A DNA stretch of 64,000 nt, taken from positions 6,494 to 70,493 of IMG/VR virus record IMGVR_UViG_3300037424_000794. One strand, written 5' to 3'. The translations under genes were made by a program, and so were the position numbers. This stretch comes from a virus. Taxonomy: Duplodnaviria; Caudoviricetes. Numbering within the stretch: the first letter of the stretch is position 1; each line of letters starts with the position of its first letter. Below the pieces are notes generated by a model, which worked only from the letters and a program-made list of their open reading frames with translations, was not told where the DNA came from and ran no database searches. Below, piece by piece: positions 1 to 64,000 of this stretch.

Positions 1-2027
1 TTTGTTCCACCAAATCTATCTTCTTTGTTAGTAGCATTTAATAGTGCTGGAATTGCAGCCATTACTAAACCTTGAATTGCTCCAGAAGATGCATTCGTCC
101 CTAGTACATTTGTACCTACAAACTGTCTAGTTCTCTGTCCTGGAGGGGTATAACCAGTGACCTGGTTCAGTCTTTGGCTCATTTCATCAGGCTGTAGCCC
201 CTGCCCTACTCCGAATAAAGCCTGCTGTATTCCACCCCTTCCTTGCTGCTTCAATACAAGAGATGCAGCTATAAATGCTGCTAGTGCGGGTGTAGCTTTT
301 CCGAGAACACTAGTTAAACTATCGAACACCTTAACCAAAGAGGTCATTCCATTGACACCCTCTGTTATAATGCCTAAGAACCCTCCCTCTGTTCCCAGAG
401 TTTGGGCTAATTCTTGAAATGCATTTCCTAGTCTAGTTAGAGATGTTTGTACAGTTTCTAGTTGTTTTGCTAGTGCTGCCTGTGCATCTCCAGATGCTCT
501 AGCAGACTCAGCAGCAACCTCACCAACTCTACCAAAGTTTTCGATGAATGTTGCATAAGCAGCTTGTCTACGAGTTCCACCACCTAGAGCAAGTGTTAGC
601 TTGGAGAAGGTAGTGTCATCAATTACCTTTTGTTGTCTAAGGTCTGACAATTCCTTCATAATCTCAAGGAACGGTCTCATCTGCCCTGTAGTATCTTCTA
701 CGGCTATACCTATGTTCTCTAGTGCTTCTCTTGCATTGTCTGATTGGAAACCAGCAACTATAGCTCTGGCTGTATTTGCTAGCTCTCTTCCACTTGCTAC
801 TCCGGTTTCACCGATAGCTGCCAAGATACCATTTAGCTGGTCGGTATCTATCTGAGCAGCCTCAGCAGCGTCCCCAAGTACAGCAAAGCCTGTAGCTAAG
901 GAAGCCAAATCTACATTAGCAACTTTGGTTACTCTAACCCATTTATCAAGAAGCTCAGTACCGCCATTTAGATCACCGCCGGTTTGTCTCAAAGCAGCAG
1001 ATAGAGTATCAATAGCGGAAGCTTGATCTAGCGTAGATAGCTTTGATAGTATCAGAGAATCGCTTAAAAGGTTCTGTGCTGTAGATAGTCTTTCTACTTG
1101 GTCTCCAGCACCCCCAGTGGCTCTATATGCCTGAGTAAATGCATCAATAACCCCACCAATGGATTCCCCAGCCTGCTCTGCGGAGTCTGCTGCTATTGTA
1201 AATATTCCAGACTCATCTAGGAACGAGCTACCTACGGAAATAGTAGCCTCTGCTAGCTTTGTCTGATTTTCAATCATTATTTCTGTAAGCTCTTGCAGCT
1301 TACGCATTGGCCCGTAAACGGCAGCCAAAGCTAGAGACCATTTGGTTAGTTCACCTATATCTCTGAGAACACCCTGACCGAAAGTTCTAAATTGATTTCC
1401 AATACCAGCCGTAGTTCTTCCAGCAGGAGTATTAACTAAGTCTAGTTGCTGCTGTACACCACTTCTGTCATATCTTGAAAATCTAAACTCCTCTATTCCA
1501 GCAGTACCTTTACTTCTGGCTCTCTGCAAATCATCGATAGTAAATCCATGCTCTGTTGCTATCTTAAGAACATTGGCATATCTTCTTTCAGCCTGTATTT
1601 TGCCCTTAACAGACTCTATAGCTTCTCTTTCTGCTCTTTCTCTCTCACTTAGAGTTCTCTGTATATCAGGGACACCAGAAGGTTTAAGTCCTGCTAAATA
1701 AGCTGATCTAATACTAGATTCATTGGCTCTGGTAACGGGGGGCTGGTCTTTAGGAGTGGGAATATAATTAGCCCCTGCTCCTGCTGTGCCAGCAGCACCA
1801 CGCAGTTGAGAATTTAAAAGACTATCATAGGCTCTTTTTGTAGATTCAAGAGTATCTCTTAGTTCATTCAGTCTTAACTTTTGCTGTGCTAGGCTTCTAT
1901 TAAACTGCTCAGAGCCGGTCTGAGAAAATACATTCTGCATACCAGCTATGGTGGTCTTTGTTATTTCCATTGACTGATTAAGTTCAGTAATGATTCCTAG
2001 CAGTCTTTGAAAGTCATATAGTGCCAT
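1..2027 (-). CDS. Tail tape measure protein, N-terminal part (runs off the window edge)
   Basis: ATG at 2027 (MALYDFQRLLGII...). Not in the ORF track because its stop lies outside the window. Ala/Leu-rich helical sequence with TP901-type core segments (e.g. ...REALENIGIAVEDTTGQMRPFLEIMKELS...LALGGGTRRQAAY...). Follows the tail chaperones. Confidence 0.85.
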   Translation of the reverse strand, partial: MALYDFQRLLGIITELNQSMEITKTTIAGMQNVFSQTGSEQFNRSLAQQKLRLNELRDTLESTKRAYDSLLNSQLRGAAGTAGAGANYIPTPKDQPPVTRANESSIRSAYLAGLKPSGVPDIQRTLSERERAEREAIESVKGKIQAERRYANVLKIATEHGFTIDDLQRARSKGTAGIEEFRFSRYDRSGVQQQLDLVNTPAGRTTAGIGNQFRTFGQGVLRDIGELTKWSLALAAVYGPMRKLQELTEIMIENQTKLAEATISVGSSFLDESGIFTIAADSAEQAGESIGGVIDAFTQAYRATGGAGDQVERLSTAQNLLSDSLILSKLSTLDQASAIDTLSAALRQTGGDLNGGTELLDKWVRVTKVANVDLASLATGFAVLGDAAEAAQIDTDQLNGILAAIGETGVASGRELANTARAIVAGFQSDNAREALENIGIAVEDTTGQMRPFLEIMKELSDLRQQKVIDDTTFSKLTLALGGGTRRQAAYATFIENFGRVGEVAAESARASGDAQAALAKQLETVQTSLTRLGNAFQELAQTLGTEGGFLGIITEGVNGMTSLVKVFDSLTSVLGKATPALAAFIAASLVLKQQGRGGIQQALFGVGQGLQPDEMSQRLNQVTGYTPPGQRTRQFVGTNVLGTNASSGAIQGLVMAAIPALLNATNKEDRFGGT

Positions 2028-2030
2028 TAG

Positions 2031-2339
2031 CTATCCTTCAACTTCATTATCTTTTATAACGAGTTGTACATTTGTTTGTGGTCTTTTCTTTGGGTCTCCG
2101 AGAACTCTGTCAAGCCAGTCATCAAGCTCTTCAGAAGTTCCGTCCCATATTATACTGTCAGGAGGTCTCTTTTCCTTTGGCAGTTCATTGAGATTGTCAA
2201 TTTGCTGCATCTTTCTTATCACGAAGCTTATCGTATACGGGAGCTGAGTCAGTTCCTTTATTTTAGGATCAAGGGGAACGTGCAACGCTTTAGAGACACT
2301 CCACAGGGCGGCTACTGCGTTGCTTCCCGCAATTTTTTT
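2031..2339 (-). CDS. Tail assembly chaperone, frameshift-extended C-terminal part (gpT-like)
   Basis: The -1 frame is open from the A AAA AAA site (2333-2339) into the 84-aa ORF (KIAGSNAVAALWSVSKALHVPLDP...). Lies directly upstream of the tape measure gene. Confidence 0.8.
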   Translation of the reverse strand, partial: KKIAGSNAVAALWSVSKALHVPLDPKIKELTQLPYTISFVIRKMQQIDNLNELPKEKRPPDSIIWDGTSEELDDWLDRVLGDPKKRPQTNVQLVIKDNEVEG

Positions 2340-3043
2340 AGGTCTTCCATGCCAACTTTAATTGAGTCGTATGCTGCCCTGAATTGTAACTTAATTTCTT
2401 TGGGAAGATTCTCAAATTCTCCAAAGTTATCCCACGCCCTCATTTTGTATTCTGGGTCTTTGTAGCATCCCAGGAATAGTTCCATATCGTTGTACGATAT
2501 AAGAGCTTCTTGGTCGCAGAACTCATCTACCAATAGTTCTACATACTTCTTATATAGAACGTCATCTGATTCATTAGTTAGAGAGTTCTTTAGTTTATCG
2601 GCTTCTTTCTTGGTATACTCTCGGATGGCTTCTTGAAATTTATCAGGATAGTCATCAATTTCTTTTTGATACTGTTCCATCTTCTTCAGAGAAGCATTAG
2701 ACTTAGGCATCTTGGGCGCTGGAATATTAACTTCTTTGAATGCCCTCTGTGTAATGTCTCTCATAGAAAACATGAGAACATATCCTATTAGCTCATCGTG
2801 TGAAAGTTCCGCTGGCATCTTGATATAGATTAGCCTTTCGTCACTTCCGTAATCACTTAGTCTTAGTCTCATCTCTCTGCTTTTTCTCAGAGCGTACACC
2901 CTAGCTCTATTTACATCAGCATCTCCTAAAAGACGCATGTAAAGTCTAGCCTGTACGTTTCCTTCATTATCCGTAATCTCGAACTCTTTTCCCCAAATAA
3001 ATAGACGAGATATATCAACATCATTTCTTTCTACAATCGTCAT
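2312..3043 (-). CDS. Tail assembly chaperone (gpG-like)
   Basis: Between tail tube and tape measure genes; ends in a slippery heptamer. Confidence 0.8.
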   Translation of the reverse strand: MTIVERNDVDISRLFIWGKEFEITDNEGNVQARLYMRLLGDADVNRARVYALRKSREMRLRLSDYGSDERLIYIKMPAELSHDELIGYVLMFSMRDITQRAFKEVNIPAPKMPKSNASLKKMEQYQKEIDDYPDKFQEAIREYTKKEADKLKNSLTNESDDVLYKKYVELLVDEFCDQEALISYNDMELFLGCYKDPEYKMRAWDNFGEFENLPKEIKLQFRAAYDSIKVGMEDLKKLREATQ

Positions 3044-3057
3044 TTCCTATTCCTTTC

Positions 3058-3243
3058 CTAGCTATTTGTGTGTGAATGTGTTCCGTATGAAATCTTGTAT
3101 GGTGGATTTTCATGATATATCCAAGTATCTCCACTATTGTACAGTACCTTCTTAATCCACTCCTTACTACACTTTTCACAATACACTATATCACATTGTT
3201 TACAATATTTAAGCTCATGCTCACATTCAGCGTGTTCGTGCAT
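3058..3243 (-). CDS. Small Cys/His-rich, probably Zn-binding protein
   Basis: HECxH, CKQC and CEKC motifs; good RBS (AGGATTAGGAA). Confidence 0.55.
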   Translation of the reverse strand: MHEHAECEHELKYCKQCDIVYCEKCSKEWIKKVLYNSGDTWIYHENPPYKISYGTHSHTNS

Positions 3244-3272
3244 TTCCTAATCCTCTTTCTTATTTAAACTTA

Positions 3273-3317
3273 AAAGGAGCCACAAGTCAATCCCGAAGGT
3301 TAACCAGTAGCTCCTTT
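3273..3317 (-). terminator. Hairpin/terminator after the tail tube gene
   Basis: AAAGGAGC...GCTCCTTT outer stem plus an inner GTTAACC-TTCG-GGATTGAC stem, followed by a T-rich tract. Confidence 0.65.
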
Positions 3318-3360
3318 ATATAATAATCCTTGTATAGCTACGTTAAATTGTAACTTACTC

Positions 3361-4548
3361 TTACATTGCACCTGAGTAAATGATACACTGTGCATCCAAA
3401 CTTCTGAAGTTGAATGTCTGTTGTGCATTTCCATTTACGTTAGATGTGTACCCATCACTTGTAATAGTAATGGATGGTAGATACACCGTCTTCAAAACAG
3501 TAACTGGTACTGTGTCATCACATGGGTCTTTCAACTCAATCTTCAAAGTTAGTGTAACATCTTCGCAGCCTTCGCCAGGTTGCCACTCTATACCACTTCC
3601 AACAACTCCTTCAGTCAATAGGGAGATTAGGTCTGTATCTGTATCAAGTACTGTAAGTGTACCTTCTATTGTAGGAACCTGTTTCTGGTACCCAACAACG
3701 GCCCTGTTTCCAAGCTCTTTTACAGCCTGTACGTTCAAGTTACCATTGATGTTAACCGACTGAATTCTTGTAATGCTGTTTGCTGTGATTTCTACTGAAA
3801 CGTCTTTTCCACGAATTGCAGCAGGCATTGAAGCATCAGCTACATCCGACCAGTTGTTTCCAGCGGGATTGGCGTGATATACAGCCAAAACCTGTGCTGT
3901 TCTTGTGTCACCAGTTGTTAGAGTTGTACCAACGATGCGGTATTCCCCGGTAGCTGGTGCTCCTGTAACCTCTGTCAGATATTCTCCATCGAGAGTAACA
4001 GAAAGTCCGTAGTTACCGTTCTTCAACTGGATAGGTGTTTGAGATAGGGTGAATGAAGTAGTACCTGCTATGAATTTGTCCACTACAACGTCATACTTCA
4101 AATATCTACGCTCTGAGCCAATTGCTGTATAGTCTTCTGTAGAATCTCCGTCAACCTGATAGTTGAACGTGAAGTCTCTAACCTGAAGTCTGTGACCATG
4201 AATAGACTTTACATAGTCGGATGCTGTCGTATCTTTTACATAAAGGATTGTATCTATTTCGCTCATTGAGGAAATATCTACTCCTGCTGCTGGATACGCA
4301 TTTGGATCAACACCAGTCAATGCAGCAAAAATCTTGATTCCAACGTCGAAAGCAGAGAAAGTTACTGTAACGTTAGGAGTGTCCTTTGCTGTTCCTACGT
4401 GCTGGGGATTACCCAACTCATCCTTATCTTCAGCGGGAATTTCGGCAGTTAAGCTTACTCTCTGAATTCTGGATGCTTTAAATGTGTCTCTAGGGCCTAC
4501 GACATGTAGCTGTAGTTCCTTAGAAGGCACGGCTAGTCTCTGTGCCAT
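3361..4548 (-). CDS. Major tail (tube) protein
   Basis: 395 aa, Thr/Val/Gly-rich beta-type sequence. Between tail terminator and chaperone genes, followed by a terminator. Confidence 0.75.
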   Translation of the reverse strand: MAQRLAVPSKELQLHVVGPRDTFKASRIQRVSLTAEIPAEDKDELGNPQHVGTAKDTPNVTVTFSAFDVGIKIFAALTGVDPNAYPAAGVDISSMSEIDTILYVKDTTASDYVKSIHGHRLQVRDFTFNYQVDGDSTEDYTAIGSERRYLKYDVVVDKFIAGTTSFTLSQTPIQLKNGNYGLSVTLDGEYLTEVTGAPATGEYRIVGTTLTTGDTRTAQVLAVYHANPAGNNWSDVADASMPAAIRGKDVSVEITANSITRIQSVNINGNLNVQAVKELGNRAVVGYQKQVPTIEGTLTVLDTDTDLISLLTEGVVGSGIEWQPGEGCEDVTLTLKIELKDPCDDTVPVTVLKTVYLPSITITSDGYTSNVNGNAQQTFNFRSLDAQCIIYSGAM

Positions 4549-4560
4549 TAATTAGTCCTC

Positions 4561-5025
4561 CTAAACTTTATCATTTTGTGTGATAAAAAGTAATTGTCCT
4601 CTAAAATATAATTTTTCGTTAAGCTTCGGAATAACATCAATTGGTTCATAGCTTCTGCTTATAACACTTAGATGGTTGATCGCAGATGGAGAAGCACTCG
4701 GAGGGAATCCCTCGTTGTAATCATAAACTGTTATCCCTTTGATTCTAAGCTCTTCTAAAATCTTGTAAGCAAAGTCATCCCTCTGGGTATCAGAATTAGC
4801 AAAAACATTTACATACCATCTTCTTATTCTAATGGTATCCTGGTTTCCTAGCTCAAATTCATCTTCGGATAACTTGCCGTTCACTACGGAAATTGTAGGA
4901 ACTTGTAAAATTTCTTTGGGAAATTGATGTGTGTATGTTATAAATGTGAATGCTTGAAACAAGTCTTTTATAAAGTGATCTACACTTAGATGTTCAAGCC
5001 TATAAATGCTCATTTGTTCAGTCAT
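4561..5025 (-). CDS. Tail terminator/completion protein
   Basis: Position; W-Y-V-N-V-F-A-x-S-x-x-Q-R-D-D motif typical of tail terminators. Confidence 0.6.
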   Translation of the reverse strand: MTEQMSIYRLEHLSVDHFIKDLFQAFTFITYTHQFPKEILQVPTISVVNGKLSEDEFELGNQDTIRIRRWYVNVFANSDTQRDDFAYKILEELRIKGITVYDYNEGFPPSASPSAINHLSVISRSYEPIDVIPKLNEKLYFRGQLLFITQNDKV

Positions 5026-5027
5026 AA

Positions 5028-6068
5028 TTAGTATTCCAATATTTCCCTAAACCGCCCCACTGTAGGTCTGATTCTTCTAGGAGACCCTGCGGCTGTTAGT
5101 TCAACCCTTTCCGTATCAAATTCTTCGCCTGCTCTAAATCTTCTCGCAGCTTCAGCTAGTTTATTTTCACTAACATATCTTGCGTTGTCGCCTAATTTAC
5201 GAAGCGTTGCTCTGTTTTTAGCATACTCTATCTGTAGTTCAGCAAGCCCAGACTCAAACTCCTTTAGTGTCTTTTCTGCATTCTGTACTTCTTTAGTATA
5301 TGCCTGTGTTTCTTCAGCCCATATAGACCGTTCAGAACCGAGTCTAGTAGAAAATTCCTTCTTTATTATGTCTTCTGTGCTTTCTACGAAATCCACACCC
5401 TTAGCCGGAAACGGATTATAAGAAGCATCTGGTCTGTCGGACGGCAATGATGTCGATCCCTTTGCTATGAGCTGCCAGAATGGTGCTACCATTCCAGTAA
5501 TTCCTATTCTTCCCTCTATTGTTTTCTCATACTTATCGCTTCCATATATGTTCTTTCTCCACCAGCTAGTAGCTTTTAGCCCCCTGTTGGATTCTTCGTC
5601 CTCACTTACCTTAGTACCCAAAGATGCTCTATATGCTTCGATTCCCCTAGCATAATCATTGAGTGTGCCAGCAACTTCCTCAAATACAATCTGAGGAGAT
5701 AGTCTTATTCCCCAGCCCGCCCCAATTGGAATAAGTTTATAGATGCTCTCATCGTTCGCAACTTGGTAGAGATAATATTTATACAGAGAACTGTTTTCAT
5801 CAAACTCTCTACCAGACCTCACAACGGCATCATCTATTTCTTTCATCAGCACCAACTTAGGGTAGTCCTCCGCTTTGAACTGTCGCAGAACTCTTCTTGC
5901 ATATGTTTCCGCATGTCTTGAGCTTTTCTTATATGCAAGTCTTCGCTTAGCAAGCCTAATTTCTTCTTCTAGCTGCTTATATGCTTGTTCTCCCTGCTGT
6001 ACACCTTTTCTAGTAGCCTGTAAGCCGTCTTTTGTTTCTTTTATGAGTCTGATAGTATCGTCAAACAT
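5028..6068 (-). CDS. Putative neck/tail-completion virion protein
   Basis: Position in the head-tail junction module only. Confidence 0.35.
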   Translation of the reverse strand: MFDDTIRLIKETKDGLQATRKGVQQGEQAYKQLEEEIRLAKRRLAYKKSSRHAETYARRVLRQFKAEDYPKLVLMKEIDDAVVRSGREFDENSSLYKYYLYQVANDESIYKLIPIGAGWGIRLSPQIVFEEVAGTLNDYARGIEAYRASLGTKVSEDEESNRGLKATSWWRKNIYGSDKYEKTIEGRIGITGMVAPFWQLIAKGSTSLPSDRPDASYNPFPAKGVDFVESTEDIIKKEFSTRLGSERSIWAEETQAYTKEVQNAEKTLKEFESGLAELQIEYAKNRATLRKLGDNARYVSENKLAEAARRFRAGEEFDTERVELTAAGSPRRIRPTVGRFREILEY

Positions 6069-6075
6069 TATCTAA

Positions 6076-6309
6076 TCACCTAATCAAAAACTCTATATCT
6101 CCAAAGGTTGCTTTTACGTAGGCTCTCGTAAGCCCGTTTAACTCGTCCAGAACAAACTTCCTAACTTCTGCATAGTCCTCCGGATCAGATATTACCGTCT
6201 CCAACTTCTGTAGTATCTTTGCTTGAGCCACTTTGTTTTTAGTACCTATAATCCTAATAAGCTTTAGTACGTCAACTTCCTGAAAAATTCCTTCTCCTAT
6301 ATTATTCAT
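6076..6309 (-). CDS. Hypothetical protein
   Basis: Coupled ORF with RBS. Confidence 0.5.
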   Translation of the reverse strand: MNNIGEGIFQEVDVLKLIRIIGTKNKVAQAKILQKLETVISDPEDYAEVRKFVLDELNGLTRAYVKATFGDIEFLIR

Positions 6310-6310
6310 G

Positions 6311-6754
6311 CTATTCCCTTTCTTTCTCTTTTAGCTTCACTATTACCCTATTAATATCGGGTACCCCTCTGAAGATAGTTCCTGGTTGTACGTCCATTTC
6401 TCTTTCGTCTACTATAACATACTCTGTGTTATCCAGAATGTCTTGCATGTAGCCTGAATAGATAAACTTTACAGTACAATCTCCATTATCTAGCATACCA
6501 CCGCTTTCCCATCCCTTGTTATCTAGGGTTCCCCAGGTTACGTGTGCAATTGTGCTCCAACCGCTATATGTAGGAATCCAGTACAATCCTGAGCATGTCG
6601 GACAAAAAGAATCTGTAGATGTATCTGATATAGGGTCTAGTGAGCATACTGGGCAGCCAGAATAGGTGGCAGTAAAGAATGTAACTTCTCTGCCATCCTG
6701 CTGTATCATTTCCTCAATCAGTTGTTTCGTGTTGGTCGGGAATGGTGCTATCAT
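6311..6754 (-). CDS. Head closure/head-tail adaptor with Cys-rich insert
   Basis: Likely start MIAPFP at 6754. CPVC...CPTC insert, and a YVIVDEREM-type C-terminus seen in head-closure proteins. Confidence 0.5.
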   Translation of the reverse strand: MIAPFPTNTKQLIEEMIQQDGREVTFFTATYSGCPVCSLDPISDTSTDSFCPTCSGLYWIPTYSGWSTIAHVTWGTLDNKGWESGGMLDNGDCTVKFIYSGYMQDILDNTEYVIVDEREMDVQPGTIFRGVPDINRVIVKLKEKERE

Positions 6755-7973
6755 TAGTAGTACAAACCTCTGTAAAAATATTCTTCCATTGCTGTGCAAT
6801 GTTTTTCCATTCATATTCCGGAGATAGGAACTTGCTTCTGCATTTATCTGAGAGTTCGTTTCTTAGCTCTTTGTCACTATATAGAATCTCTAAGCATCTT
6901 GCAACTTCTTTTGCGGTCGTAACTTTCCCTACAGTTTCACTTGCATCAAATGTCCAGTTAGTTACGGTCTCCATAATTAGACCACAGTCATTGAATAATT
7001 CTTCACAAGCACTATGTCTAGGAACCACCTGAACTGCACCAGTTACAGCGTGCTCTACGTTGGTCAGCCCCCACCCCTCTCCCATTCCTGTATTTATTCC
7101 AACATCACATGCATTATAGATAAGATTTAATTTGTTTCTTGGAACTCGTTGTATTCCTGGATTTAGGCTAGTAAATATCAGTCGATCTTCGACTTTGTAT
7201 CTTCTAGATTGCTTTACGATGTCTACAGACGAGTCTCTGACTCCGCAGTGCATGTACAGTCTAACGTTCTTTGGCTTATCTTTAGCAAATAGGCTAAAGC
7301 CCTCTATCGTTATATCCAGTTTCTTTCTTGGCTGATTTCTATTCGCATTTAGAACAATAAACAGGTCTTCTAGATTCCCGAAATCCTTGGCTCTTTTGCC
7401 AAATAATTCCTGTCTGGCCTGTGCTCTGTTATTGTATATCTTATAGAAATCGGAAGAATCTACGCCATGAGGAACTATTCCTAGTTCCAAATCAGGCATA
7501 CAATCCTTGTCGTTGATTACATCTTTTCCAAACCGAGTATATGTATACGCTTTGGTTACTATATCAAAATCTCTATACCACTCTTTATCATGGCATTTAG
7601 AATCTACTGGAAAGTAAACTACTATCTTCGGTAAGGTTTTTTTTACATTTTTCTTTATAGCATCTAAATAGTATGATATAACCCACGCATCATTCAGAAT
7701 AAAAACAAAATCGAAATCAAGAGAATTAAGTATATTGCATACTCTATCTATTCCATAGATGTTTCCCCTTCCGCCTATTATAGCCGGATATATTGGAAAA
7801 TCATAGTCGTGTGGGTCTCCATTGTAGTTAACCCCAACACCAGTAACATTTACATCATCTTGAATATTTTTTATGGTATTGTGCATGACTGTAGAGAACC
7901 CGGTCTCTGCTACCATGTCTCCTATAAAAAGTCCTCTAAGTTTCTCTTGTCCCTTAACTTCCTCACTACTCAT
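6714..7973 (-). CDS. Glycosyltransferase, GT-B fold, GT4-like
   Basis: TGFSTV N-terminal loop, NRNQPRKK, and EGWGLTNVE nucleotide-sugar motif (E-x7-E). Likely start MSSEEV at 7973. Confidence 0.85.
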   Translation of the reverse strand: MSSEEVKGQEKLRGLFIGDMVAETGFSTVMHNTIKNIQDDVNVTGVGVNYNGDPHDYDFPIYPAIIGGRGNIYGIDRVCNILNSLDFDFVFILNDAWVISYYLDAIKKNVKKTLPKIVVYFPVDSKCHDKEWYRDFDIVTKAYTYTRFGKDVINDKDCMPDLELGIVPHGVDSSDFYKIYNNRAQARQELFGKRAKDFGNLEDLFIVLNANRNQPRKKLDITIEGFSLFAKDKPKNVRLYMHCGVRDSSVDIVKQSRRYKVEDRLIFTSLNPGIQRVPRNKLNLIYNACDVGINTGMGEGWGLTNVEHAVTGAVQVVPRHSACEELFNDCGLIMETVTNWTFDASETVGKVTTAKEVARCLEILYSDKELRNELSDKCRSKFLSPEYEWKNIAQQWKNIFTEVCTTNDSTIPDQHETTD

Positions 7974-7989
7974 TAAAAAATCCTTTCTA

Positions 7990-8484
7990 CTAGTCGTTGT
8001 ATTCTTCTGCACCAGGAATTTCTGTTCTTACTACTCCGGTTAGTCTCTTTGTAGGTGGCTTTATGTAGAACTGAAGCTCTTCCCACAGTCTTTTAAGGCT
8101 GGACTCCTTTATCTTACCACCCTCTATGTTAGATACTGAAACTTCAGCATCTCTCCAACTACCAACATTCCATGAGGAGCTTTCTAGTGAGCCATCTTTT
8201 GTAATAATTGTAGCCATAAGTATTATTGGAGTCTCATCTTGTGGCTGTATTACTGGCGGCTCATCAAAAATGAAAGTACTTCCTGTGTATCTGGATACAT
8301 CATAAGTAGTCTCATTAATTAGATATCTAATGCCCCACCATCTTTGGAGAGCCTTGACAGCAAATACCAGAGAGACTCTTAGCCACTCGTCTAAATATCT
8401 ATATGAAGATGGGTCTATATCTCCTAGCTTCCATCTGAGGGCTGGGATTAAGTAATCCAAATCTGTTTCTACTGGTATTGACAT
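7990..8484 (-). CDS. Head-tail connector (adaptor) protein
   Basis: LIPALRWKLGD start and position after the capsid genes. Confidence 0.55.
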   Translation of the reverse strand: MSIPVETDLDYLIPALRWKLGDIDPSSYRYLDEWLRVSLVFAVKALQRWWGIRYLINETTYDVSRYTGSTFIFDEPPVIQPQDETPIILMATIITKDGSLESSSWNVGSWRDAEVSVSNIEGGKIKESSLKRLWEELQFYIKPPTKRLTGVVRTEIPGAEEYND

Positions 8485-8487
8485 ATC

Positions 8488-9030
8488 TTATTCCTCGTCT
8501 CTGGGTTCTAGCTCTACTTCAAGAACTTGTGGAAATTCCTTATTGTTCAGTTCAGAAATTCTGGCTCTAATGGCTCCTGTAATCTTCTCAGATTTCTCCA
8601 TCTCCTCGGCCAGAGACTGCATTCTGAATAAAACAGCTACTGAGTTAATCTTGTTCAATTCACTTAGAAGTCCAAAGTAACGCGTGTTTACTATGTTCTT
8701 AAGTTCATCATCTGAAGCCTGTTCTATTGTTTTTTCTACAACAGCTTTAGCCTCAGAGGGAACTTCATAAGGTAAAACACGTCCCTTGTCAAAATGAACT
8801 TTGTTATTTCTTTCAAAGAAGATTTTCTCTTTCGGGCTCCATACTTTTACAATGCAACTATCTTCTCTTCTCCTAGGGTCGCCGTAAAGAATTACTTCCT
8901 GCGGCTTTTCCAGTATATTATCCCAAACCGTCACAACAACCTTTCCTAAAATCTTCTTTATATATGCTGCATACGGTTTGTCACTCTCCATTTGTGCGAA
9001 GAGTTCGTTTCTAGACAATGTAGAATCCAT
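8488..9030 (-). CDS. Hypothetical protein in head module
   Basis: ORF with RBS. Confidence 0.5.
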   Translation of the reverse strand: MDSTLSRNELFAQMESDKPYAAYIKKILGKVVVTVWDNILEKPQEVILYGDPRRREDSCIVKVWSPKEKIFFERNNKVHFDKGRVLPYEVPSEAKAVVEKTIEQASDDELKNIVNTRYFGLLSELNKINSVAVLFRMQSLAEEMEKSEKITGAIRARISELNNKEFPQVLEVELEPRDEE

Positions 9031-9133
9031 TTAAAAATTCCTTTCTCCTTAACTTAATGTGTACCTTACTTAATTTGTTTCTTTGGACATCGCAGAATTT
9101 ATCCAGTTTACTTTTAGGCATGTGTTCGCCTCT

Positions 9134-10801
9134 TCATAGCAGTGCAAGTAATCCGTATGTTGGGTTATCAACCATCTCGACAAATCCAGCGTGGTTTGGG
9201 TGTACATCATCCACCAATAGCGTTGCCTCATTGCCGACAAAGATGTTCCTCGTGTCAATCCCGGCATAGCACACACCTGGATTTGCGGCTACAAGGTCAT
9301 CAATCCAGCCCGCCAGCGTAACGAAACGACTGGCATACAACGCACCCTGCCGGTACGATTTACAAAGGTAAATTCTTGCGCCCGACCATTTCGCATGTAT
9401 AGCATCGATGATGCTTTGGTACGCCGCTTTCCATGTTGTTTCGTTGAATGATGCCCAATGGTCAGCAGTGTCTACAACATCGTTGGCACCGAGCAAGATC
9501 ATCACATAAGTGGGCGTCCCGGTAGTTGCCGCCAAGTCTGCGGCGATTACTCCATTTTCATCCAATACATCGTAGCCACCGTGACCCGCGCGTGTTGTGA
9601 TCTCGTACCAGTACCCTTTTGTTGCTGCCGCGATGCCCGCCGTTAGCAATGGCGGGTAGCCCTGCCCGGTTACTTCGTCGGTCGCTCCTACAGTGATGCT
9701 GTCGCCAATGGCAAAAACATCACCGTCAACAGCACCGCTAAAAAAAGGCGTTAGAAAACTTGCGTCCCCCCCAACGACTTTTACCTGTTCTGACCATGCA
9801 GAGAATGTATTTCCTGCATAGGTTCCGATAATTCCAACATAGAGATTGTCTTTTATGGTTGCATCCGAGATAGTGAATGTTGATGCAATGGCAACGTCAT
9901 TGAGCAAAACCTTGACACTCGTTCCCTGCTTTGCTATGGTGATTTTGTCGTTGGCTGCAAAATCCTGAACTTTCGAGCCAACCGTCGAAAAATCCCCACC
10001 ATTCACCACCTTCTTGACCCACAGCGTTTGTCCGTTATGGAAAATGTTCACGTAGTTTTGGGGGTTGGAGGGATTATCCAGTCCAATAATAATCCCCGCC
10101 ATTGTTCCGCGTTCCAGGCTGGCAATGGTCAACTCGACCACATAATCAGCAGTGGGGTACGCCGGGCGAGTTACAAACAATTCCGCATCAGTGAGCAACC
10201 TAGCCGAACCAGCATCGAAAAAAAATGCCGTTCCGTTATCTGGATTCCCCTCTTTGTTGTAGCGCATCACAGAGTTGACGGCAGTTGTTCTAATTGTTCT
10301 TACGCGGCTCACCCAATCGCCGGTTCCGATAAATTTCATGTTTGGATCATCGCTCCCGGCAGCATCCGTTGTAAGCCGAGAGCCTTTTCCGATTGGAACC
10401 TTTTCTTGAAAAACGACATGGTGGTATCTCTTGTAAAGGTCGGTTGCACAACTGATATAACAATTTGCCCCACCGTTCGCCCAGGTCAATTTCGCAGAAT
10501 AGTTACCCTGTACCTTGTCGGTTCCTTCCCGATCTACTGTGTTTCCTCCATCGCCATACTCCGACCAGCTTACTAAATGAGTTGGATCGCTCCAGTTTTC
10601 GACTCCGCCGTCAGCAAACCACTCATCAACACCTATAGCGGGGCTATTGAGCATTTTATTACTGGCAATTGTTGCCAATGCACCTACCCAGCCATTACCC
10701 ACTGCACCGTTGTCGCGTGTGAACGCGTCCGAGAACTGGAGAGGTGCAGGCAAGCCCTCATCAAACATCCCCATCGACACAAAAGGTCTTGATCTATTCA
10801 T
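9134..10801 (-). CDS. Multidomain protein: beta-sandwich/carbohydrate-binding-like N-terminus plus C-terminal SGNH/GDSL esterase
   Basis: All four SGNH blocks are present: AIGDSIT, GHGG, LLGAND, DDVHP. Confidence 0.8.
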   Translation of the reverse strand: MNRSRPFVSMGMFDEGLPAPLQFSDAFTRDNGAVGNGWVGALATIASNKMLNSPAIGVDEWFADGGVENWSDPTHLVSWSEYGDGGNTVDREGTDKVQGNYSAKLTWANGGANCYISCATDLYKRYHHVVFQEKVPIGKGSRLTTDAAGSDDPNMKFIGTGDWVSRVRTIRTTAVNSVMRYNKEGNPDNGTAFFFDAGSARLLTDAELFVTRPAYPTADYVVELTIASLERGTMAGIIIGLDNPSNPQNYVNIFHNGQTLWVKKVVNGGDFSTVGSKVQDFAANDKITIAKQGTSVKVLLNDVAIASTFTISDATIKDNLYVGIIGTYAGNTFSAWSEQVKVVGGDASFLTPFFSGAVDGDVFAIGDSITVGATDEVTGQGYPPLLTAGIAAATKGYWYEITTRAGHGGYDVLDENGVIAADLAATTGTPTYVMILLGANDVVDTADHWASFNETTWKAAYQSIIDAIHAKWSGARIYLCKSYRQGALYASRFVTLAGWIDDLVAANPGVCYAGIDTRNIFVGNEATLLVDDVHPNHAGFVEMVDNPTYGLLALL

Positions 10802-10825
10802 AATAAGCTCCAGCTAATGTAAATA

Positions 10826-11146
10826 TTACTTTGTCCATAGTACATAGTTTCCTGTATTCTCGTCTAATATATATCCGCTAAAAGTAATATTAGCTAGGTC
10901 TGACAGATTAGTGTTACCGGAGATGGGGTCTATCCAGTAAAGGTTTCCACTCATTGCTGCATAATTAAGTTCTACAAATTCCCCCGTATTGGCATCTATA
11001 ACCATTATTGTTCCAGAAGGGGCGGACGAATTAAGCTCAAAAAACTCTCCTGTGTTTGCATCAATGAGAGTTATAATTCCAGAACCCGCAGTATCTACGT
11101 CTACGAATTCTCCTGTATTGTAATCAATCAATTTTATAATGGTCAT
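10826..11146 (-). CDS. Repeat protein (five ID-x-N-T-G-type repeats)
   Basis: IDYNTGEF, IDANTGEF (x2), IDPISG, LDENTG. Confidence 0.65.
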   Translation of the reverse strand: MTIIKLIDYNTGEFVDVDTAGSGIITLIDANTGEFFELNSSAPSGTIMVIDANTGEFVELNYAAMSGNLYWIDPISGNTNLSDLANITFSGYILDENTGNYVLWTK

Positions 11147-11158
11147 TTATTCTCAACT

Positions 11159-11191
11159 AAAGGGGCATTGATTTTAGGTCTCTGCCCCTTT
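11159..11191 (-). terminator. Hairpin/terminator after the major capsid gene
   Basis: AAAGGGGCA...TGCCCCTTT inverted repeat. Confidence 0.6.
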
Positions 11192-11207
11192 AATAAATTT
11201 ATTCTAA

Positions 11208-12107
11208 TTACGCCAAATCTATGACGTAGATACCGTCAGCACGGTCAATTATCATACCGAACTGCTGGTATAGCTGCAAGTGCCAATATGGAGGAATTGG
11301 CTTGTTGTCAACCCAGTCTTGTGTTCTTGACTCTCCGTAAGTAATGAAATCACCTACGTTTTGACCGATTACCAAAACTTTGTCGTTAGGGATCAATGCT
11401 GTGTAATCGATTGGGTTGTCATACTGCTGGTCAAGGGCTATTAATGGAGCACCGTAGTACTTGCCCAAGAAACCAGTAGACATGATTTCTCTGATGTTAT
11501 CTGGAACTTCTGCTACATTTGTACCATCACTCCAAAATGCACCGAATTTGGTTACTGGAGTTAGGGCAGCGCGAGTTCCGATAACAGCCTTTACACCAGA
11601 AGTAGTCTGATTGATTCTATCAATCGCATTTTCTAGTGCTGTGGCTGTAAGTGTTGCAACTGATGTGTAGTTGTCAGGAGTATTAACTGCTGACCAGATA
11701 TTTGACAATGCTAGGAAGACCTTACCTAGGTAATAGTCTCTTAGTTTTGCCTGCATTTCTGAGCGAATTGAATCTACACTTCCCAATTCTCCAGACTGTA
11801 GTTCCCAGTCGTTGTACATTGTGTGTACAACAGCACCGTCTAGCACATAGTTAATGCGGTCACGAACTGTGACTTCACTAGCTAGGTGGACAGACCCTGG
11901 AACTAGAGTACGAACCTTGATTCCTTTTCTTACTTTCTTTACTAGAGCGTCGCCTACGTTTAGGCTTCTAGAATTCAAAAGCAAAGAAACGAAATCCACT
12001 GTTAGATGCACAGGATCAACGTACTCTACGATTAGCTGTGCAAGAGCCTCGCGCTTTCCATCCTTTAGCAAAGCAGCGACAGCTTCCTTGAATTTAGTCT
12101 CATCCAT
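11208..12107 (-). CDS. Major capsid protein
   Basis: 299 aa, follows portal, protease and decoration genes. HK97-like C-terminal pattern (GFLGKYYGAPL...VLVIG...YVIDL). Terminator downstream. Confidence 0.8.
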   Translation of the reverse strand: MDETKFKEAVAALLKDGKREALAQLIVEYVDPVHLTVDFVSLLLNSRSLNVGDALVKKVRKGIKVRTLVPGSVHLASEVTVRDRINYVLDGAVVHTMYNDWELQSGELGSVDSIRSEMQAKLRDYYLGKVFLALSNIWSAVNTPDNYTSVATLTATALENAIDRINQTTSGVKAVIGTRAALTPVTKFGAFWSDGTNVAEVPDNIREIMSTGFLGKYYGAPLIALDQQYDNPIDYTALIPNDKVLVIGQNVGDFITYGESRTQDWVDNKPIPPYWHLQLYQQFGMIIDRADGIYVIDLA

Positions 12108-12128
12108 GTTTAAAAAATCCTCCGATTA

Positions 12129-12704
12129 TTACTCGACACGAATTGTCAAGTTTCCGGTATCTGTATCGTAGTCCTGTACAAATCCGATTACACCAGCAGC
12201 CATTGTAGCTGTGTACTTAGGCTTTCCGGCATCTGCTGCACTATCGCTAGCTGCATCTGCAACTATAACAGCGGCACCAGGAACGATGATATTTGCACTG
12301 TATACATACTGACCAGAAGGAATAGTATATGTTCCTTCGGCGAAGGCAAGAGCCTTGTATCCTGAAGGGATTGTCTGACTTTCCTGATTTCCTGGATGTG
12401 TCAGCCACATTGTTTGCCCAGTTAATGGGCCTGCTGTGGAGTTAACAAATCCACCCCTGAAGTCGAACGCTGTTTGTGGCCAGTCTACAATAGGAGCCTG
12501 TCTGTTGTCTACAGCAAATGTAACGCAGAATCTAGCTCTTTTAGCCTCTTCCGCAGTATCAGGTAGTTTTACTCCCGGTAGGTCTGCGTCTACGTTCATT
12601 ACTGAGCCACCAAGACTATTTGCAACTAGAAGTACGAAACGTCCTTCTACAATAGCCTCCTGAGCTACTACGCCAATAACGCGCTCAAAACCATTGATTT
12701 CCAT
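12129..12704 (-). CDS. Capsid decoration/cement protein
   Basis: Between scaffold and capsid genes; small beta-rich protein. Confidence 0.6.
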   Translation of the reverse strand: MEINGFERVIGVVAQEAIVEGRFVLLVANSLGGSVMNVDADLPGVKLPDTAEEAKRARFCVTFAVDNRQAPIVDWPQTAFDFRGGFVNSTAGPLTGQTMWLTHPGNQESQTIPSGYKALAFAEGTYTIPSGQYVYSANIIVPGAAVIVADAASDSAADAGKPKYTATMAAGVIGFVQDYDTDTGNLTIRVE

Positions 12705-12719
12705 TATTGAATCCTCCGA

Positions 12720-13859
12720 TTATTTCTTTCTGCGCTGTTCACGTAGGAGTCTTCCGAGAGTTTTGGGATCGGTTAAATCCCCTTCGTCTTCCGATTCTAG
12801 GTTAAACGCAGGTATCTTTTTTTCTTTTCTTGAAGCTGAAGAAGTCTTATGCTCTTCAGATAAATTAGCCAATGCCTCTTGAATATGGAATGACAAAAGT
12901 TCGTCATCCATCTTCATTAGCTTGTCAGCATTTTCATCAAAGTAACTGTCTTCTTTTTCCAACCCAGCTTCGCTGAATTTAGTCTTAATAGATGCTAGTT
13001 TTTCTTTCTTTTCATTTTCAGCATCCATAGATGCTTTCAACTCTTTTAGGGGGACTAGCTCCTCATCTTTCTGTTTGCTCTCTTCTGCTAGACGGGCAAT
13101 CTCTATATCTTTTTCTGCTATTGCAACATTACTTGCTTCTAGCTGTGATTTAGATTCCGCCAATGCAGTGTCAAGCTCAGAGACCTTGGTTTCTAGTTCT
13201 GTAACCTTGGCCTTTAGTTCGTCCATTTCCATTGATATATCCTCCGATAGATTATCCGGGTCAGTTTCTACTGTTGCCTGCCCCACTTTCTTTGCAGCTA
13301 TAGATAAGAATGGAGTTCTTCCAGAATAAGCTGGATTTCCAACTACGGTAGCGGCATTCAAAACCGTACCTAGTAAGTCCATACTAGCAAATTCAGGATT
13401 AAATCTGGCATCTTCATACAATATTTCCCAAGAAATATCTACCGGCTTGTTTTCCGCAAATCTCTTTTTGATAAATTCTACGTCGGCAGGTCTTTCGTGC
13501 CCCCACAATGCTGCCAAAGCAACAATCATGGAAACCCCGTCTTCTGTAGATACTTCCTTTAGGTGTGTGATAGAGCCAAGTGGCTTAGTACCTGGATGAC
13601 CCGGACTAATCTCTCCAATTGCCATTTTTACAGGCATGTGTATACCACTTCTAATGATGTTTTCAAACTCTTCTTTGGGGATTCTCTCTCCGTTAGCGTT
13701 CTTTAGATCGTCTGTCAAGATGAATTTTGCCCAGGTGACAGTAGGATTTAGCATGTACGAAGCAAAGGCTTCTCCCATTTCTAACTTTAACTGATTCTCA
13801 TCAATTAATTGTACCATAAGTGCCGTGTTCTTGGCATTTTTAATCTTTTGTTCTGTCAT
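12720..13859 (-). CDS. Prohead protease / scaffold fusion
   Basis: Globular N-terminus (LTDDLKNANGE, ISWEI) followed by an acidic coiled coil. Between portal and capsid genes. Confidence 0.7.
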   Translation of the reverse strand: MTEQKIKNAKNTALMVQLIDENQLKLEMGEAFASYMLNPTVTWAKFILTDDLKNANGERIPKEEFENIIRSGIHMPVKMAIGEISPGHPGTKPLGSITHLKEVSTEDGVSMIVALAALWGHERPADVEFIKKRFAENKPVDISWEILYEDARFNPEFASMDLLGTVLNAATVVGNPAYSGRTPFLSIAAKKVGQATVETDPDNLSEDISMEMDELKAKVTELETKVSELDTALAESKSQLEASNVAIAEKDIEIARLAEESKQKDEELVPLKELKASMDAENEKKEKLASIKTKFSEAGLEKEDSYFDENADKLMKMDDELLSFHIQEALANLSEEHKTSSASRKEKKIPAFNLESEDEGDLTDPKTLGRLLREQRRKK

Positions 13860-15401
13860 TTATTTATCTCCAGGGGGATTTTTCGCCTTTTTTGGCTTAT
13901 TTCCCTGTTTTGTGTTGTCTCCTTCCTGATCTGTGTTCTGTTCGTCAAGCAACACAGAGTTTTTACTATTTGGAGTTACGCCGAATTCAGAAAGTCCTTT
14001 GTCTCTAAGAGTGTTCATTTCTTCTTCCATCTTTATAACTTCTGTATCGAAGTCATAACCAAACTGTTGTCCAAGGGATGTTCTGCTAATTGATGCAGTA
14101 TCCCACAGCATTCTCAATCCTTCCAAGAATGTCTGGAATTTGTGGAGGTTAATGGCTGTAAAGCTTACGGTAGGAACGCTAGAGAATTTATTTCTCTTGG
14201 ATACTTCCAAACATATTCCCTGTAAAACTTCTGTAATCTTTCTTCTGAATCCTTCTGCTGTTTTCAGCGGAGACAATGTTGCTATTTCGGAATCTGAAGT
14301 TCCACTTTTCTGTGCTTCTCCTGTTATCAGAACTCTAGGAAATCCTAGACCGAATAAAATCTCCTGATTAATGTCGTTATACTTTTCTACGTTTAGTAGG
14401 GTTGCGGATTCTGGGAAAATCCAGCTTATGTCTACAGTGTGGTTAGTTACTAGCTGGAATATTCTTTCAAGTACCTGTTCATTCTTTCCACGCATTCTAA
14501 GCTGGCTGGCAATGCTTTCCACATACTCTTGGTCTTCCTCGGACTGTGTAATAGGAAAGTCCTTGTCTCCTACCTTTATGTGCATGATTGCACTTATAAT
14601 CTTGTCTATGATGGAATAATCCATTCTTCTTAGCTTACGTTTGTGATGTAGAGACTCCAGAGCCGATTGTATATATGGAACTGGATATGGATTGTCTGAT
14701 GTATATCTTCTTCTGAATATATTATTCTGTTCAAGAAGAAACTCGGTCTCCCCTTTCAAAATCGCCTCTACAAAGTCAGGAAATTGTGATACCATTTCTT
14801 TGTATAAAACTTCGTCCTTGGTTCCGTCCGGGTACTTACCCTTTGCTTTAATAAAAGCAATTAAATCAGTAGGAACTTTTGCAAAGTATGATGGTCTATC
14901 AGCTAACAGAGTGCTCTTTATTTTTATTGTGGTTGGGTCTCTTACCCACATGGAGTCTGGCAGCTCTAGTGACGAAATCTTCTTAACTCCTAGCGAGAAG
15001 ATAAAATCCTTGTCAACTCTACTGTACCCAATCTCTGGCACTACTAAGCCGGATAGCAAATATTCCATAGCCATCTGCTCCGCAAATTCAAGCAGTCTTG
15101 GCTTTAGAGCAGTAAATACCCTAAGCTCGTTTTCCGATAGTTTCCCCTTTGCAAATGTCAGATCGTTTATTCCTATTTCTACCAGTTTATCTATGACTGT
15201 AGATACAAGAGGCTCTGTTTTGTAGAAGAATCTACAGTGATTGACTCCCTTGATATAATCATCTTGATTTCTAGTAGTAGTCTTGAACTTGGGAACTTCA
15301 GTCCAGGGGTTATCTGTTTTTTCTAGCAGCTCGGCTCTTGCAAAATGAATAGCCTTGCTAGCACTAGCATTTGTTGTTTGTATTTTCTTTGTCTTTGTCA
15401 T
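13860..15401 (-). CDS. Portal protein
   Basis: 513 aa, helical, directly after TerL. Confidence 0.8.
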   Translation of the reverse strand: MTKTKKIQTTNASASKAIHFARAELLEKTDNPWTEVPKFKTTTRNQDDYIKGVNHCRFFYKTEPLVSTVIDKLVEIGINDLTFAKGKLSENELRVFTALKPRLLEFAEQMAMEYLLSGLVVPEIGYSRVDKDFIFSLGVKKISSLELPDSMWVRDPTTIKIKSTLLADRPSYFAKVPTDLIAFIKAKGKYPDGTKDEVLYKEMVSQFPDFVEAILKGETEFLLEQNNIFRRRYTSDNPYPVPYIQSALESLHHKRKLRRMDYSIIDKIISAIMHIKVGDKDFPITQSEEDQEYVESIASQLRMRGKNEQVLERIFQLVTNHTVDISWIFPESATLLNVEKYNDINQEILFGLGFPRVLITGEAQKSGTSDSEIATLSPLKTAEGFRRKITEVLQGICLEVSKRNKFSSVPTVSFTAINLHKFQTFLEGLRMLWDTASISRTSLGQQFGYDFDTEVIKMEEEMNTLRDKGLSEFGVTPNSKNSVLLDEQNTDQEGDNTKQGNKPKKAKNPPGDK

Positions 15402-15407
15402 AATAAA

Positions 15408-16952
15408 TTAAATCCACACAGCCCTAAGAAGCTTGAGTCTAGGTCTGGCCAGAGAGAATTCTTTGAGCATATGGAATGCTCCTACTGCACATAGCAAAGC
15501 TGATGTAAAGTGATCTTCTCCTCTTTTGCCTCCCTTTTCAGTTAGGGTTTTGTAAGATATGTCTCCATTTGTATTTTTCGTATAGGTCATTCTCTCTAGT
15601 TCCGTAACCATGTCTGGATCAGTAGATGAGTAAATGACTCTTCCGCTGTTCGTCATTTCTTGCAGAACAGATACAAAGAATGGTTTTAGCTTTACTTTGG
15701 TTTCTTCTCCATCAGCATTTATACCAAGAGAAAGCCATGATGAGAACTCCACAGGATATATTCTATCCTTGTAGTTCTTGTGTATATAGTCGTTATGGAG
15801 TTGCCACGTCTGTATTGAGTTCTTACCAGCATTTCCAGCATCTACGGCTATAAAAGATGGTTTAAATTTGGTATCTAAAAGGTCTATTAATTTTTCTTGT
15901 ATTGGATATGCTACCTTAGATAATTGTATCCTACCGTGAAATCTTATGTTATCCTTACCATCGAGATATAGTATAGCGATGGCCGTAGGCTCTGTATATC
16001 CCATATCTATTCCAAAGAATATACCGTAATTAGTCTCTTTGATGGTAGGGAACATATCTATTTTTGTAATTATTTCGCCAAGATCGTCTGTTTTGATTCC
16101 GTCTATCTTTAGCTGAACAACTGGATATTTGTCTATGTTCATCAAGTTTCTGTCAAACAAAGCAAATACTGGCTTACCATGCTGCCCCAAAACGTAGTGT
16201 ATCCAGTCCTCACTATCCTCATCTCCATACTGTTCCCTAAAGTCCTGAATATGTGATTCTGTGACCATTGGATTATCGAACGCAGAGACTCTGTGTTTTG
16301 TATAACCTTCATTTTCTTGGTCTACTGCATACAAAACATTTCGTTCTCTAAGCCCAGTAGGAACACCTGAAACTATTTCTCTGTGTCCAGGAGTCCAGGC
16401 ATTTAGGGATGGCTGCATTTCATTAAATGCGTTGAATGGGAAATACCCACCTTCATCTACGATAATAAATGGAGTGTGTAGAGCAATCAGGTTTGCCCCA
16501 GTCCCAGATTGTCCAGCAATACGACACAATAAAACTGCCCCATTTTTCAACGTAATCTTGAACTCTGAGCTGTTTACGCCCGACTTAGCATCGATAAAGT
16601 TCTTCAAAAAAGAGTTGGTCTTAAATAAACGTATCAGGTTTGTAAATACAGGCTCTAAGTGAACTTTGCTAGGAACTGTAAATAGGGTATAGTCGTTTGG
16701 AAAAATATTAAAGTAAAGAATCCAAAGAAGTATCGAATAGTCACTTACGGTCTTTCCTGTTGCTCTAGCTGTACATAAGGATACCTTTGGATTAAAGTCG
16801 CAGAGAATTTCCTTTTGGTACCATTTAAATACAAAAGGCTCATCTAGTTTTGGGTCTTTATCTACATTATAGACAAACTCTGGCCCAAGTACCGGATGCT
16901 TAAGTATTTCGTATAATACTATGTCTTCTTGAGAAATCTTCTCTGCTAACAT
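15408..16952 (-). CDS. Terminase large subunit
   Basis: Walker A (ARATGKT), Walker B (IIVDEG), coupling motif (GVPTG), RNase H-like nuclease acids (FGIDMG, IAVDAG, DHFTSAL). Confidence 0.92.
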   Translation of the reverse strand: MLAEKISQEDIVLYEILKHPVLGPEFVYNVDKDPKLDEPFVFKWYQKEILCDFNPKVSLCTARATGKTVSDYSILLWILYFNIFPNDYTLFTVPSKVHLEPVFTNLIRLFKTNSFLKNFIDAKSGVNSSEFKITLKNGAVLLCRIAGQSGTGANLIALHTPFIIVDEGGYFPFNAFNEMQPSLNAWTPGHREIVSGVPTGLRERNVLYAVDQENEGYTKHRVSAFDNPMVTESHIQDFREQYGDEDSEDWIHYVLGQHGKPVFALFDRNLMNIDKYPVVQLKIDGIKTDDLGEIITKIDMFPTIKETNYGIFFGIDMGYTEPTAIAILYLDGKDNIRFHGRIQLSKVAYPIQEKLIDLLDTKFKPSFIAVDAGNAGKNSIQTWQLHNDYIHKNYKDRIYPVEFSSWLSLGINADGEETKVKLKPFFVSVLQEMTNSGRVIYSSTDPDMVTELERMTYTKNTNGDISYKTLTEKGGKRGEDHFTSALLCAVGAFHMLKEFSLARPRLKLLRAVWI

Positions 16953-17807
16953 TTACTGTTTACTTCTCCACATTCTAACTGTTTCTACTTCACTTGCTCT
17001 TGTAAATATACTCAAATTTGGTGTTGCTGATTCTTTCCCCACTTCCCCACCCCATTTCATTTTATAGTAGTCTTTATTTCGCTCGAACTGTTTACTTGTG
17101 CTTCCACCACTTCCTTCGTGGATAGTTCTACTCCAGAAATGAAAGAATCTCGCATTAGTTAGAGAACAGCATTTTATGTTGGACAGAACGATTCTTCTTG
17201 CATAATCATTATCTATGAAATATGCAGGATAGAAGTTTACATCCGTATAGCCTACTTTTTGAAACACTGATCTTTTATACAAGCATAGGTTCTGGATATC
17301 ATACAAGCGCATATCTGCGATATTATGTTCTGGAGAATAATTTGCAAATCTCTTCCAAGGCTCAGAAGACAAATCCTTAGTTACATAATTGTTTCCGCTA
17401 AAGCAAGAAGCGGCATCCGGAAACTCTCGTATCAAATCTTTTATATCGTATTGTAATGCACTAATAACTTCATAGTCGGATGCACTCGCTAGATCAATTA
17501 AAGAATCTATGCAATAAGGATAAGGCACTACATCATTCCCCATTAGTACTAGATTATCATAGTTGTTTACTTTCCACGCATAGTCGTAAAGATCATTTAC
17601 ACTGAACGGAAAGCCCATATTCTCTTTATGCATAACATAAGGTATGTTTTCCTTATCAAACCATTGCGCCGTTTCCCAGTCTCCCGGTTTCCCTACTATC
17701 GCTGCTATATCATATGAGTTTTTTACAGTTTCTCTTATTCCTTGTACAAGAAGTTTAGTGAATTTCAGTCCTCCAAACGTACAGAATGCCAATAAGTTTT
17801 TGCTCAT
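16953..17807 (-). CDS. Glycosyltransferase family 2 (GT-A)
   Basis: NMGFPFSVN, LMGNDV (DxD-like), FYPAYFIDNDYARR, FFHFWSRT. Confidence 0.8.
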   Translation of the reverse strand: MSKNLLAFCTFGGLKFTKLLVQGIRETVKNSYDIAAIVGKPGDWETAQWFDKENIPYVMHKENMGFPFSVNDLYDYAWKVNNYDNLVLMGNDVVPYPYCIDSLIDLASASDYEVISALQYDIKDLIREFPDAASCFSGNNYVTKDLSSEPWKRFANYSPEHNIADMRLYDIQNLCLYKRSVFQKVGYTDVNFYPAYFIDNDYARRIVLSNIKCCSLTNARFFHFWSRTIHEGSGGSTSKQFERNKDYYKMKWGGEVGKESATPNLSIFTRASEVETVRMWRSKQ

Positions 17808-18172
17808 TTTACTTCAAAGACCGGAACCTTTCCAAAGTTTCTGTGAATAGATGCCATATCATCGAACATAATATCGACACCCAATTCTCTGCACACTCTT
17901 TGCTTAAACCTTCCTACTATTTCCTCATTACTTTGCACTTTTCCTATAAGTTTTCTTTCTTCATCATTATAGAAGGAGGTGGTTATTATTTTATCATACC
18001 AGGTTTTATCTTGAAACCAAGGATATTTGCTCATTCTTTGCGCTAAACCATCACTTCCCAATCCTGTAATTATATAAACTCTTCCACCACTGGTTTTTAT
18101 TAACCTACCGAGTTCTATGAATAATTCAGGATATTTGGTAATAGTACCATCAATATCAATACCTATTATCAT
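17804..18172 (-). CDS. HAD-family phosphatase-like protein
   Basis: IGIDIDGTIT motif I, ITG motif II, K...MFDD motifs III/IV. Confidence 0.75.
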   Translation of the reverse strand: MIIGIDIDGTITKYPELFIELGRLIKTSGGRVYIITGLGSDGLAQRMSKYPWFQDKTWYDKIITTSFYNDEERKLIGKVQSNEEIVGRFKQRVCRELGVDIMFDDMASIHRNFGKVPVFEVK

Positions 18173-19035
18173 CCTAAAACCTCCTCGATCTTTTCTATTA
18201 CCTTTAATCCATTAGTAGCATCAGACCAAAACTTAGCTATCTTTACTTTAGTATTTACTACAAAACTAGAACCTGAAAACTTGTATGTAAAGGATAGTAG
18301 CTTCTTTGATTCGTCCATAACATTTCTTTTGACTTGAGTGTATACGTGTGGCCCAGAGTTTCTTCCTATGAGAGTACTACAATATAGACTTAGAAACGAT
18401 GCTTCATTCAAATCGAATCCAATCCCCGGAGCAAACTCCCCCACAAACTCTAGATTGGGTCTATTATTTTTGAATGCCTGAGTGCATATAAACAGCTTAT
18501 CTTTATGCATTTCTGTTAGACTAAGTACAATTGAGTTCATATCGAAATTTTCTGCTTGCATGGATTGCACTAATCCATTATCTATATATATTCGTTCTGT
18601 ACCTTCCGTAGCTCGTATAAAATCTAGCACTTTTTGAATATCATACTTCTCATAATCTATGTCAGGAATATAATCTATCGGCTCTCCGGGAAGAACACCT
18701 AAGTCGTAAACCTTTAGCATGTCATTATGCATATCATATAGTTTCTCTACGGTACATCCTATGCCAGGTAAAACGTACTTCCCGTCTCTTCCTATCCAAG
18801 TATTCACGTACAGGTTTCCATTTGTATCATCCCACACGCCCCTCATTGGATTCATATGTTCGGTAACATCTTTGAATTTCAATTCAGGAATGTCCAATAA
18901 TATCCTAGGATTTTTCCCGTGCGAGTAGTAGTATTCCTCTGCTGGAACTAGTTTCATCCACGCCTTCACAAACTCTCTAGACTCAAAAACATCCCCTGCT
19001 CCGAAGTGGTTATAGAATATAACTTGGTTATACAT
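18169..19035 (-). CDS. Putative GT-B glycosyltransferase (GT9-like)
   Basis: GAGDV at the N-terminus and LIGRNSGPH resembling the GT9 DSGPxH motif. Likely start at 19035. Confidence 0.5.
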   Translation of the reverse strand: MYNQVIFYNHFGAGDVFESREFVKAWMKLVPAEEYYYSHGKNPRILLDIPELKFKDVTEHMNPMRGVWDDTNGNLYVNTWIGRDGKYVLPGIGCTVEKLYDMHNDMLKVYDLGVLPGEPIDYIPDIDYEKYDIQKVLDFIRATEGTERIYIDNGLVQSMQAENFDMNSIVLSLTEMHKDKLFICTQAFKNNRPNLEFVGEFAPGIGFDLNEASFLSLYCSTLIGRNSGPHVYTQVKRNVMDESKKLLSFTYKFSGSSFVVNTKVKIAKFWSDATNGLKVIEKIEEVLG

Positions 19036-19675
19036 TCTCTGTCTTTCTGAATGCAAATGTAGCAAAGCTATAAACATGCCCTTGGTATACAAATGAGTCT
19101 ATATCTGAGTAATCTTGCTCTCCAGCGACTTGGCACCCATATCTACCTAATACAGATGGTAGTCTTGTTTTCAAATCGTAATTTGTGTAGAATCTTACAT
19201 CAGAGTACGGTAGTGGGTCTCCGGTTTTATACCCTTCCTTGAAATCCATCGTTAGTATAGCCTGGCCACCAGGAAGCAGTAGTTGGCATATTTCAGATAT
19301 AAACTGCTCATCATCTTTTACATGCTCTATCACGGAAGTAGAGAATATAATATCGAATTTATCATCTGTACCTACAAAGAACTTATGAAGGTCTAAGCCG
19401 TTCACATCTGGGTCTATTTCAAATATAGGAATTCCGCTTGCTTTCAATGAAGCACACGCTGTATCTTCAAAAGAACCTACACATAGTAGGGGAACTTTAA
19501 CCCCACCGGATTTTAGCATAGCACCCCTTACGGCTTCAAAAACAAATGCTTGCTGAACGTTTGCTTCAGAAATCTTTCTAGACATCATCTCTGGACAAAA
19601 CCCAAACATGTTTTTTATCGTAAGAGAATATAGTTCTCTGTCTTCGTTTGTTAATACTCTATTTAACGTCCTCAT
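19028..19675 (-). CDS. Class I SAM-dependent methyltransferase
   Basis: LCVGSFED motif I; FDIIFSTSVIEHV; LLPGG. Confidence 0.8.
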   Translation of the reverse strand: MRTLNRVLTNEDRELYSLTIKNMFGFCPEMMSRKISEANVQQAFVFEAVRGAMLKSGGVKVPLLCVGSFEDTACASLKASGIPIFEIDPDVNGLDLHKFFVGTDDKFDIIFSTSVIEHVKDDEQFISEICQLLLPGGQAILTMDFKEGYKTGDPLPYSDVRFYTNYDLKTRLPSVLGRYGCQVAGEQDYSDIDSFVYQGHVYSFATFAFRKTENV

Positions 19676-20576
19676 TAAGTATCCTTTCTACATCCTCGTA
19701 AAATCTCTCAGGATTCCATTTATCGTAAAACTCCTGTAGTGGTTTTGTTCCTTTGTTTATAATATCCGATAGGGAGTGCTTTTCTGCATCTATCCCTTCC
19801 TTATACACATGCTTAAACATGGTATCATTTGTTATAGCAATTGGTCTCTTTACAGATAGGGCATAATCTATGACACTAGAAAGTCCCTGATTTGCCGCAT
19901 GGTACATAAAAACATTTATATCGTTTCCCGCTAAGAATTCAAGAGTCCTTTCATTGCTTAGGAATTTATGATCTATCTCCAAATTTATTCCGGGCTTTGT
20001 GTTTAGTTCTCTGCATTTGTCTGCTATTTTTCTTGTTTCCTTGCCAAGACGATCACCAAAGAAAGCAAATGGCATTTGTATGTTTATGTTAGCATGGTCA
20101 AATTCGTTATTGACTTTACTAACCAACTCGGTAAACCCTTTTTGCCATCCTCCGAACCCAAAGCTACCTATGGTAGGATATGAATTTATTTTGTATTCCC
20201 CGTTGTATGTAAACAATGGTCTTGAAATGATTACTTTCTTAGCTTCCTCTATGTGTATATCTTTGCCCTCTGAGCCAGAAAATATATACTTGTCAAAATT
20301 CTGCCTCATATTTCCATCATGAAACAGGAAATAATGTTTACAATCTTTCCTATTATTTACATACTCTTCTGATAACCAAGGCATAGTTACCGGATACCAG
20401 TTATAAAGTATTACATCATAATGCTGGTTTGCCCACACATCGAACTCTGACTTGGTTTCCACTTCTATATATGTATATGAAATCCTGTCCGATTTCATAG
20501 CTAAATCGAAGACTCTTTTGCCAAATTGATACACCCCACACTGTTGCTGTTTATGATTTACTAATAGAACATTCAT
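19659..20576 (-). CDS. Putative GT-B glycosyltransferase (GT4-like)
   Basis: CGVYQFG N-terminus; GSFGFG..KGF; [17 protein letters not shown]. Confidence 0.6.
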
Positions 20577-21528
20577 GTTCAGCAAGCCTCATATCGCTCC
20601 GTACCATATCATCTACTAGAGACTGAAACGAATAAGATGGGTGCCATCCTAGCACCTTATTGGCTTTGTCTGGATTTCCAAGCAAGTTTTCTACTTCTGT
20701 AGGTCTAAAATAGTTACTATCAACCACTACATATTTATTCCAATCAAGCTCTAATTTTCCAAAGGTTAGATCGAGGAAGTCTCTAATGGAGTGGTTTTCT
20801 CCTGTAGCGATCACGTAATCATCTGCTCTATCTTGCTGCATCATCATCCACATGGCCTTAACATAGTCCTTAGCGTGTCCCCAGTCTCTACGAGCATCTA
20901 GATTTCCAAGCCTAAGTTCATTCTGTAGACCATAGTATATTCTAGAAGCTGCTCTGGTAATCTTTCTAGTAACAAATGTCTCGCCTCTGCGTGGACTTTC
21001 GTGATTGAAGAGTATACCATTGCATATGAACATTCCATATCCGTCTCTGTAATTTCTGCCCATGTTGTATGCATATAACTTGGCTGCTGCATACGGACTT
21101 CTTGGATTAAATGGACTTACTTCGCTTTGAGGGGGGAGAGTATTTCCGAACATTTCTGAGCTAGATGCATTATAAATTCTGGCTTTGCTTCCGAGAATCT
21201 TGCATGTCTCGTATATTTCCAAGGCCCCCAGACCAACTACATCTCTGCTATATTTTGGTATGTCGAACGATACCTTTACGTGGCTCATTGCAGCTAGATT
21301 GTATATCTCATCTGGGTCTATATCGTGTACTAATTTCACTATTGAAAGAGAATCTGACAAATCCCCATAATGAAGGTGTAGCTGGTCGAAGATATGATCT
21401 ATTCTTCCTGTGTTAAAGGAGCTTGATCTTCTCATAGCGCCGTGAACTTCATAGCCTTTTTCAAGCAGAAGCTCAGCCAGATAGCTACCGTCTTGCCCAG
21501 TAATGCCAAATATCAGTGCCTTTTTCAT
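20551..21528 (-). CDS. gmd: GDP-mannose 4,6-dehydratase
   Basis: [61 protein letters not shown]. Confidence 0.96.
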
Positions 21529-21779
21529 TTCTTATTCTTTTCAAAGTATGTATATGTTTTGGTGGCTGTAAATCCCTCATGCCCGACTACTTCATTAATA
21601 GCACCAATCAACTGGCTTCTCTTGGCATTCTGCTCTTGTGCTCTGATAGCGGCTTGTAATCTGTCGTGCTCCGACAGGCTTTCGTCCATTATATCTTCTT
21701 GAGCCATCCAGCACCGTAAGTTTGTAGTGATTAGGGAATCTATTAGTTCTCCCAGAGTCTTCTCTCTTCCGCTAGTCAT
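21525..21779 (-). CDS. Small helical protein, DUF4254-like
   Basis: LGELIDSL...CWMAQED...[12 protein letters not shown] pattern; coupled to gmd. Confidence 0.45.
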
Positions 21780-23013
21780 CCTTTAAATCATCCTTTCCTA
21801 TAATATGGAACGTTGGTAATGGAAATACTAACTTGCCTCCATTTTTTATATACTTCCTAATAGGCTCTTTTGTTAGCAGATTCTTCTCAAAGTGCCACAC
21901 TGGTACTATGAAATAATCTGGTTGTCTTTCTAGTGCCTCATCTTCGGAGATGATTTTTATGTTTGAGCCTACTGTTCTTAAGCCAAATTTATCCTTGTTT
22001 ACTTCGGCTGCATATCTTACTTTTTTATCCGTTACATTACATATCTGTAGTAGGGTGTTTCCTTTTGTACTAGCGCCAAGTAAGTAAACTGTGTGACCTA
22101 ACAGACTAGCGATATTCAGAAAGGAGTCTAAATCACCTTTTGCCTTTTCTATGCTGGAAGAGAACGTGTCCATTATCGATGGCTTTAGATATTCTGCTTC
22201 GTTCTGTAATGCTCTTATTACAGTACCAGTAAGTACGTACCTACTAGAGTGTCCGGCTACTACTCTGAGACTTCCCCCATTAACATCGTTGTAAGATACG
22301 TCTATTGCAGCTAACCCATTTTTTTGCAGTAGGTTTACTACATCAATCAATCTATAGTATTCCAGATGCTCATGACAAACATTATCAAATGCCGTAGCCT
22401 TTATCATGGATGTTAAGTCCGTGAATTGTACTATAAATAAACCATCATCACTAAGTATATCTTTTACGTTCTTCAAAAAGTTCTTAGGGTCAGGAAGATC
22501 GTAAAACATGGCTACCGCTGTTACTACTTTAGCTTTTGTGTGTCCTTTTAAATCCAAGAACCCGTCTGCATTGAAATAATCGTTGTAGAAATAACTACAA
22601 CCCGGACGTTTCAAATTAAGTGCGGGGTCAAATCCCACAGTGATTAGGTTTTTATTACTATATAGACTGAGAAGAGTTCCATCGTTGCATCCTATGTCTA
22701 CCACGGTATCGTAGTCTTTTAGTACTATTCTCGATTCTATATCATTAACTATGTCTTTCAGCGAGGAAATCATGCTCTTGTTCAATGAAGATGAATACCA
22801 ATACTGTCTGTACATTAAATCCAGATTGACTGTGTGCCTTAATTGTATTAGACCACAATTCTTACATTTGCAAAGCTGCAACGGAGCTTTATTCTCTGCA
22901 CATGGTTGTTCCCCATCCTTTACAAAACCAGAGGGAAATATATTCCCCAAATAATAAATATCCGCAAGCTCATTCCCGCAAGCCCTACAATTATTTTCCT
23001 TTACAATATCCAC
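21772..23013 (-). CDS. NDP-hexose C-methyltransferase (Zn-binding N-terminus, SAM domain, C-terminal domain)
   Basis: CRAC...CKNCGLIQL; VDIGCNDGTLL; HEHLEYY; GASTKGNTLL. Confidence 0.9.
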   Translation of the reverse strand: MDIVKENNCRACGNELADIYYLGNIFPSGFVKDGEQPCAENKAPLQLCKCKNCGLIQLRHTVNLDLMYRQYWYSSSLNKSMISSLKDIVNDIESRIVLKDYDTVVDIGCNDGTLLSLYSNKNLITVGFDPALNLKRPGCSYFYNDYFNADGFLDLKGHTKAKVVTAVAMFYDLPDPKNFLKNVKDILSDDGLFIVQFTDLTSMIKATAFDNVCHEHLEYYRLIDVVNLLQKNGLAAIDVSYNDVNGGSLRVVAGHSSRYVLTGTVIRALQNEAEYLKPSIMDTFSSSIEKAKGDLDSFLNIASLLGHTVYLLGASTKGNTLLQICNVTDKKVRYAAEVNKDKFGLRTVGSNIKIISEDEALERQPDYFIVPVWHFEKNLLTKEPIRKYIKNGGKLVFPLPTFHIIGKDDLKDD

Positions 23014-23014
23014 T

Positions 23015-23740
23015 CTACCTCATACTCTCCGGTGTAATTTCTAATTTATTCGTTCCTCTATTTTCCATTAGTGTTTTTGTATCTACTACTGTTTTGTGTC
23101 CACACTCTGTACCGTCAGCAAGTTTTCTATGACATACAAGGGCGATCTTGTTTCTATCCTCTTCTGGATACAGAGTCCACAGAGTACCTAGTAGCATGTT
23201 GCATTTCTCGCAGAATATGTAGCTCATCTTGGATTCGTAGAATCTCTTAGCCTTGTCTTTTAGTCCGTCTATGTAAGCCATAACTGAGACATCTTGATCT
23301 GATTTTCTAACTTTTCTAGTAATCATCAAATCATTCTGTATTTTACTGATATCGCTGGTTAGGCTCTCCATAGCTTTTTGAAATTTCTCTATAGTCCCAA
23401 GCTGTGCTTCTTCAATTCCCTCAGAGCGTAGAGAATACATGTATTGCTCATAATCTTCTAGTGTTAGTTGCTTCTGGATAAGTGCTCTAAGGGAGTCTCT
23501 GTCATTTATTTTCAGATCGGATAGATCATAATCCTTATCGAATTCGTCCAGCTTCCTATTAATTCTGTCCTCAAAATCAGGAGAAGTCTGTGCTCCTAGT
23601 TTCTTCTTCTCCATTGCCTTCTCAAATTCTTCATCTGACAAGTCTCTGTACTGCACTAGATTTCTGGAGCGCTTTTTCTTCCCCAAAGCCGGGCTCTTTA
23701 CTTCTCCTTCTGGCATTATTTCGTAGTTTTTATCCTCCAT
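23015..23740 (-). CDS. Hypothetical protein, candidate terminase small subunit
   Basis: First gene of the late operon; basic N-terminus, coiled coil, C-terminal CEKC...CGH. Assigned by position only. Confidence 0.4.
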   Translation of the reverse strand: MEDKNYEIMPEGEVKSPALGKKKRSRNLVQYRDLSDEEFEKAMEKKKLGAQTSPDFEDRINRKLDEFDKDYDLSDLKINDRDSLRALIQKQLTLEDYEQYMYSLRSEGIEEAQLGTIEKFQKAMESLTSDISKIQNDLMITRKVRKSDQDVSVMAYIDGLKDKAKRFYESKMSYIFCEKCNMLLGTLWTLYPEEDRNKIALVCHRKLADGTECGHKTVVDTKTLMENRGTNKLEITPESMR

Positions 23741-23772
23741 AGTTCCTCTCTTTTAGGGATTTTACTATAATA

Positions 23773-23778
23773 ATTATA
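23773..23778 (-). promoter_or_regulatory. -10 element (TATAAT) with no recognisable -35; candidate late promoter
   Basis: TGTTGTATAAT just upstream of the morphogenesis operon. Confidence 0.35.
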
Positions 23779-23828
23779 CAACATTTGAGTGTTTTTGGGC
23801 GTTTTTACCAATTATTTTAAATAAATAG

Positions 23829-23862
23829 AGGCAGGAGGCGTATTTCTACGTTGCTCCTGCCT
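23829..23862 (-). terminator. Rho-independent terminator
   Basis: AGGCAGGAG...CTCCTGCCT stem followed by CTATTTATTT. Confidence 0.7.
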
Positions 23863-23884
23863 ATTAGTCCGCTAAACTATGGAA

Positions 23885-24133
23885 CTATTTATACTTCTTT
23901 GCTTTCTTCTGTGCTTTCTCTGCCAAGAGTCTAGCCTCTGCTCTGGCTCTAAGCTGTGGTTCTATCTTGAATACCTTTAGAATACCCAGTATCCACGCTA
24001 GGATCGCTGCATATCCGAATGCCCAAGCAGGATCAAGTACCTTGAACATTACAAGCAGAGCCAAAACTCCTGCTACAATGGCTGAGAATGCTTCCCAGAA
24101 GGCTCTTACATAAACAAAATCAGGTAACTTCAT
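23885..24133 (-). CDS. Small membrane protein (holin-like)
   Basis: Two hydrophobic helices and a basic C-terminal tail. Confidence 0.5.
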   Translation of the reverse strand: MKLPDFVYVRAFWEAFSAIVAGVLALLVMFKVLDPAWAFGYAAILAWILGILKVFKIEPQLRARAEARLLAEKAQKKAKKYK

Positions 24134-24142
24134 ATCTTCTCC

Positions 24143-24742
24143 TTATTCAACAATATATTGTTTTTCAAGGGCAGATAGAATAATATCTGCCTTGGTATTT
24201 AGCTCATCAATACTTCCGGAGTTATCTATGCTAAAATTATAAAATCCATCCCATTGTGGCCATAACCACTCAAATGAAAACTCCGTTAAACTAGTTTCTG
24301 ATACATCAGCCCAGTTAGAGTCTGGCATTTCTGCGTGTCTACCGAACACCCGTATAGTAACAATATCCAGCATAGGATTTTTCTTTAGGTAGTCTACCTC
24401 ATTAGGAAATCTCCAATCATCAATTACTGCGAAGTTCTTGGGGAACATTCCTGCTCTATTATCTAACTGGCGTAGGAAATGCTTCACCCAAATATCTTGA
24501 TCGTAATCTCTCCATACTCTCCCTATGTTCTGTAAGAACGATCTTCCCCTTTCATCCTTCTCCTTATTCCATCCTCCGTAAGCCTCGGCTATGTACTTAA
24601 TGGGGTCTGCAAATCCATACTCCATAACGTCCATAGAGAATGTGTCTTTTAGCTTCTTAATCATTAGTTCGCCTATGGTGGTCTTTCCTGCTCCGGCTTT
24701 TCCCGAAATAAGTATTACGACGGTTTTCCTAGTTCTAGCCAT
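24143..24742 (-). CDS. Deoxynucleoside monophosphate kinase-like P-loop kinase
   Basis: ISGKAGAGKTT, FADPIK, IDDWRFPNE, SET. Confidence 0.8.
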   Translation of the reverse strand: MARTRKTVVILISGKAGAGKTTIGELMIKKLKDTFSMDVMEYGFADPIKYIAEAYGGWNKEKDERGRSFLQNIGRVWRDYDQDIWVKHFLRQLDNRAGMFPKNFAVIDDWRFPNEVDYLKKNPMLDIVTIRVFGRHAEMPDSNWADVSETSLTEFSFEWLWPQWDGFYNFSIDNSGSIDELNTKADIILSALEKQYIVE

Positions 24743-24950
24743 TTTTTTCTAGTCCTTTCCTGACCAGTATGGAGGTCAAGTCAATTTCCTCTATAAATCC
24801 TATATCCACTAGAGCTTTTATTAATTGTAGAAATCCTTCTCTATCGATAATGATAGAATTGGGGGCGGATATAAAGAAATGACCGCCCTCCTGCTTTATC
24901 ACTATGCTATTGAGTTGGGGTATCTTCGTCAGCTTTACTGTTAGAGCCAT
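24735..24950 (-). CDS. Hypothetical protein
   Basis: Coupled ORF. Confidence 0.5.
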   Translation of the reverse strand: MALTVKLTKIPQLNSIVIKQEGGHFFISAPNSIIIDREGFLQLIKALVDIGFIEEIDLTSILVRKGLEKNG

Positions 24951-25239
24951 TCTCTGCCTCTAGCTTTCTTTCGTATTCCATGCCGTCAATCAGACTATCG
25001 AATCCTCTAAGAGAAGTTAATGCTCTTAGCTCTAACAGCACGGACTCCAGAGCTACCTGATAAGCTACATAGAAGTCTTTATCCATTGCTTCTGATTCTA
25101 TGAATTCTTCTTTTTCTGTACCATCAGAGAATGTTGCTGTCTCTACGAAAGAGCACTTCATATGCCAGTATCCGTCCGCATCTTTGGTAGCAAAGTTGCT
25201 CTGATTTAGTACTCTACCTACTACATTATTCATATCCAT
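24907..25239 (-). CDS. Hypothetical protein
   Basis: ORF with RBS GGAGG. Confidence 0.5.
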   Translation of the reverse strand: MDMNNVVGRVLNQSNFATKDADGYWHMKCSFVETATFSDGTEKEEFIESEAMDKDFYVAYQVALESVLLELRALTSLRGFDSLIDGMEYERKLEAENGSNSKADEDTPTQ

Positions 25240-25248
25240 ACTGCCTCC

Positions 25249-26142
25249 TTATCTAGCCAATCCTACCACTAAAGACTTCCTCTGTTCCTTATTCATAGAA
25301 GAAAATCTCGATCTTCCCCAAGCACCACAACTACATTTGAATACTGGATACTTGTTAGTTTGTGCATAGTAATACTTATCCTTAACCCAGGTAATGTCTT
25401 TACTTCCGCAGTTAGGGCAGGACTCGCTGCCTTCTTCCAAATACAAACCAACGTTGGGGTGTGATCTAATCCAGGGGCGTAGTCTTATATACACATCTTC
25501 CAATAATTCTACATCTCCTATGTTGTACTCTTCCATGTATGCAAGAGCCTCATCTTCACCAGCTACACAACGTCTCCATAACTCAAAATCCGTATCCATC
25601 TTTTCATCTAGGCCAAAAATCTTAGCAAGTGCATTCAAACTGTTGTGTGTAAATCCAAACTGCTTTCTGGCTACTAACATGGTATCTATAGTTTGATATG
25701 GACTTGTAGGAGATAGCCCGTGAATGATAAATCTTGTGTTCATATTTGGAACATCGAAGCTGTCGCCGTTATGAGCTATCACTATATCTGCTTCGTCCAA
25801 AAGTTTCCACAAACTCTTTACTATACGTTTATCATCTTCATGCTTGGCTTCTTTTCCTGTTAGTCTGTCAGACATAACCTCGCCCTCTAGAAGCCATTTT
25901 GCACTCCAGCACAGCATATACCACTCAGAAATTACACGATCTGCTGAGATATTAGCCTTCCATACCTGCTTTTGAAATACGAAAGCCTGTAACGGTGCCG
26001 TCTCTATATCGAATACAAGAACCTTTGGCATTGTTCTTATCTGACTTTTGTCTCCATTCAAGTACTTCAGATAGCACCCTGGGTGCGAAAACGCATTGTG
26101 TCTGTGCTTACATCTGAAAGTCGTAATGTTTTTTTCAGTCAT
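25249..26142 (-). CDS. DnaQ/RNase H-like 3'-5' exonuclease with C-terminal Zn ribbon
   Basis: VFDIET, AHNGDSFD, YNIGDV; CPNCGS...CSCG. Confidence 0.85.
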   Translation of the reverse strand: MTEKNITTFRCKHRHNAFSHPGCYLKYLNGDKSQIRTMPKVLVFDIETAPLQAFVFQKQVWKANISADRVISEWYMLCWSAKWLLEGEVMSDRLTGKEAKHEDDKRIVKSLWKLLDEADIVIAHNGDSFDVPNMNTRFIIHGLSPTSPYQTIDTMLVARKQFGFTHNSLNALAKIFGLDEKMDTDFELWRRCVAGEDEALAYMEEYNIGDVELLEDVYIRLRPWIRSHPNVGLYLEEGSESCPNCGSKDITWVKDKYYYAQTNKYPVFKCSCGAWGRSRFSSMNKEQRKSLVVGLAR

Positions 26143-26623
26143 TTATTGGTTTCCTTATAATTTTATGCTTATGAATACCACTTATATATTTGGTCAAAGC
26201 CTCTATCTGTTTTTGATCTAACCCATATTTGTTTACCATATATTCTATGTATCCATCATCTGTGAAATAACCTCCAAGAAAATAAGCTATTCTATCGCAT
26301 ATTTGTTTCTTCTTTGTAGACAGTGTATGCCTATCGTATAAATCCGTTTTACTTCCAACAGGAAGGTATAAAATGATAAGCTCTTCTTCGCTTATTTTCC
26401 CCATTTTTTTCAAGGTATCTACCGCAGTTTCCACTGCTAGAAGATCGTTGAATTCTTCAGAAGTAATAGACGGGTCTTCGTATCCTGGCTCTCGTCCGCT
26501 ATCTGAATTTTCTTCTATAGACTCTAAATATCCCACTGCCATATAGTCAAATTCAGTTGGTATATATGCTTTGCTTCTTATTCTCTCTCTATCATTCAGG
26601 AGAGACTCTATTATCCACGACAT
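26135..26623 (-). CDS. Hypothetical protein
   Basis: Coupled ORF. Confidence 0.5.
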   Translation of the reverse strand: MSWIIESLLNDRERIRSKAYIPTEFDYMAVGYLESIEENSDSGREPGYEDPSITSEEFNDLLAVETAVDTLKKMGKISEEELIILYLPVGSKTDLYDRHTLSTKKKQICDRIAYFLGGYFTDDGYIEYMVNKYGLDQKQIEALTKYISGIHKHKIIRKPIND

Positions 26624-27308
26624 ACTCTTCCTCTCCTCTTGTTCCTATTAGGCATCCAGTCTTATAGGGACACCTAAAGCATGAGTGATTAAACATACCC
26701 AGTCGCTCATACGATTCGTTCTTTATAGTCTTTATCATTCTAGGTATTATGTTATCAAATAACTCATCTATGTAGAATTGATTTTTAATATAGGGAACCA
26801 GGTCTCCAGTAGATAAGGAAGCTAGACAAATACTTTTAGTATCTTTGCCAAATATCTTTTGATATGCATAATCATATATTATACATTGCACATCATTATG
26901 TAGTCTATTAGGAACCTTTCCTGTCTTCCAGTCTATGATATTTCCATTAGAAATTCTGTCCATCTTGCCGACCAAATAGATGTCTTCGTGTAATGAAAGT
27001 TTGAAATTGTACTCTATTTGGTCATCTTCTGATACTAACCTGCGGAAATTTAGAAAATACATATCTATGCAGAACTGTAAGTCCGTTCTATCTTTATTGG
27101 ATAGTCCCTCTGATCTTATCCAGTGATCTATTACTTGGTATGCTCTGTTTTTATCGCTCCACCCTTTTTCTAGTGCTGCATGAGCAACCTTCCCCATAAC
27201 CATGTCTTTATTAGGAATCTCTGGAAAGGGCTTCGTTCTTCTATAGAGAACTTTCTGTGGACATCGGATAAAGTCTGATATAGAACTTGCAGATAAGAAT
27301 ATACTCAC
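26592..27308 (-). CDS. PD-(D/E)XK exonuclease (RecB/Cas4-like)
   Basis: SASSISDFIRCP, GKMDRI, IIDWKTG, Q-x3-Y, CFRCPY. Confidence 0.85.
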   Translation of the reverse strand: MSIFLSASSISDFIRCPQKVLYRRTKPFPEIPNKDMVMGKVAHAALEKGWSDKNRAYQVIDHWIRSEGLSNKDRTDLQFCIDMYFLNFRRLVSEDDQIEYNFKLSLHEDIYLVGKMDRISNGNIIDWKTGKVPNRLHNDVQCIIYDYAYQKIFGKDTKSICLASLSTGDLVPYIKNQFYIDELFDNIIPRMIKTIKNESYERLGMFNHSCFRCPYKTGCLIGTRGEEEYVVDNRVSPE

Positions 27309-27676
27309 GATAGTACCTTTTCTTGGTACACCAAGATTTTGAAAAGCTCATGCATTCTATTGTAGACTTCAAACTGGCTTCTCTTTAGCTCAAGTTCAGA
27401 AACCAAATCTGCTAGTTGGTTTCTCATCTCTATAAGTTCCCCATCAATTCCACAGAATTTGAAGGCGTTGTCATAATAAGAAACCGGAACTGCCTTTCCG
27501 TTTATAAAATACTTATGGTCTGTCATTACGGTTTTGAATGTATCAGACTCTCTATTCTTTATCTTGTTTTCCAACAGCATACGATCAAAAGAAATCTTCT
27601 TTATCTCTCTTGCCAAATCCATGAATTTCTCGAAATCCGGAAGTGCTTCCAGGACTTTCTTGGAATTAGTTTCCAT
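27305..27676 (-). CDS. Hypothetical coiled-coil protein
   Basis: Coupled ORF. Confidence 0.5.
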   Translation of the reverse strand: METNSKKVLEALPDFEKFMDLAREIKKISFDRMLLENKIKNRESDTFKTVMTDHKYFINGKAVPVSYYDNAFKFCGIDGELIEMRNQLADLVSELELKRSQFEVYNRMHELFKILVYQEKVLS

Positions 27677-28049
27677 AATCTACTCCTTTATGAATTAACA
27701 AATATTTACTATTTCCATAATTTAATGGTGTCGCAGTAAAATCTCCAAACTCGCTTCTAAGCTCTTTAACTGTTCCCCAATCAGATATATTTAATATGAT
27801 TATCCCTAATCTGGATAACAAGGAGAATGATTTAAGTATGTTATACTTTGTTACAAAAGGCTCGTCAAGAACAACATAATCGAATATAGCTGCACCTTCT
27901 GGGTCTATCTCTGATACAAATATCATCTTCTTTTCTAGCAGCCTATCCTTCAAATCTACATTTGTACTTAGAATCCATCCTATACTTTCTCTATGTAGCA
28001 TCGTGTTGTCTCTAAGCATTCCCAAAACATGCTCACTAAATCCACTCAT
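27666..28049 (-). CDS. Hypothetical protein
   Basis: Coupled ORF. Confidence 0.45.
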   Translation of the reverse strand: MSGFSEHVLGMLRDNTMLHRESIGWILSTNVDLKDRLLEKKMIFVSEIDPEGAAIFDYVVLDEPFVTKYNILKSFSLLSRLGIIILNISDWGTVKELRSEFGDFTATPLNYGNSKYLLIHKGVDYGN

Positions 28050-28452
28050 CCTGTATTTTCCTTTCTATATCATACATGGTTTCACATATATAGAATAACT
28101 TGTCTGCTTTTATATCTCTACATTCTACATATGACTGTAATTCAGTGGATATCGCTTTAGTAAAATCAAGGAAGTGATACAAAGAAGTTATTTCTCCTTC
28201 GTAAGAATAGAAAATTCTGTATGGATTTATGGGCAGAGAGTTTTCCCACCCATCGAAGTCAAACGCATCTCTTATGACCTTTACTATTTCCTTTTGAGGG
28301 ATTTCAAGAAACTCTTCTATATCTCTATTAGAGGCACCGGATGCACACAGGCATAGTATATCGAGATTGGCGTACAGCTCCACTACCCAGCCGTCGATAC
28401 CGAATTCTCTCTGATAGAAATCTTTTATGGCTTCCCAACTTAGTTCGTTCAT
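28036..28452 (-). CDS. Hypothetical protein
   Basis: Coupled ORF. Confidence 0.5.
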   Translation of the reverse strand: MNELSWEAIKDFYQREFGIDGWVVELYANLDILCLCASGASNRDIEEFLEIPQKEIVKVIRDAFDFDGWENSLPINPYRIFYSYEGEITSLYHFLDFTKAISTELQSYVECRDIKADKLFYICETMYDIERKIQDEWI

Positions 28453-28895
28453 TTTATAGGACTTCCTATTCTATCTAGTTCTTCCTGTAGTTTAGTTATT
28501 TGATTTATGATCTGTGCAAATACTTCTACATCCATTGTCACGAATACCTTTACGCCGTCTCTTACTCCTGAGAACTTACCCATCAAAAGAGGTATTGAAT
28601 GTGTTGCATCTGCTTCCATTCTAACCTTGTCTAGCCATAGTTTTTCTAATCTGAAAGCCTTTGCCTCTCTATCTTTAGATGGATTATATCCCACTTTACA
28701 TTCTATCTTAAACGGTCTGGGAATAGATTTTACTTTGCCTATCACGTCGGATGTAAGTATTGGCTCTCCCAGGCTGGTACCTATTGCACCACTTCCTGGT
28801 ATTCTCTTGAACTCTCCATCTTTTATAATTGTATTTAACAGGTCTACGGTTAGACGTTCAAAGTCTGAGCCTTTACGCTTCTGGGGATTCGGCAT
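28449..28895 (-). CDS. Holliday junction resolvase (Hjc-like PD-(D/E)XK)
   Basis: KRKGSDFER, GSGA, SDV, IECK. Confidence 0.85.
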   Translation of the reverse strand: MPNPQKRKGSDFERLTVDLLNTIIKDGEFKRIPGSGAIGTSLGEPILTSDVIGKVKSIPRPFKIECKVGYNPSKDREAKAFRLEKLWLDKVRMEADATHSIPLLMGKFSGVRDGVKVFVTMDVEVFAQIINQITKLQEELDRIGSPIK

Positions 28896-29124
28896 TTTCT
28901 GGATACATCCCTTCGTATGCTTTTCTCATATCAATCGAGTAATGCTGTCTGGTTATTTGGTATAATGCTAAAGCAGACGTTACCCCAATCCCCCTCCAGA
29001 AATCTTCCAAAAACAGCACCGCTGCCGCAGAGAAAGACAGCCACAGAACGACGCTGTACAGCACTGGCATGATAGTAAAGTTGTAAAGACCACTCCAATT
29101 TATTTTAATCGATAATTTCTTCAT
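28873..29124 (-). CDS. Small membrane protein
   Basis: Two hydrophobic segments. Confidence 0.5.
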   Translation of the reverse strand: MKKLSIKINWSGLYNFTIMPVLYSVVLWLSFSAAAVLFLEDFWRGIGVTSALALYQITRQHYSIDMRKAYEGMYPENAESPEA

Positions 29125-29240
29125 CGTTTTCCTTTCCTAGGCTAGGTGCATTTGTGGTTGAACCTCCGGACAGCATCTTGTTTGTCTCAGGAGAGACCAT
29201 CAATAGTAATATGATAATAACCAACAAGACGTACTCCATG

Positions 29241-30536
29241 TCACGCCTCACTCATCTTATATGTAGGTGCGTTGTACTTTATTACTACGGTTCCAGGAGG
29301 CCCGTTTCTGTGCTTTAGGATTATATATTCCATGAGGTTTTTGGCTTTGGTTTCCTTGTAATAATATTCGTCTCTGTATAGACCTATAACGAAGTCTGCA
29401 TCATCTTCGATGCTACCCGCCTGTTTCATATCAGAAAGTATGGGTCTTTTATCGTCTCTGGCTTCAACGTTTCTATTCAACTGAGAAAGAAGAATGCTAC
29501 AAATTCCTAAATCGTTAGACATTCCCTTAAATAATTTAGTCAATCGTCCTATCTCTTGTGTTTGATTTTCATCTCTCTCAGTTGCCATCTGAATATAGTC
29601 AAGATAGACATTCTGAATCCCATACTGCTTGCGGTATTTATTTATTGTAGACTCTAAGTAAAATGGGTCTGAGCATCTGAAATTGTAATCAAGGTAAATG
29701 GGCATTGTCTTGATCTTAGCTATGGAAGCATAGACTTTATCTACCTGTTCTTGATTTAGAATTCCCAGACGTACATTGGTACTAGGAAGGTCTGCATCAA
29801 TAGAAATTAGACGTTCAAATAACTCCTGTGGTCTCATTTCTCTTGAGATTAGAAGTGTTGGTACTCCGTTTATTCCATCAGCCAAAACAGAGTTACACGC
29901 TATACTGGTCTTTCCGCTTCCGGGTCTACCTGCTACAATCACTAAATCTCCAGGAGACTTTCCTCCGGTAGCTTTGTCTATACTTGGAACTCCCCAAGAT
30001 GTCCCTCTAATTCCTGGATTAGACATTCTCTGCACAATTTCGTCAAATGCTTTCTTAGCTATCTCAGATAAATGGATTGTGTAGCTTCCTCCTCCTAATC
30101 CAGTAAGCTCATCTAGACTATGTTTGGTAAGTTTTATCGTGTCATTTATGTTATCTGCATTTAGGTTTTCTTTCTTAGCAGACGAAACAATAGATAGAAA
30201 TGCTCTACCTTTATAAGAAGCTACAACTATTTCTACAAATTTCTTGAAAGACTCTTCGGATACTTCTTCCCTATTGATAAGTCTTTCGATTTCTTTCTTC
30301 CCCCCAACCTTATCTAGCATGTTCTTAGACTCTAGGCTGGCTAATACTAGTTGTGGGTCTGGTAATAACTGCTGCTCCTTTAGATGCTCAAACTCTTCAA
30401 ACAGTATTTGGTAGGGAGTAGCAGACATCATGTAGTGTCTAAGTCCGTCTGTGGAATGAACTAGTGATGGATTTCTTAGTATTCCTGTTATTACCGATAA
30501 CTCGGAGTCCACAGAAAAAAGTTTATTATCTGCCAT
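29241..30536 (-). CDS. dnaB: Replicative DNA helicase (DnaB family)
   Basis: AGRPGSGKTS, YLDYIQM, LSQLNR, RPILSD, GSIEDDAD, KHRNGP. Confidence 0.95.
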   Translation of the reverse strand: MADNKLFSVDSELSVITGILRNPSLVHSTDGLRHYMMSATPYQILFEEFEHLKEQQLLPDPQLVLASLESKNMLDKVGGKKEIERLINREEVSEESFKKFVEIVVASYKGRAFLSIVSSAKKENLNADNINDTIKLTKHSLDELTGLGGGSYTIHLSEIAKKAFDEIVQRMSNPGIRGTSWGVPSIDKATGGKSPGDLVIVAGRPGSGKTSIACNSVLADGINGVPTLLISREMRPQELFERLISIDADLPSTNVRLGILNQEQVDKVYASIAKIKTMPIYLDYNFRCSDPFYLESTINKYRKQYGIQNVYLDYIQMATERDENQTQEIGRLTKLFKGMSNDLGICSILLSQLNRNVEARDDKRPILSDMKQAGSIEDDADFVIGLYRDEYYYKETKAKNLMEYIILKHRNGPPGTVVIKYNAPTYKMSEA

Positions 30537-30925
30537 TACTCAAGCCCTTCCGATGATGGTATCTTTAGTTTCTTTTTTTCTTTTTCCAACTGCTCAATTT
30601 CATCATCAATAGTTTCTATGTACTTATCCAAGTTCTGTCTTGCTTGTAATATAGAATCTTGGTGCGAACTCTCAAACCTTCTTTTACATATCTCATACAA
30701 ATATGCGTATGGATTTTCCAGTCTGTCCGGTTTACTTCCCTTCATATCTAGCACTGAGAAGAATATTGTAAACCTGCTAAATGTTTTTACCAGCCGGTTG
30801 AACATGATTATCTCAGATCGAGATACCTTAATATCGTAGAGACTACAATAGAGGGACGACAGAATAACTCCCGGATTGTCTGCCGTTTTGAGTTTTTCAT
30901 AATAGAATTCTGATGAGTTTTCCAC
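30536..30925 (-). CDS. Hypothetical protein upstream of the helicase
   Basis: Coupled ORF. Confidence 0.5.
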   Translation of the reverse strand: MENSSEFYYEKLKTADNPGVILSSLYCSLYDIKVSRSEIIMFNRLVKTFSRFTIFFSVLDMKGSKPDRLENPYAYLYEICKRRFESSHQDSILQARQNLDKYIETIDDEIEQLEKEKKKLKIPSSEGLE

Positions 30926-30926
30926 A

Positions 30927-31538
30927 CTATTTCTCCAATACTAAATAATAACAGTGGGTCTTTCTGGCATGTTTCTGTATCTTCATGTTAGGAGAGAACA
31001 GAACGTTGTCTCCTCTATATAGAATAAATGTGTCTTTTACTTTGTACCCCAACTCGAAAGCATATTTCATTATCTCAAAATGAGACCAGTATTCTTTTCC
31101 TCCGTCTATAGTATCTTGGCATTTGAATGCAACAATACCACTTGGCTTTAATATTCTGTAGAACTCTTTCAAAGACTCTCTATAGAATTCCCATAAAGAA
31201 GGAATAGAAGTAAAGGAAGAAAACCTGTTATGTATGATTCCTTTTGCTTCAGATTTTACCCTGACTACAAATGGGGGGTCAAACATCACACTATTTACAC
31301 TAGAGTCTTCAAGAGGCAAATCAGTTGCGCTCGCTTGCTGTACTTCATCAACTTGAGGATTAATGTCGAATTTGTACTTTGGTGTCTCCAGTCCTTTCCA
31401 GAATACTCCTTTGCTATATGTAGGGTCTACATCAAATGCATTTCCGTTATTGTGCAGATTTATTATAGCAGATATAATTTCTTGATCTGATGACATAACA
31501 GTACGATAATACTTAGACCAATCAATCTTTTCTGTCAT
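30927..31538 (-). CDS. Small amino-DNA methyltransferase (N6-A/N4-C)
   Basis: DPTYSKG SAM-like loop, FDPPF catalytic motif, RILKPSG. Confidence 0.75.
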   Translation of the reverse strand: MTEKIDWSKYYRTVMSSDQEIISAIINLHNNGNAFDVDPTYSKGVFWKGLETPKYKFDINPQVDEVQQASATDLPLEDSSVNSVMFDPPFVVRVKSEAKGIIHNRFSSFTSIPSLWEFYRESLKEFYRILKPSGIVAFKCQDTIDGGKEYWSHFEIMKYAFELGYKVKDTFILYRGDNVLFSPNMKIQKHARKTHCYYLVLEK

Positions 31539-31583
31539 TGTAGCCTTTCTATTGGGGAGGGACTAGTCCCTCCCCATTTACTA

Positions 31584-32288
31584 TTATCCACCAAACATCT
31601 GATCTATCGCACTCTTAATCTCATCTTCTACATTCTCTGTAGCTGTAGGAAAATCGGAGTCCAGTGCTTCTTTCTTTGCACGACGAACAGCAAATATATC
31701 CTTCAGAGAAGCTCCGTTGAAAGCATCAAGCATTTCATCAGGAGACAGCTTTACTGTAACATTGCTTAGATCGTATAGTGCCTGTTCTCCTATATTTGGT
31801 TCATCTTCTTTTCCAAAGAACTTATGAGAAGGAGTAATTGTCTTTTCTCTTTTTTCTCCCTTTACAATCAAAGTCCAGTCGTAATGACGAATATCAATAC
31901 GTTCGTCTTTTTCATTACGGATAGCCCTTGACATTGTTTTCAGGTCTTCGATAAGCATCGGGCCGCAGGATAAAACCTTTACAAGACCATCTGCTTTATC
32001 AATAACATTCAGATAGAATCTTGGTCGTCTTGGGCACCAGCCCTGTACATCCTTGTAATCCTCCGGATGTTCGTACAAAATCTTCTTATTGTTCTGACAG
32101 ATTGGGCACTCGTCCCCCAAGCATTCTATATAACTGTAGCCAACATAATGAGTCTCTTTACGAGTCTCCATAGGGTCTAAGATACGAATTGTATACTCTC
32201 CCTGCTTCAAAGCAAGATACTGTGTTTTCTTGTAGCCTTTCTTTGTCTGGACATCATCGTCAATTGTTGCACCAAAATTATCGGACAT
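31584..32288 (-). CDS. Single-stranded DNA-binding protein (gp32-like)
   Basis: TIRILD, CLGDECPICQ, FYLNVID; acidic C-terminus ending in FGG. Confidence 0.7.
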   Translation of the reverse strand: MSDNFGATIDDDVQTKKGYKKTQYLALKQGEYTIRILDPMETRKETHYVGYSYIECLGDECPICQNNKKILYEHPEDYKDVQGWCPRRPRFYLNVIDKADGLVKVLSCGPMLIEDLKTMSRAIRNEKDERIDIRHYDWTLIVKGEKREKTITPSHKFFGKEDEPNIGEQALYDLSNVTVKLSPDEMLDAFNGASLKDIFAVRRAKKEALDSDFPTATENVEDEIKSAIDQMFGG

Positions 32289-32625
32289 CTTCGGTCTCCT
32301 TTTTTGCTCTTTCTAAATATTCCTTCGCTGTATATTTATTGGCAGATTTTTGAATCTCTTCGTAAAGTTCTGCCATAGTTTGCTCGCGCTGCTGCTCTAG
32401 GTATTCCAATACATTCTCTATTTTGTCTTTTACTATCCTATCGATCATGTTGTAGTATTTTCTGTAGGCAATCTCGCAAGAGATGCTCTGCTGCATAAAT
32501 AACAAGCCCACTACTTTCTCATTCTTAGCAAGGTCTTCTGGAACATCCTTAAGAACAGTACTAAATTTGACGTTCTTGAAATCACCAAGGGGATAAAGCC
32601 TCTCTACACCAATATCTCTTTTCAT
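32278..32625 (-). CDS. Hypothetical protein
   Basis: Coupled ORF. Confidence 0.5.
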   Translation of the reverse strand: MKRDIGVERLYPLGDFKNVKFSTVLKDVPEDLAKNEKVVGLLFMQQSISCEIAYRKYYNMIDRIVKDKIENVLEYLEQQREQTMAELYEEIQKSANKYTAKEYLERAKKETEDVR

Positions 32626-33650
32626 TCTTCTCCTTCCATTCCGTCTTCAATATCATTCAACAAATCAGCTATTGTTGTCTCCCTATGTAGCATATTATAA
32701 CACTCTTCAGTGATTTTTGCAAGGGTACTCTTATCATTCTCTAATGTTTCTCTAGCCGCCGCCTTTCCCTGACCAAGGTTCTGATCCTCAAAGTAATAAT
32801 AAGCTCCCCTTTGTGTAACTATGCCCAACAGCTTTGTAAAGTCCAGCAGGTCTGATAAGTAATCAATCCCCTGACCGAAGATAATGGGGATAGTAAAGCT
32901 CCTAAATGGTGGGGCTAGTTTATTCTTCTTCACTACGAACTTGGTCACAATTCCCACTTTCTCCTTGCCCCTAGTCAAGTCCTCTCCTTTGGTTAGAGAT
33001 ATTCTAACGGCTGCATGGTGCTTAAGTGAATGACCTCCAGGCGTAGAATAACTCTTTACATAAGAGCCTACGTTGTCTCTAATCTGGTTTAGTAATAGCA
33101 CTGCTACATTTCCGGTTCTAATGGAGTAGGAATTTCTTCTACAGAATTTAGATACCAGTCTAGGAATTTGCATCATGGTATCTTCGTCAAATTGCTTTTC
33201 TTTCTCTTTCCTTGAAGCCATAGCTCCTATAGAGTCTATTATAACCAAATCAAATTCACCAGAATCTATTCCCCACTCTGCCATCTTGAAAGCATCCTCT
33301 GCTGAGTCCGGTGTTAGTAGTAGGATATTATCAATTAATACGTCTTTTCCCAATACAGATGAAATCGTTTTGGTGTTCAGGAGATTTTCAACATCTAAAT
33401 ATAGGGCTTTTCCTCCAGCATTAGCTACTTGTTTAGCAGTATTCAAAGCTACTGTTGTCTTTCCGCTGCCCTCTGGGCCAGAGATTTCTGTAATCATTCC
33501 TCTAGGTATACCACCAACCCCTATAGAAGTATCCAAAGAAAGACATCCCGTTGAGATAGCTTGTATTTCTTTATTATGGTTATCTAAGACCTTATCGCCA
33601 AACTCTTCCAAAACCTTATCGATGAAAGTTTCATTTTTTGCTCTCGCCAT
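32622..33650 (-). CDS. recA: RecA/UvsX-family recombinase
   Basis: ISTGCLSLD, GPEGSGKTT, IIDSIGA, LNQIR, TPGG..LK, KNKLAPPF. Confidence 0.93.
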   Translation of the reverse strand: MARAKNETFIDKVLEEFGDKVLDNHNKEIQAISTGCLSLDTSIGVGGIPRGMITEISGPEGSGKTTVALNTAKQVANAGGKALYLDVENLLNTKTISSVLGKDVLIDNILLLTPDSAEDAFKMAEWGIDSGEFDLVIIDSIGAMASRKEKEKQFDEDTMMQIPRLVSKFCRRNSYSIRTGNVAVLLLNQIRDNVGSYVKSYSTPGGHSLKHHAAVRISLTKGEDLTRGKEKVGIVTKFVVKKNKLAPPFRSFTIPIIFGQGIDYLSDLLDFTKLLGIVTQRGAYYYFEDQNLGQGKAAARETLENDKSTLAKITEECYNMLHRETTIADLLNDIEDGMEGEE

Positions 33651-35542
33651 TATTTACTCCATCTTTCTTTAACTATGTCGTATCCTTCCACTACAGCAGG
33701 AATTGTTCCTAGAAACGGCTGCTCTGCATTCACCATTTCCATCTTTATAAACTCTCCTGCTTCTTTAGCCACTGATTCGTGTATTTCAAATAGTAATTCA
33801 TCGTGGATTTGCAGTAGGATTCTAAACTTATCACCAAATGGATTATTACGAAATAGATTTACCATAGAAATTTTGATAATATCTGCGCCTCCTCCTTGAA
33901 TAATATGATTGAAACCTTCCCTCTTTACTCTAGCTTCCCAAAATAAATAGTCATTTGAATTTCCCAACAGGGGTTTGACTAAATTATATCTTCTTCTACC
34001 GAGAGGAGTTACGGAATATCCCAACTCCATAATCTTCTTCTCTGCCATTTCTTTGAATTTATATAGTCTTGGGTAGCCTTTCCAATACATCTTAAGTTTT
34101 TCTAAAGCTTCTGCAATTGAGCATTTCAAACTCTTGCTCAATCCATATTCCGTAGTTCCGTAGATAATCTCGAAGTTTCTAGTCTTACCCCATTTTCGTT
34201 CTTCCTTGGTAACATCCTTCAAATCCTTATTATTAAAGTTCGCTGCTGTAGCTGTGTGCATATCATATCCCTTTAGATATGCTTCTATAATTATAGGGTC
34301 TCCACTTACTGCACCAGCTAATCTATATTCTTGTTGGCTGTAGTCGCAAGAAATAAATACATATCCCGGTCTTGGAATAAAGCACTCTCTGTATCCCCCG
34401 TCTGTAGGAACGTTCTGTAGGTTTGGTCTGCTTGATGAGAATCTGCCAGTTTGTGTTCCTACTGTAGAATACTCGGTGTGGACTCTTCCTGTAAATGGAT
34501 GAATGTCTTTCAGAAAACTTTCTCCGTACTGCGAGATTTGCTTTTCCACTCCAGAAATCTCTAATAATTTGCTAACTATAGGAAACTTCGCTGCATGTTT
34601 CTGAATTATTTTCTCGTTACTACTAGTAACCCTTACTCCATACATATTTAGTATAGCAACCTTTTGCTGCCAAGAGCCTAGATTTATGTGCTCACAAATC
34701 CATCTCTTCATAAGAGGCAGGTCTGTTATGCTTTCCAGAGCGAGCCTATCTCTCTTTGTTTTTGTACCTTCTGAAATCTTTAGCCTGCTCACAAGTTCCA
34801 GACCATTATTTACCTTGAATTTATTTATAGCATAGTCTGCTATCTCTGGAATCAGTTTGTCATTCAGCTCCTCAAGATGCTGTCTAGCGACTCTATCTAA
34901 TTTTATCCATTCATCTCTATTCAAAGTAATTCCGTCATATTCCATCTTGGCAACAATAGGAATGAGGTTTGACTCTAGCTCTATTACTTTATTCTGATTT
35001 GTTTCTTCAAACTGCTTAATTTGCGCTAGATAAATGTGTTCTAGAACTTTCACATCCAATGCAGAGTAGTTAAGTTGTTTCTCTGTGAACGGTTGGTCTT
35101 TTGGGTAGTTTATGAATTCTTTTCTTACTTCCTTATCCATGAATGTATCTGAATACTTTTCAGCTAGCTCCTCAAGACTAAAGTACTGCTTACCGCTTCC
35201 AGAAAGAAGTACCGCTTCCGCTGTCATTGTATCATATACATTTTCTAGTAAGAACCCTGTTCTATGGTAAATAAACTTTAGATCGAATTTTGTATTGTGG
35301 AATACAGCTCTGCTGTTGTTACCTATCCATCTAATCATTCCAGTAAGAAATGCATATCCCAACTCTCGTACATCAAGTATGTAGATGTCTTTTCCAATCA
35401 TCACCTGGAAAAGCAGAATCTCATCTACAAAATAATCCAATCCCGTTGTCTCTATATCTGCATAGATAACGGCAGGAAGCTTTGTTGTGTTCTCTAGAAA
35501 TGTATCTAATTTCTCCACCGTATCTATCAATATATAAGACAT
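33650..35542 (-). CDS. polA: Family A DNA polymerase with 3'-5' exonuclease
   Basis: ADIETTG, HNTKFD, YSALDV; motifs DYSQQEYR, KTRNFEIIYG (Phe at the 762-equivalent position), QIHDEL. Confidence 0.95.
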   Translation of the reverse strand: MSYILIDTVEKLDTFLENTTKLPAVIYADIETTGLDYFVDEILLFQVMIGKDIYILDVRELGYAFLTGMIRWIGNNSRAVFHNTKFDLKFIYHRTGFLLENVYDTMTAEAVLLSGSGKQYFSLEELAEKYSDTFMDKEVRKEFINYPKDQPFTEKQLNYSALDVKVLEHIYLAQIKQFEETNQNKVIELESNLIPIVAKMEYDGITLNRDEWIKLDRVARQHLEELNDKLIPEIADYAINKFKVNNGLELVSRLKISEGTKTKRDRLALESITDLPLMKRWICEHINLGSWQQKVAILNMYGVRVTSSNEKIIQKHAAKFPIVSKLLEISGVEKQISQYGESFLKDIHPFTGRVHTEYSTVGTQTGRFSSSRPNLQNVPTDGGYRECFIPRPGYVFISCDYSQQEYRLAGAVSGDPIIIEAYLKGYDMHTATAANFNNKDLKDVTKEERKWGKTRNFEIIYGTTEYGLSKSLKCSIAEALEKLKMYWKGYPRLYKFKEMAEKKIMELGYSVTPLGRRRYNLVKPLLGNSNDYLFWEARVKREGFNHIIQGGGADIIKISMVNLFRNNPFGDKFRILLQIHDELLFEIHESVAKEAGEFIKMEMVNAEQPFLGTIPAVVEGYDIVKERWSK

Positions 35543-35992
35543 TTATTTCCTTTCAGTTATATATTCCTGTCTAAGATTTTCTAGCAAGATACCCAAAGTA
35601 TTTTTTCCGTTCCCATTACAATCACTGCAATAACATACTCCCCAAAAATTATCGTGCCAATAATTGCCCTCTATTAGCTTTATATTTTCTGTCTCTATAA
35701 GCAACTTTTTTAGGTGCTCGTTCTGATCGAATTTTGCTTTAATGGTATCTAACATCATCTGTACTTTAACGTCTTCCCAATCTTCTCTTAGGGTTACTGA
35801 TCTACCAAGGCGTTTAGCTTTTCCCGGAGTTTCGCAATCCCTTATCGCCAGTTTTTCCGACATAATGTTTGTTTTCCTAGATTGGAACGTGTGCTCGGAC
35901 GAAGAAAATACTATTCGGTACTTTGTATCCTCTACACTGCATGGGAAGAAATTAGAAAGAAAAGCGTTCCAACCAGTAAATTCTTTTATCAT
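35543..35992 (-). CDS. NADAR family protein
   Basis: FLSNF, SSEHTFQ, KAKRLGR, AKFDQN, LIEGNYWHDNFWG, GKNTLG. Confidence 0.92.
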   Translation of the reverse strand: MIKEFTGWNAFLSNFFPCSVEDTKYRIVFSSSEHTFQSRKTNIMSEKLAIRDCETPGKAKRLGRSVTLREDWEDVKVQMMLDTIKAKFDQNEHLKKLLIETENIKLIEGNYWHDNFWGVCYCSDCNGNGKNTLGILLENLRQEYITERK

Positions 35993-35993
35993 T

Positions 35994-36521
35994 TTACTCC
36001 TTTCCTAAGTACCAGCACTGTGCGGGATATATTAAATGTTTATCATTTCCTGCACTTCCTACTATATCTACAAATGATCTATGCAATTTACAGTTGCCTA
36101 CATTAGAATCCATAAGAAACAAATTCTTATTGGTCATCTTATACAGTACCGTTAGGTGGCTATCAATCCCTCCCAGAGATAATATTATAACTCTTTTGTC
36201 TAGTTTCAAGAATAGTTTAGACTCTTCCCACCACTCCCCAAGTTCGTAAAGACCTCTCTTGTTAGTTGCACAGAAGGGTATCCTATCAGCTATTACCTTA
36301 TCCATTATATCGGTTACTTGTCGATGTGTAATTCCTTCTTCTATAATTACCTTCTTTAGTATCCGTCTCTTAGCCAAATGATGAATAATATCTTTAAACA
36401 GTTGGTGACTTTCTTCGGGAGTTGAATCATTTATTATTTTATCAGCATTGATAATACTATAAATCCCACAAAGGAAGTCCAAATCACCTTGTTTGAATGT
36501 CTTCAATTCAACCTCATTCAT
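35994..36521 (-). CDS. Putative papain-like (C39-type) cysteine peptidase
   Basis: Q-x5-CG..S..NA, then H (SHLTV) and D (MDSN). Likely start MNEV at 36521. Confidence 0.45.
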   Translation of the reverse strand: MNEVELKTFKQGDLDFLCGIYSIINADKIINDSTPEESHQLFKDIIHHLAKRRILKKVIIEEGITHRQVTDIMDKVIADRIPFCATNKRGLYELGEWWEESKLFLKLDKRVIILSLGGIDSHLTVLYKMTNKNLFLMDSNVGNCKLHRSFVDIVGSAGNDKHLIYPAQCWYLGKE

Positions 36522-36525
36522 AAGA

Positions 36526-36554
36526 ATTATATCACAAAAGCCCTTGATAATCAA
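36526..36554 (-). promoter_or_regulatory. sigma70-type promoter of the replication operon, overlapped by a palindrome
   Basis: TTGATT-17-TATAAT with TG extension; AGCCCTTGA-TAA-TCAAGGGCT (36539-36559) covers the -35. Confidence 0.7.
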
Positions 36555-36581
36555 GGGCTAAAGTTAAGTGTTGTATTAGAA

Positions 36582-36755
36582 TTATTTATTCGGTAGAGGC
36601 TTAAACACTGTTCTACCTGATATGGTTGTTACTACTGTACTTCTGAATGGGGCTTGCGCTTCTCCATTATGAGAAACGTTCGGCTGTTTTATGTTCCTGA
36701 ACGGGTTCCCCCCACTCAGCCCAGTAGTAATCACTTTTTGCATAGGAGTTGTCAT
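36582..36755 (-). CDS. Small hypothetical protein (57 aa)
   Basis: AAGGAG RBS, ATG at 36755, TAA at 36582; below the ORF-track cutoff. Confidence 0.5.
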   Translation of the reverse strand: MTTPMQKVITTGLSGGNPFRNIKQPNVSHNGEAQAPFRSTVVTTISGRTVFKPLPNK

Positions 36756-36869
36756 ATTATCTCCTTTAAAATAAAAAAGAAGCAGGCATGTGTTTAATTT
36801 TTTATTACCAATTTAGCCGCTGACTTTATACTATTGTCTGGTCGGACACTGCTTCCTAATATACCTTAT

Positions 36870-37013
36870 TTACTTTTTTTTTGGTGGTTCATCCAAGCTT
36901 TTCTTTGATAGAGGTGCTTGGGGTTTCTTTTCAGTTTCTACGGCTATCTTAGCTCTATCTCCCTTTGATTCTGGTGGGTTTGAAGAACTGATTGGTTTTG
37001 TCTTATCTGTCAT
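36870..37013 (-). CDS. Small charged hypothetical protein (47 aa)
   Basis: GAGGAG RBS; start overlaps the upstream stop. Confidence 0.45.
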   Translation of the reverse strand: MTDKTKPISSSNPPESKGDRAKIAVETEKKPQAPLSKKSLDEPPKKK

Positions 37014-37249
37014 TATTTCTCCTCGAAATAAGATTTGCACTGTGGGTACTTCTCCAGGAATTTATCTATGAACTGTGAAAACTCTTGTTCATTTTCTTCT
37101 GCGCTTTCCTCTTTTCCCTTATTTTTCCACTTGCTAAAGCAAACTGCTGCTCTCTGTTTTGTATCTGGAAACTCTTTGCCCATTCTAGGCTCAGACATGC
37201 ATCTACTTACGAACTCTTCTCTTGTTTACTTTGGATTTGGCGTAGGCAT
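37013..37249 (-). pseudogene. Small phage protein interrupted by an in-frame TAA at codon 8
   Basis: GGAG RBS + MPTPNPK*TREEFVSRCMSEP...KQRAAVCFSKW; TAA at 37226-37228. Confidence 0.6.
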
Positions 37250-37259
37250 TCTTACTCTC

Positions 37260-37448
37260 CTAGTAATTTATTTCATCGCCTTTTGTAAATGGATAATTAT
37301 CGTCTCTTAATTTTATCTCATTCTTTTTCTTCTTTTTACTTAGAGACTTCGTTAGATAATCCTGATTAATCTTATTATCCAAAAGTAAAAGTAAAATAAA
37401 CCCCACAAACGGACTACAAGTAATGATAAATGTACTCAAGGGGATCAT
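37260..37448 (-). CDS. Small membrane protein
   Basis: Hydrophobic N-terminus, basic tail, AAGGAG RBS. Confidence 0.5.
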   Translation of the reverse strand: MIPLSTFIITCSPFVGFILLLLLDNKINQDYLTKSLSKKKKKNEIKLRDDNYPFTKGDEINY

Positions 37449-37465
37449 GGTATTCTCCTTTATAG

Positions 37466-37539
37466 TATGGGATAAGAGATTTGAACTCCTGACCTCGCCC
37501 TTCCAGGGGGCTTGTTCTACCGGACTGAACTAATCCCAT
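37466..37539 (-). tRNA. tRNA-Pro(TGG)-like, atypical C33
   Basis: Cloverleaf ATGGGAT/ATCCCAT, loop CC-TGG-AA, TTCAAAT T-loop. Confidence 0.65.
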
Positions 37540-37623
37540 ATATTGTGTGTGGTTTTATACTGGTTTGCCACACCCCAGCAGAGAGATGCCTCTAAGATAC
37601 GCCCATCTCCAACTTTTCTCTAG

Positions 37624-37694
37624 AGCCGCTGACTAGAATCGAACTAGTAATCGAAGCTTACAAGGCAACTGGTATACCATTTACCTACAACGGC
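37624..37694 (-). tRNA. tRNA-Thr(TGT)
   Basis: GCCGTTG/CAGCGGC; CT-TGT-AA; TTCGATT. Anticodon stem has mismatches. Confidence 0.85.
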
Positions 37695-37779
37695 AAGCCA
37701 TAGGTTTTTATTCAGAAACCTTTTGGTAAAAACTGCACGACACTTTTATCTAGAATAGGAGAAAGCCGTGACTTCCCAG

Positions 37780-37852
37780 TGCGCCCCAGTGGTAACGATC
37801 CACTACCTTCTGCTCTTCAGGCAGACGTACAGACCATCTATACGAGAGACAC
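37780..37852 (-). tRNA. tRNA-Phe(GAA), atypical T-loop ATCGTTA
   Basis: TCTGC-CTGAAGA-GCAGA anticodon arm; full cloverleaf. Confidence 0.85.
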
Positions 37853-37932
37853 ATATCAGATTACATATGTGTGGATACGATCCACAAAACAGTGTAAGTG
37901 TTTTTACCTTGATTTGCTGTATGTAATCTTAG

Positions 37933-38004
37933 TAGCGGATACGGGAATCGCACCCGTTTTGAGAAGCTTATGAGGCTTCTAGGATAGCTTACCCTCCACC
38001 CGCA
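37933..38004 (-). tRNA. tRNA(CAT): Met, fMet or Ile2 not resolved
   Basis: GAAGC-CTCATAA-GCTTC; 1:72 mismatch; T-loop TGCGATT. Confidence 0.8.
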
Positions 38005-38010
38005 TCGTAA

Positions 38011-38223
38011 CTAATCATTATTTATTTTATCTTGCTTTCTTCTGTATACTTTTAATTTGGCAAAAACTCTGCCACTCAGGAGAAATACTGGTACTTCTAT
38101 CATCAGCTCTAGAGAGCCATTCATAAATAGATGTCGAAAGCTAATATAGCTATACTGCTCACACCAACGAAATCCCATGCATTGTAGAACCGTTTCCATA
38201 AAAACTATAAAGATTATACCCAT
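38011..38223 (-). CDS. Small hypothetical protein within the tRNA array
   Basis: ATG at 38223 after GGAG. Confidence 0.4.
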   Translation of the reverse strand: MGIIFIVFMETVLQCMGFRWCEQYSYISFRHLFMNGSLELMIEVPVFLLSGRVFAKLKVYRRKQDKINND

Positions 38224-38245
38224 AAGTTTCTCCAAATTATGTAGG

Positions 38246-38316
38246 CGGGCTATAGGGGAATCGAACCCCTGACGTTTGTTCGACAGACAAATGTTTTGCC
38301 TCTAAACTAATAACCC
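38246..38316 (-). tRNA. tRNA-Asp(GTC)
   Basis: TTTGT-CTGTCGA-ACAAA; G73. Confidence 0.92.
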
Positions 38317-38378
38317 TCGTTGCCTGATTTCCACAGTTTATCACGGAGCGCGACTCCCGTGTACGGCTTTAACGTCAG

Positions 38379-38452
38379 TCTTCCCAGTGGGACTCGAACC
38401 CAACATCCATAGATTGAGAGTCTATGATACTATTCCTTTATACTATGGGAAG
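38379..38452 (-). tRNA. tRNA-Glu(CTC)
   Basis: ATAGA-CTCTCAA-TCTAT. Confidence 0.88.
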
Positions 38453-38505
38453 AAATCTAGGAGGGTACTATGTACTTCGCATATCTGCTTTCGCAGCCTC
38501 CCAAG

Positions 38506-38576
38506 AGAGCCTACAGAGAATCGAACTCTGTATTACGGTTTTGCAGACCGCTTCCTGGCCGGTTGGATTTAGGCTC
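38506..38576 (-). tRNA. tRNA-Cys(GCA)
   Basis: GCGGT-CTGCAAA-ACCGT; U73. Confidence 0.9.
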
Positions 38577-38585
38577 ATGTACTAG

Positions 38586-45250: not shown

Positions 45251-45994
45251 ATGTCAGCAAGAGTTAGTATTATTACTCCTTTTTACAACATTAGTCATGA
45301 GCAGTTCTGGAAAAGCCATAATAGTATTATGGCACAGACAAGCAAAGATTTTGAATGGATTTTGGTCAATGATGGATCAGATAATTCAGACTGTGCTCAT
45401 CCGGATTACGATATTTTATTAGAGAGAAATTATGGTGCATCTGTAGCGAGAAATGTTGGTTTCCAGATTTCAAGCGGAGATATTATTACCTACTTGGATA
45501 TGGGTGATGAATTAGCACCCGATAGAGTAGAGACTCTTATTGACTTGTTTGACGAACATAGACTCAACATGCTATTCTCTAATTATGATATAATAGATCA
45601 TAACTATATGTTCAGAGTAGATCATTTCAGAATGTTTGATAAAGTTCATCCGTCCGATTACTTGAACAGCTTACAAAAGAACAACATCTCTATTCCTTTA
45701 GGAGTTGCTCATACAAGAAAGCCCTTCGTTGAAGCCGGTGGATTTCAGAGGGGAATTGTTTGTGGAGAAGATGGCATACTTTGGAGAAGAATGATTGATA
45801 AAATTCCTCATAATAGCATTCTATTCTCTGATGCAGTAGCAGGTACTTATTACGTTAGTGAGAGTGGACAAAGCAGGACGCAGAGAAGACCAGATATGGG
45901 CGGCTTCGCGTTTGATGGTAATCTAAAAGACAACGGAAAGTATTTAGACAAAAACTGGTATGAAACATATTCCAGCGAAGGATACTACGATTAA
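45251..45994 (+). CDS. Glycosyltransferase family 2
   Basis: VSIITPFYN, ILVNDGS, ARNVG, YLDMGD, GEDGILW. Confidence 0.9.
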   Translation: MSARVSIITPFYNISHEQFWKSHNSIMAQTSKDFEWILVNDGSDNSDCAHPDYDILLERNYGASVARNVGFQISSGDIITYLDMGDELAPDRVETLIDLFDEHRLNMLFSNYDIIDHNYMFRVDHFRMFDKVHPSDYLNSLQKNNISIPLGVAHTRKPFVEAGGFQRGIVCGEDGILWRRMIDKIPHNSILFSDAVAGTYYVSESGQSRTQRRPDMGGFAFDGNLKDNGKYLDKNWYETYSSEGYYD

Positions 45995-46003
45995 GGAGTC
46001 CTA

Positions 46004-46240
46004 ATGGCAATTCAAATGCTAGATGGTACGTGGGCTTGCTCTATATGTGGAAAACGATATTCTAATTCTCCAAGAGCAGATAGTTGTAGGGAGAGCCACG
46101 ATATGCTTTACATTCCTATGTCAAAGACCGAATTGAATAGACTAATCTACGCCCTAATGAATGAGGATTTTGATATGGTTCCGCCTAATTTGTGGAAAAC
46201 CTTACAAAAATATTCAAAGGCACAAGTAATAGATGGGTAA
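46004..46240 (+). CDS. Small Zn-finger protein (C2-C/H)
   Basis: WACSICGKRY...ADSCRESH. Confidence 0.6.
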   Translation: MAIQMLDGTWACSICGKRYSNSPRADSCRESHDMLYIPMSKTELNRLIYALMNEDFDMVPPNLWKTLQKYSKAQVIDG

Positions 46241-46448
46241 GATAAAATGTCCCGTATGTAATTCGTGCATGTCCTATTTATACATAGACCTTGTAAGATA
46301 TATATACTGTGGATTTTGCAAGGCGTACAGGCAGGGCCCGAATAATGACTTGCATATAGTTGAAAGTCCATATAAAGATAAAATAGAATCTAGTAAAGTA
46401 GATGACCCTGTGGAGAATAATGAACAAGAAATTCCTGAAAATGGCTAA
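46233..46448 (+). CDS. Small Zn-ribbon protein
   Basis: CPVC...CGFC. Confidence 0.55.
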   Translation: MGKIKCPVCNSCMSYLYIDLVRYIYCGFCKAYRQGPNNDLHIVESPYKDKIESSKVDDPVENNEQEIPENG

Positions 46449-46803
46449 AGAAGAGTCTAAAAAGTCTGATATGGACACTAAGGTAGGCGCTGTTCTTGTG
46501 GTAGGCAAGGATGTTATTAAGGGACACAACAGAAGCAAAACCCACCCCGAATTTGCCAATCCGGAGAAGCACATAAGAAAAAGTCTGCACGCTGAGTTGG
46601 ATTGCCTTATTAAAGCAAGAAATAGAAAGTTCCCAGATGTTGTAATGACAGGAGGGATTTTGTATATATCAAGGTCGGTAAAAGATATTCCTGCTATGGC
46701 TCGTCCATGTGAGCATTGTCTTGGTTTTCTAAAAAAAGCCGGAATAAAAAGAGTAATTTACAGTACTTCCTATCCACCCTTTACAGAAGTGGAGGAATTA
46801 TGA
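46420..46803 (+). CDS. Cytidine/dCMP deaminase-fold protein
   Basis: KVGAVL, HAE, ARPCEHC. Confidence 0.88.
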   Translation: MNKKFLKMAKEESKKSDMDTKVGAVLVVGKDVIKGHNRSKTHPEFANPEKHIRKSLHAELDCLIKARNRKFPDVVMTGGILYISRSVKDIPAMARPCEHCLGFLKKAGIKRVIYSTSYPPFTEVEEL

Positions 46804-47000
46804 TATACTCGTATGTGTGTAAAGAATGCGGAAAATATTTTGAGCTTTCTATGAGTGTTGGGGAATATAATTCTACAGACAAAGTGTGTCCATTCTGTAC
46901 TTCGTCTTTAGTTAGAAGAACATATCAAGCTGCTACCGTGATATATAATGGAGATGGATTTACAAAGCAGACAAAGGAAGATGTAAAAGGGGAAGAATGA
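46800..47000 (+). CDS. FmdB-type Zn-ribbon protein
   Basis: YSYVCKECG..FE...CPFC...GF. Confidence 0.8.
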   Translation: MIYSYVCKECGKYFELSMSVGEYNSTDKVCPFCTSSLVRRTYQAATVIYNGDGFTKQTKEDVKGEE

Positions 47001-47347
47001 AAGTAGCTATTGTGGGTAGCAGAGATTGGAGTAATTATGGTATGTTTAAGCATTACATGGATCAGTTCAGTAGGCATATTTCTATTGATCTTATTATCTC
47101 CGGTGGGGCTAGGGGTGTTGATAGCATGGCCTATAATTATGCAGTTGAAAGAGGAATCACATTTGTATGCCATCCACCAAAGCCGGAAGATGGATACCCA
47201 GCAAAGTTCTTCCGAAGAAACCTTAGAATAGTTGAGCACTCAGAATGTGTTATAGCTTTTCCAAAAGGAAAAAGTACTGGTACAAGGCACTCTATCAGAT
47301 TAGCTGAAAAGCTAAAGAAGACCTGTTATGTAGTGGAGATAAAATGA
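46997..47347 (+). CDS. SLOG-family (DUF2493/YspA-like) protein
   Basis: IVGSR, IISGGARGVD, RRN, STGT. Confidence 0.85.
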   Translation: MKVAIVGSRDWSNYGMFKHYMDQFSRHISIDLIISGGARGVDSMAYNYAVERGITFVCHPPKPEDGYPAKFFRRNLRIVEHSECVIAFPKGKSTGTRHSIRLAEKLKKTCYVVEIK

Positions 47348-48279
47348 CAATTCTGTATGATCTAATAGATCAAGACTTCGGAATTAGGGGAAACGGACGA
47401 TGGTATCAGTCCCTTAAGCACGACAGTCTAGTGTATGATGCTGAAAAAGATCAGTTTTTTTGGAACTCTAGAGACATCAGAGGAAATGCCTTAGATTACT
47501 TGGTTCATGTAAGGCACATGGGGGCTAAGCAAGCTAGGGCACTTTTAAAGAGCACCTACAAACCAATAACTTATTCCGACGACAGAGAGCATCCAGTATA
47601 TACACCTTATGTAAAGCTAATAGACACATTCTGGCTAAACGGATTCGATAATAGGGACTATTGGTATAGTCGGTGTATAACCGATGAAACCATAGACAGA
47701 AGAAGACTAGGATACTACGAGGGGTGGAATCTAGTCCCACTTGAGCTTGATGGTAAGTTTGTGAATTTTCAAATGAGAAGAGATGATCCAGAGAAGATGA
47801 TAAAGCTATGGTACGAGCTACCAGGATGGTCTCCTGTATTAATAAACACAGAAATTCTTGACATCGTTGACACAATATTTATTACAGAAGGTTTAGTAGA
47901 TGCAATTCTCCTTAGCCAGGAAGGTATCCCTGCGGTTTCTCACACCGGAGGCGGTGGATACTGGAACATAGAGTGGTGTAAGTATTTCAGCAAAATACAG
48001 AAGATTTACTACATTATGGATAATGATGAAATAGGAAGAAAAGCAGGACAAAAAGTAGCTTCCAATTTAGGAGTATACAGAACATATTTGTATAGCTTTG
48101 AAGATAGGAAAAAAGGCTATGATACAGGAGATTTCTTCAAAGAAGGCGGAACTGCTGCTGATTTCAAGAAGGAAGTCGAAGAAAATGCAAAGAGTATATT
48201 CGAGATTGGAGGAGTGAATGAAGGAAGATACAAAGGAAAAAGTTATAGAATATCTACAGCATCTCATAGAAGATATTAG
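47344..48279 (+). CDS. DNA primase (Toprim)
   Basis: ITEGLVDA, MDNDEIG, DTGD. Confidence 0.85.
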   Translation: MTILYDLIDQDFGIRGNGRWYQSLKHDSLVYDAEKDQFFWNSRDIRGNALDYLVHVRHMGAKQARALLKSTYKPITYSDDREHPVYTPYVKLIDTFWLNGFDNRDYWYSRCITDETIDRRRLGYYEGWNLVPLELDGKFVNFQMRRDDPEKMIKLWYELPGWSPVLINTEILDIVDTIFITEGLVDAILLSQEGIPAVSHTGGGGYWNIEWCKYFSKIQKIYYIMDNDEIGRKAGQKVASNLGVYRTYLYSFEDRKKGYDTGDFFKEGGTAADFKKEVEENAKSIFEIGGVNEGRYKGKSYRISTASHRRY

Positions 48280-48415
48280 AATCGGAGATGCTTTTGATTT
48301 AAGGGTAGGGGTAACTCGCCACTTCCATCAATATTCACTAGATGGAATGACCATAAAGCACATTCCTCTTGATGCATATACTGTTCAGCTTGACTACTGG
48401 AAAAAGGAGATTTAG
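48218..48415 (+). CDS. Hypothetical protein
   Basis: GGAG RBS. Confidence 0.45.
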   Translation: MKEDTKEKVIEYLQHLIEDIRIGDAFDLRVGVTRHFHQYSLDGMTIKHIPLDAYTVQLDYWKKEI

Positions 48416-48982
48416 ATGATCGTAGGATTAGACATCGACGGAGTAATCAGACCTTGGCATACTAGTGTATATAGGCACTTTCAGATTTTCAAAGGTTTTG
48501 AAGGTACGGAGCGAGAATTTTGGGATTACTTCAGAGGCCTTGATAAGGATATGCAGGATTATTATGTATCCATTCCGCTTATGTATATGGACACTGCTCC
48601 GAGTAAAGATACTATTTATTATGTGAATAAAATTGCTGAAATAGCACAAATCTACTATATAACCTCCTGTCCAGAAGATATTAAAAGGCTGACCTCGAAA
48701 TTTTTCAATATATACGGTCTGCCCTTTAAGGAGAATATTATCTTCTCAAAAGACAAGGCTAATTATGTACGGCTAAATAAGATAGAGTACTTCCTAGATG
48801 ATCTGCCTAAAAATATAGACCAGCTAAAAGGCATTACTAATGCTTATTTGTTCAAAGCAAGTCACAATTGGGAAGTTAGGGATAACTATAATGTCATGAA
48901 TTCTATGAAAGAGTTCTATGAACTTTTATTGAGTAAAACTAGACAAGAGAAAATTATACAGGAGTTAGGATATGGAAAATAA
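48416..48982 (+). CDS. HAD-family 5'(3')-deoxyribonucleotidase-like protein
   Basis: GLDIDGV, ITS, K, FLDD, HN. Confidence 0.8.
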   Translation: MIVGLDIDGVIRPWHTSVYRHFQIFKGFEGTEREFWDYFRGLDKDMQDYYVSIPLMYMDTAPSKDTIYYVNKIAEIAQIYYITSCPEDIKRLTSKFFNIYGLPFKENIIFSKDKANYVRLNKIEYFLDDLPKNIDQLKGITNAYLFKASHNWEVRDNYNVMNSMKEFYELLLSKTRQEKIIQELGYGK

Positions 48983-49430
48983 GTGGTTTGGAATGAATGA
49001 TAGCTCTAATGAAGACCCAATAAAAGTTTATGCTAAAAAGGTAGAGATTAACAGAGCAAAACTATCAAATCAATTTGAAGATGTTACGCACATGGTTTTC
49101 GGAATTATTACTGAGTTAGGGGAATTGTTAGACATCTTCAAAAAGTATATGGCTTATGGGAAGCCAGTAGATTGGGTAAATGTTAAGGAGGAAATGGGGG
49201 ACATTATGTGGTATTTTATAGGTCTATGCAACGTCTTAGAGCTAGATTTCTGGGATATTTTAGATACAAATATGAGAAAGCTAGATACTAGATATAAGAA
49301 TGGATTTACCAAAGAAGAGGCTCACAATAGGGACTTGAAATCAGAAAGAGTAGTTTTGGAAGGAAAATCTAAACTAGAGATACTCACGGAAGTTAATCCT
49401 AGTGGCTGGATGGAGGAACATAATAAATAA
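48972..49430 (+). CDS. MazG-like NTP pyrophosphohydrolase
   Basis: ELGELLD, EEMGDIMWY, NMRKL..RY. Confidence 0.9.
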   Translation: MENKWFGMNDSSNEDPIKVYAKKVEINRAKLSNQFEDVTHMVFGIITELGELLDIFKKYMAYGKPVDWVNVKEEMGDIMWYFIGLCNVLELDFWDILDTNMRKLDTRYKNGFTKEEAHNRDLKSERVVLEGKSKLEILTEVNPSGWMEEHNK

Positions 49431-49432
49431 TA

Positions 49433-49843
49433 ATGGATACTAAGCTAAATACTAAAGTTTTCTACGGTGATGGGTATGATATAGATGAGTCTCTGCTTGA
49501 TAACATAACATACGAGCAAAGAGAATTACTGAAAGAGATGATGACTTCCGGGCATTATTCTGATGGAATAAATATCCACAAGTTCTTAGTTGATGACTAC
49601 ACTATTAATCTTGAAAAATTGGAACTGGCTGTTACTCTAGCAGTTACTGCACTAGAGGCTAATTCCCCCGACGAGGACGTAACTTTGAAACTGAGAAATC
49701 TGGATTTTTATTACAAAACTCGCGGAATAGTAGGAGATGAAGCAAAGGAAAGAGAAGAGAGAACATTTATCCTTGGATTTGTTTCTTCTATAGCGAGTGA
49801 AGTATCAACTAGGGATACATTGGTAGTAAAATATGTATCGTAG
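49433..49843 (+). CDS. Hypothetical protein
   Basis: Coupled ORF. Confidence 0.5.
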   Translation: MDTKLNTKVFYGDGYDIDESLLDNITYEQRELLKEMMTSGHYSDGINIHKFLVDDYTINLEKLELAVTLAVTALEANSPDEDVTLKLRNLDFYYKTRGIVGDEAKEREERTFILGFVSSIASEVSTRDTLVVKYVS

Positions 49844-50020
49844 GCAGTGGATAGTATTGGAGGTTCTGAAAGCTTTTGCTTCCGGAGCTAAGTTTCTTTC
49901 TATGAAAGTTAAAGATCAGGATAAAGACCAGAGAAATCTCAAGAAAATGTTCCAAAGAAAGAACGAGACAGTAGACATTACGAAAGACCCAGACAAAGAA
50001 AGACTTTGGTTTATAAGGAA

Positions 50021-51070
50021 ATGATAGAAATAATTAATAACGATAATATGGAAGTTCTTAAGACTATGGAAGAAAGTTCTCTGGATTCTATTGTAACAGA
50101 CCCTCCGTATGGAATTTCTTTTATGAATAAGAAATGGGATTATGATGTTCCTTCTGTGAAATTCTGGGAAGAAGCTCTCAGAGTTTTAAAGCCAGGTGGG
50201 CATATACTTGTTTTTTGTGGAACAAAGACACAACACAGAATGGCTGTAAATATTGAAGATGCCGGATTTGAAATCAGAGATGTAATTACTTGGCTATACG
50301 GGCAGGGGTTCCCTAAATCTTACAATATAGCAAATGGTATAGAGGGATTTATTAAGAATGGAAGCTCTAATACAAAGGATTATAAAAAGTTGGAGGGAAC
50401 ACCTAAGAAGAAGAGCCTGGGATTTTCTACAACTTCTTTTGAGCAAGGCGTAAAGCCAGCAGATTACACAAAAGACGGTAAAGATTACCTAACAGATATT
50501 CAATATTCGACAGATGAAGCTTTACAATGGGACGGGTGGGGAACTGCTCTGAAACCTGCATGTGAATTTATTACACTAGCTAGAAAACCTATTTCTGAGA
50601 AAACAATAGTAAAGAATGTTTTGAAGTGGGGAGTTGGTGGAATAAATATAGATGCTACAAGAATAGAACTTAATGGGGAAATAGTACCTATAAATAAGTT
50701 GGAAGATTGGTCTGGTTTTGGTCAGCTACAAAAGCCGGAGTACATTCCTACAGAGAATGTCAAAGGAAGATTTCCCGCTAATTTAGTTTTAGACGAGATT
50801 GCAGGAGAAATGCTAGGAGAGCAAAAGAGATTTTTTTATTGTAGCAAAGCATCCAAAAAAGAAAAGGGAGAATTTTCTAATCATCCTACAGTTAAGCCTT
50901 TAGAACTTATGAAATATTTGGTTAAGTTAATAACGCCATTTAAGGGAAAATGCCTTGACCCGTTCTTGGGTTCGGGAACTACTGCACTGGCTTGCAAGGA
51001 ATTGGGTTTTGATTTTATTGGCATAGAAAAAGAGAAAGAATACTACGAGATTGCTCTGAGAAGATTATAG
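50021..51070 (+). CDS. Site-specific DNA methyltransferase (N6-A/N4-C, beta class)
   Basis: TDPPY before DPFLGSGTT; HPTVKP. Confidence 0.93.
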   Translation: MIEIINNDNMEVLKTMEESSLDSIVTDPPYGISFMNKKWDYDVPSVKFWEEALRVLKPGGHILVFCGTKTQHRMAVNIEDAGFEIRDVITWLYGQGFPKSYNIANGIEGFIKNGSSNTKDYKKLEGTPKKKSLGFSTTSFEQGVKPADYTKDGKDYLTDIQYSTDEALQWDGWGTALKPACEFITLARKPISEKTIVKNVLKWGVGGINIDATRIELNGEIVPINKLEDWSGFGQLQKPEYIPTENVKGRFPANLVLDEIAGEMLGEQKRFFYCSKASKKEKGEFSNHPTVKPLELMKYLVKLITPFKGKCLDPFLGSGTTALACKELGFDFIGIEKEKEYYEIALRRL

Positions 51071-51100
51071 TAGAATTTAGAAGTTTGTGAGTAGACGCAA

Positions 51101-51133
51101 AAAATCCCCACTGGAATTTCCAGTGGGGATTTT
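51101..51133. terminator. Bidirectional terminator between convergent operons
   Basis: AAAATCCCCACTGGAA-T-TTCCAGTGGGGATTTT perfect inverted repeat. Confidence 0.88.
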
Positions 51134-51156
51134 AGTTTAAATATTTGGTTGTAGTA

Positions 51157-51537
51157 TTACTTTACTTCAATGTCAGGAATAATCACAGACGGTTTGAAGA
51201 TTACCCGATAGTGGTACGGATCGGCATGTGCAGAGTCAATTTGCTCCGCGAAATACGTGACATTATCTGACAGACCAAGGAAGTGCTTTTTGAACTGATT
51301 TTCTCCTGTCTTACATGTCACAGATAATTCTACCCCACTTGTATCGTAGTTTCCAAGGGAACACAATCCCTCAATTTGCAGAATGTAATCACCCGTGATC
51401 CCGTTGTAGAAAACAATTCTACGGGTGATTTCAAAATTATCCGCTGCGGTGGATAGGTTTTGTGATGCTACATCTGCATCAGAGCACCCGGTCAGGAAAA
51501 TCATCAGCATTGCGAATACTAACAGAAATTTCTTCAT
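51157..51537 (-). CDS. Lipoprotein
   Basis: Signal peptide with lipobox LTGC. Confidence 0.75.
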   Translation of the reverse strand: MKKFLLVFAMLMIFLTGCSDADVASQNLSTAADNFEITRRIVFYNGITGDYILQIEGLCSLGNYDTSGVELSVTCKTGENQFKKHFLGLSDNVTYFAEQIDSAHADPYHYRVIFKPSVIIPDIEVK

Positions 51538-51851
51538 TCTTTGTCTCCTTTTGCTAAAACTAGATTCATATAATGCTTTATACCGTATCTTATTGTTGGA
51601 GTTTCTTCGCCATCATATAAATACACTGTCCATTTTGTCATAGAGATTATATAACTAGAGCGTAATTTACCAGTACTATACCAGTATCTCAATATTATTT
51701 CTGATGCCTGTTCTCTACGAAGAGCTTTTTCCAAGCAATGCCAAGCGTTATTTGGATATGTAGTTATCATGAGGGTTTCTTTTGTATATTCTTCCCCATC
51801 GAACGGTGACGTTCTAATTTCTACTATTTCAAATATCATTATCTTATCCAT
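51534..51851 (-). CDS. Hypothetical protein
   Basis: Likely start MDKI at 51851. Confidence 0.5.
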   Translation of the reverse strand: MDKIMIFEIVEIRTSPFDGEEYTKETLMITTYPNNAWHCLEKALRREQASEIILRYWYSTGKLRSSYIISMTKWTVYLYDGEETPTIRYGIKHYMNLVLAKGDKE

Positions 51852-52054
51852 ACTATCAGTGAAACTACCCACCCGACTGTTCCAATAGATAATCCCTCCA
51901 TTATAAAGAAATATACTAAAGTGTATGGAAATGGGGGAATGAATAAACCCGCCCCTAAAACCGTACACACCCCTATGGATAGCAAAACAATTGCCACCCA
52001 TACAGTAAGCTGCATTATAACGAATTCTGCGCCCTTGATTATTCTTTGTTCCAT
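51839..52054 (-). CDS. Small membrane protein
   Basis: Hydrophobic; GGAGG RBS. Confidence 0.5.
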   Translation of the reverse strand: MEQRIIKGAEFVIMQLTVWVAIVLLSIGVCTVLGAGLFIPPFPYTLVYFFIMEGLSIGTVGWVVSLIVWIR

Positions 52055-52065
52055 TTATTTACCTC

Positions 52066-52461
52066 CTACCAATCATTCTCAAATCCACCAATGCCAAGCT
52101 GTAGAATTTCTTCTTTGAGTTCATCCATTGAAACTTCCCCCCACCCGCCTTCCTTCTCTTCTATTTTTTCCTCAATAGACTGGAAGAAATCCACGTCGAA
52201 TTCCTGCACTTCATATCTACCTAAGTACATGTCATCGTACCAGGTAAAATTTTTCACCTTCTCCTCGATAGACTTTAATGTGATAACCCACGAATAAATA
52301 GGAAGCAGCGGTTGTATAACAATATACATTTCCCACCTAGAATCTAGAGGAATAGATTTATCCTTGAGAACTTCTGTGGTAATCTTGATAATCTCTTTGT
52401 TGGCGTTCATGTAGGTGGACAGAAATTCCTTGGTGATTTCGTGCTTATATGGAATATTCAT
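52066..52461 (-). CDS. Hypothetical protein
   Basis: GGAGG RBS, ATG at 52461. Confidence 0.55.
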   Translation of the reverse strand: MNIPYKHEITKEFLSTYMNANKEIIKITTEVLKDKSIPLDSRWEMYIVIQPLLPIYSWVITLKSIEEKVKNFTWYDDMYLGRYEVQEFDVDFFQSIEEKIEEKEGGWGEVSMDELKEEILQLGIGGFENDW

Positions 52462-52462
52462 C

Positions 52463-52612
52463 TCATTTACCTCCAGCAGTTTGCGAAAGAACCAAGCATA
52501 TAATACCCGCCCCAAATAAGCTGCCAGCAATCCCCTCAGCCCTGCTGAAAAGCAAAGATAAGATAGAACTAACCAACAAAACAAATCCAGCGATAGCCCA
52601 AAAATCCTTCAT
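52463..52612 (-). CDS. Small membrane protein
   Basis: Two TM segments; AAGGAG RBS. Confidence 0.5.
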   Translation of the reverse strand: MKDFWAIAGFVLLVSSILSLLFSRAEGIAGSLFGAGIICLVLSQTAGGK

Positions 52613-52625
52613 TCTATACTCCTTT

Positions 52626-52799
52626 CTATAGAATTTCAAATACTTTTTTTGTAGTTTCTTCAGTAGAATCAACTAGCCAGGCGTAGTCTACACACTGATA
52701 CACAATTCTTGCTGCTTGTCCTTTTGATTCTGCCAACACAAGCAGAGTCTTCTCTGCACTTGAATTTTGAGAAATAAGTTTTACTATGAAAGTCTTAAT
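52626..52799 (-). CDS. Small protein with a probable ATT start codon
   Basis: AGGAG-AAAAG-ATT AAG ACT TTC...; 57-aa ORF filling an otherwise empty gap. Confidence 0.5.
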   Translation of the reverse strand: MKTFIVKLISQNSSAEKTLLVLAESKGQAARIVYQCVDYAWLVDSTEETTKKVFEIL

Positions 52800-53202
52800 C
52801 TTTTTCTCCTTTCAATTGCTGAAAAATAGTGTAATAAAAAATTTCTACAGCTTGTACGCCGATTACGAAATTAAAGAAGTGATGCCAAAGCATGTGTAGA
52901 GAACCAGACGCTTTCTCCTTGTCATTTCTTAGATACCAATAGTAATTTCTTATGGTGTTTATGACAATACATCCATGTTGTTCTGTTTCATGATTTAAAT
53001 CACTAATGTAGTCGTAGAATTCTACAGAACCTCTGTCTTTCTTTTTATAAAAGGAAAGTATTTCATCAATTAGAGAAGAATAGTATCTATAAATGGTCAA
53101 ATATTTTTCCTCTGCGTCTTCTCTGGACATAGTAGCGTAATCATCAGAATATCCTACTATTTTCTTTGCTCTAGTACTTGCATATACAAATTTTGTATTC
53201 AT
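52795..53202 (-). CDS. Hypothetical protein
   Basis: ORF. Confidence 0.5.
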   Translation of the reverse strand: MNTKFVYASTRAKKIVGYSDDYATMSREDAEEKYLTIYRYYSSLIDEILSFYKKKDRGSVEFYDYISDLNHETEQHGCIVINTIRNYYWYLRNDKEKASGSLHMLWHHFFNFVIGVQAVEIFYYTIFQQLKGEKD

Positions 53203-53251
53203 CTTCTCCGGTCCTATTTAGCCTTGAAATTATATATAGGTTTCACAATCA

Positions 53252-53929
53252 TTATCCAACCTCTACTTCCGGAAATTCTTTGAATCCATATATTCCAGTA
53301 CTATGAGAGTTTCCGGTTGATATAAAATCAGACCACTTAGACTCCGGTTTTTTCCCTTGTAAAAGGGCAGCAAACCTTTTTAAGGTTACTGGTAGTCTTT
53401 GCTTGTCTGATGACATGAACCTTAATGCTTGAATTTCTCCAGACAAAAGATTCTTCAAATATTGTACGATGTCATCACCAGAGTTATACAACCAGCCTAT
53501 TCTTAATAGGGTCATGTAAGCACTTAACAATGGCCCATTTTCTGCCCATCTCCAGCTAAATTCTAAAACAACCGTTTTCTTATCTTTTGTTTTAAATCCT
53601 TTTGTTTTTGGGAAACCAAGTACATTCTCGAATTGATTCACTAGAAAAACAACATCATCCAGTTTTGCCTGCAAGTCCGTAGAGCCAGCTATCAGAGCGA
53701 CTCTAAATTTTCTGGCAGAGATATTAAATCCTGCTAATTTCCAAGCAGAGTATTTATATTCGTTGCCAGTTTGATTTGTCTTTAGATACCAGAAATCATC
53801 CTGTATGAAATCTTTGCAAGCATATGGATAGTTCATGGCGGTGTTATTTTTCCCCAAAAGAGCGTATGTAAGAGAGGCATCATATACAAATCCAGATGTG
53901 GGTTTTGTTCCAAAATTAATATTAAGCAT
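53252..53929 (-). CDS. Unknown protein of the ligase cluster (paralog 1)
   Basis: SAYMTLLRIG motif. Confidence 0.5.
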   Translation of the reverse strand: MLNINFGTKPTSGFVYDASLTYALLGKNNTAMNYPYACKDFIQDDFWYLKTNQTGNEYKYSAWKLAGFNISARKFRVALIAGSTDLQAKLDDVVFLVNQFENVLGFPKTKGFKTKDKKTVVLEFSWRWAENGPLLSAYMTLLRIGWLYNSGDDIVQYLKNLLSGEIQALRFMSSDKQRLPVTLKRFAALLQGKKPESKWSDFISTGNSHSTGIYGFKEFPEVEVG

Positions 53930-53931
53930 GG

Positions 53932-54240
53932 TTATTTCCTATGTGTTTTGAAATAAATTTCCCAGATCATCTTTCTTACTTCCTCAGTCATGTTATAATC
54001 AGGATATTCTTTGGGATTTTCATTGTAGAATTCCTGTACTTTATTTAGTAGGCTCGCCAGAGCAACTTTCCTACCTTTGCTCTTTTCAAACCGATCCTTA
54101 TAGAACAGATGAGCCTGTCCCGTAATATTTGTATTATCGATTCCTATAGCATCATCTACTCTTATAAGTTCTGCGTAGGTAGACGTACCATTTCTGCTGA
54201 ATTTTACACCGTATGTTTTTCCGTTCAGTTCAAAAAACAT
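53932..54240 (-). CDS. Hypothetical phage protein
   Basis: D.F.KSKGRKVAL motif. Confidence 0.5.
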   Translation of the reverse strand: MFFELNGKTYGVKFSRNGTSTYAELIRVDDAIGIDNTNITGQAHLFYKDRFEKSKGRKVALASLLNKVQEFYNENPKEYPDYNMTEEVRKMIWEIYFKTHRK

Positions 54241-54241
54241 G

Positions 54242-54559
54242 CTATACTCCTTTGCTCAAAGTTTCTTTTACTAATTTTCTGACATTTCTCAGTGTATCTT
54301 CACTTAGAAATTCTTCATCAGCCTCATCCACAAGCTCTTCTACACTAATCTTGATCTGTAATTTAAGCTCTTTTGATAGATTACAGGCTGTATTAAGGAG
54401 CTTCTCTAATTCCTCAAGAAATTCCTCTCCAGATAATCCATCAAGAGATAGAGAACTTTCCAGGGTGTATTCATCTGCTCCTACGACTAAGTCCAGAAAA
54501 AGATAATCTTCGTGCGAATTTTCTGGAGTTCCCACATATATACTAAGATAGTTTTTCAT
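54242..54559 (-). CDS. Acidic hypothetical protein
   Basis: ORF. Confidence 0.45.
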   Translation of the reverse strand: MKNYLSIYVGTPENSHEDYLFLDLVVGADEYTLESSLSLDGLSGEEFLEELEKLLNTACNLSKELKLQIKISVEELVDEADEEFLSEDTLRNVRKLVKETLSKGV

Positions 54560-54579
54560 TTTTAAGTTTAAGACTCCTT

Positions 54580-54987
54580 TCAGGAATTCTTAGCCTTTTC
54601 ATACAAGGCTTTATTCATATTGCTGTGTTTGTCATTCTTGTTGACCACATATACCGTAATTACTACAGCGTCTGCTGAAACTACCAGTACAATATCTACT
54701 GGAAGTTCCTCAAACGAGAATCTAAAACAAGCTTTTTTTACAATATTATTTGAAAGATAATACTCAAATATGTTATCTACACGTATATTGCCTTTGTGTA
54801 TTGATTTCAGTAGATATTTAAATAGACTTCTCCCATAATCTGCACAATACCCAACGATCTTTTCTACGGAGTGCGAAGAAAATACCATGCTGCTGGATTT
54901 GTAGAGATTATTTATAAATTCTTCCAGGATTTCGGTACTACCTGTAGGAAAGTAAATGTTCCTGTGGAATCTAAGAGATTTCTTCAT
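54580..54987 (-). CDS. Hypothetical protein, weak DUF4258/RelE-like pattern
   Basis: FSSHS...VITVY. Confidence 0.35.
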   Translation of the reverse strand: MKKSLRFHRNIYFPTGSTEILEEFINNLYKSSSMVFSSHSVEKIVGYCADYGRSLFKYLLKSIHKGNIRVDNIFEYYLSNNIVKKACFRFSFEELPVDIVLVVSADAVVITVYVVNKNDKHSNMNKALYEKAKNS

Positions 54988-55987
54988 ATGTCCTCCTAAT
55001 TATATCCATATACTTTAAGTATATGGATGAGTCTCGACCAGGGTCTATTTTTCCACATCTTTTAGATACTATTTTCATAGAAGGTAATTTTTTGATCTTT
55101 TTCACGAATCCTTTAATACTGTTCGGAGAACTCATCATGCTATTAACAGGGCCATTTCGTGAAGTAACATCCAATTCAGAATTATATACGCAATATCCTG
55201 CAAGTAGAAATAAGCTAAGCCAGTCAGAACCGTCACCATTTATAGAATTTCTTATGTAAGAAGATTCTGAGTCTGTAAGGTATTTTTCTGAGTTTCCATT
55301 TCCGTACCCCGAGATGTTAAAATATCCACATAGATTCCCTGCTGCTCTTTTACTGGAAATATTTACAAGCTCATTTGCTAGAGAAACTCTGGTACTAATT
55401 TTACCAGAAACTATTTTCTCTACAATCACAGGCTCTCTTAGGATGGCAAGGATGGCTGAAATTGATACACTCAGCGCTGGCCCGTAAGGATTTTTCTTAC
55501 AATTTAGATAGATGGTTACATATCCATCGGAATTTTTATCAACTTTATTTCCGTTTTTATCTCTGAAATAATGCAACCCTCCCCCGAACATTTTATTAAT
55601 ATCTTTTTCAGTGGCTATCCCATAACTAATTTCTAGACTAATGTCGAACACTTTCTTGAATAATCTCTCCAAAGTCTTGCCTACTACATCTTCCATAGAC
55701 TTTTCTGAATATTCTGTAAGAATTCGTGCAACCGTACTATACTGTTGTCCAGTGGATTGTATTCCCATAGTACAGTCAGAATCGTCTGAGAAAATACTCT
55801 TTAGCTCTCTGACTCTGTAATGTACAGATTCTCTACAGGTATGATTTGCTTGGTATCTTGGAACCTTCGTATATTTAGAAAAAGACTCTGTAGATGATAC
55901 AATATCCACAAGGGTCTTGGGGAATATACCTAGAGGCATCTTTTTTTGCTCCGGCCCTCTCATCACTATAATATTATAGCTATGCAT
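54971..55987 (-). CDS. Unknown protein of the ligase cluster (paralog 2)
   Basis: ISAILAILRE...NGP. Confidence 0.5.
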   Translation of the reverse strand: MHSYNIIVMRGPEQKKMPLGIFPKTLVDIVSSTESFSKYTKVPRYQANHTCRESVHYRVRELKSIFSDDSDCTMGIQSTGQQYSTVARILTEYSEKSMEDVVGKTLERLFKKVFDISLEISYGIATEKDINKMFGGGLHYFRDKNGNKVDKNSDGYVTIYLNCKKNPYGPALSVSISAILAILREPVIVEKIVSGKISTRVSLANELVNISSKRAAGNLCGYFNISGYGNGNSEKYLTDSESSYIRNSINGDGSDWLSLFLLAGYCVYNSELDVTSRNGPVNSMMSSPNSIKGFVKKIKKLPSMKIVSKRCGKIDPGRDSSIYLKYMDIIRRTYEEIS

Positions 55988-55991
55988 CGTA

Positions 55992-56828
55992 CTATTTCTC
56001 CTTCCTATTTCTTATCAAATCTACAACAGAGTCAAACGCCTCCAAAAAATGTGCTGGAGTACTATTTCTGTTTTCTTCTAGACCTTTTCTATCTGGAAAT
56101 TTTGCTAAATAAATGTCTTTTATGTAAGAAATAAATTTATTTATTGGAATTCCACAAAAGGCGGCTGTGGTTGGCCCGCTTGCCTCGCTCACAGTGAAAA
56201 ATCTTCTATTTAGTAGGGTGTAGCAGAACATAGATAATGCTACTGGATGATTAGAGCCATCACCTAATTCTGGATGCTCTAGAAATTCATTCTGAAGAAA
56301 ACTAATCAGAGTATCGATATGGTATGATGTTTCCGTAAAATTTTCTAGTATTTTATCTAATAAATCACCGTTTCTCATTATATATAGCAGTAAAGAGATT
56401 ACCCACAAATCAATAAATATTGCTGAGTAATTTGCTTTGTATTGTAGAACAGCTACTTCATCTATTAATTCTATGCGAATGCTGCTAAGATCACGATTAA
56501 GGAATTTACCAAGTGAGTCTACGGCCAGTTTTCCACTATTCTCTGCTTTTATGAACACCATTGGTCTGACAAATTTCGTAGAAAATGGTATAAACTTTCT
56601 AACAAAGCTTTTTATGCTTCCTATCAGCTCTTCTCTACAGAAAATATTTGATGTGTTGTTGTATAAGACATATCGCGTATCTCCTGACTGCAAAGCTTTA
56701 TTGAATTGTTCATCAGAATTAGTAAAGACACTGGTGATTTCTTTGTCTTTAAGAATCTTGACAAATTCGTCAGAGAATGTTATTGGTTCAGAATTCATGT
56801 TTGTAAAAACTACAAAATATCTGTACAT
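55992..56828 (-). CDS. Unknown protein of the ligase cluster (paralog 3)
   Basis: ISLLLYIMRNG...SGP. Confidence 0.5.
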   Translation of the reverse strand: MYRYFVVFTNMNSEPITFSDEFVKILKDKEITSVFTNSDEQFNKALQSGDTRYVLYNNTSNIFCREELIGSIKSFVRKFIPFSTKFVRPMVFIKAENSGKLAVDSLGKFLNRDLSSIRIELIDEVAVLQYKANYSAIFIDLWVISLLLYIMRNGDLLDKILENFTETSYHIDTLISFLQNEFLEHPELGDGSNHPVALSMFCYTLLNRRFFTVSEASGPTTAAFCGIPINKFISYIKDIYLAKFPDRKGLEENRNSTPAHFLEAFDSVVDLIRNRKEK

Positions 56829-57533
56829 TTATGCTCCATTGATAGTAAAAATCTCTGCTCGATACGTAGTAGTATATACATCTTTTACAGATTTTTTGGT
56901 AATACCCAGAATAGATTCATCGTCTCCATTCACCCAAGCACACAGGAGCTTTCCCACAGAACTTTTAAGTTCTCCTTCTGGAAAAAACTCAGGGTGAAAT
57001 TGGAAACATAGAAACTTATCTCCCCATATAATAGCTTCTATAACTCTCGTACTGGGTTCGGTGGCCAGCACCTTAACCGGAAGATGTTCTCCAATATACT
57101 GTATTCCTTGGTGATGCATGGAATTGACCACGGGAAGTAGCTGTGATAGTGCGGAGGATATTTTCCAGTGGATGTCGTGTATGGGTTTGTGTGTAACTCC
57201 ATACGATTCTCCAATGTCGAAAATTAGACTACCACCCATTCCGACATTAATAAGTTGAAGTCCTCTGCAAATTCCTAGTACTTTCTTCGTTTTCAGTTTG
57301 TTATTCACTATCGCTGAGAGTACAGAGAATTCCAGCTCATCTCTTTCAGTGGATGTCCAATCACTTTCTCTGTTGCTTCCGTACCTAAAAGGCTGAACAT
57401 CAGCACCACCAGAGAAAATAATTAAATCTGCATCAACTTCTGAGAAATCTTTTGGGAGAAGTTTTACTTCATGTGGGCGAAATAAATCTTTAGCAGAACC
57501 TATGTAGTCCTGTGTAACCTGATAAATTTCCAT
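56829..57533 (-). CDS. Class I glutamine amidotransferase / peptidase C26 (PuuD-like)
   Basis: SGGADV, GICRGLQ, NSMHHQG, QFHPE. Confidence 0.92.
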   Translation of the reverse strand: MEIYQVTQDYIGSAKDLFRPHEVKLLPKDFSEVDADLIIFSGGADVQPFRYGSNRESDWTSTERDELEFSVLSAIVNNKLKTKKVLGICRGLQLINVGMGGSLIFDIGESYGVTHKPIHDIHWKISSALSQLLPVVNSMHHQGIQYIGEHLPVKVLATEPSTRVIEAIIWGDKFLCFQFHPEFFPEGELKSSVGKLLCAWVNGDDESILGITKKSVKDVYTTTYRAEIFTINGA

Positions 57534-57542
57534 AGAGTCTCC

Positions 57543-58454
57543 TTAGAGCCTATTTTCAATATGAGCCAGTAATTGCTTTGCCAGCTTTTTATCAGCAGAT
57601 AGAATAGCTTCAATCGCAGGTTCCATGATTTCCTTGTCTAACTCGGCAGCAAGTTTTGTGCCCAGTAATTCTTTGATACCAATCTCTGCCCACTTCAGGA
57701 ATTCTTTGGCAACCTTCCAATTTCCTGCCCATGTACAAGACGGAGTTCTATACTCAATTCCTATGGCATAATCTTTTCCAAAGGGGTTATCGATGCCGTA
57801 GTTCTGGACACGGAATTTCCCCGGTCTTCCATACAAAAGAGTTCTGTCACGTTCCAGATCAGCTACTGGAGAATTTGCAATGGCCGCCAGTCCCGCAGTT
57901 AATGCCATACACCTAATGGCAGAGTGGGGGTCTTTTGCAATATTCTCGTTACCAGACATGTGCAAATGTCCTCCAGCATACCTATATGGGTGCTTGCTGG
58001 CATCCATCACCATGCATTGTGCGGAAAGATTAAACACATCCTCGTCCGGATCACATCCGAACATAGTACTCATAAAAAAGTCTTCCTCCATCTCTTTCCA
58101 GCGTTCTACATCGAATCCTATTGTAGGAACGAACTGGAGAGATGGCAGACAATACTCTGGAAATGACGAGAGAATCTGTTGATTTACTGCTTTAGCAGCC
58201 TCCTGGATTCTTTCAAAAAGCTCTTTTGGATCAAAGGATGGACGAATTGCAAATTCAAATGCAGCGCCGTCTTCGTGAGCTTTGAAATATTCTCCAGTAA
58301 GAAATACTGGATGCCGATCATCATCAGATGCATGAACTTGCAAAATCTTCCTGAAAAAATAGGGAGGAAGCGTATATAACTTATCGTTTTTTAGGTACCC
58401 AGCAAAGCACTCTGGGTCTGTCCCGAATAAAATTCTAGACTTTTTCTTAGCCAT
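57543..58454 (-). CDS. phiEco32-like COOH-NH2 ligase (type 2)
   Basis: GTDPE, EDGAAFE, FGCDPD, GGHLH, YGRPGKFR, GIEYRTPS. Confidence 0.92.
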   Translation of the reverse strand: MAKKKSRILFGTDPECFAGYLKNDKLYTLPPYFFRKILQVHASDDDRHPVFLTGEYFKAHEDGAAFEFAIRPSFDPKELFERIQEAAKAVNQQILSSFPEYCLPSLQFVPTIGFDVERWKEMEEDFFMSTMFGCDPDEDVFNLSAQCMVMDASKHPYRYAGGHLHMSGNENIAKDPHSAIRCMALTAGLAAIANSPVADLERDRTLLYGRPGKFRVQNYGIDNPFGKDYAIGIEYRTPSCTWAGNWKVAKEFLKWAEIGIKELLGTKLAAELDKEIMEPAIEAILSADKKLAKQLLAHIENRL

Positions 58455-58467
58455 GGGGTTTTCCTTT

Positions 58468-58896
58468 CTAAAATAGAATTTTCTTCTTGAAGACGGATGA
58501 TAGAGGTTTTGTTTCTATGCCGCCGTTTTTTATTGATAGGTATTTACTAATATTTTTTATTTTATCGTTTGGTTCTTTTTCTCCAGACAACATCGACCTA
58601 CATTCTTCGCACAGAATATTTATCTGATGACTAGTATGACAATCCTTTACAGGATTATATTTGTCACAGATAGAGCACTGCACATTTATTTCCTCAGCAT
58701 TAGTTACAGATTGTGAACACATTTCGCAGTAGAACGTTGGTGTTATTTTACTGCGTGCTTGTAATTCCAGAACTCCCACCACGATACCGTTAGGAGAAAT
58801 ACCCAGGGATGGTGTTTTTAGTGTAAACCCGGTGCTCATGTCTAAATGTAGAATTCCTTTACACTCTTTTCCATGTAAAAATGTAGCATTAGCCAT
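58468..58896 (-). CDS. Cys-rich Zn-binding protein
   Basis: CEMC, CSIC, CEEC. Confidence 0.55.
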   Translation of the reverse strand: MANATFLHGKECKGILHLDMSTGFTLKTPSLGISPNGIVVGVLELQARSKITPTFYCEMCSQSVTNAEEINVQCSICDKYNPVKDCHTSHQINILCEECRSMLSGEKEPNDKIKNISKYLSIKNGGIETKPLSSVFKKKILF

Positions 58897-58906
58897 GTTT
58901 TCTCCT

Positions 58907-59989
58907 TTAGTTTATATAGGGCTTAGTAGCAACTTTTTTTGGGTATGAGTTTTCATCTATGCAGATATTAAAAAACTCATCTGGCTCTCCGAAAGTAACT
59001 TCAGGATCGAAACCTTCGTCAGTAGGAATAAGATGAACCAGCCCATTATATATACACATTTTCTTAGCAACTCCTGACATATCCTGTACTACATTTATGA
59101 TTTCGTAAGTTATGGGTAAAAGTGCTATAACCCTTCCTATTCCAACCTCAAATATATCAGAAAGATTTACCTCGCCCATTACTAGCGCAGATTGCTCGAT
59201 TATATGTTCCAGCTGCTCGCTTGGGGGTTTTCCATATAGTTCATCTACATTATCATCCGACTCATCTACAGGCAATTCGTTGTAAGACATTCCCCCAGTT
59301 CCCACAGTTAAATTATTAGGACATGAGTCTACAAATTTATCAAATTCTGTGCTGGAATTCGATGTAGCTACGTCATTTAATCCAGTGGTAGGGAAGTTTA
59401 GAGTATTAACCTGTAAATCTGGGAAAGAAACTTCTTTGTTTCTCTTTGAGAGTAATAAAGAATACACAAGCTTTTTTCCAAGAGCTGTAGGAGAAGAAAT
59501 ACAACTCATGATACTTGTAGAAGAATCACAAAATATAGAGAGAATTTCCGGCCTTTGCTGTCTGTGCTGCGTCGAGTAGTAATAAACGTTAGGAAATCCT
59601 CCATCTTCAAATTTAGTACCAGCAAAAATAAATAATTCATCCTTGATGGGACTTTCTGGATAATAATTTTTGAAATCACCAGTAGTTATTGCTCGGACAC
59701 CATCCTTTAGATATACTAGTACTGTGTCACCTGCTCCTTCTTTACGACTATCTGCAAAAATTTTTTTCAAGTCTTCTTCATTCTTTTCTACATGAGGAAG
59801 AATTTCCGGTGTGTGGGGGAATATAGTCCATACAAGATTTCCATCTTGCATACATATTTCACTTACATAATTTGCATCCCCGCTGAAGAATTTTATTGTG
59901 CCAGAAGTTTTAAATGAATCTGACCAGGATGACAAGCACCGCAAAAGTTTGTGGTCTGCCCATCCGGTTTTTTGCTCATTGATTACCAT
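58907..59989 (-). CDS. Hypothetical protein
   Basis: ORF with AAGGAG RBS. Confidence 0.5.
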   Translation of the reverse strand: MVINEQKTGWADHKLLRCLSSWSDSFKTSGTIKFFSGDANYVSEICMQDGNLVWTIFPHTPEILPHVEKNEEDLKKIFADSRKEGAGDTVLVYLKDGVRAITTGDFKNYYPESPIKDELFIFAGTKFEDGGFPNVYYYSTQHRQQRPEILSIFCDSSTSIMSCISSPTALGKKLVYSLLLSKRNKEVSFPDLQVNTLNFPTTGLNDVATSNSSTEFDKFVDSCPNNLTVGTGGMSYNELPVDESDDNVDELYGKPPSEQLEHIIEQSALVMGEVNLSDIFEVGIGRVIALLPITYEIINVVQDMSGVAKKMCIYNGLVHLIPTDEGFDPEVTFGEPDEFFNICIDENSYPKKVATKPYIN

Positions 59990-60764
59990 ATATTAGTGTC
60001 CTTCCTTTTGAAGTAATATTTATCAGAGCCTTTCTTAGTAAAATAGGCTCTACTTGATTTTTTAGAGTATCCTCATCGACGTGTAGAATACTTCTTAGCA
60101 TAGAAATGCTGGCATTTCCTCCGACATCTGACAGAACCTCCAAATATCTTCTACATAGGGTATCTAGTCCATCTTTTATTCTGAAGACTTCTTCTAGCAG
60201 CTTCTCGAAATCAACGGTATTGGGATTCACAGTAGGATTTTCTCTGAAATAAGTAGAAATCCTATCCACCAGGGACTTGATAATTCTTGGATTTCTATTA
60301 CCAGATTCTATTATATGCATGAAAGCATCCTCTGCTGCACTAAATTCCGCAGATTCCATAGCTATCAGGAGCAACTCATCTGTAGAATAATCATCAAAGA
60401 TGAACTCAAAGCATCTATTGACCAGAGCTTCGGGAAGATTTCCATCTTTATTAGTAGCCAGAACAAATACATGTGATTTGTTATCCAGATGCGGATATAG
60501 AATCTCAAAATCTCTCATCTTGTGTATTTCGTCGATAAAAATCACACGTTTTACAAACCTGAATTCAGTCCAATCTCCCAGATAAAACTCGAAGTTTTTT
60601 TCCGGCACAGAAAGATACTTACAAATGGACATTGCCATAGTAGTTTTTCCGTAGCCGCTAGGCCCGCGCAGCAGAACATTTGCCCCCCTTTCTGTATTCT
60701 TATATAAATCTGGCAGAATGAACCTAAGCTGGTTCATTATATGTGTTTGTCCAATAAATTTCAT
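59976..60764 (-). CDS. RuvB-like AAA+ ATPase
   Basis: FIGQ, GPSGYGKTT, FIDEIH, ATN, AL.NR, PR sensor, winged-helix EP.LL...ITSKGR. Confidence 0.85.
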   Translation of the reverse strand: MKFIGQTHIMNQLRFILPDLYKNTERGANVLLRGPSGYGKTTMAMSICKYLSVPEKNFEFYLGDWTEFRFVKRVIFIDEIHKMRDFEILYPHLDNKSHVFVLATNKDGNLPEALVNRCFEFIFDDYSTDELLLIAMESAEFSAAEDAFMHIIESGNRNPRIIKSLVDRISTYFRENPTVNPNTVDFEKLLEEVFRIKDGLDTLCRRYLEVLSDVGGNASISMLRSILHVDEDTLKNQVEPILLRKALINITSKGRTLIYGNQ

Positions 60765-61993
60765 TTCGCCTTTTTAGCTTCTAGTTCCTCAACAAAAGCT
60801 ATCTGCACAGTTTTTGGATTGAACATCCAAGGATATTCCATACCCTTTTTGTATTGATAGTGCATCATATGGTACTGTCCTAGTACTTTTCTGAGTCTTT
60901 TCCTGATTTCCTTATTGGTTTTGCTGTCAATTCTGGGAATCACTACTTTGATGAAATGTTGTAGCATGGGTTTGGTAACCTCCAGCAAAGAAGCTGAGTA
61001 CACTCTTGCAAAAATGAATTGCAAGTCCTCAACCGATAAGGAATTTCCTCTTAAAAAATCGTAAATCCTAGCGAATAATTTGGCAGTATCTTTGTCAATC
61101 TCCCCAGTATCCGCCGTAGTATTCTTTTTCGTAGGGTTTTGTACCCCAGTATTTCCTCTCTGCCAGTTATTATAGTTGTAGGAAGTTGCAACCGTATTCT
61201 CTTTAATTTCTCCTACTTCTACCAGGTCAGTTTTGTCTGCTTTGAATATTGTCTCGCCTTCCAACAGAGCAGGTATAGAAAAATCCAGAGGTTTCTTACC
61301 GTCAAGTTGCTGAAGATTGGATAGTAACAGCATGCTTCTATCTAGAATTTCCTTACTAGTATTAATAGCCCATCCTACAGTTTTTTCTTCCTTCTGGCTT
61401 CTGTCGATAAGATATGATATATACAAATCAGCGGTTTTTCCTCTTGCAATATAGTATGTATTATTAATCACGAATACAAAAGCAAACTTTCCTGTAAAAA
61501 GCTCCATAGTATCTTGAAGGGCCTTTACGAAGGAGTCCTCTCCCTTGTAGTGCTTCATGAATTCCTCGAAGAAAATAAGAGAGTCTGACCTGTTTACTTT
61601 AATTTCTTTCTTCTCTTTAGTCTTGGAGTCTATTTCTATTGCACTTTCCTCCATAACAAAACTCTTCTCATCTTTTGGAGACAATTTTCCGTTATGAACA
61701 AAGGAAATTCCTTTTTGTTTGAAGGGATGAGAATTTGATTTACTTACGGGAACTTTTGGACTTGCCTGCCTGATATGTCCAAGCAGAGGAGTTTTACCGA
61801 AATCAAATTCTCTAAGAATTTCTCCAGAATCTGATGTTACGAACATGGGAAGAGAGCATTTCCAAATATCCCCGGAGGAATTCGAGATTCCCCACCCATC
61901 ATTATGTATGGGACTGCCTCCATGACCCATTATTAGAAACAACTTCTTATTTAAATTCTGGTCTCCCAGATTGCACAAACTTATTTGGCACAT
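60761..61993 (-). CDS. Class II (Ntn) glutamine amidotransferase
   Basis: N-terminal Cys (MCQI), DGWG, GHIRQAS, SHPF, HNG, SDS. Confidence 0.92.
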   Translation of the reverse strand: MCQISLCNLGDQNLNKKLFLIMGHGGSPIHNDGWGISNSSGDIWKCSLPMFVTSDSGEILREFDFGKTPLLGHIRQASPKVPVSKSNSHPFKQKGISFVHNGKLSPKDEKSFVMEESAIEIDSKTKEKKEIKVNRSDSLIFFEEFMKHYKGEDSFVKALQDTMELFTGKFAFVFVINNTYYIARGKTADLYISYLIDRSQKEEKTVGWAINTSKEILDRSMLLLSNLQQLDGKKPLDFSIPALLEGETIFKADKTDLVEVGEIKENTVATSYNYNNWQRGNTGVQNPTKKNTTADTGEIDKDTAKLFARIYDFLRGNSLSVEDLQFIFARVYSASLLEVTKPMLQHFIKVVIPRIDSKTNKEIRKRLRKVLGQYHMMHYQYKKGMEYPWMFNPKTVQIAFVEELEAKKAK

Positions 61994-62006
61994 AAAGTGT
62001 CTCCTC

Positions 62007-63269
62007 TCAAGAAAATATACTCACAACTTTTTTGGAAATATTGTGAATATCTGTATGTTGCGGATTTAAATAGTCAGAAACAGAAAGCAAGTTCCCCAAT
62101 GAAGCAATCTTTTCTGGAAGATAAAATTGCTGTATGTGGGTTTTTACCGGAGTTTCAGGAATTGATTTAAAAGAAGATTTCTCTATGGTTTCCAATATCA
62201 GAGAAATTTCGTTATCAGTAGGAATATTCTCTATTCCCTTGTCGTAGCAAATGGCCATGATTCTGGCAACTATATCTCTAGAATCAGCAACAGAGATTTC
62301 TTCATTGCTATTTATAATATCAAACTGATGAATTTCATTTTTACTAAGTAGAGTGGACATCTCCACAATACCCCTAAGAAATTTACCAATTGATACAATG
62401 AGAGGAGCATCCAGGCTTTGATTTGTATGTCGAAATTCAATGGTTCCGTGAGAATACATTGCGAAGAAGTTCGTTCCGGAATATCTGCTAGGTAGATATT
62501 TATTGTTTGCTCCAGTATAATCTACCCCAAAGCTGGCCCAGAATTGTTCTATGTATTCTGCATCTAGTGCAGCTCTGGGATTAATAATTCTTACCAGTTG
62601 CTTTTTGGTTTTATTTTTTGTGGCATCTTCCAGCTCGTTTTCTTCGTTCATCTCAATTTCATTTTCCTCCTCACGAATTCTGTTTAAATCTCTGATTGTT
62701 AGTCCCCTGCTTATCTCTACAGCAGCAGAATTCAGAAGAGGTCTGGCATATGCTGATAGATTACTTTCTCCACGAAATACGTCCCCCATTCCTCCCAGCC
62801 TGTATAAAACAGGCTCCAGCATCAAGGAAACTCTGAGAATATTTTTCAATAGTCTCAGATTATTCACAAATCCTACGTGAAAATGAATAGATGCTCTTTT
62901 TGAAGTAAAATCTCCATTATTTCTCAGAACCTGCATCAAAGGATATACGACTCTATCAAATTTTTTTATTTCTATGGGACTGGAATACAGTTCAAATCCC
63001 ATAGTTACAGTATTTCCACCGGCTCCATATAATCTTTTTGCACATGGAGTATGGGAAGAAACCAGCAGATATTGTCCGTTACTAGCTCGTATGTTTTCTG
63101 CCAGGAACTCCGTACTAGCGTCTCTGGTTATATTGATACATTTTGCTAATTCTCCAGCAATAGGATTAAAATATTCTGCTAGAACATTCTTTATTTTCTG
63201 TTGGTACATAGAAGTACTTTCGTACTCTATGCCTATTGTGTCTAAATACTGTCCATAGAAATTTCCCAT
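62007..63269 (-). CDS. Amidoligase (glutamine synthetase-like fold)
   Basis: GIEYE, RDAS, GFELYS, SIHFHVG, RY...N, TIEFRH. Confidence 0.9.
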   Translation of the reverse strand: MGNFYGQYLDTIGIEYESTSMYQQKIKNVLAEYFNPIAGELAKCINITRDASTEFLAENIRASNGQYLLVSSHTPCAKRLYGAGGNTVTMGFELYSSPIEIKKFDRVVYPLMQVLRNNGDFTSKRASIHFHVGFVNNLRLLKNILRVSLMLEPVLYRLGGMGDVFRGESNLSAYARPLLNSAAVEISRGLTIRDLNRIREEENEIEMNEENELEDATKNKTKKQLVRIINPRAALDAEYIEQFWASFGVDYTGANNKYLPSRYSGTNFFAMYSHGTIEFRHTNQSLDAPLIVSIGKFLRGIVEMSTLLSKNEIHQFDIINSNEEISVADSRDIVARIMAICYDKGIENIPTDNEISLILETIEKSSFKSIPETPVKTHIQQFYLPEKIASLGNLLSVSDYLNPQHTDIHNISKKVVSIFS

Positions 63270-63274
63270 GAATT

Positions 63275-64000
63275 CTATCCTTTCAGCATTTCAGTATAGA
63301 AGATGGGAGTTCCATTCGCGGGAAAATGCTTGGGAAAATTGTGACGAATAAGCCAGTCAAAATAGGCTGCATACTTTCCCGCTGAGTACGGAACACCAAC
63401 ATCTGGATCAGTATTCAATTCACAAATTGCCATAGAATCATTATTAGCGTTATACATCACGTCTACGGCGGCATAATCTAATCCCAGAATTTCTGTAGCT
63501 CTCAGGGCTTCTCTGCAAACCATGGGATTAAATTCACTCCATGCTATTGCTCTCCAATGTCCAGCATTCACTGCCATATCAGACCAGATATTTCCCTTCT
63601 TGAATTCTTTTTCATTAATAAACGTGATTTTTCCGTGAGCAGTGTGCACACGAAATTCATGTGTCTTATTGAAAATCTCTGAAAAATACCAGTCAATGAT
63701 GCCCGTTCCTTTTTCTGAACGCAAAGCTCGAAGTTCTCTGATATTATTTAGTACATGGAAATTTCTTCCTCTTTCGTGATGTGACGGGCGAGCAATTAAA
63801 GGGAATTCTACATCTACGCCACCCAGAGATTCTGTGATAAGGTCGAAGAAATATGTTTTCGGAATCATAGCCTTTTTACCTTGCAAAATTTTTCGTGCTG
63901 TAGTTTTGTTAGAAGTTCTGGCCACAGCAGAGGGGATATTTAAATCGAAATAATTATCCTCCCTAAAAATATGATTCCCCCAGTTGATGATCCTGTTATC
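63275..64000 (-). CDS. ATP-grasp (RimK-like) ligase, 5'-truncated by the window edge
   Basis: Frame open to 64000 (DNRIINWG...); EFRVH, LGLDYAAVDV, ICELNTDP. Confidence 0.85.
   Translation of the reverse strand, partial: DNRIINWGNHIFREDNYFDLNIPSAVARTSNKTTARKILQGKKAMIPKTYFFDLITESLGGVDVEFPLIARPSHHERGRNFHVLNNIRELRALRSEKGTGIIDWYFSEIFNKTHEFRVHTAHGKITFINEKEFKKGNIWSDMAVNAGHWRAIAWSEFNPMVCREALRATEILGLDYAAVDVMYNANNDSMAICELNTDPDVGVPYSAGKYAAYFDWLIRHNFPKHFPANGTPIFYTEMLKG

Follow-up and report, generated by a model that had tools for sequence, protein, structure and literature searches.

The study behind O-glycosylation of mycobacteriophage virions is reportedly that of Freeman et al. in 2023. The phage proteins named in this context are Che8 gp110 and Corndog gp38, together with phage Myrna (as summarised in PMC12363180 and PMC12619734); according to PMC12363180, soluble phage glycosyltransferases (GTs) attach to capsid and tail-tube proteins of the same phage a glycan that serves as a surface shield. 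In giant viruses, as far as the available sections of PMC9614988 go, the major capsid protein carries a methylated deoxysugar glycan that is made independently of the host, by virus-encoded GMD, soluble cytoplasmic GTs and sugar O-methyltransferases. The components listed there are a viral GMD, the GT-GT-methyltransferase A064R, A061L and B736L for the chloroviruses PBCV-1 and NY-2A, and sugar clusters for mimivirus; those sections mention no C-methyl branched sugar. Among the nucleotides tested, B736L bound GDP-mannose best. A GDP route to virenose has been modelled in silico for the lipopolysaccharide (LPS) of the bacterium Coxiella burnetii, with Gmd, a TylCIII-like 3-C-methyltransferase and a GDP-4-keto-6-deoxymannose epimerase/reductase (PMC3539893).

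The locus described here shares GMD, soluble GTs and the coupling of a GT to a methyltransferase with the chloroviruses. However, chloroviruses and mimivirus infect eukaryotes, and in the available text their genes are scattered or lie in other clusters, not in a hypervariable island beside a terminase gene. Unlike the mycobacteriophage system, the island contributes to nucleotide-sugar synthesis itself (Gmd and a C-methyltransferase), heads the packaging operon and has a different content in each relative; here, glycosylation is a prediction from the genes. Phage DNA hypermodification clusters (5mYOX or ThyS with GT-A/GT-B enzymes; arabinosyl-5hoC in RB69 and DLP3) likewise combine GT genes, including TarP-like GT-A, sometimes with sugar-tailoring genes and next to the terminase, but the base-hydroxylating enzyme that defines them is absent from our record and from complete relatives.

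Gene order and transcription of the island

The window, a stretch of 64,000 nucleotides, belongs to an uncultured tailed phage of the 90-kb class whose record spans 70.5 kb and is 77% complete. The phage is probably virulent, since no integrase was found. The island comprises eight intact minus-strand ORFs (16953-23013) flanked by a conserved gene for a 241-aa protein and by the gene for the terminase large subunit (TerL), with a dNMP kinase gene as neighbour.

6714..8012, minus strand: extra GT-B/GT4 glycosyltransferase in the head-tail gene block (phrog_2170 at 2.5e-31)
15408..16952, minus strand: terminase large subunit, TerL (phrog_2 at 1e-17), abutting the island
16953..17807, minus strand: GT-A fold glycosyltransferase, GT2-like, 284 aa (phrog_29879 at 9.5e-13)
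17804..18172, minus strand: HAD-like protein, 122 aa (motifs only: DIDGT at the N-terminus, FDD further on)
18169..19092, minus strand: GT-B glycosyltransferase, GT9-like by AF2 fold, 307 aa (likely start 19035)
19028..19675, minus strand: class I SAM methyltransferase (Pfam Methyltransf_11/23)
19659..20585, minus strand: compact GT-B glycosyltransferase, GT4-like by AF2 fold, 308 aa (likely start 20576)
20551..21528, minus strand: GDP-mannose 4,6-dehydratase, Gmd (TIGR01472 473.6 bits; PF16363 4e-127)
21525..21779, minus strand: DUF4254-like 84-aa protein, partner of the C-methyltransferase (family-level PF14063 matches)
21772..23013, minus strand: NDP-hexose C-methyltransferase, TylC3/TcaB9/MtmC type (Pfam Methyltransf_13/23/14)
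23015..23740, minus strand: conserved 241-aa protein, candidate small terminase, with a C-terminal four-Cys zinc ribbon; first gene of the unit
23741..23884, minus strand: terminator-like hairpin with T-run, then extended -10 promoter-like element, then ribosome-binding site (read from the intergenic sequence)

All eight ORFs of the original prediction were recovered on the minus strand, with overlapping or abutting stops and starts. They are translationally coupled, the overlaps being 8, 4, about 26, 17, about 8, 4 and 4 nt in gene order; the gap is 1 nt between the 241-aa and C-methyltransferase genes and 0 nt between the GT-A and TerL genes, and such junctions continue to TerL and the portal gene. 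The hairpin and promoter upstream are kept in three relatives (L005, L007 and L008 in our numbering of loci), where the stem sequences differ yet pair and the TGnTAnAAT box is retained; a consensus scanner did not call the hairpin because its loop is long. This element is likely the start of the late packaging/head transcript and, as terminator and promoter are conserved just upstream, the island would be part of that transcript, which backs the coupling to the packaging/head operon proposed earlier. The 241-aa protein has homologues in 12 relatives (44-64% identity, four invariant Cys), and in L028 TerL immediately follows its gene. Its earlier designation as small terminase finds no Pfam, PHROG or PDB support; it is a candidate by position only.

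Sugar-synthesis and transfer enzymes

The predicted NDP-hexose C-methyltransferase matches Methyltransf_13, 23 and 14 and aligns over its full length with MtmC (4rv9, 1e-45), as well as with TcaB9 (3ndi, 2e-32) and the sugar 3-C-methyltransferase 5t6b/5t64. It shares with these enzymes a build of three domains, the Cys4 zinc site (CxxC...CxxC), the SAM motif (DIGCNDG) and the HEH motif. MtmC, TcaB9 and 5t6b/5t64 belong to antibiotic pathways and have dTDP-2,6-dideoxy or 3-amino sugars as substrates, whereas the gene context here indicates a GDP-6-deoxyhexose, the predicted substrate being GDP-4-keto-6-deoxymannose. Gmd, as named originally, scores above the curated TIGR01472 cut-off of 415 bits. 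The two genes are neighbours here and in L008 and, among the best 80 cellular homologues of the C-methyltransferase, Gmd lies within 6 kb in 25 and is adjacent in 14. A GDP-fucose-synthase-like epimerase/reductase accompanies the pair in relatives and in a cyanomyovirus, the order being Gmd - Fcl-like - C-methyltransferase in L030 and Gmd - C-methyltransferase - GDP-L-fucose-synthase in cyanophage DSL-LC02. The Coxiella logic (Gmd, C-methylation of the 4-keto intermediate, Fcl-type reduction) is thus shared, with the full trio in L030 and DSL-LC02 and without the reductase step in the source phage: no 4-ketoreductase occurs in the whole 70.5-kb record, as had been seen in the window, and Gmd is the sole SDR. 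The missing reductase counts against the pathway, in a record that is incomplete. The enzymology first proposed, from Gmd to a C-methyl branched sugar, is well supported by a Gmd beside a full-length 3-C-methyltransferase-type enzyme and by concordant gene neighbourhoods. As for the 84-aa protein, the DUF4254 assignment holds for its family, with PF14063 matched by eight of ten members (best 4.3e-5), and not for this copy, which had no significant match when queried alone. The family's gene directly follows the C-methyltransferase in 8/10 loci and precedes an FkbM methyltransferase in L007.

Neither GT-B protein has a Pfam match, and both were classified by AF2 models that agree with the classes assigned originally. 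The 308-aa model (pLDDT 93) is closest in Foldseek to SenB (2.6e-9), HepE and GT4 enzymes, with a methylmannose-polysaccharide mannosyltransferase and T4 AGT also matched, and reaches TM 0.83-0.85 by query, for most atlas matches with Glycos_transf_1 clusters. Its family has invariant G140, G143 and K149, a nearly invariant D240 and up to four copies per relative. The 307-aa model (pLDDT 87) has GT9 enzymes as top matches (3tov 2.9e-7, WaaC, WaaF and the protein heptosyltransferase TibC, 1.6e-6) and TM 0.69-0.70 with Glyco_transf_9 clusters; its gene is found in 15 related loci. The presence of TibC, a GT9-fold protein glycosyltransferase, among these matches is in line with a virion link. The GT2 call is upheld by the phrog_29879 match and by a family profile that matches TarP (6h1j, 2.9e-4) and DPM synthase; the GT-A gene occurs in 18 other loci and adjoins TerL in most relatives.

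The second SAM methyltransferase, confirmed by Methyltransf_11, is probably a sugar O-methyltransferase acting with the preceding GT. The GT4-like and methyltransferase genes are adjacent in L004, L006, L008, L011, L021 and L029, one stop-free frame matches both in a Planctomycetia MAG (L105), and a 595-aa Bacteroidota cluster with the fold of the GT4-like protein also bears Methyltransf_11. No island protein has a membrane or hydrophobic segment (maximal Kyte-Doolittle 19-residue mean 1.23), and no lipid-carrier transferase, flippase, polymerase, ligase, export or membrane gene was seen among the annotated genes. Judging from its sequence, the intact gene set of the island should enable the infected cell to produce a rare C-methylated deoxysugar and to assemble a methylated chain of sugars.

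The HAD-like gene probably represents an independent insertion outside the sugar pathway. The DIDGT and FDD motifs of the predicted phosphatase are present, while Pfam, NCBIfam and PDB gave no match and tblastn found no counterpart in any related locus examined, including L008, where gene order is otherwise the same. Elsewhere 33 more homologues were found, several of them on contigs of 70-106 kb; in L118, a ribonucleotide reductase gene lies about 0.8 kb upstream of the HAD-like gene.

Turnover among relatives and the head-tail glycosyltransferase

TerL homologues were found in 29 related viral loci (48-78% identity), and a sugar island is present in all 13 relatives in which both flanks are seen. 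Where it lies between the 241-aa gene and TerL, it holds 4-11 genes; its content differs in every relative examined, with a turnover that outpaces the TerL phylogeny. The cluster is neither missing nor decaying, L008 retaining the same seven island genes at 56-82% amino-acid identity. The island borders the replication module and lies upstream of the 241-aa gene in L028, two observations that count against a virion target. Distal genes in relatives include aminosugar or acyl genes, and the L105 counterpart consists of Gmd, the C-methyltransferase, two GT4-like matches, the methyltransferase match in one frame, and an SDR.

The additional GT of the head-tail block, presumed to belong to the same system, scores near the cut-off for Glycos_transf_1, and its sole PDB sequence match is chlorovirus NY-2A B736L (3.8e-15). 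It is kept at the same place in eight relatives (L005, L007, L013, L015, L017, L021, L028 and L030) and has homologues within structural modules of the cultured phages S-CBS4, S-EIVl and TJE1. In the Synechococcus siphophage S-CBS4 (NC_016766), gp014-gp016, annotated as glycosyltransferase, galactosyl transferase and SAM methyltransferase, lie in the structural module between the portal and head-protease genes; we found no functional study of them in the literature searched. The first is homologous to the head-tail GT (aligned over 88% of the query, 33% identity) and the second to the TerL-side GT-A (hhalign 99.5%, E 8e-23), while the methyltransferase has no significant similarity to that of the island (BLASTP E 0.016 over 41 residues). 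S-CBS4 thus carries a minimal three-gene cassette without sugar-synthesis genes. We propose that the GT9-like/GT-A pair by TerL and the head-tail GT form a conserved core.

Proposed pathway and acceptor

The module would be wholly cytoplasmic, phage-encoded and glycan-building, and expressed alongside the packaging and head genes. Gmd would convert host GDP-mannose to GDP-4-keto-6-deoxymannose, and the TylC3/TcaB9-type enzyme would add a C-methyl branch, most likely at C3. Reduction of the 4-keto group could then fall to an Fcl/Rmd-type enzyme of the host or to Gmd itself, acting in a second capacity, and the soluble GT-A, GT9-like and GT4-like enzymes, with the head-tail GT, would build a short glycan, O-methylated by the SAM methyltransferase and attached to virion structural proteins during assembly. 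Gene identities, folds, operon structure, conservation and turnover are observed directly; substrate, regiochemistry, reductase source, transferase order and acceptor are what we infer here. Since the island differs in every relative, sugar-coating of the virus particle appears most likely, and we give glycosylation of virion proteins, with a glycan containing a 3-C-methyl-6-deoxyhexose, a probability of about 0.5. The evidence for this target is circumstantial: the late-operon position, the GT in the head-tail block, soluble enzymes and the lack of lipid-carrier/export or DNA-hydroxylating genes. By analogy, S-CBS4, with homologues of the head-tail GT and GT-A and a SAM methyltransferase among structural genes, may point the same way. 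Against it, neither a Ser/Thr-rich tail nor another obvious acceptor tag was seen in the structural proteins, and no transferase here has a tblastn match in mycobacteriophage records, so the proven phage system is an analogue only.

One alternative, which we consider unlikely, is that the soluble transferases remodel a host envelope glycoconjugate (lipid-linked LPS core, O-antigen, teichoic-acid or capsule intermediates) on the cytoplasmic face. The altered cell surface could then, for example, exclude other phages or keep progeny off debris. Among the fold relatives are the LPS heptosyltransferases WaaC/WaaF, TagF/TarM from teichoic-acid synthesis and the prophage wall teichoic acid transferase TarP, the Planctomycetia MAG holds a cellular counterpart of the module, and cell-surface modification is the usual reading of such genes in cyanophage papers (PMC12801897). 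In DSL-LC02, the Gmd/C-methyltransferase/Fcl/GT4 module sits among host-like metabolic genes, away from the terminase, which favours the envelope and counts against a virion target. However, a probably virulent phage without a detected integrase, transcribing the island late with terminase and head genes, would leave a new surface polymer little time to matter. Nor does this explanation fit the lack of membrane, flippase, polymerase and ligase genes and of hydrophobic segments in the island proteins, or a GT fixed within the head-tail block across the lineage.

It is rather improbable that the glycan goes onto a different cytoplasmic acceptor, such as a non-structural protein of phage or host, or a lipid or small molecule set free when the cell lyses. 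SenB and pteridine glucosyltransferases, compact GT-B relatives, do act on small molecules, the virion proteins lack an acceptor signature, and no acceptor is known for B736L, the closest relative of the head-tail GT with a solved structure. Yet such an acceptor does not account for an island held at one position within the late structural operon or for a turnover typical of surface-exposed glycans, and no aglycone-making genes were seen in the island.

Glycosylation of the phage's own DNA shortly before packaging, blocking host nucleases as modelled on glucosyl, arabinosyl or other forms of 5hmC, 5hmU and 5hoC, would suit an island next to terminase and dNMP kinase genes and the T4 alpha-glucosyltransferase among the fold matches. 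For RB69 and DLP3, whose DNA is oligo-arabinosylated, synthesis of NDP-arabinose by the phage itself has been proposed, and DNA-modifying GT clusters can adjoin terminase, epimerases and secondary GTs, their GT-A enzymes resembling TarP (bioRxiv 2023.12.21.572611); that TarP-type enzymes include DNA glycosyltransferases also counts against a virion target. We nevertheless regard it as improbable, because every known route needs a thymidylate-synthase homologue or TET/JBP dioxygenase for the hydroxyl acceptor, and both are absent from the record and from two complete relatives with terminal repeats, as are a C5 cytosine methyltransferase and its ParB partner from the record; the DNA-hypermodification literature searched (including the same preprint) gave no GDP-sugar donor, and a conserved GT within the head-tail block is not expected of a DNA system.

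If virion proteins are indeed the target, a phage-made rare C-methyl sugar with its transferases would exceed what phage systems with GTs alone can do. The C-methyltransferase, Gmd, GT4 copies and methyltransferases, with the aminosugar and acyl genes of relatives, would vary the outer glycan and, as these distal genes diversify it, each phage of the lineage may have its own version.

A variable sugar island in the packaging and head operon

All eight open reading frames of the sugar island are intact and their junctions overlap or abut as far as TerL, which confirms the eight-gene cluster claimed in the original prediction. The completeness of the 70.5-kb IMG/VR record is estimated at 77%. 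Its replication/nucleotide block, island and structural genes are arranged as listed here.

Position of the sugar island among the neighbouring genes (window coordinates)
33650-35542, minus strand: DNA polymerase, at one end of the replication/nucleotide block
24143-24742, minus strand: dNMP kinase, at the other end of this block, with DnaB and exonucleases between it and the polymerase
After the dNMP kinase and before the 241-aa gene: 82-aa membrane-type protein
23015-23740, minus strand: 241-aa protein, preceding the island
16953-23013, minus strand: eight island genes, between the 241-aa gene and TerL
15408-16952, minus strand: TerL, after the island, followed by portal, head genes, neck and tail genes, a tail tube candidate at 3361-4548 among them, and tape measure
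6714-8012, minus strand: 432-aa glycosyltransferase, among the neck genes and in the same place in eight relatives

The 144-nt gap 5' of the 241-aa gene contains a hairpin carrying a T-run and a box of the TGnTAnAAT type, together with a strong ribosome-binding site. The same arrangement is kept in three relatives, where the stem sequences diverge yet remain paired. It follows that one transcription unit appears to run from the 241-aa gene through the island and TerL into the head genes, apart from the replication genes, which supports the proposed coupling of the island to the packaging/head operon. The 241-aa gene itself had been put forward as a candidate TerS at 23015. Homology lends this no support: neither the protein nor its 12-member family has any backing from Pfam, PHROG or the PDB, leaving position as the argument for such an identity.

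We clustered the open reading frames of 29 viral contigs with a TerL 48-78% identical. Both the 241-aa gene and TerL are visible in 13 of these genomes, and in 12 they are separated by 4-11 genes spanning 3.3-9.6 kb; L028, the thirteenth, has the 241-aa gene abutting TerL, with the sugar genes just upstream. With islands in 13 of 13 two-flank genomes, the cluster is thus neither absent from relatives nor decaying. The islands all differ, except that of one relative (L008), which holds the window's seven genes other than the HAD-like one in the same order, at 56-82% identity; this shared order and the intact reading frames likewise rule out decay. Another island (L003) carries a set of DegT aminotransferase, GNAT, SDR and acyl-AMP ligase genes, and others contain ATP-grasp enzymes, an FkbM methyltransferase, a canonical GT2 or up to four GT4-like copies. 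The most conserved part is the GT9-like/GT-A pair beside TerL. In the TerL tree, the clade of the window is well supported, and island content differs even between sister genomes: the island turns over faster than the backbone. A megablast search of the region against GenBank phages returned nothing, and the nearest deposited TerL is only 22% identical, so that the lineage has no cultured close relative.

A second variable slot (window 9134-11146) directly follows the capsid gene, which lies at 11208-12107. It encodes 106-aa and 555-aa proteins here and unrelated large proteins in relatives (469 and 288 aa in L005, 590 aa in L007). Such products may serve in head decoration or as fibre proteins, and changes in this slot may go together with changes in the sugar island. 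In one relative (L026:5708-10261), the stretch downstream of the capsid gene instead holds a methyltransferase of the Methyltransf_24 family along with several unknown genes, which suggests a second possible site for glycan genes in the lineage.

The C-methyltransferase and the proposed sugar route

The gene identities proposed earlier stand up well, among them those of the C-methyltransferase, Gmd, the SAM methyltransferase and the DUF4254-like protein. The 413-aa C-methyltransferase contains three domains over its full length (Pfam PF08421, residues 9-68; PF13489, 98-237; PF08484, 244-400). Its residues 8-405 align with 12-416 of MtmC (1e-45), and TcaB9 and 5t6b, sugar 3-C-methyltransferases of solved structure, also align end to end. 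The zinc-site cysteines (C9/C12 and C50/C53), the SAM motif DIGCNDG (105-111) and a C-H-E-H motif (213-216) are all present. Among ten phage homologues, E215 and H216 never vary and H214 almost never does; we take these HEH residues to correspond to the catalytic residues of TcaB9. By architecture and motifs, the protein is recognisable as a three-domain sugar C-methyltransferase of the TylC3/TcaB9/MtmC type. Methylation at C3 of an NDP-4-keto-6-deoxyhexose is its predicted reaction, to which gene context points: Gmd is its neighbour in this phage and in relatives, as well as in 14 of 80 cellular loci.

Gmd reaches 473.6 bits with TIGR01472 (equivalog cut-off 415) and carries the NADP-binding and catalytic motifs [13 protein letters not shown] and YAAAK. 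A Gmd gene lies within 6 kb of 25 of the 80 closest cellular homologues of the C-methyltransferase. These homologues are scattered across many bacterial and archaeal phyla and offer no hint about the phage's host. The lack of a 4-ketoreductase, noted in the original prediction, extends to the whole record, where Gmd is the sole SDR, and the sequenced stretch of L008 lacks a reductase as well. Four relatives (L030, L010, L023 and L034) have a GDP-fucose-synthase-like SDR in addition to the C-methyltransferase. A complete 92.9-kb relative (G001) encodes the C-methyltransferase and no SDR at all; partial, host-dependent pathways are therefore normal in this lineage, rather than a sign of decay. 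A GDP route was proposed for the virenose of Coxiella, leading from Gmd through a TylCIII-like C-methyltransferase to an Fcl-type epimerase/reductase, and the same work describes bifunctional Gmd enzymes, able to reduce the 4-keto group as well (PMC3539893). Both the cellular pairing of Gmd with the C-methyltransferase and the gene sets of the phages match this same route.

A comparable gene row occurs in an 11-gene operon of the metagenome-assembled cyanomyovirus DSL-LC02 (L120; OR032571.1 91916-102407): Gmd, C-methyltransferase, GDP-L-fucose synthase, a glycosyltransferase, a homologue of the GT4-like protein, an FkbM methyltransferase and more glycosyltransferases. Besides the sugar and methyltransferase genes, six annotated glyco-/glucosyltransferases and one hypothetical protein make up this operon. 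The C-methyltransferase is annotated there only as 'methyltransferase domain-containing protein', and the authors assigned Gmd and Fcl to a fucose pathway, leaving the methyltransferase between them without comment (PMC10611076). The gene that intervenes between Gmd and Fcl in published cyanophage genomes can now be recognised as a sugar C-methyltransferase homologue. A literature text search found 'bacteriophage' and '3-C-methyltransferase' together in no paper, and the C-methyl branched-sugar step is new for phages so far as the searchable literature goes.

The C-methyltransferase also has a small neighbour. The 84-aa protein (window 21525-21779) gave no significant match to DUF4254 in its own single-sequence search, and eight of ten members of its family do match. 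In nine of ten phage loci, its gene adjoins a methyltransferase; it directly follows the C-methyltransferase in eight of the ten, precedes an FkbM methyltransferase in L007 and is separated from the C-methyltransferase by one gene in L004. As DUF4254 accompanies the C-methyltransferase in only one of the 80 cellular loci, this pairing is specific to these phages, and the protein may be a phage-specific partner subunit. A literature search on the function of DUF4254 found nothing.

Island transferases and the HAD-like protein

Searched singly, the 308-, 307-, 284-, 122-, 84- and 241-aa proteins had no match in Pfam or NCBIfam, and PDB sequence and profile searches returned nothing meaningful for the GT4-like, GT9-like, HAD-like and 241-aa proteins. 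The earlier GT4-like and GT9-like calls stand by predicted fold and fail by Pfam. AlphaFold models of the 308- and 307-aa proteins, built on alignments from related phages, reached pLDDT values of 93 and 87. The 307-aa protein hits no Pfam family at E up to 10, PF01075 included. Its model resembles 3tov (Foldseek 2.9e-7), WaaC, WaaF and the protein heptosyltransferase TibC (TM 0.45-0.53), as well as PF01075 clusters in the protein atlas (TM 0.69-0.70); the predicted fold is GT-B, closest to heptosyltransferases (GT9-like). For the 308-aa protein, Foldseek gave a TMq of 0.65-0.70 to SenB, HepE and GT4 enzymes, in agreement with the protein atlas, and the model has a compact GT-B/GT4-like fold. 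Its family conserves G140, G143 and K149 without exception and D240 almost so; the Gly/Lys residues would map to the nucleotide-sugar motif and D240 to the C-terminal acidic residue. The 284-aa protein had been called GT2-like. Its family profile finds TarP (2.9e-4) over the N-terminal 115 residues, with DPM synthase and GlfT2 weaker; D92, D199 and D201 are invariant, PF00535 is not matched, and the protein falls in a PHROG named galactosyl transferase. Folds are now assigned to three viral protein families without a Pfam model.

The longest-frame TTG starts of two of these genes are probably too long. On the basis of the atlas record and the family alignment, we propose ATG starts at 19035 for the GT9-like gene (window 18169-19092) and at 20576 for the GT4-like gene (19659-20585).

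The 215-aa protein belongs to the class I SAM methyltransferases, and the GT4-like gene adjoins it in six relatives. Their coupling resembles that of chlorovirus A064R, a GT-GT-methyltransferase protein (PMC9614988), and that of methylmannose-polysaccharide enzymes found among the GT4-like fold matches. A 595-aa Bacteroidota cluster of the protein atlas that shares the GT4-like fold also has Methyltransf_11. This coupling points to O-methylation of the sugar added by the GT4-like transferase. A cellular counterpart was observed at the end of a Planctomycetia MAG contig (L105:1159-7788), where Gmd and a C-methyltransferase are followed by a stop-free frame and then an SDR. This frame is about 1019 codons long and takes in two GT4-like matches together with the methyltransferase match; a weak DUF4254-like match is also present at this locus.

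The 122-aa HAD-like protein, first regarded as a phosphatase of the cluster, bears a HAD-type DIDGT motif (residues 6-10) and an FDD near residue 103, and we do not count it in the pathway. It hits only PHROGs of unknown function. We found 33 further homologues (46-85% identity); none has a Pfam domain, and several are on contigs of phage size (70-106 kb). The gene has no match in any fetched related locus, including the otherwise identical L008 island, and in the one other context visible, that of another phage, a homologue (L118:8001-8372) sits roughly 0.8 kb downstream from a gene for ribonucleotide reductase. The HAD-like gene is probably an independent small insertion, one that possibly encodes a nucleotidase-type protein.

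Target of the glycan and its meaning

Outside the island, the 432-aa glycosyltransferase has a sole PDB sequence match, B736L of chlorovirus NY-2A (3.8e-15). According to PMC9614988, B736L is a GT-B enzyme that bound GDP-mannose best of the nucleotides tested. Homologues are present in structural modules of cultured phages. In the Synechococcus siphophage S-CBS4 (L119; NC_016766.1 9916-12282), such a homologue lies between the portal and head-protease genes; next in order come a counterpart homologous to the TerL-side GT-A ('galactosyl transferase', hhalign 99.5%) and a SAM methyltransferase. S-CBS4 thus offers a cultured test system for the core transferase pair.

The original interpretation is supported in part: its sugar chemistry and operon coupling are well founded. 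As to the acceptor, we infer that the virion has the best support among the targets considered, with odds close to even. The late-operon position, the fixation of a glycosyltransferase in the head-tail block and a turnover of the island like that of surface antigens count in its favour, as do the solubility of all the enzymes, the apparently virulent lifestyle and the fact that no lipid-carrier or export genes were seen. Addition of the sugar to a host-surface glycan would agree with the LPS and teichoic-acid enzymes among the fold relatives of the transferases, and with the position of the DSL-LC02 module among host-like auxiliary genes; against the points listed for the virion, we regard it as rather unlikely. 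Glycosylation of the phage's own DNA is downgraded further by the absence of thymidylate synthase (PF00303) and TET/JBP (PF12851) from this record and two complete relatives with terminal repeats, and of C5 cytosine methyltransferase (PF00145) and ParB_N from this record; in the literature consulted, the known sugar modifications of phage DNA all start from such enzymes. A prophage moron was rejected, as no integrase was found; the phage is virulent as far as can be seen. Returning to the virion, Ser/Thr-rich stretches or tails that could serve as an acceptor tag were found in none of the structural proteins. To our knowledge, particle glycosylation is proven only in a few mycobacteriophages, by transferases alone, and mycobacteriophage records gave no sequence match to any of the transferases described here.

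It is tempting to suggest that the island is a fixed-site, O-antigen-like hypervariable glycan locus of the late operon, which would give the particle a strain-specific coat, here with a phage-made 3-C-methyl 6-deoxyhexose, its turnover reflecting an arms race centred on how the virion surface is recognised. We hold this reading tentatively, at a probability of about 35%. If true, it would be the first case of a bacteriophage making a branched-chain sugar. This uncultured aquatic or sediment lineage combines the partial synthesis of its own rare nucleotide sugar, C-methyl branch included, with several unannotated transferase families, a conserved transferase among head-tail genes and a gene set that differs among relatives yet occupies one genomic slot. 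Within virus-encoded glycan machinery, the C-methyl step, the unannotated transferases and the fixed-slot hypervariable island are its distinguishing features. Should the virion indeed be the target, diversifying glycans would be to phage surfaces much what O-antigens are to bacterial ones, which would matter for adsorption, stability and grazing, and also for immune recognition in therapy and for serological typing.

Follow-up and report, generated by a model that had tools for sequence, protein, structure and literature searches.

A phage amidoligase cassette with a RuvB-like ATPase, a fast-evolving gene and a small zinc protein inside it

The minus strand between positions 53,252 and 64,000 of the window (the whole stretch of viral DNA that was analysed, 64,000 nucleotides) carries a version of a phage gene cassette that has been known from sequence since 2009. 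We consider it probable, at roughly 0.6, that this locus is an amidoligase cassette of the phiEco32/LUZ24/RIO-1 type, belonging to a lineage of phages with genomes of 86-94 kb and acting in the infected cell rather than in the virion; this estimate includes the working model described below. What is new here is the architecture: a RuvB-like ATPase gene, a fast-evolving gene and a gene for a small zinc protein lie inside the cassette. The genes run in the order ATP-grasp ligase, amidoligase, class II GATase-like enzyme, RuvB-like ATPase, variable gene, zinc protein, COOH-NH2 ligase and C26 enzyme. The original prediction, that all these domains occur in one stretch with their catalytic motifs intact, is borne out: Pfam and PHROGs searches found each of the named domains, the genes are tightly packed in one string, and the catalytic residues of the cassette enzymes are invariant among the 10-11 homologous cassettes compared.

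The source contig is 70.5 kb long, linear and, according to CheckV, 77% complete, and its end, which is also that of the window, cuts through the ATP-grasp gene. Circular closure of the contig was considered, as the two ends appeared to join two ORFs cleanly. It was rejected because the contig is linear and incomplete, and because homologues of the ATP-grasp ligase carry an N-terminal segment that is missing here. The join was judged accidental since about 20 kb separate the tail genes from the cassette in a complete relative, G002, and the idea that the cassette directly follows the tail genes was dropped along with it. No phage record matched the region in megablast, and pattern scans of IMG/VR and GTDB with three single proteins (u360, the amidoligase and u338) found no close relatives.

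Three ligases form the chemical core. The RimK-like ATP-grasp ligase (63275..64000, 5' end cut) matches phrog_2599 (2.1e-15) and, weakly, a RimK structure (7qyr); it has no Pfam match. It lacks some 45-55 N-terminal residues that homologues of 247-302 amino acids all possess, while its Mg-binding motif (D185, E199, N201) is invariant, and phmmer matched it to the ATP-grasp genes of PhiCHU and QDWS535. The second enzyme, of 420 residues, is an Amidoligase_2, a glutamine-synthetase-like carboxylate-amine ligase (62007..63269; PF12224, 37.6 bits for a cut-off of 22), in which E15, E17, E54, E93, H129, H131, R262, E278 and R280 are invariant across 10 homologues. The third, a COOH-NH2 ligase type 2 of 303 residues (57543..58454), is a GCS2-like carboxylate-amine ligase that matches phrog_3815 over its full length (4.7e-22), and PF14395 with 21 bits, which is under the Pfam cut-off of 25. 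It has 196 metagenomic homologues, many of them precomputed as PF14395, with identities of 42-86% among the 120 listed; tblastn matches it to the COOH-NH2 ligases of PhiCHU, PaP3 and the Alcaligenes phage, and E15, H48, E67, H163, H165, R204, E234 and R236 are invariant.

The cassette also encodes two cysteine enzymes, which had been predicted to be amidotransferases. Both are indeed present, yet that label fits them poorly, since each is nearest to stand-alone hydrolases of gamma-glutamyl amides, of the YafJ type (1te5) in one case and of the PuuD/SpuA/Lin1909 group in the other. The class II (Ntn) GATase-like enzyme (60761..61993), of the YafJ/GATase_4 type, matches GATase_4 with 24.4 bits (cut-off 23) as well as GATase_6, and its closest solved structure is 1te5. 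It begins with MCQ, so that the Ntn cysteine is in place, and C2, R75, H100-N101-G102 and D137 are invariant. The idea of a synthase domain in its C-terminal part was dropped, this last third of the protein being short, helical and poorly conserved. The gene lies directly downstream of the amidoligase gene in 11 of 11 cassettes, as gp83 does with respect to gp84 in phiEco32. The Peptidase_C26 enzyme, of class I GATase fold (56829..57533; PF07722, 93.2 bits, cut-off 20.5), has its best solved matches in 3fij, 6vtv (PuuD) and 7d4r, which we take to be SpuA, and its Cys-His-Glu triad (C89, H180, E182) is invariant in 10 homologues.

The original prediction of a phiEco32-type ligase cluster was correct, the COOH-NH2 ligase, the Amidoligase_2-GATase pair and the RimK-like ATP-grasp ligase all having counterparts in the cassettes of phiEco32, of LUZ24, PaP3 and PhiCHU (gp22-gp30), of RIO-1 and of PSA-HP1. 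Like this one, those cassettes lie in a non-structural part of the genome, they include a gene for a gamma-glutamyl cyclotransferase (GGCT; GGACT/AIG2), a gene that the closest complete relative, G002, also has, and some of them have a C26 enzyme. The description of the cluster as expanded has to be abandoned: three ligase families, a class II GATase and GGCT already occur together in phiEco32 (gp77-gp88) and in the LUZ24-like phage PhiCHU, RIO-1 cassettes already hold three ligases and an Ntn enzyme, and a C26-type gene is present in the Alcaligenes phage cassette. The five enzyme families of the present cassette recur in phiEco32 gp77-gp86, PhiCHU gp24-gp30 and Alcaligenes phage QDWS535. The differences lie elsewhere. 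Identity between this cassette and cultured members is only about 25%; the cassette was first described in podoviruses, whereas the present lineage consists of 86-94 kb phages; the phiEco32 order (COOH-NH2 ligase, gp85, amidoligase, class II GATase, ATP-grasp, GGCT, beside primase/helicase) is not matched; and the RuvB-like ATPase, the hypervariable gene and the two-zinc protein are embedded here. The cluster's unknown proteins have no PHROG match to phiEco32 gp85, gp87 or gp88 (phrog_4877, 13102 and 13063) at E values up to 5, and hhalign gives probabilities below 1%. The proposal that u360, u338, u278 and u225 are homologues of these three proteins was dropped on both counts.

GGCT itself is absent from the 70.5-kb contig. 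In G002, the closest complete relative, a GGCT gene (1.9e-28) stands immediately upstream of the ATP-grasp gene, exactly where our contig is cut, while the complete relatives G003, G004 and G006 have none. A GGCT gene probably lay just upstream of the truncated ATP-grasp gene, and its product would do the same job as the two hydrolases.

In the working model, the three ATP-dependent carboxylate-amine ligases (RimK-like ATP-grasp, GCS2-like COOH-NH2 ligase and GS-like Amidoligase_2) would form successive amide bonds between glutamate-type carboxylates and one amine-bearing acceptor. Each GS-type ligase appears to be paired with a cysteine amidohydrolase, Amidoligase_2 with the YafJ-type Ntn enzyme and the COOH-NH2 ligase with the PuuD/SpuA-like C26 enzyme; these hydrolases could either deliver ammonia from glutamine or remove a gamma-glutamyl group after its use as an activating or protecting handle. 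The hydrolase-like character of both speaks for a pathway in which a gamma-glutamyl group is first built and later trimmed, rather than for plain amidation. The candidate acceptors are, in decreasing order, a small amine or a host peptidoglycan-precursor peptide, a protein, and DNA. In this lineage the RuvB-like ATPase, the fast-evolving protein and the zinc protein are conserved neighbours inside the cassette, and the u278-u338 pair is a further insertion. A comparable pairing of a GS-superfamily ligase with a Peptidase_C26 hydrolase is found in the gamma-glutamyl-polyamine pathways of E. coli (PuuA/PuuD) and Pseudomonas (PauA/SpuA), although the similarity to PuuD/SpuA amounts to 35-39 bits, the phage C26 enzyme lacks about 30 N-terminal residues and the cassette has no oxidase or dehydrogenase steps.

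Every chemical step in this model is drawn from family membership, because no member of the cassette type has a known product, substrate or target. The literature has called it a 'gamma-glutamyl amide / unusual peptide bond' or a 'peptidoglycan modification cassette'. In agreement with the original prediction on this point, the literature searched contained no experimentally determined product. The phage amidoligase cassette is among the most widespread phage enzyme sets of which this can be said, with only predictions published since 2009.

The neighbourhood comparison, which the original prediction had called for, revealed that the architecture is shared. In eleven phage contigs, of which nine measure 70-94 kb and two are shorter fragments, the amidoligase, the class II GATase-like enzyme, the ATP-grasp ligase, the RuvB-like ATPase and a variable protein stay together, with the zinc protein, the COOH-NH2 ligase and the C26 enzyme nearby; the last two are adjacent or near-adjacent in most of the 11 cassettes. 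Complete genomes of this lineage measure 86-94 kb. The surroundings of the cassette in complete relatives, about 15 kb of small ORFs ahead of it and an RNR/DnaB module facing it in convergent orientation, assign it to the non-structural part of the genome. Two cassettes are rearranged (L013 and L036); in both, the ligase-hydrolase pairing is kept and the RuvB-like gene still comes directly after the ATP-grasp/GATase block. Within a single phage lineage, such conserved synteny may be due to common ancestry and need not signal a joint function.

The RuvB-like AAA+ ATPase (59976..60764, 262 amino acids) has a C-terminal winged helix and matches RuvB_C (2.4e-13), AAA (7e-11) and RuvB_N (9e-10). 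It aligns over its full length with bacterial RuvB proteins of about 293 residues at 24-28% identity, so that, judged by length, it is some 30 residues shorter. As in bacterial RuvB, the three domains and all the ATPase motifs are there: Walker A and B (K40/T41, D78/E79), sensor 1, arginine finger and sensor 2 of the AAA+ core, together with the RuvB winged helix, and the residues N105, R117, R160 and G254-R255 are invariant along with those of the Walker motifs. Unlike bacterial RuvB, the phage protein adjoins amide ligases and is found without RuvA: neither the contig nor four complete relatives contain a RuvA_N match, whereas the control matched in 10 of 14 genomes. The absence of a RuvA partner from these five records means that the protein is not part of a classical RuvAB system.

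How closely this ATPase is tied to the ligases bears on a second reading, in which the locus is a composite of the known ligase/hydrolase cassette, an independent module for DNA recombination or replication, made of the RuvB-like, variable and zinc proteins and sharing nothing but the position, and an unrelated u278-u338-u135a-u102 string, with no single product. This is possible, although we think it rather doubtful. The RuvB-like family does occur without any ligase within 10 kb in three contigs (L032, L033 and L035; hmmsearch, about 1e-78), where its neighbours are zinc-ribbon proteins of other kinds and, again, the convergent RNR/DnaB module; its functional link to the cassette is thus only putative. 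Moreover, hundreds of phiEco32-type cassettes lack such an ATPase, and the u278-u338-u135a-u102 string recurs alone and is missing from L008, with u102 present in ligase-free contigs. Against a composite, every one of the 11 contigs with a cassette has its RuvB-like gene between ligase genes, and the gene holds its position despite the rearrangements of L013 and L036; in L013, furthermore, the zinc protein travels with the COOH-NH2 ligase and not with the RuvB-like gene. If the link were merely positional, the locus would just repeat a cassette already known. On the preferred reading of a phiEco32-type cassette with these genes as conserved neighbours, the RuvB-like, hypervariable and zinc proteins of this deep-branching lineage are candidates for specificity or target-handling parts.

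The presence of a motor of the DNA-translocase type also suggests a chemistry directed at DNA: the RuvB-like protein would load on DNA of the phage or its host, where an amino-acid-type group would be built or extended by the ligases on the DNA itself or on a DNA-bound protein. We regard this as highly improbable. Its appeal lies in the intact ATPase and winged-helix G-R motifs of a RuvB-type enzyme found inside 11 of 11 cassettes of the lineage, in the lack of a RuvA partner in the five records, and in the several DNA methyltransferases that the phage carries. However, the 77%-complete contig has neither a thymidylate-synthase-like hydroxymethylase nor a TGT/DpdA-like gene, the RuvB-like family exists without ligases, and other cassette types lack a DNA-binding component. 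Genes for thymidine or deazaguanine hypermodification were sought in the contig and dismissed, no Thymidylat_synt or TGT match being found. A related proposal, namely that a RuvB-type DNA motor independent of RuvA, a hypervariable adaptor and a two-zinc protein were recruited into the cassette, turning its glutamyl or amide chemistry towards DNA or a DNA-bound protein, seems to us improbable. If it were true, these neighbours would for the first time hint at what is targeted by this cassette, which has been without a known product since 2009.

The fast-evolving gene, u360 (58907..59989, 360 amino acids), has a fixed place after the RuvB-like gene. Only two homologues were found, in P0002 (63% identity) and in L008; the protein has no Pfam or PHROG match and its ESM Atlas model is poor. 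In the other contigs the same place is taken by genes of 286-351 amino acids with no detectable similarity. Homology among these variable genes was not retained, the pairwise hints being weak (E about 1e-3). Next to u360 lies Zn142 (58468..58896), a small two-zinc protein of 142 residues and a conserved cassette partner whose family is represented in 10 cassettes. H8, C12, C57, C60, C74 and C77 are invariant, and C96 and C99 nearly so; the AF2 model (pLDDT 75) has no significant fold match in the PDB. A relationship to endonuclease VII / His-Me finger proteins, hinted at by a weak phrog_2633 match (E 0.023), was rejected, as the family does not conserve the His/Asn positions and the fold search gave no match either.

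Downstream of the C26 gene is a block that is separable from the cassette: u278-u338-u135a-u102 recurs on short contigs of its own and is missing from L008. A search of 5.8 billion proteins gave a single homologue of u278 (55992..56828), on a 77-kb NCBI contig that also carries homologues of u360 and of the COOH-NH2 ligase; a u278-like gene precedes a u338-like gene on L042, and u278 is absent from the closest complete relative, with no copy in L008. The neighbouring u338 (54971..55987, 338 amino acids) belongs to a family of about 48 clusters (48 representatives), is absent from most relatives and stands outside the conserved core. A 34-sequence profile gave no Pfam or PDB sequence match. Its AF2 model is of high confidence (pLDDT 92.9). 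In VIA-align the best matches, which are moderate, are PafA (Z 6.0-6.1), followed by Dop (Z 5.0-5.7), with an rmsd of 4.4-4.8 Å across 180-191 residues, and GCS (Z 4.0) and GS (Z 3.1-3.8) score lower; matches with this method stand out from Z 8, and values below 8 can reflect a merely common arrangement. Foldseek found nothing for the model, and a comparison by hhalign with the ligase families of the cassette itself gave a probability below 1%. Only C51, R52, E53, E185, R214 and G279 are invariant in the family, which lacks the ligase metal-binding motif and the N-terminal Glu-x-Glu strand of the cassette's own ligases. With u338, this new protein family may provide the ligase superfamily with a fourth, atypical member.

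PafA and Dop are members of the superfamily that also contains the COOH-NH2 ligases. This kinship, the fold matches of u338 to these two enzymes over some 180-190 residues and the AAA+ ATPase embedded in the cassette recall pupylation, where an AAA+ ATPase (Mpa) likewise works alongside a deamidase-type step and enzymes of the carboxylate-amine ligase superfamily. By analogy, the ligases would add a glutamate-type or peptide tag to a protein of the host or the phage, the amidohydrolases would activate or remove it, and the ATPase would handle the tagged substrate. Peptide tags were proposed for such systems by Iyer et al. (2009), as cited in PMC4431377. We find protein tagging of this kind quite improbable: there is no sequence similarity to that system, a Pup-like small protein was not identified, and the ATPase, whose DNA-contact motif is conserved, is of the type of the DNA translocase RuvB and not an Mpa-type protein unfoldase. 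As for u338, its Z values lie below 8, the Glu-x-Glu strand is missing and most relatives lack the gene.

The string ends with four genes, the first three of which encode small proteins. The conserved protein u135a (54580..54987) matches phrog_24108 / phrog_1905 and has homologues in L008, L011, L042 and L043, whereas the acidic protein u105 (54242..54559) has one in L008 only. Homologues of u102 (53932..54240) occur in L008, L010, L032-L034, L036 and L037, a set that includes ligase-free phages. The last protein, u225 (53252..53929), has no PDB match and is recurrently associated with cassettes: in L016 and L017 a homologue immediately precedes the COOH-NH2 ligase gene, in L020 one lies beside the ATP-grasp ligase, and another is present in L008.

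Fourteen tightly packed ORFs occupy the minus strand between positions 53252 and 64000 of the window. Pfam and PHROGs, which were used to identify the genes, recovered every domain named in the original prediction. In the direction of transcription, the cluster begins with a RimK-like ATP-grasp ligase (63275-64000; phrog_2599, 2.1e-15), followed by an Amidoligase_2 protein (62007-63269; PF12224, 37.6 bits), a class II (Ntn) GATase-like protein that starts with MCQ and matches GATase_4/6 (GATII, 60761-61993), a RuvB-like AAA+ ATPase (59976-60764; RuvB_C at 2.4e-13, AAA and RuvB_N), an orphan of 360 residues with no family match (u360, 58907-59989), a cysteine-rich protein of 142 residues with conserved Cys/His ligands (Zn142, 58468-58896), a COOH-NH2 ligase type 2 (57543-58454; phrog_3815, 4.7e-22, the Pfam score of 21 bits being below the cut-off) and a Peptidase_C26/class I GATase (C26, 56829-57533; 93 bits). 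Six proteins with no family assigned, u278, u338, u135a, u105, u102 and u225, complete the cluster (53252-56828). The catalytic motifs are intact, as predicted: their residues are invariant across 10 to 11 homologues per enzyme.

The same enzyme set is found in the known phage cassettes. In phiEco32, the order from gp88 to gp77 is two unknown proteins, COOH-NH2 ligase, the unknown gp85, amidoligase, class II GATase, two small ORFs, ATP-grasp, gp79, gp78 and a gamma-glutamyl cyclotransferase (GGCT), after which comes the primase/helicase. The LUZ24-like phage PhiCHU has this order, as does Alcaligenes phage QDWS535, which in addition carries a C26-like "peptidase" upstream (phmmer, 6.6e-11). 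The enzyme repertoire of the window is therefore standard. Thus, assignment of the locus to the phiEco32-type cassettes was correct, while its description as an expanded cluster does not hold for the enzymes. The original prediction also stated that the product had no experimental identification, and indeed none was found for any phage amidoligase cassette in the literature searched. Published readings are predictions only, such as that of a "peptidoglycan modification cassette" that would prevent superinfection (PMC5498523; PMC10580990, citing Iyer 2009). The cassette itself is known but uncharacterised; what is new is its arrangement, which runs through the lineage and brings in three additional conserved neighbours. 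Since its host is uncultured, the window copy is a poor experimental entry compared to phiEco32 or LUZ24.

The GGCT gene is missing from the window, and the probable reason lies in the end of the contig. The record is classed as linear by IMG/VR, with a completeness of 77% (CheckV), and the window copy of ATP-grasp lacks the 45-55 N-terminal residues that precede the INWGN/IRYGN motif in the homologue of every relative. The closest complete relative (G002, 92,947 bp; TerL 77% and tail protein 73% identical to those of the window phage) has its tail genes and cassette about 20 kb apart, in agreement with the 22 kb by which the contig falls short, and a GGACT-family GGCT gene lies directly upstream of its ATP-grasp gene (1.9e-28). 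Taken together, these data show that the ATP-grasp gene runs past the end of the window and is without its 5' end; the GGCT gene of this phage was probably lost to the assembly break and not in evolution. A circular contig had been considered, as joining the ends gave neat gene boundaries, and was ruled out by the linear class, the completeness, the layout of G002 and the ATP-grasp N-terminus. About 22 kb of G002 have no counterpart in the window contig. The contig start also truncates a gene, a tail-protein ORF of 844 aa that runs off the end (L006:2-2533, in record coordinates); its homologues measure at least 1231 aa in G002 and 1221 aa in L007 (IMGVR_UViG_3300033146_001483), a 39-kb fragment whose tail module is syntenic with that of the window phage at up to 63% identity. 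In L007, another gene (956 aa) and several small ORFs come after the long tail protein, with no ligase. An endonuclease VII gene (L006:3863-4213, minus strand; phrog_2914, 4e-34) lies inside the structural module, flanked by a tape-measure-like gene (1435 aa) and the genes for the tail proteins.

The two predicted amidotransferases match GATase families, but are nearer to another kind of enzyme. The best solved relatives of C26 are Lin1909, PuuD (a gamma-glutamyl-GABA hydrolase) and the 7d4r/7d53 group, and that of GATII is the YafJ-type 1te5. The C-terminal third of GATII is short, helical and poorly conserved, unlike a synthase domain. By these relationships, both proteins are closer to gamma-glutamyl amidohydrolases that act alone than to the glutaminase halves of classical amidotransferases. 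With the GS-like and GCS2-like ligases and GGCT taken into account, this likeness speaks for a pathway that would form gamma-glutamyl amide bonds and later take them off, much as PuuA forms a gamma-glutamyl amide that PuuD then hydrolyses. EgtA/EgtC and BtrJ/BtrG also make, then remove, such bonds.

For the COOH-NH2 ligase, 196 homologues were found in metagenomes, on contigs of up to 93 kb, the 120 listed being 42-86% identical. An alignment-based scan of IMG/VR gave 16 loci, and searching with the RuvB-like protein added further ones. One layout is common to 11 contigs (the window contig, L008-L015, L034 and L036), nine of 70-94 kb and two shorter fragments of 48.5 and 50.5 kb, among which identity of the ligase goes down to 30%. 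All 11 have amidoligase next to GATII, with ATP-grasp either before the former or after the latter; the RuvB-like gene comes next, then a gene for 286-360 aa, and the zinc protein, COOH-NH2 ligase and C26 are found nearby. Rearranged cassettes retain sub-blocks: L013 has the order zinc protein, COOH-NH2 ligase, amidoligase, GATII, ATP-grasp, RuvB-like, variable gene, and in L036 the COOH-NH2 ligase is relocated upstream. The cassette also duplicates its own parts, since two relatives have an additional, longer ATP-grasp paralogue of 292-308 aa beside the first (L010:5780-6706 and L011:3986-4864), and there is a second C26 in L010 and a second Ntn GATase in L013.

Among the accessory genes, u225 is a recurrent partner, with homologues that immediately precede the COOH-NH2 ligase in both L016 and L017 and lie beside ATP-grasp in L020. 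A u338-u135a-u102 string is present on two JGI contigs, one of which (L042) also has a u278-like gene; neither u278 nor u338 occurs in the closest complete relative, so the two belong to a block of variable presence. A single homologue of u278 was found among 5.8 billion proteins. The u338 protein (54971-55987) represents a family (about 48 sequence clusters, 316-366 aa) with an invariant C-R-E motif (C51-R52-E53), conserved E185 and R214, and no match in Pfam or, by sequence, in the PDB. Its AlphaFold model is confident (pLDDT 92.9, pTM 0.93) and found no match with Foldseek. In an independent VIA search, PafA (Z 6.0) and Dop (Z 5.7) came out on top, with 189 aligned residues each, and the list also held gamma-glutamylcysteine synthetase (Z 4.0) as well as glutamine synthetase (Z 3.8); a further comparison returned seven entries for PafA or Dop (Z 5.0-6.1), all of them moderate matches. 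Because these Z values sit below the level considered safe for such matches, and hhalign against the cassette's own ligases was negative, a fourth, atypical ligase-superfamily protein is a lead and not a finding.

Full-length alignment of the RuvB-like protein to bacterial RuvB gives 24-28% identity; the phage protein is about 30 residues shorter, and its ATPase motifs, like its winged-helix G-R motif, show no variation across the homologous cassettes. No RuvA was found in the five related genomes examined. The gene that follows is hypervariable, with no detectable similarity among the proteins at this position outside the closest relatives. The zinc protein family has eight conserved predicted metal ligands (H8, C12, C57, C60, C74, C77, C96 and C99), and a fold search with its model (pLDDT 75) gave no significant match. 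The same RuvB-like family (~1e-78) occurs in three contigs with no ligase within 10 kb (L032:9992-10762, L035:3877-4647 and L033), where its neighbours are other zinc-ribbon proteins, lysis genes and the convergent RNR/DnaB module that cassette-bearing relatives also have. The ATPase can thus occur apart from the ligases, which suggests a RuvA-less module of RuvB plus zinc protein existing independently in phages; its placement inside the cassette may reflect lineage synteny and not shared function. The ligase-free loci also speak for a purely composite locus, a reading that we hold to be less likely than not. Beside the ligase-free genes are double zinc ribbon or DksA-type finger proteins, M23/GH25 lysis genes and a Dam methylase.

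Functional integration of the ATPase, by protein tagging or by DNA-directed chemistry, seems unlikely with both routes counted together. Nothing supports base hypermodification in the contig, which lacks 23% of the genome: it has neither a thymidylate-synthase-like nor a TGT-like gene, and the other replication-region proteins scanned are nucleases, methylases, GT2, NT5C and MazG. The last three, a GT2 glycosyltransferase (45251-45994), an NT5C-type deoxynucleotidase (48416-48982) and a MazG pyrophosphohydrolase (48972-49430), belong to a plus-strand module opposite the cassette, where a large DNA methyltransferase and a primase-like protein are encoded next to them. A 126-aa protein (51157-51537) matches Pfam Phage_VG64 (6e-54), has a lipoprotein-like signal peptide ending in LTGCS and is labelled a recombination directionality factor by PHROGs; its homologues lie near the cassette in L011, L014 and L036.
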